Shown here: piece by piece, positions 1-32,000 of the stretch
How positions within the stretch are numbered: position 1 is the first letter of the stretch
How the letters are laid out: each line of letters begins with the position of its first letter
NCBI RefSeq assembly: GCF_000008665.1
Contig: NC_000917.1
Location: 1,890,001 to 1,922,000 of the forward strand
Direction: 5' to 3'
Origin: Archaeoglobus fulgidus DSM 4304
GTDB taxonomy: Archaea > Halobacteriota > Archaeoglobi > Archaeoglobales > Archaeoglobaceae
Length of the DNA: 32,000 nucleotides
The notes under the pieces: model-generated
Databases searched by the model: none
What the model saw: the letters and a program-made list of their open reading frames with translations, nothing else
Told to the model about the DNA's origin: nothing
Program-made: the position numbers and the translations under genes

Positions 1-976
1 AGAGGGGGTCGAGCGGTGTTTCGATGTAGGGACATAGCTTCTCCGGAAGGGAAGCGGCGAGGTGCAGGTTAGCGAGCCATCCCAGTCCCGGGTCCCACGC
101 ATGGGGCATAAACTTGAGGTTGAAGGCCTCAGCAAGAGCGGCGACCTTTCTGCACTCTTGTATTCCGTTCGAATAAACCGCATCTGCCTGAACGATGTCA
201 AAAGCTCCCCCTTCAATGAGCATTCTGAACCTCTGGATGCCATGCTCCAGCTCTCCTCCAGAAATCTCAATGCTGGTGTTTTCCCTGAGCCACCTGTATC
301 CCTCTACGTCATCCTTCCAGAGCGGCTCCTCAAGCCAGAGAACTTCAAAGTTTTCAAGCTCCTTGGCAACCTTCATTGCTTTTTTCCTGCTCCAGTAGGG
401 TGGTGTGTAGCTCCAAGCCTGATTTGCATCAACTGAAATCTTAACATCGGAAAACTCCCTCGCTACGGCTTTCAGCACCTCCAGGTCCTCATTGATCCTT
501 TCTCTCCTGAACCTCAGCTTCACCACATCTATTCCGAGCTCGGCGTACTTTTCAACCATTTTCACGGTTTCTTCTGCTGAAAGCAACCTGCCTGTGCTTG
601 CGTAAACCTTGACTTTCCTTCTACCACCACCGAGCAGCCTGTAAAGCGGCAAACCTTCCCTTTTAGCAATCAGGTCCCATATGGCAACCTCCAGTGCTCC
701 AAGCCTCTGAATCGCCCAGCTGCCCACCTCAAGCAGCCTTGCATCAACGTCTTCAATTTCAATGTCTAAGCCTTGAATCGTAAGCTTGACCGTCGTTTCG
801 AGAAAGTGCTTGTAGGCTGCACCAAACTCAATCGCAGAGTATCCCTTGAATCCACCCGCCTCAACCTCTACTATGCTGAAAACGTAAACGGGATGTGGGA
901 AAGGCTCCCACGAAAACTGGATTGGTTCGCGAAGTGGAATTGCAAGAGTGTGAACCTTCAAATCGCCCAGTTTCAT
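1..976 (-). CDS. Enolase-superfamily enzyme (mandelate racemase / muconate lactonizing enzyme family); C-terminal end lies beyond the window edge
   Basis: Absent from the ORF track because no stop falls inside the window. My translation of the minus strand from the ATG at 976..974 gives MKLGDLKVHTLAIPLREPIQFSWEPF...GIDVVKLRFRRE...ISVDANQAWSY...VLWLEEPLWKDD...FDIVQADAVYSNG...MPHAWDPGLG. The DANQ, LEEP and later Asp motifs fit the MR/MLE barrel metal-ligand pattern. The plus-strand ORFs at 62..436, 195..398 and 773..1087 are antisense shadows. Confidence 0.8.
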   Translation of the reverse strand, partial: MKLGDLKVHTLAIPLREPIQFSWEPFPHPVYVFSIVEVEAGGFKGYSAIEFGAAYKHFLETTVKLTIQGLDIEIEDVDARLLEVGSWAIQRLGALEVAIWDLIAKREGLPLYRLLGGGRRKVKVYASTGRLLSAEETVKMVEKYAELGIDVVKLRFRRERINEDLEVLKAVAREFSDVKISVDANQAWSYTPPYWSRKKAMKVAKELENFEVLWLEEPLWKDDVEGYRWLRENTSIEISGGELEHGIQRFRMLIEGGAFDIVQADAVYSNGIQECRKVAALAEAFNLKFMPHAWDPGLGWLANLHLAASLPEKLCPYIETPLDPL

Positions 977-1100
977 GCTCCTTTTCCTCAGCACGATTAT
1001 TTATTCTTTTTGATTAATCGTATTCGATGGGTTTTAAACTCTTGCAGCCTGACAAAATCAACCTTAGCAAACTTTTTAAAATTATAATCATAAATCGAGT

Positions 1101-2828
1101 ATGGCGCAGATTTCTGGAGGAGAGTTGCTTGTGAGGTGTTTGATAAAGGAGAATGTCAGGTACATCTTTGGAGTTCCGGGAGGGCAGCTTCTCACCTTCC
1201 TCGATGCGATAAAAAGGGTTGGGGAGAAGCACGGAATGAAGTTCGTAAACTGCAGGCACGAACAGGCTGCGGCGAGCATGGCAGATGCTTACGCAAGAGT
1301 TAGCGGTGAGATTGGGGTTTGCGTTGGCACGATAGGCCCGGGTGGGGCTGATTTGGTTCCGGGAGTTTATCCTGCCTTTGCGGACAGCGTTCCCATGCTC
1401 GTAATCACAGCTCAAAACCAGACGTGGAAGAGCTACCCTGACCACGGCTCAATGCAGGCTTTAGACCAGTACCACCTCTTCAAGCCAATAACGAAGTGGA
1501 ATGCGGTGGTTTCACACTGGGAGAGGATTCCAGAACTCGTTCAGAGGGCCATAAGAATTGCCCTTTCGGGCAGGCCGGGGCCTGTGCACCTTGATTTCCC
1601 ATCTGACGTGCTCTACAACGGTCAGGAGGAGAGCTTTGCGAAGGTTTACGGGCCTGAGCGCTACAGACCGATGAAGCCCCCTGTGGGGCATCCTGAGCTG
1701 GTGGAGAAGGCTGCTGAAATGCTCTACAACGCTGAGAGACCGCTCATTCACGCAGGGACAGGGGTTCTGAGGGCTAAGGCTTGGAATGAGCTTAGAGAGC
1801 TTGCCGAGTATCTTGGAGCTGTTGTAACAACCACAATGGGCGGGAGGGGAGCAATTCCGGAAGACCACCCGCTCTGCATCCTCCCTGCAAGTCCGGCAGC
1901 AATCACAGCCCAGAACGAGGCTGATGTTATTCTGGTTGTTGGAAGCAAGATGGGCGACTTGGATTTCTGGGGAAAGCCACCAGCATGGGGTGACCCTGAG
2001 CAGCAGAAGACCATTCAGATAGACATCGACCCAGAGATGATTGCCCTAAACCGCCCAGTTGATGTTGCAATTGTTGGAGATGCTAAGGAGACTCTGAAGG
2101 CGTTGATTGAGGCGGTGAAGAAGAAGGGGGAGAAGAGGGAGCCGGTTGACAGGCTCAAGGAATACAGGAAAATGCAGCAGGATTGGCTTGAGGGGTTTTT
2201 GAAGCTGGCTGAAAGCGGTGAGAAGCCCATTCACCCGCTGAGGGTGATTAAGGAGGTCAGGGAGTTTTATCCCAGAAACGCCATCTCCTGCGTTGATGGA
2301 GGCAACACGGCAGTTTGGGCTTCATATCTCAACAGAATTTACGAGCCCAACACCTTCCTGTGGGCGGCTGACTCTGGCCACCTTGGCACGGGACTGCCAT
2401 ACGCCATCGGAGCGAAGCTTGCCAACCCCGACAGGCCCGTTTACCTGATAGCGGGGGATGGTGCCTTCGGCCTGACAATGGAGGAACTTGAGACGGCAAG
2501 CAGGGAAGGGGTGAAAATTACAGCTGTGGTCATGAACGACGGCTGCTGGGGGATGATTAAAGGCTCGCAGAAGGCGGCCTTTGGCGGGAGGTTCATAGGT
2601 GTTGACTTCAAGGATGTCAGATACGATAAAGTGGCTGAGTCGATGGGATGGTACGGGCAGAGGGTTGAGGAGCCCGAGGACATTGCCACAGCACTCGACA
2701 AGGCTGAAAGCTCAGACAAACCAGCTTTACTGGACGTGAAAATCTCGCAGGAGGCCAATCTCTCCCCGCCAGACTTGATTACTCTCTCAATCGTGTGGCT
2801 TGAGGGCTGCAATCCTCCACCAGTATGA
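1101..2828 (+). CDS. Thiamine-diphosphate-dependent enzyme, acetolactate synthase large-subunit-like
   Basis: 575 aa. The N-terminus (GGELLVRCLIKENVRYIFGVPGG) is typical of ThDP enzymes. ThDP motif GDGAFGL-x-VVMNDG (GDG-x24-ND). A TATA-like TTTTAAAATTATAA lies about 20-30 nt upstream of the ATG. Confidence 0.85.
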   Translation: MAQISGGELLVRCLIKENVRYIFGVPGGQLLTFLDAIKRVGEKHGMKFVNCRHEQAAASMADAYARVSGEIGVCVGTIGPGGADLVPGVYPAFADSVPMLVITAQNQTWKSYPDHGSMQALDQYHLFKPITKWNAVVSHWERIPELVQRAIRIALSGRPGPVHLDFPSDVLYNGQEESFAKVYGPERYRPMKPPVGHPELVEKAAEMLYNAERPLIHAGTGVLRAKAWNELRELAEYLGAVVTTTMGGRGAIPEDHPLCILPASPAAITAQNEADVILVVGSKMGDLDFWGKPPAWGDPEQQKTIQIDIDPEMIALNRPVDVAIVGDAKETLKALIEAVKKKGEKREPVDRLKEYRKMQQDWLEGFLKLAESGEKPIHPLRVIKEVREFYPRNAISCVDGGNTAVWASYLNRIYEPNTFLWAADSGHLGTGLPYAIGAKLANPDRPVYLIAGDGAFGLTMEELETASREGVKITAVVMNDGCWGMIKGSQKAAFGGRFIGVDFKDVRYDKVAESMGWYGQRVEEPEDIATALDKAESSDKPALLDVKISQEANLSPPDLITLSIVWLEGCNPPPV

Positions 2829-4033
2829 GGGCTCTGGTTGTTGAGTTAAGGCTTTGGAAAGCAGCACTGAGCCTGCTGCTGGGGAAGGTTACGAAAAGCG
2901 TTTACTACAGCCCCCTATCGTTGCTGAAATACTACAAAAACTACCCTGAACCTGCGCTGCCCGACGAGGACTGGGTCAAGGTAAAGACGAGGCTCTGCGG
3001 GATTTGCGGGTCAGACCTCAGAATCATAACTCTTCAGGAGAGCTTCTATTTAGCCCCGCTGACATCCTTCCCCTTCATCCCGGGCCATGAGGTGGTAGGA
3101 GAGGTTGTTGAGGTGGGGAAGGAGGCAGATGCACAGGAAGGGGAGAGGGTTGTCATCAATACAGCCCTTTCCTGCAGAGTTAGAGGATTTGATGACTGCG
3201 ATGCGTGCAGAAAAGGCCATTTTGCCGCCTGCCATAATGTGGATAGGGGCAGAATCTCTCCCGGCATATTCACGGGAACGTGCAGGGATACAGGAGGAGG
3301 GTGGGCAGAGTACTTTGTGGCCCACGAATCTCAGCTTGTTAGAGTGCCAGAGGGGATTAGGGATGAAAACGCTGTGTTCGCTGAGCCGCTCACCATAGGA
3401 ATCCACTCAGCCCTGAGAAGCTTTCCCGATGATGGAGAGGTTGTCGCAATTGTGGGTTGTGGTGTTATCGGCATCTGCACCATCATCGCCCTGAGACACC
3501 TTGGCTTCAGGGGTGAAATCATCGGGATTGATATAAGTGAAAGACAGGCCGAGCTGGCAAGAAAATTTGGAGCTGATGGGGTGGTAACTGAAAATCCCGT
3601 AGAGAGGATTGCCGAGATGACGGGTGGAAGAGTTTACCGCCCGCCGAGGGACAAACCAATGTTCATTGGTGGTGGGGTTGATGTGGCCTTTGAGTGCACC
3701 GGAATTCCCCAGACCGTGGATACAGCCCTGAGAATAACCAAGCCTCTTGGCAGAGTTGTGATTGCGGGAACCGTAGCCAAGATGGGCGTGGACTGGGCTC
3801 CTGTATTTGCGAAAGAGCTGAGCGTGTTGGGAACTTTTGGATGCGGAATTGAGGAGGTTAATGGGGAGAAAAGGGATGCCTTCGACATAGCCTTTGAAAT
3901 CCTCAAAAAAGTTGACCTCTCTTCTCTGCTTACCCACAGATTCACCATCGAGGACTACAAGAAAGCTCTGAGGGCTGCGATTGAAAAAGGGAAAAGTGGG
4001 GCGGTGAAGGTGGCCTTTGATTTTACTCTTTGA
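2825..4033 (+). CDS. Zn-dependent medium-chain dehydrogenase/reductase (alcohol/threonine/sorbitol dehydrogenase family)
   Basis: 402 aa with CGICGSDL, GHEVVGEVVEVG, the Cys cluster CDACRKGHFAAC and the Rossmann motif VGCGVIGI. The start overlaps the upstream stop (ATGA at 2825..2828). Confidence 0.85.
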   Translation: MRALVVELRLWKAALSLLLGKVTKSVYYSPLSLLKYYKNYPEPALPDEDWVKVKTRLCGICGSDLRIITLQESFYLAPLTSFPFIPGHEVVGEVVEVGKEADAQEGERVVINTALSCRVRGFDDCDACRKGHFAACHNVDRGRISPGIFTGTCRDTGGGWAEYFVAHESQLVRVPEGIRDENAVFAEPLTIGIHSALRSFPDDGEVVAIVGCGVIGICTIIALRHLGFRGEIIGIDISERQAELARKFGADGVVTENPVERIAEMTGGRVYRPPRDKPMFIGGGVDVAFECTGIPQTVDTALRITKPLGRVVIAGTVAKMGVDWAPVFAKELSVLGTFGCGIEEVNGEKRDAFDIAFEILKKVDLSSLLTHRFTIEDYKKALRAAIEKGKSGAVKVAFDFTL

Positions 4034-5164
4034 GCTGCAGAGCGAGGAGGAAGGACACAGCAAGAAGTCCGGCGGAGAGGAGCAGCGTGGAGTTCCAGCT
4101 CGCCATACTCTCGAACAAAACTATCAGCACAACCGAACCCACCTGAGAGAACAGCCATAGAGAGGAGTTGGCGGTTCCGGCAAACTGCTCTCCAACTGAA
4201 GTTGCAGATAAGTCGAGGGCAAGTGGAAGGGCAGAGATGAAGAAGAATCCCAGAACGAAGAGCACAGCTGCCACCATTGCCATACCGAAGGCGATTGCGT
4301 GGATATAAAACAGCACAGCTGAGATTATGAAGCATAAATAGAGGAAGGGCTTTCTTTTGCCGGCCCTGTCAGATAAGGCTGGAATGATAATGCTGCCAAA
4401 AATCCCGCCCAGAAGGAAAGCTGTGGCTGTAAGTCCAGCAGTCTCCACAGTTAAGCCATGCTCCTCCAGAACCGGCTCAACCCAAGTGAGGTAGGCTGTG
4501 AATATCCCCACCCCAATGAAGGCAATGACGGAGAGAATCACAACGTTTCTGTTTTTAAGCACCTCTAAGTACTCCCTCAGCCTGTACTCCTCCTCCATCT
4601 CCCCTCCAGTCTCCTTGCCCAGCAAGTAAAAGAAAACCAGCACGACGAAGGCGAAGATGCCGTAAATCAGCAGCATGCTCTCGAAACCAATGCTTACCGT
4701 CAAAGCCGGGGTCAGGCCGAGGCCGACAATTGTTCATATGAAAAGGGAGATGCTCCCCAGACCAGTTGCAAGTCCTGCCTCCTCGGCAGGGAACCAGCTC
4801 TTGACAAGATGCTGTTGAATATGAAAGGCTGCCCCACAGCGGTTAGAGTTTGGAATGCCAGCAGCATTTCAAAGGTTGCTGCAAAGGCCCTCAGCAGGCC
4901 AAAAACGGCAAAGAAGGCACTTCCCAGCAGAACCGCTTTCCTGAACCCCCTTCTGTCAACGTAGTAGCCTACTGGAAGAGCGAGGACTATGAAGACGATT
5001 GGAAAAACGGCAGAAAGCAGCCCGACTTCCGCATCCCCCACACTGTAGATTTCCTCCACAATGGGCAGGATGGGCGAGAAGGTAATCCACATGATCTGCG
5101 AAACGATGCCCGCAAGGATGTACATTGCAAGAACGACCCATCTATATGAATTCATAATAAACAA
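4023..5164 (-). pseudogene. MFS-type transporter disrupted by a 1-nt frame offset and an in-frame TGA
   Basis: ORF-track pieces 4712..5164 (N-terminal half) and 4023..4703 (C-terminal half) are both polytopic and MFS-like. My codon walk shows the N-terminal frame losing sense after ...GQPFIFNSI (about 4806..4815). The frame of the C-terminal piece reads LVKSWFPAEEAGLATGLGSISLFI, then TGA (4734..4736), then TIVGLGLTPAL-TVSIGFES. The likely true start is the ATG at 5155 (MNSYRWVV...), 10 nt after the rSAM stop. Confidence 0.7.
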
Positions 5165-6304
5165 TCAATCCCCAAGCAGACATTTCGCTATGCCGCTGCT
5201 GTAGAGGCATTCGCTGCATGATGGTAAGTTGGCATAGCAGTCAACGTTTGTTTCGGCGTACCAGCAACCCTCAACGTAGGGGCAGTCGGCGCACCACGGG
5301 AAGTTCTCCATATCCGCCCTGACCCTTTCAAACTCGGCCATTTTTCCGATTACATCGTCAATGTCCTCTTTCAGGACGTTACCGGGGCAGAACTTCTCCA
5401 CTTTCTTGTAGTGGCCGTCAACGTACTCCGTGTGAGTGTAGGCAAAGGACATGCAGCTCGAAATCTTCCCGTCAACTCTCAGAAAGGCAGAATCTCTGTA
5501 GGGACACTCCCTCGCTTTGGAGTCTCCGAAGAAAGAGGGCTCAATCAGCTCAACACCGTAATCCCCTGCCAAATCTCTGAGCATTTCAAAAACACCTTCA
5601 GCCTTAAAAGCGGTCTCTACTCTTCCCTTTCGACCGAAAATTGCCAGAAGGTTGATGGAGTATCCTTTTGAATACACTTCTTTGAGCAAGTGCTTGTATC
5701 TCCTCAACGCCTCTCCCCCACCTCTGGAGCAGTCCTTAATCGCCTCAACAAGGATGCTCTCATCCAGTCCGAGAACCTTCTCAACCGTGATTCTGCTGCA
5801 CTCGAAGTAAACGCCCTGCTCGTAAATTGCAGGATTTGACGCTACGACATTGGTGGCAAGCATTCCTGAGCCATGCTCAGCTATTCTTTCGAAGAAAGCC
5901 GGGAGCAGCTCAAGATTGTCCTTTGTTACAACCACCTCGGCAATTCCTCTCTCACCCAGCTTTCTGAGCACTTCAAGAGCCTTCTCAACCTCAAGCCCTT
6001 TCCTGAACTTGTCATTAACGTCAATTGAAACTCCGACCTTGTCTGCCAAATCAAGGATATCGGAGTCAAGCATTCCGTTCGTGCTGATCACTACCTTTCC
6101 GTCAAAGCCCTCAATCCTCTTGAAAAAGTCGGGGTAAAGCAAAGGTTCTCCATAGCCATAAATCACGTACTCCTTCGCAACGCCGTTAACCCTGTCGAGA
6201 ACTTCGAGTGGTAGGTCCTGCGGTGGGATGCTCTTGCGGTGGCAGTACTCGCAGTCAAGCGTGCAGAAGGTGGTGGGCTCAATCTGAAGTTTTTTGAGCT
6301 TCAT
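5165..6304 (-). CDS. Radical SAM enzyme with a C-terminal Cys-rich SPASM/twitch-like domain
   Basis: 379 aa. CTLDCEYC (Cx3Cx2C) at residues 14-21. There are 10 Cys in the last ~115 aa, including WCADCPYVEGC (Cx2Cx5C). The start overlaps the stop of the upstream MoaD-like gene (ATGA at 6301..6304). Confidence 0.85.
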   Translation of the reverse strand: MKLKKLQIEPTTFCTLDCEYCHRKSIPPQDLPLEVLDRVNGVAKEYVIYGYGEPLLYPDFFKRIEGFDGKVVISTNGMLDSDILDLADKVGVSIDVNDKFRKGLEVEKALEVLRKLGERGIAEVVVTKDNLELLPAFFERIAEHGSGMLATNVVASNPAIYEQGVYFECSRITVEKVLGLDESILVEAIKDCSRGGGEALRRYKHLLKEVYSKGYSINLLAIFGRKGRVETAFKAEGVFEMLRDLAGDYGVELIEPSFFGDSKARECPYRDSAFLRVDGKISSCMSFAYTHTEYVDGHYKKVEKFCPGNVLKEDIDDVIGKMAEFERVRADMENFPWCADCPYVEGCWYAETNVDCYANLPSCSECLYSSGIAKCLLGD

Positions 6305-6570
6305 CCTCCGGCCACCGGTGGAAAAACAGCGATTCTGGCATTCTCACTGAGCTTCTCAATCATCTCATCCTTTATGTTTCTGCCGTTTACCGTTATTATT
6401 CTGTCGTCCCTGAAATTCCCCCTCTCGTCGAAAACCTCCTTGAGGAAGTCTTTTCCGAGCTTCTCCGCAGCAGCCATGAAAGCTCCCCTTAGCGTGCTGT
6501 CGCACTCAACCTCTATGCTCTTCCCGTACTTTTCTCTGAGCGTGGCGTAGAACTCTATTCTAACCTTCAC
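6301..6570 (-). CDS. MoaD/ThiS-family ubiquitin-like small protein with a C-terminal Gly-Gly
   Basis: 89 aa. MKVRIEFYATLREKYG... ends in ...ARIAVFPPVAGG followed by the stop. Length and the FPPVxGG terminus fit MoaD-type sulfur carriers. GTG start, with a TATA-like CTTTTATTGG about 20-30 nt upstream. Confidence 0.75.
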   Translation of the reverse strand: MKVRIEFYATLREKYGKSIEVECDSTLRGAFMAAAEKLGKDFLKEVFDERGNFRDDRIITVNGRNIKDEMIEKLSENARIAVFPPVAGG

Positions 6571-6604
6571 AAAAAGAGTAGTCCAGAGCCAATAAAAGCC
6601 TTCC

Positions 6605-6620
6605 TCACGATGGTTCGTGA
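6605..6620. promoter_or_regulatory. Perfect inverted repeat TCACGA-tggt-TCGTGA abutting the TATA-like element of the ribK promoter (candidate operator)
   Basis: Read directly: 6605..6610 TCACGA, 6611..6614 spacer, 6615..6620 TCGTGA. It is followed by TATAAAAACCTTTAAATTTTTT (6621..6642). The ATG at 6664 is about 27 nt from the TTTAAAT box. Confidence 0.45.
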
Positions 6621-6663
6621 TATAAAAACCTTTAAATTTTTTGAGGTGCTTCTCATATATGAG

Positions 6664-7311
6664 ATGCTCGAAGTCCTCAAGGCCTTGGCGATGATGAACG
6701 CGACAAGGAAGGTCGTGAAAATAAGCTCAAAGGAGCTTGCAGAGCACATAGGGCAGAGTCTGCAGACAGCTGCGAGAAAACTGAAGGAGCTCGAAGATGA
6801 AGGGCTAATAGACCGCACACTCACCAAAGACGGGCAGTTTGTGGTGATAACAGAGAAGGGGAAGCAGCTTCTCTACAAGGAGTACATGGACTACAAGAAA
6901 ATTTTCGATGACGAGGGCACGATTAAAATAAAGGGAGAGGTTTTCAGCGGAGTTGGGGAAGGGAGATACTACGTCTCTCTTGAGGGTTACAGGAAGCAGT
7001 TCAGGGAGAAGCTAGGCTTCGACCCCTACCCGGGCACGCTCAACCTCAGAATTCCGAAGGAGGAAATGTACTTCAGGAGAAGGCTGGATGAGGAGAGGGG
7101 AATCCTTATCGAAGGTTTCTCGACTGAGGACAGAACCTTTGGAGAGGTTAAGGCATTCAAGTGCAGAATAAACGGTATCGAGGGGGCAATTGTGATTCCG
7201 AAAAGAACGCACTATCCGGCGGAAATTCTCGAGGTAATATCTCCGGTAAAGCTCAGAGATAAGCTCGGATTGAAGGATGGGGACTTCGTGGAGGTGGAGG
7301 TGATTTTATGA
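6664..7311 (+). CDS. ribK: CTP-dependent archaeal riboflavin kinase fused to an N-terminal winged-HTH domain (RbkR-type bifunctional regulator/kinase)
   Basis: The C-terminal half (GEVFSGVGEGRYYVSLEGYRKQFREKLGFDPYPGTLNL...) matches the MJ0056-type kinase pattern. The N-terminal ~85 aa (ISSKELAEHIGQSLQTAARKLKELEDEGLIDRTL...ITEKGKQLL) looks like a wHTH. The ORF track starts at 6610. I prefer the ATG at 6664 because 6610 lies inside the promoter palindrome. Confidence 0.85.
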   Translation: MLEVLKALAMMNATRKVVKISSKELAEHIGQSLQTAARKLKELEDEGLIDRTLTKDGQFVVITEKGKQLLYKEYMDYKKIFDDEGTIKIKGEVFSGVGEGRYYVSLEGYRKQFREKLGFDPYPGTLNLRIPKEEMYFRRRLDEERGILIEGFSTEDRTFGEVKAFKCRINGIEGAIVIPKRTHYPAEILEVISPVKLRDKLGLKDGDFVEVEVIL

Positions 7312-8024
7312 TACTCGACTTTGAAGAGTCGTTGAGGGCTTTCAGGAAGGGCTCACCAGTGCTGATATACGACTTTGAGGATAGAGAGGGGGAAACGGAC
7401 ATAGCCATTCCCGCAATCCACGTGGGGAAGGATGAAGTTGCGATGATGAGAATTGATGGAGGAGGGCTGATCTGCGTTGCAATACACCCAGTAGCTGCGG
7501 AGAAGCTCGGCCTGCCGTTCATGCACGATGTGCTGAGAATTGCGAGTGAGAAGCTGCCGGAAATAAGGAAGGTTGCAGACGCGGACGACATAAAGTACGA
7601 TTCGAGAAGCTCCTTCTCGCTCTGGGTTAACCACAGGGACACCTTTACGGGAATAACCGACGTTGACAGAGCGCTGACAATAAGGAGAATTGGAGAAGTG
7701 GTTGACGAGGTTATGATGGGCAAAAAGGTTGATTTTGGCAGGGAGTTCAGAAGTCCGGGGCACGTTGCGCTGCTGAGGGCTGCGGACAAGCTAACCTACG
7801 AGAGGGTGGGGCAAACTGAGCTCAGCGTTGCCCTTGCGGAGATGGCTGGAATAGCTCCAGCAGTGGCGATCTGCGAGATGCTGGATGCTGAGACTGGCAA
7901 GGCTCTGACTAAGGAGAAGGCCATGGAGTATGCGGAGGAGAAGGGCATACCGTTCATCGACGGGAGGACGATAGTTGAGCACTACCGGAAATTCAGGGAG
8001 GTTGAGGTGAGCCTGTTCGTCTAA
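7308..8024 (+). CDS. ribB: 3,4-dihydroxy-2-butanone 4-phosphate synthase
   Basis: 238 aa. PVLIYDFEDREGETDIAIPA...GGLICVA... is the typical DHBP synthase signature. ATGA overlap with ribK (7308..7311). Confidence 0.9.
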   Translation: MILDFEESLRAFRKGSPVLIYDFEDREGETDIAIPAIHVGKDEVAMMRIDGGGLICVAIHPVAAEKLGLPFMHDVLRIASEKLPEIRKVADADDIKYDSRSSFSLWVNHRDTFTGITDVDRALTIRRIGEVVDEVMMGKKVDFGREFRSPGHVALLRAADKLTYERVGQTELSVALAEMAGIAPAVAICEMLDAETGKALTKEKAMEYAEEKGIPFIDGRTIVEHYRKFREVEVSLFV

Positions 8025-8081
8025 ACCTTTCTCGAAGGTTTTCGGGGATACGGTTATATCTCCTGAACTCCTTCTAATTTC

Positions 8082-8924
8082 ATGTTCCAGTCAGACTTAA
8101 AGCTGATAGTGTTCCAGCACGGATTTTTCGGGGAGCGCTTTGTGGCCAACCTGATGAACTATCCCAACTCCTGCCCGTCTTACGGGGCATGTGGAATTGA
8201 TGGCTGCACACAGTGCAAGGAGGGGCTTTACAACTTCTCCAAAAACATAATAGCCGTTTTTTCGATGCCCGACCCGACAACAATGCCCGACTTCATTGAG
8301 AACGCTGAAGACTTTTTGCCAAAGGTTATTCCAGAAGCAGACATTGCGGTTGCGATCAACCTCCATCCTGACGTTCTCGCAGTAATGCCTGAAAAGCTTA
8401 AGGGGAAGGTTAAGGCCCTCATTGTTCCCGTTGAGGAGCCAAGGTGGTGCTCTCCCGGCCTGGCGAAGCAGATAAGGGAGAAGTGCGACGAGCTTGGCCT
8501 TGAGTTTGCCGCCCCAAAGCCCTTCTGCAATCTAAGGCCAAGTGAGGAACATCCAACAATTAACAGAATGATTGAGGAGATGAGAATCGGCTACCCTGAG
8601 TTCGAAATTGAGCTGCTTGAAGACGGCAAAGCCTACGTGAGAATCTCAAGGTCTCAACCGTGCGGCTGTGCGTACTACATAGGAGTAAAGCTCAGGGGAT
8701 TCGACTTCAGTGAGGTGAAGGAGGGAAAAATGAGGGAGCTCTGGAATGTTGTTGCTGAAGCCCACCACAGCTATCCCTGCACCGCAAGCATGGAGAGGGA
8801 CAACGAATACAATGAAACTCTGCTCCACGTCGGTGGTTACATAGCGAGGCACGCTGTAAACAGAGCTTTGGGCTATGAGGGGGATGAGGATATTCCTGAG
8901 CACATCAAACACATCGTTCTCTGA
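8082..8924 (+). CDS. Uncharacterised Cys-rich cytoplasmic protein (possibly DUF166-type; family not verified)
   Basis: 280 aa. Cys cluster NSCPSYGACGIDGCTQCKEG, and later SQPCGCAYY. A TATA-like TTATAT lies about 25 nt upstream of the ATG (leaderless-type start). The 3' end overlaps the convergent kinase gene by 20 nt. Confidence 0.75.
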   Translation: MFQSDLKLIVFQHGFFGERFVANLMNYPNSCPSYGACGIDGCTQCKEGLYNFSKNIIAVFSMPDPTTMPDFIENAEDFLPKVIPEADIAVAINLHPDVLAVMPEKLKGKVKALIVPVEEPRWCSPGLAKQIREKCDELGLEFAAPKPFCNLRPSEEHPTINRMIEEMRIGYPEFEIELLEDGKAYVRISRSQPCGCAYYIGVKLRGFDFSEVKEGKMRELWNVVAEAHHSYPCTASMERDNEYNETLLHVGGYIARHAVNRALGYEGDEDIPEHIKHIVL

Positions 8925-10640
8925 ACCTTTTTGGCAGCTTTACGACAAACATTGCCCCGCTCGGCTCGTTGTCCCTGACCTCTATGCTTCCTCCATAGAG
9001 CTCAACCATCTTTTTGACGATGAAAAGGCCCAAGCCTGTGCCATAACCTGCGGAGAATCCCTCCTCGAAAATCTTCTCCTTAAGCTCATCTGGGATGCCC
9101 TTTCCGTTGTCCCTGACAACGAGCACACCCCATCCGTTTTCAGCGTAGGTCTCCACGCTTATCTTCACATCATCCCTGCCTGAGTGCTTTATCGCATTGT
9201 TGATGAGGTTGAAGACCACAGTTCTGACATTCTCGTTAGCCAAAACCGTCACGTCCTCAAGGTCAAGATCGATCTCAGCCATTTCTCTGAAGGTTGCAGC
9301 AATCTCTCGAACAACTTCTGTAAGATTTATCTCCTTCCTTACATCTCCAGCCATTTCAAGATTTTTCACCTCGTAAATCATCCTCGAAATCCTGTCTATC
9401 TTTGAAAGTGCAGTTTCAAGCAGCTTTTCATCTTTAAGCTCAATGGCAGCCCTTATTACGGTTAAATCGTTGAGAATGTCGTGTCTAAGCATTTTGTTTA
9501 GCAGCGATAGGTGCTCGCTCTTCCTCCTCAGCTCATCGGTCAGAATGTGTATTCTGGTTGTGTCCAAAGCCGTTGAGGCGACAGCTGGTTTTCCATCGTA
9601 ATCAATTCTCACAAGCCTGACCGTTACCCATCTGACCTCTCCGCTCTTCGTCACTATCCTAAAGCTGATGTCTTCCGCCCTGCTTATGCCCGACTCCACT
9701 TCCCGATACTTTTTCGAGACGAAGTCCCTGTCTTCGGGGTGTATCAGCAGTTCAAGGCCTTCCAATTCGCTAAGCTCATGCTTTCCAAAGCCGGTAACGC
9801 TCTCGAAAGCCTCGTTGGCGTAAACAATCCTGCCGCTCTGGACTATGTGAATGGGCGCCAAGGACTTCTCAATCAGCGACCTGTGGAACTCCTCGCTTTT
9901 CTTCAATTCTGTGATGTCGATTGCGGTTATAGCTACTGCAGATCTGCCGTTCAAAGATATCCTGCTTCCCCTAACGCTCGCCCATATCTCTCTTCCCGAT
10001 TTTGAGAATACTCTGAAATCGTGGGACTCCACATCGCTTTCTCCGGAAATAAGCCTTAGGTACTTCTCCAGAACTGCATTCCTGTCATCGGGATGTATGA
10101 AAAACTCGAAAGGATTTACTCCGTTCAATTCCTCCCTCGTATAACCCGTTATCTCCTCGAAGGCCCTGTTGGCGTAAACGAAAACACCGTCCTGAACAAT
10201 CGCCACAGGTGCGACTGACTCCTCAATCAGCGACCTGTGGAACTCCTCGCTCTCTTTCAGCCTGGCCTGAAGCATTTTGTTGGCTGTAATGTCTATCCAG
10301 TTTCCCACACCAAATCTTTTTCCCTCAATCTCTACCGGAACGATAAAGCCCCAGACCCACCTCACCTTTCCGTCTTTCGTGATGTACCTGTTTTCCATGA
10401 AGACCTTCTCCCCTTTCAGCCCTTTTAAGTAGTTCTGGATAATCATTTCGTGTTCTTCCTCAGGAGCAAGCCTGAATACTCCAATTCTGTAAATTTCATC
10501 CTTTGAGTAGCCCGTAAACGTTTCAACGATTTTATTTACATATCTTATTTTTAAATCCTCATCAACAACGAACACTCCCACCAGGGAATTCTCCACAACT
10601 TCTTTCCAGAATCCAGAGTTATTAATCACAATACTATTCA
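8905..10640 (-). CDS. Cytoplasmic sensor histidine kinase with three PAS-like domains
   Basis: Two PAS repeats begin SEEFHRSLIE. H-box MLRHDILNDL, N-box NLINNAIKHS, G1 VRDNGKGIP, G2 GTGLGLFIV. I moved the start to the ATG at 10640 (MNSIVINN...). The longer track ORF (to 10731) would cover the divergent promoter and the start of the neighbouring gene. Confidence 0.85.
9868..9897. repeat. 30-nt exact direct repeat, copy 1, inside the PAS-domain duplication
   Basis: CTCAATCAGCGACCTGTGGAACTCCTCGCT occurs at 9868..9897 and again at 10222..10251. The period is 354 nt, or 118 codons. Confidence 0.9.
10222..10251. repeat. 30-nt exact direct repeat, copy 2
   Basis: Identical 30-mer to 9868..9897. 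On the minus strand it encodes part of SEEFHRSLIE. Confidence 0.9.
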
Positions 10641-10729
10641 TGATTATTACTACAATTATGAGATATATTAAGGTTTCCACATTGGATCCACAACCCAAAA
10701 ATTTTTCACCAGAGTGCAGATTTTGCTGC

Positions 10730-11455
10730 ATGCAGAACGAGCTGCTGTGGTTCGCTCTACTGTTTGCAAGCTTTGTGGGGATAATCCTAGCCTACAGACT
10801 TTTCGGTCGAACAGGGCTTTACGCATGGACGGCAATGGCAATTATTCTGGCTAACATTCAGGTTATGAAGACGATAAGGTTCTTTGGGCTCGTTACGGCG
10901 ATGGGCAACATCGTTTACGGAACAACCTTCCTTGTCACTGACATCCTCTGCGAAAACTACGGGAAGAGAGAGGCCAAAAAGGCCGTAGAAGTAGGATTCT
11001 TCGTTCTCGTTGTGTTCACACTGCTTATGCAAATATGCCTTGCCTTCATTCCCCACGAGAGCGACACTTTAAGCCCTCACCTGGAGCAGATATTCGGAAT
11101 AATGCCGAGAATAACTGTTGCCAGTCTCACAGCCTACTTGGTTTCTCAGCTCCACGACGTCTGGGCCTTTGACTTCTGGAAAAGGAGAACGAAGGGCAGA
11201 TTCCTCTGGCTGAGAAACAACGCATCGACGATGGTTTCGCAGCTAATCGACAATGCAGTCTTCACGTGGATTGCCTTCGTTGGCTTCGGAGTTTTCTGGG
11301 AGCAGGTGTTTCCATGGGAGCTTATCGCTGAGATTTTCGTGACCTCATATATCATGAAGTTCATTGTTGCTGCCCTCGACACTCCGTTCGTTTACATCGC
11401 AAAAATGATTAAAAGCGAGGCTGATAGAGCCGAGGTTGTTTCAAAGGTCCATTGA
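10730..11455 (+). CDS. yhhQ: YhhQ/DUF165 (VUT) family queuosine-precursor-type transporter
   Basis: Polytopic protein. The signature FDFWKRRTKGRFLWLRNNASTMVSQLIDNAVF matches the YhhQ family pattern (RxxxST..SQ..D). I chose the start at ATG 10730 (MQNELLWFALL...), with an AT-rich box about 25-30 nt upstream. The track start at 10640 is implausible. Confidence 0.8.
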   Translation: MQNELLWFALLFASFVGIILAYRLFGRTGLYAWTAMAIILANIQVMKTIRFFGLVTAMGNIVYGTTFLVTDILCENYGKREAKKAVEVGFFVLVVFTLLMQICLAFIPHESDTLSPHLEQIFGIMPRITVASLTAYLVSQLHDVWAFDFWKRRTKGRFLWLRNNASTMVSQLIDNAVFTWIAFVGFGVFWEQVFPWELIAEIFVTSYIMKFIVAALDTPFVYIAKMIKSEADRAEVVSKVH

Positions 11456-12082
11456 AACCAATTTTTCTGCAAGCCCGTCGAAGACGAACTCCACAGCTAT
11501 CGCAGCAAGGAATATGGCGAGTATTCTCGCCGCAATGTCCGCACCGCTCCGGCCGAGGAGTCTGATGATTGGGGCGCTGTAGATGTGGCTCAGCCTGACG
11601 ATCGAGTAAACCAGCGCGGCACTCAGAACGACGAGCAGTTTCATCACCACATCTCCCGCCTGCGAGTAAAGCACGATTCCTGCCGTAATCGCTCCGGGGC
11701 CAGTGTAGAGAGGCAGGGCGAGGGGGAATACAGCAATGGAATCCACATCAATGCTTTCCTCAGCCCTTCTTTTGTAAGCCTCCCTTCTAGTCCCGCCGAG
11801 GAGGATATCGACTGAGGAAATGAAGAGAAGTATTCCTCCCGCAATTTTCAGGCTGCTGATGGAAACGCCGAAGTAGTCGAGAATTTTACCGCCCGTCACC
11901 ATCGTGATGAACAGAATCAGGAAGGCAATGATTGTTGCTCTTTTCGAAATTTTCTCCCTGTACTCATCGCTGAATCTCTCCGTTAACGCTATGAAAATCG
12001 GCAGATTTCCAGGAGGGTCGATTATTATGAAGAGCGTCGTGAAGCTTGCAAAAAAGAAGCTGAGGTAGCCAGCGATGTCCAT
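11441..12082 (-). CDS. MarC-family (UPF0056) integral membrane protein
   Basis: 213 aa, six-TM-like. The N-terminal IIIDPPGNLPIFIAL motif is typical of MarC. It lies 2 nt downstream of the preceding gene. Confidence 0.8.
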   Translation of the reverse strand: MDIAGYLSFFFASFTTLFIIIDPPGNLPIFIALTERFSDEYREKISKRATIIAFLILFITMVTGGKILDYFGVSISSLKIAGGILLFISSVDILLGGTRREAYKRRAEESIDVDSIAVFPLALPLYTGPGAITAGIVLYSQAGDVVMKLLVVLSAALVYSIVRLSHIYSAPIIRLLGRSGADIAARILAIFLAAIAVEFVFDGLAEKLVSMDL

Positions 12083-12084
12083 AC

Positions 12085-13020
12085 TCAGCCCTCTCTCACA
12101 GCTTTCCTCACATTTTCAAGCAGCTGCAAAGCCAGCTCCTGAGAGGGGAAGGAGAACAGCCCACAATCAGGGCCGATGTAAGCAAGCAAATCTCCAAAGC
12201 GCTCTTTTGCCTTGCTGATCCTCTCCGCAATTTTCTCCACAGGCTCTATTTCATCGATTGCGAGGGAGATTAGCTCCTCATTGCCCCACGCATTAACGCC
12301 GTGCAAGGCGTTGAACTCGGCTATTATTCCGTCAATATCGCTCCTCGCAACCCCGATTCTGAGCTTTTTTTCCGCTGATGCAACAGCCTCAGCATCAATG
12401 AAGTCCATGTTCTCTGGCTTTTTAGCGCACTCAATGCCGATAACATCTACAGACGTTTCAAGAATCTTCTCGTAGTAGAGCGGCTCGTGAAGGTGAATCT
12501 GCACGTCCTGCTTAACTTTGTAGTCCAGAGCTTTCTGTAAAAGTTCCTCATCCGGCTGCAAGTCCGGAGCGATTCCGAGGCTGGGCTCGTCGATGCTTAT
12601 ACAAACGACATTTTCGTGCTTTGCCGCATTCTCCACAAACCTTCTCACCGACTCTGCAAGGTTCAGCAGAATGTCCTCGTAAATCACGCCCCCAAACTCC
12701 CTGTAGTAGAGCTCAAAGGGGCCGGTGATGCAGACCCTCACAGCCTCAACGCTCATTTTTTCAACATACTCAAGCTCCGGAATTACGGCCTTCCTTTCGT
12801 CTATAAGGTAGGGCTCCACCTGGTTGGCCTTTATGGGCTGCATGAACATCTCTATCATGTCCCTGAACTGCGGATAAGTAGGGACGTCGAGAACCTTCGC
12901 CTTCATGAGGAAAGCTCTCTGAACCATCTCCTCGTATTCTTTCGTGTGGAGGTTTCGCTCCACCCACTCCCTCGTAATCCCCTTGGGAAGGGGAAAGCTG
13001 CCGATATCGTCGAGCATCAT
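12085..13020 (-). CDS. MetE-like (cobalamin-independent methionine synthase C-terminal-domain family) protein
   Basis: 311 aa with ISIDEPSL, IGIEC and GPDCGLFSF, which parallel the MetE IDEP, IE and PDCGL motifs. The exact activity is uncertain. Confidence 0.6.
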   Translation of the reverse strand: MMLDDIGSFPLPKGITREWVERNLHTKEYEEMVQRAFLMKAKVLDVPTYPQFRDMIEMFMQPIKANQVEPYLIDERKAVIPELEYVEKMSVEAVRVCITGPFELYYREFGGVIYEDILLNLAESVRRFVENAAKHENVVCISIDEPSLGIAPDLQPDEELLQKALDYKVKQDVQIHLHEPLYYEKILETSVDVIGIECAKKPENMDFIDAEAVASAEKKLRIGVARSDIDGIIAEFNALHGVNAWGNEELISLAIDEIEPVEKIAERISKAKERFGDLLAYIGPDCGLFSFPSQELALQLLENVRKAVREG

Positions 13021-13021
13021 G

Positions 13022-13321
13022 TTATTTCTCTATAATTCCTCCCCTTATGGCAAGCCTCTCAATCTGGTCTCTCAATTCCTCCAGATTGTCCATAAGCTCT
13101 CTCCAGTTGTCTTCACTGGTAGCATAAGTTTCTCTCAGCTCTCTCAGCCTGAGCTTTATTCTTCTCACCTGATCAGCGTAAATCTCCTCATTCTCTGTGC
13201 CGTAGAACATGTTTCCGATTCTACCGATAGCGGCCCTCAGAAGCCTTATTCTCTCCTCAACATCTCCGCTGTAGTCGAAAGATTCGAGAAGTTCCTCAAG
13301 ATGTTCTTTTATTGAAACCAT
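13022..13321 (-). CDS. Small acidic coiled-coil protein, unknown function
   Basis: 99 aa (HLEELLESF...RRIKLRLRELRETYATSEDNWRELMDNLEELRDQIERL). It is the first gene of a tightly spaced 99aa / MetE-like / MarC string with 1-2 nt gaps. An AT-rich box lies about 30 nt upstream. Confidence 0.6.
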   Translation of the reverse strand: MVSIKEHLEELLESFDYSGDVEERIRLLRAAIGRIGNMFYGTENEEIYADQVRRIKLRLRELRETYATSEDNWRELMDNLEELRDQIERLAIRGGIIEK

Positions 13322-13365
13322 ATAATTGAGTTATTTTCCTGTTAAAAAATTTTGCACCTGACAAA

Positions 13366-14190
13366 CTACTTCTCCCAGCCACCTCTTTTGGTAAATAGGT
13401 AGATGAAAATCAAGGCTGAAGCTGTTAGAATGACGAATGCGGACGTTTTGTCTATCTTTATCTCAGGTTCCACCTTGAACTCTAGAACACACTTTGTTTT
13501 GCACTGGTAAACGCTGTAATCCACGCCTTTAAACTGCTGAACTCCCCTGTATGCTGCGTTGCTTTGATTGGTAACCGGAAGAGTCGTAAAAATGAGAACA
13601 GTCTGGTTTTCAGCTCCACTTAGTGAAAGCTTTGGCTTAACCAGCCTGTAGGTGATGGATACCTCACCCGTGCTGTTCGCGGGGACGATGAGCTTCTTCA
13701 GAGTGAGATTTCCATTGAGATCAGAAAAATCCAGAAAACTCAGAGAGGAGTCGGAGATTTTCAATCCCGTATGCTCGGGGAGGGGGATTGCAAGGTCTCC
13801 CTCGAAGTTCTCCCCTCCTGAATTGGTTATGAGGACTATCTCAAAAACTTCGAGGCTCGGCTGGACGATTGCATGCCTCATCATGCTCAGATTTTCCGTT
13901 CTGTTTGTGAACAGAAGGTTGAACGTAACGGTTTTGTTACTGTCAAGCCTCAAATCTTTGACGAAGGTTTTGTTGAGCGCAAAAAGCGTAAGCGTGTAGT
14001 TTCCTGCCGGTAAGCTTATGATCGAACCATTTTTTACGGTTTCAACCTTTGACAGGTTCTCCCCGAATATGCCCAGCTCAGCCGTGCCGTTGTACCCCTT
14101 AATGAAGACCTGAAAGTGGAGCTCTGCAGCTTGCACAGTCAACAATCCGGTTATGATCAAAAGCAGCGGCAGCAAAGTTAGCTTCCTCAT
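13366..14190 (-). CDS. Secreted, C-terminally anchored protein rich in N-glycosylation sequons
   Basis: 274 aa. Signal peptide [24 protein letters not shown]-terminal TM SAFVILTASALIFIYLF followed by TKRGGWEK. I counted 12 N-x-S/T sequons. The start overlaps the GT2 stop (ATGA at 14187..14190). Confidence 0.75.
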   Translation of the reverse strand: MRKLTLLPLLLIITGLLTVQAAELHFQVFIKGYNGTAELGIFGENLSKVETVKNGSIISLPAGNYTLTLFALNKTFVKDLRLDSNKTVTFNLLFTNRTENLSMMRHAIVQPSLEVFEIVLITNSGGENFEGDLAIPLPEHTGLKISDSSLSFLDFSDLNGNLTLKKLIVPANSTGEVSITYRLVKPKLSLSGAENQTVLIFTTLPVTNQSNAAYRGVQQFKGVDYSVYQCKTKCVLEFKVEPEIKIDKTSAFVILTASALIFIYLFTKRGGWEK

Positions 14191-15149
14191 TCAACCACCC
14201 TCTGCATAGCTTCCCACTCAACCTCCCTTTTTCTGACAAAGGAGAATAAAGCTCTTACTGCGGCATACTGTAGCATGATTGTGTGGATGAAAAGTCCGAG
14301 AGTCACCTTTACTTTGGAAAGTCTGCGGAAGTGGTAGATAAGCAGGAGAGGAGAAAGGAGAAGAAGGGGCAGGAAAAGGATGGGTATGAAGGTGAGGGTG
14401 AGAGCCATGTACCAAGAGAGCCTCACTCCCCACGGGGCCTTCCTCATTTCCTTCCTGTACCTCCACAGCTGCAAACCCCCGTAATACCACCTCTTTCTCT
14501 GGTTGTAGAGGTCTTTCCATGTTAGCGGAGACTGCTCGTATATTTTTGATGTTCTGACGAGAATTGCCCTTCTCCCTTTAGCATGCATTCTTGTCGCAAA
14601 GTCGGCGTCCTCGGCAACAGCCCACTCGTTCAGCCCCTCCTCCATCAAAAACTTTGCCCTCAAAACCCCAATTAAACCGTTAAATTGCCTGAACCTGCTT
14701 TTCCCAAGGAGGAAGTTGATTAGGTAGTACTCGGCCTCAACAGTCTCGGTGACAAGGTTGATGGGGTTGCTGATGTACCTCTTTGTTGAAGCTATGTAGC
14801 AGTCCTCGCAGCCCTCAAGGGCTTTGACGCACTCAACCACGAAGTTCTTCTCGGGCCTCGAATCTACGTCGAAGATTGCTACGTAGTCTGGTTTGAAGCT
14901 GGAGAGGCGCTTGATGGCATCGTTTATAGCCCCAGCCCTCTTCCCCCTTCTGTCCTTCCTGAAAACAACCTCTGCTCCGAGTTTCTCAGCCAGCTCAGCC
15001 CTTCTGTCATCCTTACCGTTGGAGTCAATTACATAGACAAACCTCACTTCAAAATCATCGTAGTCAAGGGACTTCAGGTGCTCGATGCTTCTTCTGATTA
15101 TTTCCTCATCCTCAAAGGGCGAGACGGGAACAACTACGGCCAGCCTCAT
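14187..15149 (-). CDS. Family-2 glycosyltransferase with processive-type motifs and C-terminal TM segments
   Basis: 320 aa with the D...DxD (FDVDSRP), AEDAD and QRKRW (QxxRW) motifs. Hydrophobic C-terminus [23 protein letters not shown]. The start overlaps the gatB stop (15146..15149). Confidence 0.85.
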
Positions 15150-16561
15150 GAGAGCATTTCTTCTATGAGCTTTGCCGTATCAGCAGGATCAGCCCTTCCG
15201 CGAGTTTTTTTCATAACCTGCCCGACGAGGAAGTTCAGGGCCTGCCTCTTTCCGCTGAGGTAGTCCTCAACAGCCTTCGGATTCTCCTCAATGGCCTCTT
15301 TGCAGAATTTTATGATTTCTTCCTTTGGAATGGCGAAAAGCCCCTTCTTCTGGATGATTGCATCAATCTCTCCACCCTCATCAAGCTTCGTCCTTATGAC
15401 CTCAACAACTCCCTTCTCCGTTATCCTATCCTCTTCGAAGTACTTCAGCAGCTTGGCAAACTCCTCCGGCTTGAAAACCTCCCAGCACTTGGCAAAGCTC
15501 CAGTCTCTGTAATTAAGCTCTCCTCTCAGCACGTCAACAATCCAGCTTGCCGCAAGTTTTGGATCAACCAGCTTCGCAACCTCTTCAAAGTAGTCTGCCA
15601 TCTTTACGTCGAGAATCAGCACCTTGGCAAAGTTATCACCAATGCCGTACTGCCGCTTTAGCCTCTCCCTCTTCTCCTCTGGCATTTCTGGCAGAGTGCC
15701 CTCAACCTCCCTGACAATCTCCTCCGTAAGAACCGGCACCAGATCAGGCTCGGGGAAGTAGCGGTAGTCCTGCTCTTCCTCCTTGCTTCTGAGCGAAACC
15801 GTGATGTTCCTTGCTTCATCAAAGTGCCTCGTTTCTCTAACAACACTTCTCCCCCTCTGCAGGAGGTTCTTCTGCCTCATAATTTCGTAGCTCAGGGCCT
15901 TTTCAACGCCCTTGAAGGATGAAATGTTCTTTATCTCCACTCTGCCACTCCCTCTGATGGAGATGTTGGCATCAACCCTCATGGCCCCCTCCAGATCCCC
16001 ATCGAAGACTTCGAGATACTCAAGAATCATCCTGAGCTTGTTCAGGAAAAGCCTCGCCTCCTTGGGCGAGTTCATCACCGGCTCTGTAACAATTTCAAGC
16101 AGAGGGGCGCCGCTTCTGTTGTAGTCGATGAGAGAGTACTTTGCCGTCGTAATCGAACCTTTGTAGCTGAGCTTTCCAGGGTCTTCCTCCATGTGCACCC
16201 TCTTGAGCTGAATTCTCTTCTCCTGACCGTCGAGCTCAATGGTGACGTAACCACCAAGGGCCAAGGGGCGGTCGTACTGGCTGATTTGAAATCCTTTCGG
16301 CAAATCGGGGTAGAAGTAGTTCTTCCTGTCGAAGACTGTGAAGGGCTGTATTTCTGCGTTTAAGGCCATGGCCACCTTCACAGCAGCTTTAACAGCTTCC
16401 TTGTTGATGACGGGCATAGCCCCCGGCATTCCGAGGCATACTGGACAGACGTGGGTGTTGGGAGGGCTTTGGTGATAGTTAAGGGGGCATGAGCAGAAAA
16501 GTTTAGTTCTGAGCCTGTTAAGCTGAACGTGAACCTCAAGCCCTATCACGACGTCATCCAT
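15146..16561 (-). CDS. gatB: Asp/Glu-tRNA(Asn/Gln) amidotransferase subunit B
   Basis: [15 protein letters not shown]...[13 protein letters not shown]... is the canonical GatB N-terminus. I chose the start at ATG 16561. The track ORF extends to 16624, across the divergent alkA promoter. Confidence 0.93.
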
Positions 16562-16600
16562 AATGGCTGCACTAAAAGGCGTATTAAAAAGGTTGTGAAC

Positions 16601-17488
16601 ATGTGGAGAATTGAGCTGAAGCATGCGGTAAACTGGGAACTGAAGATGAAATTCTTCGTTCTGCCTGAGCTGCCTACTCCGGATGTTGTTGAAAGCGGTG
16701 TGTGGAGAAGAGCCATCGTGCTGGATGGCAGGGCAGTTGCGGTGATGGCTTATCCGGAGAGTGAGAGAACGATTGTGGTTGAGGGGAATTTTGAGAATAG
16801 GGAGTGGGAAGCGGTCAGGCGTAAGCTTGTCGAATACTTAGGCCTGCAGAATCCGGAGGAGCTTTACAGGTTTATGGACGGTGATGAAAAGTTAAGGATG
16901 CTAAAAAACAGGTTCTACGGGTTTGGCAGGGCTGGTTTGATGTCGATGAGCGTTTTTGAGGGCATTGCCAAGGCCATCATACAGCAGCAAATCTCTTTCG
17001 TAGTTGCGGAGAAACTTGCTGCAAAAATTGTTGGGAGGTTTGGTGATGAGGTTGAATGGAATGGGCTGAAATTTTACGGCTTTCCCACTCAGGAGGCCAT
17101 TCTGAAAGCTGGGGTAGAGGGGCTGAGAGAGTGCGGGCTGAGCAGGAGGAAGGCGGAGCTGATTGTGGAGATTGCCAAGGAGGAGAATCTGGAGGAGTTG
17201 AAGGAGTGGGGTGAAGAGGAGGCATACGAGTATCTCACTTCCTTCAAGGGCATAGGCAGGTGGACAGCTGAGCTTGTTCTGTCAATGGCCCTCGGCAAGA
17301 ACGTTTTTCCAGCAGATGATCTTGGCGTGAGGAGGGCGGTTTCAAGGCTTTACTTCAATGGGGAGATTCAGAGTGCGGAAAAAGTGAGGGAGATTGCGAG
17401 GGAGAGGTTTGGCAGGTTTGCGAGGGACATACTGTTCTACCTCTTTCTCTACGACAGATTTTTTAGTAAAAAGACAGAATTAGTTTGA
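16601..17488 (+). CDS. alkA: DNA-3-methyladenine glycosylase, AlkA type (HhH-GPD superfamily)
   Basis: HhH motif [13 protein letters not shown] followed by the catalytic-Asp context [11 protein letters not shown]. Starting at ATG 16601 (MWRIELK...) gives 295 aa, which matches my recollection of the characterised archaeal AlkA length. Confidence 0.88.
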
Positions 17489-18039
17489 TGTTCCCCGAAA
17501 TCGAGGAAATCAGAAGAAAGAGGAAAAAGCTTGGTTTGAGTCAGAAAAAGCTTGCCGAGCTCGTCGGGGTGAGCCAGCCCTTAATAGCGAGAATCGAAGC
17601 AGGAAAGTTTGACCCCAAGCTTTCTTTGGTCAAGAAAATGCTGAGAGTTCTCGAGGAGATTGAAGGGGGCAGGGTGGAGGCGAGGGTTGTGATGAACTCC
17701 CCCGTGATTTTCGTATCGCCGAGCGACTCATTAAAGACCGTTGCAGAGCTTATGACCGAGAAGGAGATATCACAGCTTCCCGTTATGGAGAATGACAAGC
17801 TCGTAGGCGGGGTAACCGAGGCCGATGTGGTTAGGGCTGTGCTGGAGAAGGGAGAGGGGGCGGAGAGCATAAGGGTAAGGGAAGTTATGGGTGACCCCTT
17901 TCCTGTAGTTGATCCGGAAGAGAGCGTTAACGTTGTTTCTAAGCTTCTAATGGAGCATCCTGCGGTGTTAGTTGTTCAGGGAGAGAAAGTCGTGGGAATA
18001 ATCACGAAGCAGGATGTGATGAGGTTTTTGACGAAGTGA
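17485..18039 (+). CDS. Transcriptional regulator: XRE-type HTH plus a tandem CBS pair
   Basis: LGLSQKKLAELVGVSQPLIARIEAG forms the HTH. Two CBS-like repeats follow (VMNSPVIFVSP...QLPVMENDKLVGGVTEADV and VMGDPFPVV...VLVVQGEKVVGIITKQDV). The start (TTG 17485 or ATG 17488) overlaps the alkA stop. Confidence 0.85.
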   Translation: MMFPEIEEIRRKRKKLGLSQKKLAELVGVSQPLIARIEAGKFDPKLSLVKKMLRVLEEIEGGRVEARVVMNSPVIFVSPSDSLKTVAELMTEKEISQLPVMENDKLVGGVTEADVVRAVLEKGEGAESIRVREVMGDPFPVVDPEESVNVVSKLLMEHPAVLVVQGEKVVGIITKQDVMRFLTK

Positions 18040-18086
18040 GTTAATAATAACCATGATAATAATCTTAATCATTTTTTATGGAAAAA

Positions 18087-18094
18087 TTTAAATT
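18087..18094 (+). promoter_or_regulatory. TATA-like box (TTTAAATT) for the Leu-rich microprotein gene
   Basis: It is centred about 25 nt upstream of the ATG at 18115, which is the spacing expected for a leaderless archaeal transcript. The T-run ATTTTTTAT (18071..18079) just upstream probably terminates the HTH-CBS gene. Confidence 0.45.
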
Positions 18095-18114
18095 CTTTGT
18101 GAACTATAGTGTGT

Positions 18115-18297
18115 ATGGGGTTCCTGAGCAGCTTGTTGAGTGGCCTTTTAGGACTTTTGCAACCAATGCTGGAGCAGCTTCTTCAAACCGAGCTTGGACA
18201 GCAACTGTTGATGTTTTTGCTCAGCCTGATGAGCCAGCTGCCACCCGGACTGGTTGAGTTTCTGAACAACCTGCTTGGAATGCTTGGACTCGGTTAA
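18115..18297 (+). CDS. 60-aa extremely Leu-rich acidic microprotein, possibly a two-helix membrane hairpin
   Basis: MGFLSSLLSGLLGLLQPMLEQLLQTELGQQLLMFLLSLMSQLPPGLVEFLNNLLGMLGLG has 23 Leu, 8 Gly, 6 Gln, 3 Glu and no K/R/H/D. There is no underlying nucleotide tandem repeat. It has its own TATA-like box and a T-rich 3' flank. The track ORF starts at GTG 18109. Confidence 0.55.
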   Translation: MGFLSSLLSGLLGLLQPMLEQLLQTELGQQLLMFLLSLMSQLPPGLVEFLNNLLGMLGLG

Positions 18298-18350
18298 TGA
18301 AAATAATTTAATTTATCCTTTGTATTTTTTATAAATCAGAGTCTCTACAC

Positions 18351-20576
18351 TCATCCCTCTCCGCATCCAGCTATCCAATTGAAGTCCCAACCTGGATTGT
18401 CACGAGAACTCTGTTCCATCAGCGGAATCTCTTTTAGCAGAGTTACCACCACTTCCGTAAGCTGGTCAAGAAGTTGGAGCATTCTGTAGCCAAAAATCTC
18501 TCTTTCACTGTAAGAAAGGTACTGTCTGTGATTTAGCAGGTAGTTGATACCCGTACTGGCGTCAGGTGGACCGACCACATTTGGCAGCTGCAATAGAACT
18601 TCCGAAATCAGATTTCCGAGTGCATTGTTGAGAGTTGAGTTCAGCATTATTCTGTGGACGATTTCGAAGTTATCTTTAAACTGGACAAACGTCGAAATTA
18701 TGAAGGGGTGGTTGACTGTCTTACCGCAGTTAACCACCAGCCAGAGCACCTCGTGCATGTATGGCAGGAAGTCCGTTATAAAATCATTGAAGGCTCTGTT
18801 CAGATTCACAACATCGCTCTGGGTTGGATATCTCAAGCTCCAAGCAGCCAGCTCTTCACCTGTCGTTTTTGCGATGTAAACAGCATTGTTCAGCAAGTAA
18901 TAGAGCCACGTGTCCATGTAGTTCCTCCAGCCTGCCTCGTCACTCGGATAGTTCGGAACGGTTGTGACGATGGCTGTGAATGGATGTATTCCATAGCGGT
19001 GCCCCATCATAATCCCTATGGCATGCTCGTTGTCAGCAATTAGTCCCACAAAGCCGACGACGCCGAGACCGCCTTTTGGATCTGCAAATAACCCCAACGC
19101 TCCATGAGTTAAGGCCTGTTCAGTTGAGGGGTTTAAAGCACCACAACCAGCATTTGAAACCAGTACACCGTATGGGCCCTCGTGCTGGTCGTAGTGTGTC
19201 GCTCTCATGAAGTCGTCGAGTTCGCCCCCGCCGAAAAGCTGAATGACCATCGCAGCCAGAAAACCAAGTGCGTGGTCGGGTATGTTCATCTGGACAAAGG
19301 GACCTACCCTGTAACCCGAAAAGTAAGTACAATCGTGTCTTCCTTTAAGCGGACCATCTGGGTCACCGTAACAAGCCCCTCCAACGTCTCTACCACACAT
19401 AGGCGTGGTACTTCCAACAGCAATACACGCTCCATCCCAGTCAGCGTCGTCAAAGTTGCCGTAAATACCCTCCCTGTGGCAGTTGGGGTCTGTGCAGTAG
19501 TCATCTAACCCATACTTCCAGATTGTAACGCTGGCTCTGTTTCCAGTAAACTTTTGAACCACGGGAATTGGATACGGTTTCAGCACGGAGTTCTCATCAA
19601 CGTACCAGTTCACCCTCACCCAGTCCGCCCCGCCTGAGTAGTACATTCTGCCGACGAGGGTTATGTCGTAGCTTCCGGGGGTTATGGCAACGTTCTCGGC
19701 CAAAATCGCACGATTGGTTGTTGTGGTGTAGGCGTTGCAGTTAGTCATCACGTCCTCAATTTTAGCAACAAAATTCACTCTCAACTTGTCACTCAGTCCA
19801 ACATTCTTTGGAATGAAGCTAAGTTTAGCGATGCCGCTCGAATTCGTCCAAGCCCCTCCCAAGAATATCCTCTGCGAGTCGAACTCCGCGTAAAACTTGA
19901 CGGGATAATCGGGAACAGGGTTGCCGTTGCTCACAACTTTTGCGTATAATGTTATCGTGTCGGTGTCGAAGAAGCCGTCGTAGTTTCTCGGATTCCCTTC
20001 AGCCTTCACGACGCTTACCGGAAGCGGGTTGGCAACGCTGACCTCGATCTCTACGTAGTCTGACGTCGGATGAGTATACTCCAAACTTCCGTCATGCCCT
20101 ACCGCCAGAATGTGTGCCTCGCAGCTCGCTGTAAAGCTACCGCTTATCCAAGTCCAACTCCCGCTGGTCGTTTCTTCTAATTTCTGCCAGCTGCTACCGT
20201 CCCAGTAGTAGAGCGTGACGTAATCGCCATCCTCCTGCGCGTGTCCCCTCCACCTCACGACGACGTTTGCGTTCTGAGGGATGCTGAAGTAGAAGTGGTG
20301 GGTGTCCTGACCTCCCGAACTGAAACCGCTGCTGTCAGGGCTTTCAATGAGGTCGATATCAGCTTGCGTGAAGGGCGTCCTGTCGCTCGTGTAGTAAGGG
20401 TTGCTCGGAAGGTCTCTCGTGTCCCTGTGCCAAGCTTTTGGGTGAGGCGAGTCCGGAGTAACCTCAAGTCCGCCTATGGAGGAGAAATTAACTGTATACG
20501 TTTTGGCGTCGGCTATATGCGAAATCTGAATAAGTAAAGCTAAAGCTAAGATTATAATTATTTTCACACTTTTCAC
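18351..20576 (-). CDS. Large secreted multidomain protein, unknown function (signal peptide, beta-rich N-terminal modules, Cys-rich core, helical C-terminus)
   Basis: 741 aa. Signal peptide MKSVKIIIILALALLIQISHIADA/K. Ig-like-looking segment ITLYAKVVSNGNPVPDYPVKFYAEF...GGAWTNSSGIAKLSF. Cys cluster DDYCTDPNCHREG...DGACIAVGSTTPMCGRDVGGACYG...HDCTYF. No C-terminal TM. GTG start, with an AT-rich TATA-like region at 20592..20605. Confidence 0.85.
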   Translation of the reverse strand: MKSVKIIIILALALLIQISHIADAKTYTVNFSSIGGLEVTPDSPHPKAWHRDTRDLPSNPYYTSDRTPFTQADIDLIESPDSSGFSSGGQDTHHFYFSIPQNANVVVRWRGHAQEDGDYVTLYYWDGSSWQKLEETTSGSWTWISGSFTASCEAHILAVGHDGSLEYTHPTSDYVEIEVSVANPLPVSVVKAEGNPRNYDGFFDTDTITLYAKVVSNGNPVPDYPVKFYAEFDSQRIFLGGAWTNSSGIAKLSFIPKNVGLSDKLRVNFVAKIEDVMTNCNAYTTTTNRAILAENVAITPGSYDITLVGRMYYSGGADWVRVNWYVDENSVLKPYPIPVVQKFTGNRASVTIWKYGLDDYCTDPNCHREGIYGNFDDADWDGACIAVGSTTPMCGRDVGGACYGDPDGPLKGRHDCTYFSGYRVGPFVQMNIPDHALGFLAAMVIQLFGGGELDDFMRATHYDQHEGPYGVLVSNAGCGALNPSTEQALTHGALGLFADPKGGLGVVGFVGLIADNEHAIGIMMGHRYGIHPFTAIVTTVPNYPSDEAGWRNYMDTWLYYLLNNAVYIAKTTGEELAAWSLRYPTQSDVVNLNRAFNDFITDFLPYMHEVLWLVVNCGKTVNHPFIISTFVQFKDNFEIVHRIMLNSTLNNALGNLISEVLLQLPNVVGPPDASTGINYLLNHRQYLSYSEREIFGYRMLQLLDQLTEVVVTLLKEIPLMEQSSRDNPGWDFNWIAGCGEG

Positions 20577-20694
20577 GAAAATTCGATAATCAAATTAATT
20601 ATTAAATGTTTCGTATTGTTGATGGTAATGATAAAGTAAATTATCCCCAGTTTTTCGAACTAAGCCTGAAGAGCTTATTTGTTACCAAAAAGCT

Positions 20695-21147
20695 TTAGGT
20701 GTAAATCAACGAGAATTTCTTCCCCAACTCAGCCAGTGCCGCAAACATCCACTTGAAAAACTGCAGCGCATTGTATGTCAAGTTCGGTGCCTGATTCTGG
20801 CAGTAACCTCCAGTCTGAATGCACTCGTAGCTTTTCCTCCAGATGTAGGCTATACCCCAGTTTGCGTTATCGTCTCCAAACACGTAGGTGGCATTTCCAG
20901 CAACCTTCTGCCAGATTCCTACACTGTAGCGCATCATCGTGTCATTCGCAGAAACTATGTTCACTGTATCCCTGAAAACATCTGAAAAGTACTTCAAAAA
21001 GCCGGAAATGTAGTAGATGCTCTCAGCAGTTTTCTCGGCAAGAGTGTCGTTTACAGCAATTGCCCTCATCACCTCAGCGTTTAGCATGAAAAGCCACTGA
21101 AAGAAATCTATGAAGTACGAGAAGGCAATCCAGACGTCAAGCGGCAT
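20695..21147 (-). CDS. Paralog 4 of an unrecognised ~145-aa protein family
   Basis: 150 aa. Shared core AGNATYVFGDDNANWGIAY. An SD-like GGTGATGGAGG lies directly upstream and overlaps the stop of paralog 3. A T5 run follows the stop. Confidence 0.8.
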   Translation of the reverse strand: MPLDVWIAFSYFIDFFQWLFMLNAEVMRAIAVNDTLAEKTAESIYYISGFLKYFSDVFRDTVNIVSANDTMMRYSVGIWQKVAGNATYVFGDDNANWGIAYIWRKSYECIQTGGYCQNQAPNLTYNALQFFKWMFAALAELGKKFSLIYT

Positions 21148-21153
21148 CCTCCA

Positions 21154-21624
21154 TCACCCCGGAAAGTAATTGGGAAACACCTTGAGCGCATCGGCCATCA
21201 GTATCACCAGATGCTTTGCCGCATAATACAGATTTGAAACGAAGTCCGGGTTGTTTGAAACGCTCTCCGCCATCACTTTTACCAAAAAGGCTGTCCCATT
21301 ATCCCCTGAAACATCCCCAAATATGTATGTCCCGTTTTTTGCAGCAATCTCAACCACTTCAGCAAACTCATTCTCAAGCGTTGCGTTGTGGTTAATCTGC
21401 CAGATAAACCCATTCGTATCGAAAAGGAGCTTTCTGAACCATGAAATTGCCGCATCAACGTGGTACCAAATCTCCCAGAAGCTCTGATAGTTCCCCCTCG
21501 AAGCGTTGAGAGTGGTTTCGTTGTTCCCCACGTATTTTAGATAGATGAAAAAGTCGCCGAGAGCCCTGAGCAGTGCGGAGAGGCCCTGCAGCATCACGTT
21601 GCCAAGCTCGGCTGCTGTTGGCAT
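21154..21624 (-). CDS. Paralog 3 of an unrecognised ~145-aa protein family
   Basis: 156 aa. Shared core [19 protein letters not shown]. The upstream GAGGTGAT overlaps the stop of paralog 2. Confidence 0.8.
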
Positions 21625-21633
21625 TCGATCACC

Positions 21634-22062
21634 TCACAGGTACTCAAAAACTTTCACAAAGTAGATTATCGTGCTATTCACCGCCCTCGCAAATTTCACC
21701 GCCATATCCTCTGAAAGCTGCTGGTTTTGACTAAGCTCGATGTAGGAGTGCTTGGCAATGTAGGCCATCCCGCTCTCCCCCTCAACCGTGCCGAAAAAGT
21801 GGTAGGAGTTCTCCGACAGAGTGTGGAGGACATCGGTGAAATTTGCCATCGCAGTAGCATTGTTTGCGGTAACACCGAGAATTGTCGCCAGAAACTTTGT
21901 TCCCCACAGCAGAAGGGATAGCTGCCCGTAAATGAAATTAGTATGTTCTGGAATGAGATGCGCATTTATGGGCTCAAGCAACCCGTAAATCAGGACAAAG
22001 ATGTCTGATATTGGCCTTAGAATCGCATTTAAGGCAAAATCTGTCGCTGCTGCTATGGGCAT
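21634..22062 (-). CDS. Paralog 2 of an unrecognised ~145-aa protein family
   Basis: 142 aa. Shared core SENSYHFFGTVEGESGMAY. The upstream GAGGTGA (22067..22073) contains the TGA stop of paralog 1. Confidence 0.8.
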   Translation of the reverse strand: MPIAAATDFALNAILRPISDIFVLIYGLLEPINAHLIPEHTNFIYGQLSLLLWGTKFLATILGVTANNATAMANFTDVLHTLSENSYHFFGTVEGESGMAYIAKHSYIELSQNQQLSEDMAVKFARAVNSTIIYFVKVFEYL

Positions 22063-22066
22063 TCCA

Positions 22067-22498
22067 TCACCTCAGCGTTGAATTGATGTTTTCAAGCATC
22101 CTCATCGCCACCTCCACACCGCTCTTGGCTAAATTCCAAACCTTCAAGGCGAATTCATCATCAATCAACCCCACAAAATGGCTCATTACCGCAGACAGAC
22201 CCTTCTGACCAGTTTCGTTGCCAAAAATCGTTTCCGCGTTCCCTCCAATATAGTTTATCGCGTAGCTGATGTTCTTCATCGCGGAAACGTTTTTGGATGC
22301 AACATCTAAGGCTCCTCCATCCCCTACAAAGGGCTTGATGAACCAGTAACCGAATCCTGCAGCGTGAATTGAAACATTCCACACTTCCGCAACATCAACA
22401 GAGTTGTTAAGCAATAAGCTGAATGCGTTCGTCAGCAACTCGAAATTGGCCAGAACAATCTGCATTAAGGCGTTGGCGAAGTCTGCTGCGTTTGCCAT
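22067..22498 (-). CDS. Paralog 1 (first gene) of an unrecognised ~145-aa protein family
   Basis: 143 aa. Shared core GGNAETIFGNETGQKGLSA. There is no SD. A TATA-like TTTTTTATTAG is centred about 25 nt upstream of the ATG. Confidence 0.8.
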   Translation of the reverse strand: MANAADFANALMQIVLANFELLTNAFSLLLNNSVDVAEVWNVSIHAAGFGYWFIKPFVGDGGALDVASKNVSAMKNISYAINYIGGNAETIFGNETGQKGLSAVMSHFVGLIDDEFALKVWNLAKSGVEVAMRMLENINSTLR

Positions 22499-22517
22499 TG
22501 GAGAGATTTGTCATTAT

Positions 22518-22528
22518 CTAATAAAAAA
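22518..22528 (-). promoter_or_regulatory. TATA-like box of the four-paralog operon
   Basis: The minus strand reads TTTTTTATTAG, centred about 25 nt upstream of the ATG at 22498. Confidence 0.45.
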
Positions 22529-22607
22529 CTTTTCGCATTGTTAGAATTAAATGTTATGATGAGCATCAACACTTATTTGCTCTATGACTGATTTTTTCAG
22601 AGCCATG

Positions 22608-23036
22608 CTAATTATTGGCCTTTCTGTAATCTACGTAGCTCTTAACGAAGTCTCTCACCATCCCGTAAAACAGCTTTGCTGAGAAGTAAAGGACAGCAAC
22701 GGGCAGCACGATGCTTAAGGAGTTCTCGACTCCGAGAAACTGCAATGCAACGATATAGGGAGAGAGAAGGAGGAAGTAAAGCGGTGTGAAAAAGGAAATT
22801 TTCCTGAAGAAGACTCTGCCGTAAATTTCGTTCATCATGTCCTGAAAACCCCTGTAAGCCTCTCTATCACCCGACAGCATGGCAAGCATGGAAAGCTCCT
22901 TGTATTCCTCAATTTCAGCCTCCATTCTGGCAATATCAAGCACGTAGCTGCTGAAAAATCTGATTGCCACTAATTCCTCAATTTTCTCAACAATAACTGC
23001 TACGAGCAGAGTTAAAAAAATTAAGAAATAGTTCAT
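22608..23036 (-). CDS. Small three-TM membrane protein with a long amphipathic or coiled-coil loop
   Basis: About 142 aa from ATG 23036: MNYFLIFLTLLVAVIV-EKIEELV...ARMEAEIEEYKEL...-FFTPLYFLLLSPYIVALQFL-...SIVLPVAVLYFSAKLF. The start overlaps the stop of the TauE-like gene (ATGA at 23033..23036). The track's longer 208-aa version reads through that gene in another frame. Confidence 0.65.
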   Translation of the reverse strand: MNYFLIFLTLLVAVIVEKIEELVAIRFFSSYVLDIARMEAEIEEYKELSMLAMLSGDREAYRGFQDMMNEIYGRVFFRKISFFTPLYFLLLSPYIVALQFLGVENSLSIVLPVAVLYFSAKLFYGMVRDFVKSYVDYRKANN

Positions 23037-24055
23037 GGTGGAAGCTTGATTCCGAAGAATGCGCTCAGCACGTACCTCGTTCCGACGTAGAGGGCAAGGA
23101 TGCCGAAGAGGGCGAAGAGAGCATCTTGCGGGATGTACTTCTGAGTTCTCGGACCAATGTAGCTGCCGATGAATATTCCTGCCCATCCAGCAACGATGAG
23201 GGCCACAGGATACATCACTCCCCTTGCCAGCCATCCAAGTACAGTTGATGTCTGTGTAAAGAACACTGCAAGCGTTGAAGCTCCGGGAACGACGTAGAAG
23301 GGCAGTCCGAGGCTCGTCAGGAACGGGACGAAGAGGAATCCGCCTCCAATTCCTATCACTGCGGAGAACAATCCAATCAGGAAGCCGACGATGAAAGGTG
23401 CGAAGTTCTTCACTCTGAAGCTTTCGCCGAAGAACTCGAAGGTCGTCTCGCTAAGGCCAACCTTCAGGTTCTTGATGCCCTCAAGCTCGTGCAGCCTTCC
23501 GCTCTCTCTGAGCTCCTTAACCTTCTGCTGGAACCTCTGTGCAGCCTCTCTTCCGGCCTTCTTTCCCGCCTTGGCCCTTGGTGTGAGCTGGTAGAACATG
23601 TATCCTGCAATCAGATAGGTCGCCAGACCGAACAGGCCTTTATACATTGAAGGAGCAACCTGCCCACCAGTGCCCCACACACCAACCTGAGCACCGATGA
23701 CGGCTCCAAGACCGAGTGCAACACCAGCAGGCCATACGAGTCTCTTCTGAGTGTACCAGTTGTAGGTTGACGACACAGCATTAAACCACGTCTGCACAGA
23801 GTTGCCCAGCCTGATGGTATCTGTCAGGTATTTGCCCGCATCGGTGTAGGAGCCAATGTTAACCTTTGTCCCCTTCAGCTTGCTTGCCCAGTCGCCAATT
23901 CCGAAGATTGTAATGTGGCCGAAACCAGCCATGATACCTCCAAATGCCCCGACGGTTGAGAAAATCCAGCCAACCCAGATGAACCACAGAAAGACCATCA
24001 GGGCATTCACCGTTATAACGTTCCCGTCTATCTCAGCCCATACTACATCCAGCAA
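23033..24055 (-). CDS. TauE/SafE (TSUP, DUF81) family anion permease with an enlarged central cytoplasmic loop
   Basis: 340 aa, polytopic, with the two-repeat architecture STVGAFGGIMAGFG and SAVIGIGGGFLFVPFLT (family GxGGG..VP signature). TTG start at 24055, preceded by a perfect GGAGGTGA (24060..24067) at a 4-nt spacing. Confidence 0.7.
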   Translation of the reverse strand: MLDVVWAEIDGNVITVNALMVFLWFIWVGWIFSTVGAFGGIMAGFGHITIFGIGDWASKLKGTKVNIGSYTDAGKYLTDTIRLGNSVQTWFNAVSSTYNWYTQKRLVWPAGVALGLGAVIGAQVGVWGTGGQVAPSMYKGLFGLATYLIAGYMFYQLTPRAKAGKKAGREAAQRFQQKVKELRESGRLHELEGIKNLKVGLSETTFEFFGESFRVKNFAPFIVGFLIGLFSAVIGIGGGFLFVPFLTSLGLPFYVVPGASTLAVFFTQTSTVLGWLARGVMYPVALIVAGWAGIFIGSYIGPRTQKYIPQDALFALFGILALYVGTRYVLSAFFGIKLPP

Positions 24056-24069
24056 GGTATCACCTCCCT

Positions 24070-24966
24070 TTACTCATCCTCCTTTGGCTTCCTGAAGAGC
24101 AGGAAGTTGCAGAGCTTGCAAATATCGAATCCGGGATAGGTTTCCCCTGTTCTGGGGAAGCTCGCTCCTCCCTGACTTGCAGTTCTCTCAAGGAGTCTGA
24201 CTACCAGCTTCTCGAAGTGAGCCCAAGGTATGAAGACGTTTATCTCGCCCTGCTCCGTTTTTCCTGCCGTGTAGCTGCCACTGCACATGGGAACAATGTT
24301 GATGGTGTTCTCCACGTAGCTCCACACCGCTCCACCGCATGCAGCGGAGTTCATCATGAAGTTGGGTCTGATTGGATGGACGTCCATGGCCGCTGCGTAG
24401 TCGTTGTAGAGGTGGTAGCTCTGCAGAACGTCGCAGATTATGAACACCAGATCAGGCTCAAACTTTGCTTTGTGGAGTGGAGCGGTGGCAAAGGCAAGAA
24501 GTCCTTCAGGCAGCCTTGGCTTGGTCTTTACGAATCTCTCAGCCTGTTCCCTGTCTTTGACATACTTCATGTGGCTCTTGATCTCATTCTCATCGTAGTC
24601 CTTCCAGCCAAAGAGGTAGCGGGCGTTGCTACATCCCAGCGTTCTCCTTTCCCCAAACAGCACATCTCCCTTCTGCCTCGACTCAGCGCAGAAATGGCAG
24701 AAGGTGAAGGGGTTGCATGCTACAAGGTACTCATGCTCCGCCTTGAACTTCTCCACCTCAGCCTCGTCGTAGAAGAACTTCACCGCTACAGGATAGTACT
24801 TCAGCCTCAGCAGGTTTCTAAGAACGAAAACCATGTCGGCTCTGCTCAGCCCTGCTTTGTCCTTCTTTAGCAGCATCGCTTCTGCAAACTTCCTGTCGTC
24901 GAGCAGCACTTCACTGTCGATAAAAACACTGGATTGCTGCATAGTCAGCGGTGATTTCGGATGCAT
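24070..24966 (-). CDS. DUF169-like protein (family assignment from memory of the PVAVKF / Cys pattern)
   Basis: 298 aa with LKYYPVAVKFFYDE, FTFCHFCAES, TLGCSNARYLFG, NSAACGGAVW and VPMCSGS. The start could be the ATG at 24966 or the internal Met at 24942. Confidence 0.6.
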   Translation of the reverse strand: MHPKSPLTMQQSSVFIDSEVLLDDRKFAEAMLLKKDKAGLSRADMVFVLRNLLRLKYYPVAVKFFYDEAEVEKFKAEHEYLVACNPFTFCHFCAESRQKGDVLFGERRTLGCSNARYLFGWKDYDENEIKSHMKYVKDREQAERFVKTKPRLPEGLLAFATAPLHKAKFEPDLVFIICDVLQSYHLYNDYAAAMDVHPIRPNFMMNSAACGGAVWSYVENTINIVPMCSGSYTAGKTEQGEINVFIPWAHFEKLVVRLLERTASQGGASFPRTGETYPGFDICKLCNFLLFRKPKEDE

Positions 24967-24974
24967 TTAAAATT

Positions 24975-25006
24975 TTCGAAATTTTCCAAATGTATTTCGA
25001 AATTTT
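24975..25006. promoter_or_regulatory. Two copies of TTCGAAATTTT, 21 bp apart, immediately upstream of the DUF169-like operon
   Basis: Exact 11-mers at 24975..24985 and 24996..25006. The proximal copy is about 9 nt from the ATG at 24966. Confidence 0.5.
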
Positions 25007-25130
25007 TTGAAAGTTCGGAGTTTTTGCTTGCCTAAAATAGCATTTTAATTAAAAGCTGTAATATATTAAATTATAAGGTAACTGCTTCAAAAAACTCAAC
25101 TTTAAAGGTTAAGTGGATTCAAAAACCATT

Positions 25131-26087
25131 TCAAAAAAGCCGAAAAATTAAAATTATCCGAAACACCTGCACTGCAAAATCTTCGAAAAGCTGCCTCCCC
25201 TTGGCCAGAATGAAGTCAAGATACTCCCTCATCTTTTTGCTCTCCAAAGATAGCTTGGAGGAGACGAGGTAGATATCTCTCTCCGATTTAAAGCCCTCAA
25301 TTTTTCTCATCTTTATCAAGCCAACCTCACACGCCTTGCAGGCTGCGATGAAGGATGTGATGGCAATTCCAATCCCGCTGCTCACCGCATTGATTTTCGA
25401 GTAGAAGTCGCTGACCGTATAAGCAATATCCAGCTCGCTTAGCTTCAATCCGCTCGCCATCAGCGCTTTTTTTGTGCTCGTTGTAATGCCGTAGTTGTCG
25501 TCAAGCATTACTATCGGATATTTCGTAATGTCTTCCAGCGTGACAACAGGCTTCTCAGCAAGCTCGTGGTTTGGCGGTGTGATTAGAACGAGGTGGTCCT
25601 CGCCCAGAACATCGCAGTTGAGCCTGTCGAACTCAAGGTGCTCGTCGAGGATGTCCCCAGCTATAGCGAAGTCGAATTCTCCGCTCAAAACACCCCTAAC
25701 GCACTCATGAGCTCCTCTGAGAGCCACGTTAACCTCAAGCTGTGGGTAGGTGGCCTTCAAAAGAGTTTGAATGGCGTGGACGATGTTCAACCCCACCATT
25801 CCTGAAGCTATGGTTATCTTATCCCCCCTGAGGTTCGAAATCAGCTTTTTGGTCTCCTCAACGCTGCTGAGAATGGACTTCATGTTTTTGATTGCTATCT
25901 TGCCCTCATCTGTCAGCTTTACGCCATTGGTCCCCCTTTCAAGCAGCTTCACCCCATAGAAGGATTCAATTGAGTTAATCTGAAAGCTCACAGAGCTGAC
26001 TGACATTCCGAGGTTCTTTGCAGCCTTCTTCAGGCTTCCCGACTCAACGACCTCCATGAAGGTTTTCATGAAATCGAGCCTAACCAT
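25131..26087 (-). CDS. LysR-family transcriptional regulator
   Basis: MVRLDFMKTFMEVVESGSLKKAAKNLGMSVSSVSFQINSIESFYGVKLLERGTNGVKLTDEGK is a canonical LysR N-terminal HTH, followed by a substrate-binding-domain-sized C-terminus. I chose the start at ATG 26087 by alignment to the usual LysR N-terminus. The track ORF starts at 26105. Confidence 0.85.
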   Translation of the reverse strand: MVRLDFMKTFMEVVESGSLKKAAKNLGMSVSSVSFQINSIESFYGVKLLERGTNGVKLTDEGKIAIKNMKSILSSVEETKKLISNLRGDKITIASGMVGLNIVHAIQTLLKATYPQLEVNVALRGAHECVRGVLSGEFDFAIAGDILDEHLEFDRLNCDVLGEDHLVLITPPNHELAEKPVVTLEDITKYPIVMLDDNYGITTSTKKALMASGLKLSELDIAYTVSDFYSKINAVSSGIGIAITSFIAACKACEVGLIKMRKIEGFKSERDIYLVSSKLSLESKKMREYLDFILAKGRQLFEDFAVQVFRIILIFRLF

Positions 26088-26089
26088 GA

Positions 26090-26100
26090 TTCGAAATTTT
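26090..26100. promoter_or_regulatory. Third copy of TTCGAAATTTT, just upstream of the LysR start
   Basis: Exact 11-mer at 26090..26100, 3 nt upstream of ATG 26087. It lies between the start and the AT-rich TATA-like region at 26110..26135. Its orientation relative to the gene is the same as the two copies at 24975..25006. Confidence 0.5.
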
Positions 26101-26209
26101 TGCATTGGTTTTAAAATTTTTTGAATTTTTATTATCCGTGACAGATTGAGGCAATGCGAATCCCTAAATTATTAAATAACTGACGGAGATTCTTGTCAGG
26201 TGGTTTCAA

Positions 26210-26641
26210 ATGGAGAAGGTCAAACTTGGAATGGTCGTTGCTGAGTTCAACAGGGACATTACCTACATGATGGAGATTCTCGGTAAGGAGCATGCTGAGT
26301 TTCTGGGGGCTGAGGTTAGCGAGGTTATCAGGGTTCCCGGCACCTTCGATATCCCCATTGCCGTAAAGAAGATGCTTGAGAAGGGCAGAGTTGATGCCGT
26401 TGTTGCCATAGGCTGTGTAATCGAAGGAGAGACGGAGCACGATGAGATTGTTGCCCAGCACGCTGCGAGGAAGATCATGGACTTGAGCCTTGAATACGGC
26501 AAGCCCGTAACGCTCGGCATCAGCGGGCCCGGAATGGGCAGGATTGCAGCAACGGAGAGAGTTGATTATGCAAAGAGGGCTGTTGAGGCTGCTGTTAAGC
26601 TTGTCAAGAGGCTGAAGGAGTATGATGCAGAGGGGAGCTAA
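26210..26641 (+). CDS. ribH: 6,7-dimethyl-8-ribityllumazine synthase (archaeal short type)
   Basis: 143 aa. [13 protein letters not shown]...[15 protein letters not shown]...[21 protein letters not shown] fits the lumazine synthase pattern. SD-like GGTGG upstream. Confidence 0.9.
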
Positions 26642-27761
26642 CAGGATTGAGGTAGTCCAGCCTTCAGCCACGCTAAGAGTTTCAACGATGGCAAAGGAGC
26701 TGAAGAGAGAGGGCAAGGACGTAGTGGACATGAGCGTTGGGGAGCCAGACTTCCCCACGCCCGATTTTATCATTGAAGCTGCTTACAAAGCAATGAAGGA
26801 GGGCAAGGTTTTCTACACTCCCACAAAGGGCGTTCCTGAGCTCATTGATGCCATCGTTGAGAAGCTGAGGAACGAGAACGGCATTGATGTTGGAGCAGAG
26901 AACATAATCGTCACGCCGGGGGCAAAGTATGCGATTTTCGAGGCGATGATGTGTTTGCTGCAGGAAGGGGATGAGGTAATACTCCTCGACCCCTCGTGGG
27001 TTAGCTATGAGGCGTGCATTCTGATGGCGGGAGCAAAGCCCGTCTGGGTTCCCCACGAGGAGGGCTTTGAGGATGCCCCCATTGAGGACTACATAACGTC
27101 AAACACGAAAATGATTGTTGTGAATACTCCCAGCAACCCGCTCGGCGTTGTGTATCCCAAGGAGTTTCTGAAGAAGGTAAGGGACTTGGCGGTGGACAAG
27201 GATATCCTCGTGATGAGCGATGAGATTTACGAGAAGATAATCTTCGAGGGCGAGCATTACAGCCTCGCTGCAATGGACGGGATGCTTGAAAGGACAATAA
27301 CAATCAACGGCTTCTCCAAGACCTACTCCATGACAGGCTGGAGGTTGGGGTATGCTGCAGCGCCGGAGTGGATAATCAAGCTCATGAACCGCATGCAGAG
27401 CCATTCTGTCAGCCATCCCACATCTTTCGTTCAGTATGCTGGAGTTGCAGCCCTCAAAGGAGACCAGAGCTTCATAAAGGAGATTGTTGAAGAGTTCAGG
27501 GCGAGAAGGGACATGATAATGGCCAAGCTTGACGAAATGGGTATAGAGTATGCTCCACCTAAGGGGGCCTTCTACATCTTCATGAATGTTGGCAGGGACA
27601 GCAACGAGTTCTGCGAGGAGTTTTTGAAGAGGGAATATGTGGCTCTAACTCCCGGCTCAGCCTTTGGCGTTGCCTACAAAAGCTGGGTCAGGCTGAGCTA
27701 CGCAACTTCGAGGGAGAGGATTGGAGAGTTTCTGAGCAGGCTGGAGAGGTTTTTGGGTTAA
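26622..27761 (+). CDS. Aspartate / class-I PLP aminotransferase
   Basis: 379 aa with [16 protein letters not shown] and the PLP-lysine context [14 protein letters not shown]. It overlaps the 3' end of ribH by 20 nt. Confidence 0.9.
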
Positions 27762-27876
27762 TTTTTATTTTTAATTGTGCTGTACCAGTTGATTTAAACC
27801 TGAAAAGCCCTGCAACTGGAAAATACAAGATGAGAGAGACGATTCGAAACTTAAGAAATATATCCAGCCAGCCAAG

Positions 27877-28029
27877 TCAAATACCAACCCAGAAAACTTC
27901 AGAAGATGGTAGTAGTTCCAGCTGGATAATCCAGGCCACTTTCGGAAATTGTGCCTTGCGCAGAATTAAGAACAAAAAATACGCAAAACCAAAGGCGAGA
28001 ATTACCACACTCAGAAGTTGAAAGGTCAT
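27877..28029 (-). pseudogene. 50-codon C-terminal-module fragment of the decayed membrane-protein paralog
   Basis: My translation: MTFQLLSVVILAFGFAYFLFLILRKAQFPKVAWIIQLELLPSSEVFWVGI, then TGA (27877..27879). A TM-like continuation LGWLDIFLKFRIVSLILYF stays open in frame. It aligns with ...LIGVSVIFLAMFAATWVVLRLFGY...GPILFWLFWV...FFVIRILTF of the 329-aa paralog. The start overlaps the stop of 28026..28325 (ATGA). Confidence 0.5.
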
Positions 28030-28325
28030 TTCAGTTCACTTACGTATTTATTCCTTAGCAACCATAAAAGCAAGGATACAAGGAAGAAAGATACGGGAAG
28101 AACGAAAACCATCAGGTTGCAAAAGCTCTCGCCGAGCAATCGATTGTAGCGGGCATAAGGCATTGTTCCAAACAAGATTGTGAAGATGGAAACGACTGAC
28201 GAGGAAATAAACCGAAGTCTATCCATTCTGCTTCTTGAATAAAGGGTGTAGAGCAGATTCAGCAGGCCAAGAAACGATATGAGGGGTAAGAAATATGAAA
28301 TGAAGAAATTTGTTGTTGCATCCAT
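28026..28325 (-). CDS. 99-aa membrane protein: central fragment of the same paralog family (probably part of a broken gene)
   Basis: The tail SFFLVSLLLWLLRNKYVSELK parallels SPLLSFALLLELLGAYSLQESLK of the 329-aa paralog, and the next fragment continues the alignment after a 1-nt frame change. Confidence 0.55.
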   Translation of the reverse strand: MDATTNFFISYFLPLISFLGLLNLLYTLYSRSRMDRLRFISSSVVSIFTILFGTMPYARYNRLLGESFCNLMVFVLPVSFFLVSLLLWLLRNKYVSELK

Positions 28326-28439
28326 GGCCCATCACCAGATCTACCCCAGAGTTTATTCATTGCAAACGGCTCCAAACCCTGACCCATTCACCATGCTATT
28401 TCTTAGCTTATAAATTTTTCTTTTATTTTAGACAGTTGC

Positions 28440-28618
28440 TCACAACACTTTCTTCAAAGCAATCCTTAAGAACGCTAAAAAGTAGCAGGACAGCGCAGCT
28501 GTCATTGCAAGGCCGCAAAGGTACATCAAGTACCTCTCACGCCGATTTCAACAAAGCTTGACAGGAGGAGCAGTGCTACATCTGTGAAAAGAACTATGTA
28601 AAGGAGTTTGGCGCCCAT
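28440..28618 (-). pseudogene. Two short TM-like ORF remnants (N-terminal part of the decayed paralog)
   Basis: My translation: 28526..28618 gives MGAKLLYIVLFTDVALLLLSSFVEIGVRGT then stop. After a frame change, 28440..28526 gives MYLCGLAMTAALSCYFLAFLRIALKKVL then stop. This mimics the TM1-TM2-basic-motif start of the intact paralogs. Confidence 0.4.
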
Positions 28619-28698
28619 TTTCACGTTACTATTGGCAACGCATGCTGTTAGATTTTTCGATCCTCAACCCGTCACCGCTTACATCAGTTTCCCTTGCG

Positions 28699-29688
28699 TT
28701 AAAAAGTCAGAATGCGGATAACGAAAAATATTCCAATCCCAACAATTGCAGCGTTTACCCAGAAAAGCCAGAAAAGGATTGGACCTTCAACCCTCGCCTC
28801 TTCCACCGCCCGTTGAAGGGTGTCGAAAGAGTAGCCAAAGAGTCTTAGCACCACCCATGTAGCCGCAAACATGGCAAGAAAAATCACTGAAACGCCGATA
28901 AGCGCAAATTTTAGGCTTTCCTGTAATGAATAGGCTCCGAGAAGCTCTAAGAGGAGAGCGAAGGAGAGCAGAGGCGAAGCGAACAGAACAATAGAAAAGG
29001 TCACCATGAGCTCCCTTGAGCCCGTTTTAGCCATCAAATACTGCAGCGCCCCCACGAAGATGTTGAAGAGCGGTGCGAGGATGAAAGCTGTTCTGTGAGC
29101 GGTAATGGTTTTCACGAAGGGCAGGACTTCGGATTTGACCAACATTAAGGATAAAAGCACCAGAACGAGCCCCGCAATGGATAGCTTTGCCCAAAATACT
29201 GAAAAGTTTGCGGAAGCTGCCAGATCATTCTTCAAAAATCGATTGTAGGTGTAAAACAAAACAACGAGGGGGAAAAGGCAGAGCTGAAGTAGCGGGACGA
29301 TGAAGGCAAAGAAGATGATCGGGAACTTGAAAGCCAACGCTAAATCACCCCACTCCAAAACAGCTCCGCAGAGCATCAAGCCCGCCGCCGGGAAGCCGAT
29401 AATTATGTAGCCGAACTTTACAGCCAGATCGCGTTCCTCTTCGCTGAGTTTTGCGTATTCAATCTCTTTAAGCTCCAGAATCCAGATCAGTCCCTCTCTA
29501 AGTCTCAAACCGCGACGTTTGAAAATCAGGTAGATGGAGAGAGCTTCGGACATTAGCACGACTGCCAGAAGAGCTAAAGCGACAGCTATTCTTTCCGGAG
29601 TTAGCTTCTCCTTGGAGACGGTCAGGAATGGGAAGAGAAATGCGCCGATATGGAGGAGAATTAACAGGAGGAGGTTTCTCTTCCACAT
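28699..29688 (-). CDS. Polytopic membrane protein, apparently intact member (329 aa) of a local paralog family, unknown function
   Basis: Roughly 9-10 hydrophobic segments. It shares LTPERIAVALALLAVVLMSEALSIYLIFKRRGL, YNRFLKNDLAASANFSVFW...SEVLPFVK and LRLFGYS...GPILFWLFW blocks with the neighbouring genes. Confidence 0.8.
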   Translation of the reverse strand: MWKRNLLLLILLHIGAFLFPFLTVSKEKLTPERIAVALALLAVVLMSEALSIYLIFKRRGLRLREGLIWILELKEIEYAKLSEEERDLAVKFGYIIIGFPAAGLMLCGAVLEWGDLALAFKFPIIFFAFIVPLLQLCLFPLVVLFYTYNRFLKNDLAASANFSVFWAKLSIAGLVLVLLSLMLVKSEVLPFVKTITAHRTAFILAPLFNIFVGALQYLMAKTGSRELMVTFSIVLFASPLLSFALLLELLGAYSLQESLKFALIGVSVIFLAMFAATWVVLRLFGYSFDTLQRAVEEARVEGPILFWLFWVNAAIVGIGIFFVIRILTF

Positions 29689-29959
29689 GTCCGCATTTAG
29701 CCAGTAAAGCTAAAAAGAGTTGTGTTCTGTCATGGCGATACAGCTACTTTTCTCTCTTAGCTCTCTCCTTTGAACGCACCCTGAACCAGTGTACGGGCTG
29801 AAATACTGCGTACCACAGAAGAATAAGATCTGGATAAAGCCTAAACACCTGTGGTAGTGCAGAAGTAGGTTCCAGCTTGCTACATTGACTTGTGCATATC
29901 GCTGCACGGAATCCACTACACCCGATAGAACAGGCTACCGCTCTCCGCATCGCAACAAC

Positions 29960-30694
29960 CTACGCCATTAAAATTTTCACAGCAACAAACGAATTTACGA
30001 GCGGGATCGATAGGTGCAAGAGGATGGGGAACTTTTCACGCGCTACCATTCTTCCGGTTACGCCGAAAATGGCGTTCATGGTTGCAATAATTAACAGATT
30101 GAAGACCCCATCGTTGAGAGCTTTAAAATAAGCTTTCTGGAACGGTAGCTCCGAGGGTTGCACTAACACTTTCGATATGATTATTAGCAAAATTACGAAC
30201 AAGTGAATCCAGATCCAGAAATTGAAAAAGTTAGCTCGCAGTAAGCTCTTTTTCCTAACTCGCTCGTAAACTTGCAGCATGGCAACGAAAAAGGAGATTC
30301 CGAGGAATAGGAGAGGAGAAAGGGCGAATATTAATGCGAAGAGAGATAAAAATTCTGCAATCGCTGGTGTAAACTCTCCGTAGTAGAAAATAAGAGCTCC
30401 AAGAAAGGCGATGGGCATTAAGTGGATGAAGACAAGGCGCTGAAACTCGTAAATGAAGTCGGCAATATTTTGCTCCAATGCAACGTGAACTTGTCTCAGT
30501 GAGTAGCCGTGCTGCTTGAGGAACCTTGAGAGGTTAAAGGCGAGTAAGATTGCAAAGATGGGCGATATGAGAAGAACCATAACAATTCTATCAGCGGTGA
30601 AGTTTTCGGGCGGGACGGCGAGCAACCAGAAGAAAACAATGACTGCAAAGCACGCAGCAAATGTGAAGAGCAAAGCGAATTTTCCTTTGTTCAT
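29960..30694 (-). CDS. Polytopic membrane protein, paralog lacking the C-terminal module (244 aa)
   Basis: FTADRIVMVLLISPIFAILLAFNLSRFLKQHGY and YERVRKKSLLRANFFNFW...SELPFQK align block by block with the 329-aa paralog. It ends at a TAG where the longer paralog continues. Confidence 0.8.
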   Translation of the reverse strand: MNKGKFALLFTFAACFAVIVFFWLLAVPPENFTADRIVMVLLISPIFAILLAFNLSRFLKQHGYSLRQVHVALEQNIADFIYEFQRLVFIHLMPIAFLGALIFYYGEFTPAIAEFLSLFALIFALSPLLFLGISFFVAMLQVYERVRKKSLLRANFFNFWIWIHLFVILLIIISKVLVQPSELPFQKAYFKALNDGVFNLLIIATMNAIFGVTGRMVAREKFPILLHLSIPLVNSFVAVKILMA

Positions 30695-30751
30695 GGTGTC
30701 ACCATAATCCGACAGAATAAAAATCTTGCAGGTGAGGAAGAGAAAATTGGT

Positions 30752-31612
30752 TTACAGCATGTTGGGGGAAATTTCACCACGCTCCATAAACGAAGCGATA
30801 AGCAGTCCGAGTGAGGTTAGCATGATCCAGGCTATCCAGATGATTGGATCTCTGAGGGGATTGTATTTTCCCTGTTTTATGGCTGCTTTCCTTTTCTCAG
30901 AAAGCTCCCTCAGCGATTTGTATCCGAAGACCTGCAGAACCAATGCAACTGCAGCTAAACTCGCAAAGATTAGAACTGCCAGTTTAACTAAAAAAGTCGC
31001 TTGGATTCTCAACGAGCATTCGGATTTCGCCAATAGAATCGGCAAAATCGCTCCCGGACATTTTACGGAGAGGAGGGCGAGAGGAGCTATTAGAAGCAGG
31101 AAAACCAGGACTTCAAATCTCCTATTCGTGAAGAAGCTAACGAAGCCCGCAGCGATCCAGAAAAAGCCCACAAGCAGGGGGTCCCACCAAAGTTGTTCGA
31201 GTTTCTCGTAAACTATTAGACTCGAAACAGTGCAGATAAGTCCGTGGGAAAGCAAGAACTGCGGATTGCTCGGAGGAAAATTCTTCTCGAATGCTCTTAC
31301 GACGGGGTACAGAAATAAGAAGGCGAGCGGCGCGTAAAGCATTACGCCACTCAACATCACCACGAAAATAGCAATCAAATCCAAGATCTTTAAACCGATT
31401 AGCACGTAATGCGCAGTAAAGAGAATTGCTCCGTTTGCAACAATTATTGTCCAAAGAATCTCGTCAACGATTCCCCATCTGAGTTTAGCGCTTAAATCCT
31501 TTTGCCTCCTTAGTTCTTCCCCTTCAAGGATTGTGTAAAGATTTTTTATATCTGCAGCCCTGTATCCGTGCTTGATGAGCTGGTAAGAGATAAGGAGCAA
31601 AGCAATGAGCAC
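30752..31612 (-). CDS. Polytopic membrane protein, paralog with an N-terminal truncation or uncertain start (286 aa from GTG)
   Basis: It shares the QLIKHGY motif and the C-terminal LQVFGYKS...RDPIIWIAWIML module. Homology continues 22 codons upstream of the GTG (ELNSEKLLTIIVISALF) to an in-frame stop at about 31678, with no ATG/GTG/TTG in between. Confidence 0.7.
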   Translation of the reverse strand: MLIALLLISYQLIKHGYRAADIKNLYTILEGEELRRQKDLSAKLRWGIVDEILWTIIVANGAILFTAHYVLIGLKILDLIAIFVVMLSGVMLYAPLAFLFLYPVVRAFEKNFPPSNPQFLLSHGLICTVSSLIVYEKLEQLWWDPLLVGFFWIAAGFVSFFTNRRFEVLVFLLLIAPLALLSVKCPGAILPILLAKSECSLRIQATFLVKLAVLIFASLAAVALVLQVFGYKSLRELSEKRKAAIKQGKYNPLRDPIIWIAWIMLTSLGLLIASFMERGEISPNML

Positions 31613-31686
31613 GAAAAGAGCTGAAATTACAATTATCGTTAGTAGTTTTTCCGAGTTTAGCTCTAAATGTCTATATACTTAGATTC

Positions 31687-31977
31687 GTGCTGGCAAGCGT
31701 TCTCATACTGGGGGCCATTGCAGTGGGCAGTGCGATACCGACGATTGCCGAGCTGAAGGTGGACAGGTCGCTCTGCAGAAAAAGTCCGATGGAGGAGTTT
31801 TACGTTTTCGAGAACGGAGAGTGGGTGAAGAAAGAGGAGCTTGCAGACTGGTGGCTCTGCATCGATGTTGACAGCATAGAGCGTTCGGACTACTACTCCG
31901 CAGCGAAGAAGGCGATTGAGCTGCAGAAGTTGGGAAGAGACTCGCCGTACTACGGTGGAGAGTGGATAGGTTGTTAA
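31687..31977 (+). CDS. Small hypothetical protein with a hydrophobic N-terminus (possible signal peptide)
   Basis: 96 aa, GTG start. MLASVLILGAIAVGSAIPTIAE... is followed by a soluble Trp/Tyr/Cys-containing domain. No family recognised. Confidence 0.5.
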   Translation: MLASVLILGAIAVGSAIPTIAELKVDRSLCRKSPMEEFYVFENGEWVKKEELADWWLCIDVDSIERSDYYSAAKKAIELQKLGRDSPYYGGEWIGC

Positions 31978-32000
31978 GGGAAAGTACAGCTACAGCCAGC

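Follow-up and report, generated by a model that had tools for sequence, protein, structure and literature searches.

Comparison with described systems

Adhesin-tipped pili and pseudopili, such as chaperone-usher pili (FimH with FimA/F/G), type IV minor pilins and the GspG-K proteins of the type II secretion system (T2SS), follow a common genetic logic: small paralogous subunits are encoded in an operon, together with a large protein which is joined to them through a domain of the same fold and bears a variable binding head. We analysed a window of 32,000 nucleotides from Archaeoglobus fulgidus DSM 4304 (NC_000917.1, positions 1,890,001 to 1,922,000), in which a six-gene block has a similar logic. 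It consists of a translationally coupled operon of four small paralogs (S1-S4), a separately promoted gene for the large protein AF_2119, and a convergent gene for a Leu-rich microprotein (Table 1). The fold here is all-helical, unlike that of adhesin-tipped pili and pseudopili, and S1-S4 are equally conserved single-copy orthologs across loci, not one major subunit with several minor ones. No assembly ATPase, membrane platform, prepilin peptidase, usher or chaperone was present in the precomputed Pfam annotation of ~22 kb around the identical DSM 8774 locus.

Archaeal type IV pilins and archaellins carry a class III signal peptide, which was taken as a short charged leader, a [KR]-[GA] cleavage site and then a strongly hydrophobic helix of ~20 residues. 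S1-S4 have no such signal peptide, no [KR]-[GA] site and no hydrophobic N-terminal helix, and this assignment was rejected. Their N-termini (MANAADF.., MPIAAATDF.., MPTAAEL.. and MPLDVW..) are without Lys or Arg, and the maximal 19-residue hydropathy is 1.27-1.59, in segments that include acidic and basic residues. Hydropathy and reading of the ORFs gave neither a signal peptide nor a transmembrane segment in S1-S4, and there is also no coding room upstream.

WXG100/Esx proteins are likewise small and helical, lack signal peptides, are encoded by tandem genes and carry a conserved motif in the turn at their centre. S1-S4 are longer (140-156 aa, against ~100 aa), have about five predicted helices and show another central motif (FGxxxGxxG, not WxG). 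Membership was rejected, as no Pfam WXG100 match appeared at E<=10. Type VII secretion components were not found at the locus, and we know of none in archaea. The resemblance to WXG100 proteins or filament subunits drawn in the initial annotation therefore stays an analogy, because S1-S4 show no membership feature of those families.

The tetrabrachion-protease complex of Staphylothermus marinus is a surface glycoprotein whose long helical stalk carries large extracellular enzymes. It has no sequence relationship to the proteins described here, and tetrabrachion itself is one coiled-coil chain that has a signal peptide, whereas five separate paralogous modules are used here. The six-gene block is of interest since none of the archaeal surface and secretion systems known so far accounts for it.

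Organization of the locus

Table 1. Coordinates of the features of the six-gene block in the window.
Feature	Position	Strand	Description
S1 promoter spacer	22499..22607	-	30% GC, AT-rich; read from sequence
S1 (inferred AF_2123), 143 aa	22067-22498	-	leaderless all-helical paralog (predicted), 6 sequons
S2 (inferred AF_2122), 142 aa	21634-22062	-	paralog, 3 sequons
S3 (inferred AF_2121), 156 aa	21154-21624	-	paralog, 5 sequons
S4 (inferred AF_2120), 150 aa	20695-21147	-	paralog, 4 sequons
S4/AF_2119 spacer, 118 bp	20577..20694	-	AT-rich, 28% GC; T5 run after S4 stop
AF_2119, 741 aa	18351-20576	-	ORF with predicted Sec-type signal peptide
Signal peptide, aa 1-24	20505..20576	-	MKSVKIIIILALALLIQISHIADA, followed by KT; hydropathy 2.36, residues 4-22
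N-terminal head, aa 25-295	19692..20504	-	fast-evolving; predicted jelly-roll (CBM4/MAM-like) and Ig-like beta-sandwich
Orphan conserved core, aa 296-545	18942..19691	-	54 invariant columns
C-terminal helical module, aa 546-741 and stop codon	18351..18941	-	fifth paralog of S1-S4 by profile comparison
Convergent terminator, 53 bp	18298..18350	.	21% GC, T-runs on both strands; common to AF_2119 and micro gene
Micro gene, 60 aa	18115-18297	+	ATG start; 38% Leu, no K/R

A TATA-like element (TTTTTTATTA) lies ~25-33 nt 5' of the S1 ATG. Direct reading of the spacer upstream of S1 revealed no Shine-Dalgarno (SD) site, so the S1-S4 transcript looks leaderless. The three gene junctions, also read directly, are GAGGTGAtggaATG, TGAGGTGATCGAATG and GGGGTGATGGAGGATG; from these, the SD sites overlap each upstream TGA (that of S2 the stop of S1, that of S3 the stop of S2) with gaps of 4, 9 and 6 nt. 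Since S1-S4 are thus translationally coupled in one operon, equal amounts of the subunits are favoured. The 118-bp spacer contains a second TATA-like element (TTTAATAA), ~27-34 nt 5' of the GTG start of AF_2119. The GC content of the other spacers is 20-30%, against 48.9% in the window. The layout reported initially was recovered in all these parts: the four tandem, divergent paralogs of ~145 aa chained by SD sites, the T-run and AT-rich spacer before the large gene, and the convergent, K/R-free microprotein.

S1-S4 share only 17-23% pairwise identity and are true but divergent paralogs, with N..N..FG..G positions invariant across the four. The AlphaFold2 model of S3 is all-helical with about five predicted helices, at low confidence. 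Orthologs of S1 are 38-100% identical, and S1 is always the first gene of the operon.

Family assignment and co-occurrence

Searches of the six proteins against Pfam, NCBIfam, PHROGs, PADLOC, PDB sequences and Foldseek gave no match to a characterised family. AF_2119 and most of its homologs have a precomputed match to Pfam PF27237 ('AF_1625_C'), a recent family that takes its name from the A. fulgidus paralog AF_1625 and is still uncharacterised; the precomputed annotation does not record PF27237 on the small paralogs. The early statement that these genes belong to no family thus holds for characterised families and has to be amended for AF_2119.

S1-S2-S3-S4 and the large gene occur together in 10 distinct Archaeoglobaceae loci, where the order S1-S2-S3-S4 is fixed despite orientation rearrangements, and the micro gene was detected in 9 of these 10. 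The large gene stands without adjacent small paralogs in three loci (L001, L004 and L005). The initial annotation proposed an undescribed extracellular or envelope system and named two findings that would speak against it, placement in characterised families and no co-occurrence in any other genome. The searches and the 10 loci speak for the proposal on both counts, and the genes appear to belong together.

The large protein AF_2119

AF_2119 is clearly predicted to be a Sec-type secreted protein, on hydropathy and on the n-h-c pattern, which is kept in all full-length homologs. Cleavage is predicted between IADA and K, a small-x-small site. No second transmembrane segment was found, as no hydropathy window outside the signal peptide reaches 1.6. 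Outside Archaeoglobaceae, no full-length relative was found. As first described, the N-terminus is beta-rich and the C-terminus has long helices; seven of the 11 Cys lie between residues 361 and 480.

The AlphaFold2 models of AF_2119 and S3 were poor (pLDDT 53 and 60). For residues ~100-300 of AF_2119, pLDDT was mostly 63-92 per 10-residue block, with a single dip to 49. Foldseek matched the head to CBM4, meprin MAM and Ig modules, and a Pfam Big_1 match was sub-threshold. The core and the C-terminal module vary far less than the head, in which alleles share only 17-39% identity. The core had no match at E<=10 in Pfam and PDB sequences. Its invariant residues include C384, C394, C402, C416, H465-E466, H518, H526 and H531, and further D434, D515, R423 and R527. 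Sequon density of AF_2119 is low (0.4 per 100 aa).

A shared helical module

Comparison of the small family with the AF_2119 C-terminus by hhalign gave 85% (E 5.8e-6) and, in a second comparison over 133 columns, 95% (E 3.7e-8), and the small-protein HMM matches the C-terminus of every large homolog. The module of AF_2119 carries the conserved N-x-S/T (N646) and a G-rich loop, VGPPDASTG. By these profile matches, AF_2119 ends in a fifth copy of the predicted small-protein fold, which takes up its last ~155 residues.

The same module was found in two other settings. At locus L007 of a related genome, a classical signal peptide immediately precedes the module in a paralog of 185 aa (9237-9794). 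In another archaeon (L013), the giant protein P0111 and its neighbour bear signal peptides and contain three modules each, interleaved with ConA-like domains; the small family aligned to these modules at 96% (hhalign, E 3.7e-9). The module therefore appears to be extracytoplasmic, and it follows a signal peptide wherever topology is readable (AF_2119, the L007 paralog and the L013 proteins). Homology to all three, as independent lines of evidence, supports the view that S1-S4 are extracytoplasmic as well, as was suggested at the outset together with their glycosylation. To our knowledge, none of the described archaeal routes would export S1-S4.

In length, the module resembles DUF7809 (PF25100), a 160-residue domain without assigned function. 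One of the six L013 modules, in P0111, matches the C-terminal half of DUF7809 (E 1e-4 to 1e-3). The score, 19.9 bits, is the best obtained and does not reach the gathering cut-off of 27, so membership was rejected. S1-S4 and the AF_2119 C-terminus gave no DUF7809 match even at E<=10.

Sequons of the small paralogs

S1-S4 contain 18 N-x-S/T sequons in 591 aa. Composition-preserving shuffles gave 5.07 +/- 2.05, and none of 5000 reached 18 or more. The enrichment claimed initially is thus real, and the chance rate is ~0.86 per 100 aa, not the 0.5 that had been estimated. In the whole family there are 179 sequons in 5500 aa (3.25 per 100 aa), the reversed motif occurs 47 times, which is a 3.8-fold excess, and 42% of the Asn residues sit in sequons. 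In 36 of 37 members, one and the same alignment column holds a sequon; the family sequons in general interchange Ser and Thr, have a variable middle residue and occupy many non-homologous positions. Among 124 ORFs of six loci, at least 2 sequons per 100 aa were reached only by the small family, one fragment of a large-protein C-terminal module and one other secreted protein. S1-S4 may be N-glycosylated at the conserved sequons, provided that they are exported as predicted.

Not all sequons need to be glycan sites. Several lie at predicted helix N-termini, and in S3 four of five are at predicted helix starts or loops. The site aligned with the conserved sequon reads N-P-S or T-P-S in two clade-B large proteins, and a passage in PMC8342417 states that AglB excludes Pro after Asn. 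So the invariant Asn at least may be structural. These observations would also suit a cytoplasmic role of S1-S4, as chaperones, regulators or storage-type helical bundles with no extracellular assembly with AF_2119, where the sequons would serve structure (e.g. helix N-capping), adjacency would reflect co-regulation only, and the lack of a signal peptide, transmembrane segment and upstream coding room would need no further explanation. We consider this rather unlikely, because the module lies behind a signal peptide wherever topology is readable and the sequon excess is directional and spread over many non-homologous positions. Moreover, in ~120 kb of Archaeoglobaceae DNA a comparable density outside the module family occurs only in a secreted protein.

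Allele exchange and the microprotein

Two A. fulgidus strains have flanks of 99.85% identity, and the large-plus-micro module between them is swapped, the large proteins being 36% identical. The breakpoints are sharp (window positions 20709 and 18046), and the last 13 codons of S4 lie inside the variable cassette; otherwise S1-S4 are constant between the two strains. A swap of this kind with constant S1-S4 is what diversifying selection on an exposed surface determinant would be expected to produce. Candidate selected traits are adhesion specificity, virus receptor avoidance and strain competition.

Purifying selection acts on the micro gene, with a dN/dS of 0.19 and 22/10/35 differences at the three codon positions. 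An alternative ORF starts from GTG (18109-18297, +). The gene has its own TATA-like box, TTTAAAT, ~22-28 nt upstream, and its homologs adjoin the large gene on the opposite strand in 13 of 15 distinct loci. Hydropathy showed no clear transmembrane helix in the microprotein.

Toxin-immunity and bacteriocin cassettes also combine a secreted large protein with a tiny hydrophobic partner, and both are swapped together between near-identical strains. AF_2119 could accordingly be a secreted antagonistic enzyme (archaeocin-like) with a toxic core, the microprotein a membrane-associated immunity factor, and S1-S4 conserved parts of a carrier or delivery device. The joint replacement, the separately promoted micro gene opposite the large gene, and a core whose invariant His, Asp, Glu and Cys resemble an enzyme or metal site agree with this. 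But the variability lies in the N-terminal head and not in the putative active core, the opposite pattern to polymorphic toxins; the core and microprotein have no toxin or immunity domain in Pfam, NCBIfam and PADLOC, and no similarity to defence families was seen. A second, AF_1625-like paralog class adjoins a GT-C glycosyltransferase, not competition genes, and the hydropathy of the microprotein hardly suits a membrane-associated factor. This explanation is improbable in our view. A domesticated or defective virus module, with S1-S4 from the capsid or coat of a filamentous or spindle-type archaeal virus and AF_2119 as receptor-binding protein, is largely refuted and very improbable: small all-helical, sequon-rich paralogs with a cassette-exchanged, variable-head protein recall virion modules by analogy, but there was no PHROG match, no BFVD match by Foldseek (best E 0.13) and no relative of the large family or S3 in 2.9 million IMG/VR contigs. 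Integrase, replication and tRNA genes are absent nearby, and the chromosomal site, between TauE and AlkA/GatB, is constant among the Archaeoglobus isolates and metagenome-assembled genomes examined.

Proposed envelope complex

The reading that we prefer, and to which we give about an even chance, is that the block encodes an undescribed envelope complex, specific to Archaeoglobaceae, hetero-oligomeric and glycosylated, whose exposed head is variable. One all-helical module of ~150 residues would be used five times, free-standing in S1-S4 and as the C-terminus of AF_2119. After export, the five modules would associate, as they may do within single chains of the L013 multi-module proteins, and form a stalk or scaffold holding the head and core of AF_2119 at the cell surface. 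S1-S4 would be heavily N-glycosylated by AglB at conserved sequons, and the Leu-rich protein is probably a membrane-proximal partner, assembly factor or anchor of AF_2119. Against this reading speak the leaderless S1-S4, the low sequon density of AF_2119 despite its Sec-type signal peptide, the possibly structural invariant Asn, the poor AlphaFold2 models and the three loci whose large gene has no small paralogs beside it.

In a bolder form, which we put forward tentatively, the complex would be a new surface appendage or stalk, in which four leaderless glycosylated modules pass through an unrecognised export route and the fifth tethers a swappable head and a Cys/His-rich catalytic or metal-binding domain. 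If this is true, allele exchange of head and microprotein would decide how strains differ in their surface interactions, for example in virus susceptibility, adhesion or antagonism. At locus L002, only 10 bp separate S4 from the large gene.

Organization of the gene cluster

All elements of the block at 18087-22528, which the initial annotation had proposed as an undescribed envelope system, were found where it had placed them (Table). The 741-aa protein is in the same 90%-identity cluster, with identical length, as 'Uncharacterized protein AF_2119' (O28161) of A. fulgidus VC-16, which makes the window VC-16 or a strain nearly identical to it, and from gene order the small genes S1-S4 are presumably AF_2123 to AF_2120. 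These five genes, with the micro gene, have been 'hypothetical' since the first genome sequencing. In Archaeoglobus-restricted literature searches by locus tag no paper mentioning them was found; without that restriction, M. bovis AF2122 dominated the results.

S1-S4 (143, 142, 156 and 150 aa) are true paralogs that diverged long ago, with 17-23% identity and invariant Asn, Phe-Gly and Gly positions. Their junctions, read directly, are GAGGTGAtggaATG (S1/S2), TGAGGTGATCGAATG (S2/S3) and GGGGTGATGGAGGATG (S3/S4); each upstream TGA is overlapped by an SD site, as had been claimed, and the intergenic gaps are 4, 9 and 6 nt. S1 has a TATA-like box about 25-33 nt upstream and no SD site, as one would expect where an archaeal operon begins. 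Ahead of the GTG of the AF_2119 gene there are likewise a T5 run and a spacer of 118 bp with 28% GC, which holds its own TATA-like box. The 60-aa Leu-rich micro gene has such a box 22-28 nt upstream of its ATG at 18115, and the convergent 3' spacer between it and AF_2119 is 53 bp with 21% GC. Two rejected candidates concern the small genes: fusion of S1-S4 through stop-codon readthrough, since the reading frames differ, and hidden N-terminal extensions with a signal peptide, since the ORFs extend just 2-4 codons upstream.

Table. Coordinates of genes and features in the window and the comparison loci
Feature	Locus	Position	Strand	Remark
S1	window	22067-22498	-	
S2	window	21634-22062	-	
S3	window	21154-21624	-	
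S4	window	20695-21147	-	
AF_2119	window	18351-20576	-	741 aa
Micro gene	window	18115-18297	+	60 aa
274-aa protein	window	13366-14190	-	
Family-2 glycosyltransferase gene	window	14187-15149	-	
Overlap of GatB ORF (-) and AlkA-like ORF (+)	window	16529-16624		96 nt
142-aa membrane protein	window	22608-23036	-	
Large-family gene without small paralogs	L001	8414-9874	-	beside glycosylation gene
Large-family gene without small paralogs	L005	3751-5217	-	beside glycosylation gene
Large-family gene without small paralogs	L004	1874-3208	-	beside glycosylation gene
Degenerate second cluster copy	L002	4791-8069		inverted
Small paralogs around large gene	L007	8613-9794 (+), 12474-14259 (-)		two upstream, four convergent downstream
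Small paralog with signal peptide	L007	9237-9794		
928- and 1232-aa multi-module proteins	L013	4002-10505		GCA_030605385.1
411-420-aa repeat protein	L008	12416-13663	-	also in L010, L011, L012

Family searches and co-occurrence

The six proteins belong to no characterised family, as the initial annotation had supposed: Pfam, NCBIfam, PHROGs and PADLOC gave sub-threshold noise only (RP-C_C, GIPC1_GH2, Big_1). Profile searches of PDB sequences with the large family, the small family, the AF_2119 core alone and the modules of L013, an archaeal comparison locus, found nothing. AF_2119 has a precomputed match to PF27237 'AF_1625_C', a recent, still uncharacterised Pfam entry that takes its name from a paralog of the same genome, and DUF7809 gave a sub-threshold match on one related L013 module; the family links seem to go only to these uncharacterised entries. 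When 1.84 billion representative proteins were searched exhaustively with HMMER for the large family, only 11 proteins reached E<1e-30, seven of them full-length, and all with a named source were Archaeoglobaceae; about 55 weaker matches nearly all covered the N-terminal jelly-roll domain only. Two word-index searches with the small family, one of them wider, yield Archaeoglobaceae members only, and a scan of genome contigs gave three loci only. The gene cluster, as such, is confined to this one archaeal family.

Within it the genes belong together. S1-S2-S3-S4 adjoin a large-family gene in fixed order in 10 distinct loci (window, L002, L007, L008/L009, L010, L011/L012, L014-L017), with varied arrangement: the genes are in tandem with a 10-bp gap in L002, the operon is convergent in L007, and in the allele type with an 806-828-aa large protein the micro gene separates S4 from the large gene. 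At three loci the large gene has no small paralogs next to it. Two of these carry clade-B (AF_1625-like) genes beside a divergent PMT_2 GT-C glycosyltransferase, and the third gene is beside a phosphomannomutase. The micro gene adjoins the large gene on the opposite strand in 13 of 15 distinct loci, and was not detected in L005 and L007. Its homologs share a [LI]P.WL motif. Between the window and L002 its dN/dS is 0.19 and its differences number 22/10/35 at the three codon positions, and therefore it is a real gene; ordinary gene callers may overlook this conserved gene. In L007, the large gene overlaps at its start with the gene of another microprotein, which is a different one of 66 aa with a transmembrane segment. 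L002 has a second cluster copy containing fragments of small paralogs and of the large-protein C-terminus, and one small ORF with 11 sequons in 157 aa, which suggests past duplication and decay.

Domains of AF_2119

The predicted signal peptide of AF_2119 was recovered (hydropathy 2.36, site IADA-KT), and no further hydrophobic segment was found in the protein. In particular, no transmembrane segment, which had been considered, separates the core from the C-terminal module. AlphaFold2 models were poor (pLDDT 52.8 for AF_2119, 59.8 for S3). Residues ~90-300 were modelled with fair confidence as two beta-sandwiches, in line with the proposed beta-rich, Ig-like N-terminus, and in Foldseek this part matched CBM4, MAM and Ig-type modules, that is, generic jelly-roll/Ig folds only.

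Residues 296-545 form an orphan core with 54 invariant columns among 14 sequences of all clades, including C384, C394, C402, C416, H465-E466, H518, H526, H531, D434, D515, R423 and R527. This pattern suggests a catalytic or metal site with stabilising disulfides. Searches of Pfam and PDB with the core stayed empty at a cut-off as loose as E<=10, and AlphaFold2 gave no fold for it. Residues 546-741 are long helices, so the helical C-terminus also held.

A shared helical module

In hhalign, the small-paralog profile matched the large family in its C-terminal domain (85%, E 5.8e-6, 81 columns), and with a 14-sequence C-terminal alignment the match rose to 95% (E 3.7e-8, 133 columns), pairing small-protein residues 11-152 with AF_2119 residues ~587-721. 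The small-protein HMM matches the C-terminus of every large homolog examined (E 1e-9 to 2e-3). The match spans the most conserved features, including the N-x-S/T opening the third helix (N80 of S3, N646 of AF_2119) and a Gly-rich loop, IFGDxSGxxG in the small proteins and VGPPDASTG in AF_2119. Therefore, the C-terminal end of AF_2119 is a fifth copy of the S1-S4 fold, an all-helical module of about 150 residues.

Two further loci bear on the topology of this module. One of six small paralogs in L007, an Archaeoglobaceae MAG, starts with a signal peptide, MLWCVLVVAIALLVIPVGA, followed by DQDF, and the family HMM alignment begins directly after it. In L013, from an unrelated archaeal MAG, the exhaustive HMMER search also found P0111, a 928-aa protein with an N-terminal signal/anchor and three modules alternating with ConA-like '3-keto-disaccharide hydrolase' domains; a 1232-aa neighbour has the same plan. 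The profile of these six intrachain modules matched that of the small paralogs (hhalign 96%, E 3.7e-9). The two L013 proteins are adjacent, secreted and sequon-rich; their modules start near xDYP and most copies end YPxxYGW. Judged by the Sec signal peptide of AF_2119 and those of the L007 paralog and the L013 proteins, the module is extracytoplasmic wherever its topology is readable.

Sequons

The reported excess of sequons in S1-S4 is real: there are 18 in 591 aa against 5.07 ± 2.05, and none of 5000 composition-preserving shuffles reached 18. The 5500 residues of 37 family members hold 179 sequons, or 3.25 per 100 aa, compared with 47 of the composition-matched reversed motif [ST]-x-N; of all Asn, 42% lie inside sequons where about 12% would be expected. 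At the N80 column 36 of the 37 sequences have a sequon, in which S and T interchange and the middle residue varies freely. Among 124 non-overlapping ORFs of six Archaeoglobaceae loci, a density of at least 2 per 100 aa was reached only by the small family and two others, a fragment of the large-protein C-terminal module and a protein with a signal peptide. The invariant Asn may also have a structural role, because AF_2119 has few sequons (0.4 per 100 aa), the position homologous to N80 reads N-P-S or T-P-S in two large proteins of clade B, and several sequons fall at predicted helix N-termini.

Replacement of the cassette between strains

A. fulgidus DSM 8774 matches the window at 99.85% identity in the two flanks (9.7 and 8.7 kb) and shows no nucleotide similarity at 18046-20709. 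There, 2.66 kb carrying AF_2119 and the micro gene are swapped for 4.05 kb encoding a divergent microprotein, a 415-aa secreted repeat protein anchored at its C-terminus, and an 806-aa large protein that shares 36% identity with AF_2119. S1-S3 and S4 to residue 137 have zero mismatches, and the left breakpoint is inside the last 13 codons of S4. Identity between alleles is 17-39% in the N-terminal head, 41-83% in the core and 36-69% in the C-terminal module. For a surface determinant that is exposed and under diversifying selection, one would expect just this pattern, in which the scaffold stays constant and its head-variable partner is replaceable. Gene conversion from silent cassettes into the large gene was rejected, given intact, conserved ORFs with less than 20% identity.

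The secreted repeat protein (411-420 aa among loci) has WxxxDG-type, beta-propeller-like repeats and a C-terminal membrane anchor. It always occurs with the 806-828-aa large allele and is absent from the VC-16-type cassette.

Interpretation

The most economical reading is a glycosylated, hetero-oligomeric envelope complex. The five paralogous helical modules would be a scaffold displaying the head and core of AF_2119, and the microprotein would be a dedicated partner of the large subunit. The main argument for assembly of S1-S4 with the AF_2119 tail is that the modules are fused in the L013 proteins and split here; when domains are joined in one organism but separate in another, they usually interact. 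The computations show homology, allele replacement, synteny, purifying selection, sequon statistics and, by inference, topology. From them we infer physical assembly, glycosylation and a surface location of the leaderless subunits.

Export of S1-S4 is the largest gap in the envelope-complex reading. They lack a transmembrane helix and a signal peptide, for which their reading frames leave no space, and neither a secretion ATPase nor other export machinery is encoded near the locus. That the small proteins are cytoplasmic is a rival, as is a toxin-immunity cassette. A virus-derived module is largely excluded, and with it a provirus origin of the block: PHROGs, IMG/VR scans with the large family and S3, Foldseek of the S3 model against BFVD, and a tRNA scan of the window gave nothing. 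Foldseek of the S3 model against PDB and an Rfam scan of the window were empty as well.

Adhesin-tipped pili and pseudopili have a genetic logic similar to the envelope complex. S1-S4, however, lack all the testable defining features of type IV pilins and of WXG100 proteins, and their earlier likening to helical-hairpin or filament subunits stays an analogy. We rate the system, whose proposed function is putative, as falling into none of the kinds of surface or secretion system described in archaea.

Archaeal surface assemblies form a short list: S-layers, archaella, type IV pili, threads, cannulae and hami. If the envelope-complex reading is true, a new structural system would join them, together with a new extracellular helical domain family that occurs as separate subunits or intrachain repeats. 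It would also point to a glycoprotein export route independent of the signal peptide, for which we know of no mechanism in archaea. VC-16 and DSM 8774 would be a natural two-allele system for surface variation in a hyperthermophilic sulfate reducer, and all six genes, AF_2119 to AF_2123 plus that of the unannotated microprotein, would gain a context.

Neighbouring genes

The block is flanked in the window by genes for GatB, an AlkA-like glycosylase and an HTH-CBS protein. The GatB and AlkA-like ORFs overlap when counted from their first start codons, and the true starts are probably internal, because the gene calls in DSM 8774 are shorter. The only other sequon-dense ORF in the window encodes a 274-aa protein with a signal peptide, a C-terminal membrane anchor and 12 sequons (4.4 per 100 aa); it has no Pfam family, and a family-2 glycosyltransferase gene ends within the first codons of this ORF. 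In all Archaeoglobus loci the gene immediately upstream of S1, which overlaps the stop of a TauE-family gene, encodes a 142-aa membrane protein with the layout TM1, charged helical hairpin, TM2, TM3. With no Pfam match behind the likeness, this layout recalls small Oxa1/DUF106-type insertases.

Follow-up and report, generated by a model that had tools for sequence, protein, structure and literature searches.

The genes AF_2123, AF_2122, AF_2121 and AF_2120 (termed P1 to P4 in the following) form a compact tandem cluster on the minus strand of a 32,000-nucleotide stretch of the Archaeoglobus fulgidus DSM 4304 chromosome (NC_000917.1, positions 1,890,001 to 1,922,000; hereafter the window), and are followed by the much larger gene AF_2119 (Table 1). 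The first-pass annotation of the window had described four tandem minus-strand open reading frames of the lengths given in Table 1, separated by gaps of 4, 9 and 6 nt (P1-P2, P2-P3 and P3-P4, respectively), and this arrangement was recovered exactly, with the core strings and N-termini quoted at the time being found verbatim in the reading frames. It had likewise claimed that the downstream starts are preceded by Shine-Dalgarno sequences embedding the upstream stop codon, and that only the first gene has a TATA-like box and no Shine-Dalgarno sequence. Both can be seen in the sequence: the ATGs of P2, P3 and P4 are each preceded by a GGTGAT-type Shine-Dalgarno sequence overlapping the TGA of the previous gene, and P1 lacks such a sequence and has the box TTTTTTATTA at its 5′ side, with a BRE-like stretch, CGAAAAG, just 5′ of the box. 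As P1 has no Shine-Dalgarno sequence and TTTTTTATTA lies about 26 nt before its ATG, the arrangement would fit a leaderless archaeal transcript. The tight translational coupling of the four genes was confirmed, as was a single putative promoter for them, with TTTTTTATTA as its element.

Table 1. Positions of genes and sequence signals of the AF_2123-AF_2119 region within the window
Feature	Position	Strand	Description	Basis
P1 = AF_2123	22067..22498	minus	143 aa; stand-alone family domain; 6 N-x-S/T sequons; no signal peptide	ORF, AF2 model, sequon count
P2 = AF_2122	21634..22062	minus	142 aa; paralog	
P3 = AF_2121	21154..21624	minus	156 aa; paralog; orthogroup with highest conservation	
P4 = AF_2120	20695..21147	minus	150 aa; paralog	
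Shine-Dalgarno of P2, GAGGTGAT	22066..22073	minus	embeds P1 stop TGA (22069-22067)	read from sequence
Shine-Dalgarno of P3, GAGGTGATC	21627..21635	minus	overlaps P2 stop TGA (21636-21634)	read from sequence
Shine-Dalgarno of P4, GGTGATGGAGG	21148..21158	minus	embeds P3 stop TGA (21156-21154)	read from sequence
TATA-like box TTTTTTATTA	22519..22528	minus	centre ~26 nt 5′ of P1 ATG; putative promoter	
T5 run	20687..20691	minus	3 nt past P4 stop; candidate archaeal oligo-T terminator of the four-gene unit	
AF_2119	18351..20576	minus	741 aa; GTG start; Sec-type signal peptide (MKSVKIIIILALALLIQISHIADA); beta-rich and Cys-rich ectodomains; C-terminal family domain	
Fifth complete domain copy, AF_2119 residues ~570-721	18414..18869	minus		HMM, hhalign
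TATA-like ATTTAATAATTAAT	20594..20607	minus	~25 nt 5′ of AF_2119 GTG start; putative	

Paralogy of the four proteins and a fifth copy in AF_2119

P1 to P4 are anciently diverged copies of one domain of about 145 residues. Their paralogy had been proposed by the first-pass annotation on account of a shared ungapped core, which is indeed present; the motif as written was, however, one residue short before FG, and the corrected pattern reads N-x-[ETY]-x-[IFV]-F-G-x3-[GA]-x2-G-x-[AS]. The divergence between the four copies is extreme (17-24% mutual identity), and their similarity is statistically supported in pairwise as well as in profile comparisons. Smith-Waterman z-scores against shuffled sequences range from 5.8 to 8.7 in five of the six pairs, hhalign comparisons of orthogroup against orthogroup yield E-values of 7e-12 to 0.016, and among 200 window ORFs the top non-self matches of orthogroup HMMs built without the window sequences are the other three window paralogs (E 8e-9 to 0.09). 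The weakest pair, P1-P4 (z = 2.5), is connected via P2 and P3. A C-x7-C pair is conserved in eight P4-type sequences (alignment A2).

With respect to its extent and fold, the all-helical domain constitutes a previously undescribed family without detectable structural relatives. The family comprises 49 clusters among 1.8 billion representatives and is found in Archaeoglobi as well as on a few metagenome contigs of related archaea; a word-indexed search with alignment A3, in which 8000 candidates were scored, gave few matches, and a metagenome scan with alignment A8 gave one, uninformative locus. In HMM searches no functionally assigned family was hit, there being no family match in Pfam, NCBIfam, PHROGs, PADLOC or PDB sequence searches, and a profile search of the PDB returned de novo designed helical proteins only (E >= 0.02). 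Sub-threshold matches to the Pfam families RP-C_C and GIPC1_GH2 were weak and inconsistent between members and were discarded. Whereas an AF2 prediction for P1 from 39 Archaeoglobus sequences only reached a pLDDT of 62.7, widening the alignment to 90 sequences resulted in an all-alpha model of five or six helices with a pLDDT of 92, for which Foldseek found no neighbour in the PDB (best E 1.9, TM <= 0.29). A globin-like fold, an idea suggested by the length of the proteins, was rejected for lack of an invariant His. Literature searches returned nothing relevant on AF_1625, AF_2119 to AF_2123 or AF_1118; the string 'AF2122' is also part of the name of a Mycobacterium bovis strain.

The cluster had further been interpreted as coding for an assembly of four distinct subunits. 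A hetero-oligomer is still the best reading of the comparative evidence (see below), but the set is incomplete, as the C-terminus of AF_2119 is a fifth copy of the domain. It is matched by the HMM of alignment A4 with an E-value of 1.5e-8 (next-best window ORF 2.2), and hhalign aligns the C-terminal family of the large proteins with A4 over 140 columns covering residues 1-142 of P1 (probability 97.8, E 8.8e-13). The C-termini of all large proteins are matched by the family HMM at E 1e-7 to 1e-12, the domain was seen in every AF_2119 homolog examined, and P0081 was among the matches of an exhaustive search. A sixth copy in the A. fulgidus genome is AF_1118. AF_2119 has no C-terminal membrane anchor in its sequence and is poor in N-x-S/T sequons (3 in 741 aa), and the TATA-like ATTTAATAATTAAT upstream of its GTG start suggests a separate promoter. 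A precomputed Pfam match to PF27237 (AF_1625_C) is present on its 90%-identity cluster and on most of its homologs; no precomputed Pfam match, PF27237 included, was found on any of the small stand-alone proteins.

Export signals, sequons and hydrophobic helices

P1 to P4 have no recognisable Sec or Tat signal peptide; none of them has K or R among its first 10 residues, and because at most four codons are free upstream of each of the four ATGs in the stop-to-stop ORFs, a hidden signal peptide is impossible. A signal peptide is present in AF_2119 and, among the 90 family sequences that make up alignment A4, in 19 (18 by a heuristic and P0080 by eye), AF_1118 being one of them. The N-termini are acidic, with on average 0.08 K/R and 1.1 D/E in the first 10 residues, and those of the four window proteins (MANAADF, MPIAAATDF, MPTAAEL and MPLDVW) have neither the basic leader nor the cleavage motif of a type IV pilin class III signal. 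Since the signal peptides of the AF_2119 and AF_1118 types show no conserved twin arginine, Tat hitch-hiking is unlikely and was rejected.

The lack of a signal peptide and of room for one, the acidic N-termini, the self-contained helical domain of the AF2 model and the seemingly separate transcription of AF_2119 would all be in line with a cytoplasmic hetero-oligomer, or with separate cytoplasmic proteins, whose signal peptide was lost along with a change of compartment; the sequons would then have been kept for structure, e.g., with Asn, Ser and Thr capping helices, and AF_2119 would be connected to the four by descent only. However, the distribution of the sequons makes this unlikely. In the family, N-x-S/T occurs 2.96 times per 100 aa, 2.9 times as often as expected from shuffling. 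This enrichment is specific, no excess being seen for D-x-S/T, Q-x-S/T or the reversed motif (control patterns about 1x). Sequon density is the same in signal-less and signal-bearing members (4.67 each), and the sequon columns are conserved although the middle residue varies and S and T replace each other, one alignment column bearing a sequon in 69 of 89 sequences by means of 13 different triplets. P1 to P4 together contain 18 sequons in 591 aa. By comparison, 14 other proteins of the window, of which 13 are cytoplasmic and one is the membrane protein TauE, have about 0.2 per 100 aa, and a bona fide surface protein encoded in the window, with a signal peptide and a membrane anchor, has 4.4 per 100 aa. 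Also a GRAVY above zero, as found in all four window proteins, is unusual for cytoplasmic proteins, and a secreted family member remains adjacent to the four across lineages (see below).

The sequon enrichment, which the first-pass annotation had not noted, points to a cell-surface location, and in enrichment as well as conservation of sequons the four proteins fit what is expected of archaeal N-glycosylated surface proteins; they might themselves be glycosylated and exposed at the surface. Glycan transfer by archaeal AglB follows the outward flipping of the lipid-linked glycan (PMC6098224).

A second possibility is that the four proteins are embedded in the membrane, with helix 1, and perhaps helix 5, spanning the bilayer, so that no cleavable signal would be needed, and that they form a membrane anchor or pore bound by the secreted fifth member. 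In favour of this scenario, the signal-less members differ from the signal-bearing ones in the greater hydrophobicity of helices 1 and 5 (mean KD 1.10 vs 0.32, p 1e-9, for helix 1, and 0.39 vs -0.09, p 6e-6, for helix 5), with helices 2-4 showing no difference; distant signal-less relatives have GRAVY values of 1.0-1.2 and 19-residue windows up to 2.7, which are typical of integral membrane proteins; and sequon frequency rises from 0.5 per 100 aa up to the end of helix 1 to 3.8 per 100 aa beyond it. Nevertheless, we consider this scenario doubtful. The most hydrophobic 19-residue windows of P1 to P4 have KD values of 1.27-1.59, and helix 1 of the window proteins, which contains charged residues, stays under the usual transmembrane threshold. 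The N-terminal flank is essentially devoid of K and R, the reverse of the requirement for an N-in signal anchor, and helix 1 was dismissed as a classical anchor of this kind because of its wrong charge distribution. Several P4-type orthologs moreover carry a sequon at residues 3-5, and the homologous helix 1 of the signal-bearing members is amphipathic and clearly soluble.

Conservation of the gene neighbourhood

In every Archaeoglobi locus with enough flanking sequence the order P1-P2-P3-P4 is kept with gaps of -4 to +10 nt, and all four orthogroups are retained together without any lineage-specific expansion. Their one-to-one orthology extends to the most distant Archaeoglobi metagenome-assembled genomes, L004 and L018, and the stop-embedded Shine-Dalgarno coupling is conserved as well. 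It is therefore quite improbable that the four paralogs act independently of one another as secreted or surface proteins, forming a diversified array whose tight spacing reflects co-expression only, as might be concluded from their extreme divergence and from a family copy number of 1 to 4 outside the Archaeoglobi; the exposed hydrophobic helices, too, argue for buried interfaces and against such an array.

A signal-bearing family member almost always adjoins the four. It is AF_2119-like in the window and at eight of the other loci, a small AF_1118-like protein directly upstream of the four in L004 (on the same contig as L022), and in L018 members of both types lie beside the four. The unit recurring across lineages consists of four signal-less members and one signal-bearing member. 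On a distant contig (L026), a 1009-aa protein with PA14 and AF_1625_C is followed by four small signal-less members; as these are not one-to-one orthologous to P1-P4, the number four may be a coincidence there. At three loci (L006, L009 and L025) relatives are found singly or in groups of two or three, and L024 contains an AF_2119 homolog without the four.

The chromosomal context, LysR-DUF169-TauE ... AlkA-GatB, is the same in A. fulgidus (the window), A. neptunius and Archaeoglobus sp. UBA230. Together with an unremarkable GC content of the cluster and with the absence of PHROGs or PADLOC matches, of a fold match in BFVD (Foldseek best E 2.7, TM 0.22) and of any relative among 2.9 million IMG/VR contigs, this shared context effectively refutes the idea that these small tandem helical paralogs without assigned function are the remnant of a virus or mobile element, e.g., helical capsid proteins of a filamentous archaeal virus, and a defence island was rejected along with it. 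The idea that the 142-aa membrane protein encoded upstream is a DUF106/Oxa1-like insertase was likewise abandoned, as it had no Pfam support even at E 10.

A possible surface assembly and its parallels

The fixed gene order, the joint retention, the narrow gaps and the unusual hydrophobicity of helices 1 and 5 are best read as the signature of a hetero-oligomer. More specifically, we tentatively propose an assembly at the cell surface in which the large protein docks through its C-terminal domain onto the four small ones, a reading that we hold to be quite possible, if somewhat short of probable. AF_2123, AF_2122, AF_2121 and AF_2120 would be made in fixed proportion from one leaderless, coupled transcript and would join the C-terminal domain of AF_2119 in a pseudo-symmetric four-plus-one hetero-oligomer on the outer cell face, with a small signal-bearing paralog like AF_1118 in the fifth place in other lineages. 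Helices 1 and 5, being hydrophobic in the small subunits, might form a buried core or a membrane-proximal base, and the complex as a whole might be the platform on which the large protein docks or anchors its variable ectodomain; this ectodomain is Ig-like and Cys-rich here and contains PA14 in a distant lineage.

Several observations count against the proposed complex, namely the lack of a recognisable export signal on the four and the paucity of sequons in AF_2119, the apparent promoter of AF_2119's own together with the T5 run between P4 and AF_2119, and, amongst the more distant loci, the solitary or partial relatives, the AF_2119 homolog without the four and the non-orthologous L026.

A stronger version of the proposed surface assembly, in which the four are truly exported and N-glycosylated via an unrecognised signal (e.g., the acidic N-terminus together with helix 1) or route and form a hetero-pentameric platform of new fold with the Sec-exported paralog, has only a modest chance of being correct. 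If the four were glycosylated, this would imply an archaeal export pathway or signal that is overlooked by current predictors, and would affect the annotation of archaeal secretomes.

As an analogy only, the four resemble the WXG100/ESAT-6 proteins in being small helical tandem diverged paralogs without classical signal peptides. WXG100/ESAT-6 substrates form hetero-oligomers acting outside the cell, which for the four proteins might hold only as a proposal. However, WXG100/ESAT-6 proteins are hairpins of about 100 aa with a W-x-G turn, as opposed to about 145 aa and five or six helices here; no sequence or fold similarity was found, none of the 90 family members having a Pfam match to that family (PF06013), and the neighbours of the cluster (LysR, DUF169, TauE, AlkA and GatB) do not include an FtsK-like secretion ATPase. 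Archaea are not known to possess type VII secretion.

The toxins of the ClyA family (Hbl, Nhe, AhlABC) are also encoded in tandem operons of diverged, co-assembling helical paralogs whose hydrophobic helices are shielded in the soluble form, but they are 350-400 aa long and consist of a long bundle with a tongue or head domain. No toxin is among the PDB matches returned by Foldseek, and neither the housekeeping-like chromosomal synteny nor the fusion to a surface protein is suggestive of a toxin.

Stalk-and-anchor or docking arrangements of archaeal and bacterial surface proteins, such as the anchoring of S-layers by SlaA/SlaB and the cohesin-dockerin system, provide a further analogy, as in the proposed complex a large secreted ectodomain protein without an anchor of its own would likewise be bound via its C-terminal domain by a dedicated partner module. 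They differ from the present case by the lack of homology and in that the docking module and its partners would be paralogous here, with the partners lacking export signals. For the attachment of large surface proteins without a membrane anchor in Archaeoglobus, the module offers a concrete candidate, made up of five or six named genes and backed by a confident model of the monomer.

Among existing entries the closest parallel is PF27237 (AF_1625_C), a domain without assigned function that occurs in large surface proteins of the Archaeoglobaceae such as AF_2119 and its homologs. The last ~150 residues of the proteins bearing it are homologous to P1-P4 along the full length of the four, whereas the stand-alone signal-less tandem copies apparently fall outside that entry. 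Even on a conservative reading, the analysis therefore defines a new domain family that lacks detectable structural relatives, and links ~150 residues of PF27237 to a set of stand-alone proteins.

A coupled unit of four paralogs and a fifth copy of their domain

The lengths, N-termini, core strings and intergenic gaps of 4, 9 and 6 nt which the first-pass annotation had given for the four tandem paralogs P1 to P4 were all confirmed in the ORFs (see table), and so were its translation and promoter signals. A GGTGAT-type Shine-Dalgarno sequence lies 5' of each of P2 to P4 and overlaps the TGA of the preceding gene, and P1 has no Shine-Dalgarno sequence and carries a TTTTTTATTA box centred about 26 nt 5' of its ATG. 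Since a TATA-like box at this distance together with a missing Shine-Dalgarno sequence is the arrangement of leaderless archaeal transcripts, the P1 transcript is read as leaderless. Because of these coupling signals, a T5 run 3' of the P4 stop and a TATA-like box of AF_2119's own about 25 nt ahead of its GTG start, P1 to P4 are regarded as a single coupled unit and AF_2119 as probably transcribed separately.

Features discussed in the text (L008, L023 and L024 are related loci outside the window)
Feature	Sequence	Position	Strand	Description
P1 (AF_2123)	window	22067..22498	-	ORF, annotated 'uncharacterized'
P2 (AF_2122)	window	21634..22062	-	ORF, annotated 'uncharacterized'
P3 (AF_2121)	window	21154..21624	-	ORF, annotated 'uncharacterized'
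P4 (AF_2120)	window	20695..21147	-	ORF, annotated 'uncharacterized'
AF_2119	window	18351..20576	-	first gene 3' of P4, annotated 'uncharacterized'
142-aa protein	window	22608..23036	-	predicted three-helix membrane protein, central charged coiled-coil-like segment
274-aa protein	window	13366..14190	-	signal peptide, C-terminal membrane anchor, 12 N-x-S/T sequons
Glycosyltransferase	window	14187..15149	-	family 2
213-aa ORF	window	26132..26773	-	no Pfam match
143-aa ORF	window	26210..26641	+	overlapped by the 213-aa ORF
AF_1118 locus	L008	6001..6537		signal-bearing small paralog
Split P1 and P4	L023	8149..9990		Archaeoglobaceae MAG
AF_2119 homolog	L024	8414..9874	-	divergent from PMT_2 gene
PMT_2 glycosyltransferase	L024	10001..12295	+	GT-C type

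Pairwise identity among the four is 17-24% and BLASTP by itself is marginal; in Smith-Waterman comparisons five of the six pairs score above all 500 shuffles (z 5.8-8.7). The proposed paralogy was put to a profile test with one HMM per orthogroup (orthologs of one of the four), built from Archaeoglobus orthologs with the window sequences excluded and run against 200 window ORFs. For each HMM the other three window paralogs are the top non-self matches (E 8e-9 to 0.09), and hhalign of orthogroup against orthogroup gives E-values of 7e-12 to 0.016; P1 and P4 are the weakest pair, but are joined via P2 and P3. The similarity is thus supported, and the four stand as paralogs. Their core motif is present and ungapped as first described, but that version was one residue short before FG; corrected, it reads N-x-[ETY]-x-[IFV]-FG-x3-[GA]-x2-G-x-[AS]. 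The AlphaFold prediction suggested at first pass was made for P1 with AlphaFold2 from the 90-sequence family alignment, and is all-alpha and confident (pLDDT 92.0, pTM 0.71), with helices at residues 4-29, 36-58, 63-91 (kinked), 100-110 and 114-135. An invariant motif, N87...F92-G93...G100, occupies the end of helix 3 and the loop leading to helix 4.

The family HMM also matches residues ~627-718 of AF_2119 (E 1.5e-8; next-best of the 200 window ORFs, E 2.2), and when the last 260 residues of 18 AF_2119 homologs are compared by hhalign with the 90-sequence family alignment (probability 97.8, E 8.8e-13), the match spans P1 residues 1-142. Residues ~570-721 are therefore a complete fifth copy of the domain. 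Elsewhere AF_2119 has a signal peptide of the Sec type, a weak match to Big_1 and a region rich in Cys, and its sequence has no C-terminal membrane anchor. Its homologs carry a precomputed Pfam match to PF27237 'AF_1625_C', an uncharacterised entry.

As to other genes in the window, the ATG of the 142-aa membrane protein overlaps the TGA of a TauE-family gene (ATGA), and a 149-aa counterpart is kept between TauE and P1 in A. neptunius and Archaeoglobus sp. (L001, L002/L003); its assignment as a DUF106/Oxa1-like insertase is unsupported, with no Pfam match even at E 10. The counterpart of the 143-aa plus-strand ORF in syntenic loci is called as a DMRL synthase (riboflavin) gene, and the 213-aa minus-strand ORF is probably spurious. 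No Rfam family reaches the gathering threshold anywhere in the window (1..32000).

Extent of the family and arrangement of its loci

A known family with an assigned function, which would have spoken against the first-pass reading, was not hit in Pfam, NCBIfam, PHROGs or PADLOC: P1 to P4 have no match above threshold in the first two, a Pfam scan of all 90 members gave no consistent match, and the PHROGs and PADLOC searches returned none. A profile search of PDB sequences yielded de novo designed helical proteins only (E >= 0.02), neither sequence nor fold searches found a characterised relative, and no mention of the locus tags was found in the literature searched. Only the uncharacterised PF27237 of the large protein links the family to a database entry. 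A word-indexed search returned 40 proteins, every one from Archaeoglobus. When 1.84 billion cluster representatives were scanned exhaustively with HMMER, no more than 49 clusters reached E <= 1e-3, and one 826-aa protein was picked up through its C-terminus. The family is small and confined to a narrow lineage; its members come from Archaeoglobi, from one MAG labelled only 'Halobacteriota archaeon' and from a handful of archaeal metagenome contigs without classification.

Of the 90 members, 19 (about a fifth) are 167-198 aa long with a textbook Sec signal peptide at the N-terminus, and past the predicted cleavage site they align with the extreme N-terminus of P1 to P4. One of them is AF_1118, which in A. 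fulgidus is encoded elsewhere in the genome, by itself and surrounded by housekeeping genes (RpoE, Spt4, ribosomal proteins); at the MAG locus L004 the AF_1118 ortholog is fused with the P1-P4 operon.

In all Archaeoglobi loci compared, those of A. neptunius and Archaeoglobus sp. and ten more from MAGs, P1, P2, P3 and P4 follow one another in this order as far as contigs extend, with intergenic gaps of -4 to +10 nt and one-to-one orthology even in the most distant lineages. An AF_2119-type protein lies 3' of the four in the window, L001, L002, L012, L015, L019, L020, L021 and L023. L004 (same contig as L022) has no large protein and carries an AF_1118-type signal-bearing paralog 1 nt upstream of P1, and L018 has both. 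On the distant contig L026, four small signal-less members, for which one-to-one assignment to P1-P4 is not possible, come directly after a signal-peptide protein of 1009 aa that contains PA14 and AF_1625_C domains and has the family domain at its end. Despite exceptions (solitary, paired or triple members in L006, L009 and L025, and an AF_2119 homolog in L024 that lacks the four beside it), four signal-less plus one signal-bearing member is the dominant pattern.

In L024, a single case, the AF_2119 homolog divergently adjoins a PMT_2 glycosyltransferase gene. In L023, P1 and P4 are each broken into two ORFs, either by frameshift assembly errors or by pseudogenisation of the cluster, and three more family fragments lie nearby. 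The contig L014 (MTLR01000087.1), labelled 'Candidatus Bathyarchaeota archaeon JdFR-04', has four ORFs and HMM scores identical to those of Archaeoglobus sp. UBA230 (L015, L002), and most likely entered the MAG to which it is assigned through a binning error.

Sequons, export and a possible surface assembly

The density of N-x-S/T sequons across the 90 members is 2.96 per 100 aa and thereby 2.9-fold that expected from composition-shuffled sequences, compared with 0.87x for the reversed pattern, 1.14x for Q-x-S/T, 0.77x for D-x-S/T and a depleted 0.5x for N-x-A/G; 38% of Asn residues fall in sequons. In the main sequon columns the sequon persists even as its middle residue changes and S and T interchange; one column shows it in 69 of the 89 sequences, spelled by 13 different triplets. 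P1 to P4 together have 18 sequons in 591 aa, compared with ~0.2 per 100 aa in 14 further proteins of the window (the membrane protein TauE and 13 cytoplasmic ones) and 4.4 in the 274-aa surface protein taken as positive control. The mean count per protein is 4.67 in signal-bearing and signal-less members alike. Since archaeal AglB glycosylates N-x-S/T once the lipid-linked glycan is flipped outward (PMC6098224), this pattern is, as judged from sequence, the signature of external glycoproteins. The gene of the 274-aa control protein begins within the last 4 nt of the upstream family-2 glycosyltransferase gene, and the two probably make a pair of surface glycoprotein and glycosyltransferase.

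Tentatively, we favour a cell-surface hetero-oligomer of pseudo-symmetric build, in which the four small subunits, produced in fixed ratio, would join AF_2119 at its homologous C-terminal domain, or else an AF_1118-type subunit. It would dock the variable ectodomain of the large protein, which lacks an anchor of its own. P1 to P4 have no signal peptide and no upstream room for one, and at residues 1-10 they are acidic with K/R essentially absent. Tat hitch-hiking is argued against by partner-protein signal peptides lacking a conserved twin arginine. As an alternative, a cytoplasmic complex of the four, the sequons being incidental, is considered unlikely. Helices 1 and 5 are more hydrophobic in signal-less than in signal-bearing members (mean KD 1.10 vs 0.32, p 1e-9, and 0.39 vs -0.09, p 6e-6, respectively), and in the surface hetero-oligomer they might form the buried or membrane-proximal core; helix 1 of the window proteins stays under the usual transmembrane threshold, and a truly membrane-embedded anchor or pore is judged just as unlikely as the cytoplasmic complex. 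Secreted paralogs acting independently would be more improbable still, next to the conserved order and coupling of the genes. A viral remnant is effectively excluded, there being no BFVD fold match, IMG/VR relative or PHROGs match, and the chromosomal synteny being conserved.

To our knowledge, a module of four signal-less paralogs and one signal-bearing paralog has not been described before; it should come as a real surprise to specialists in archaeal cell surface and secretion, and is directly testable.
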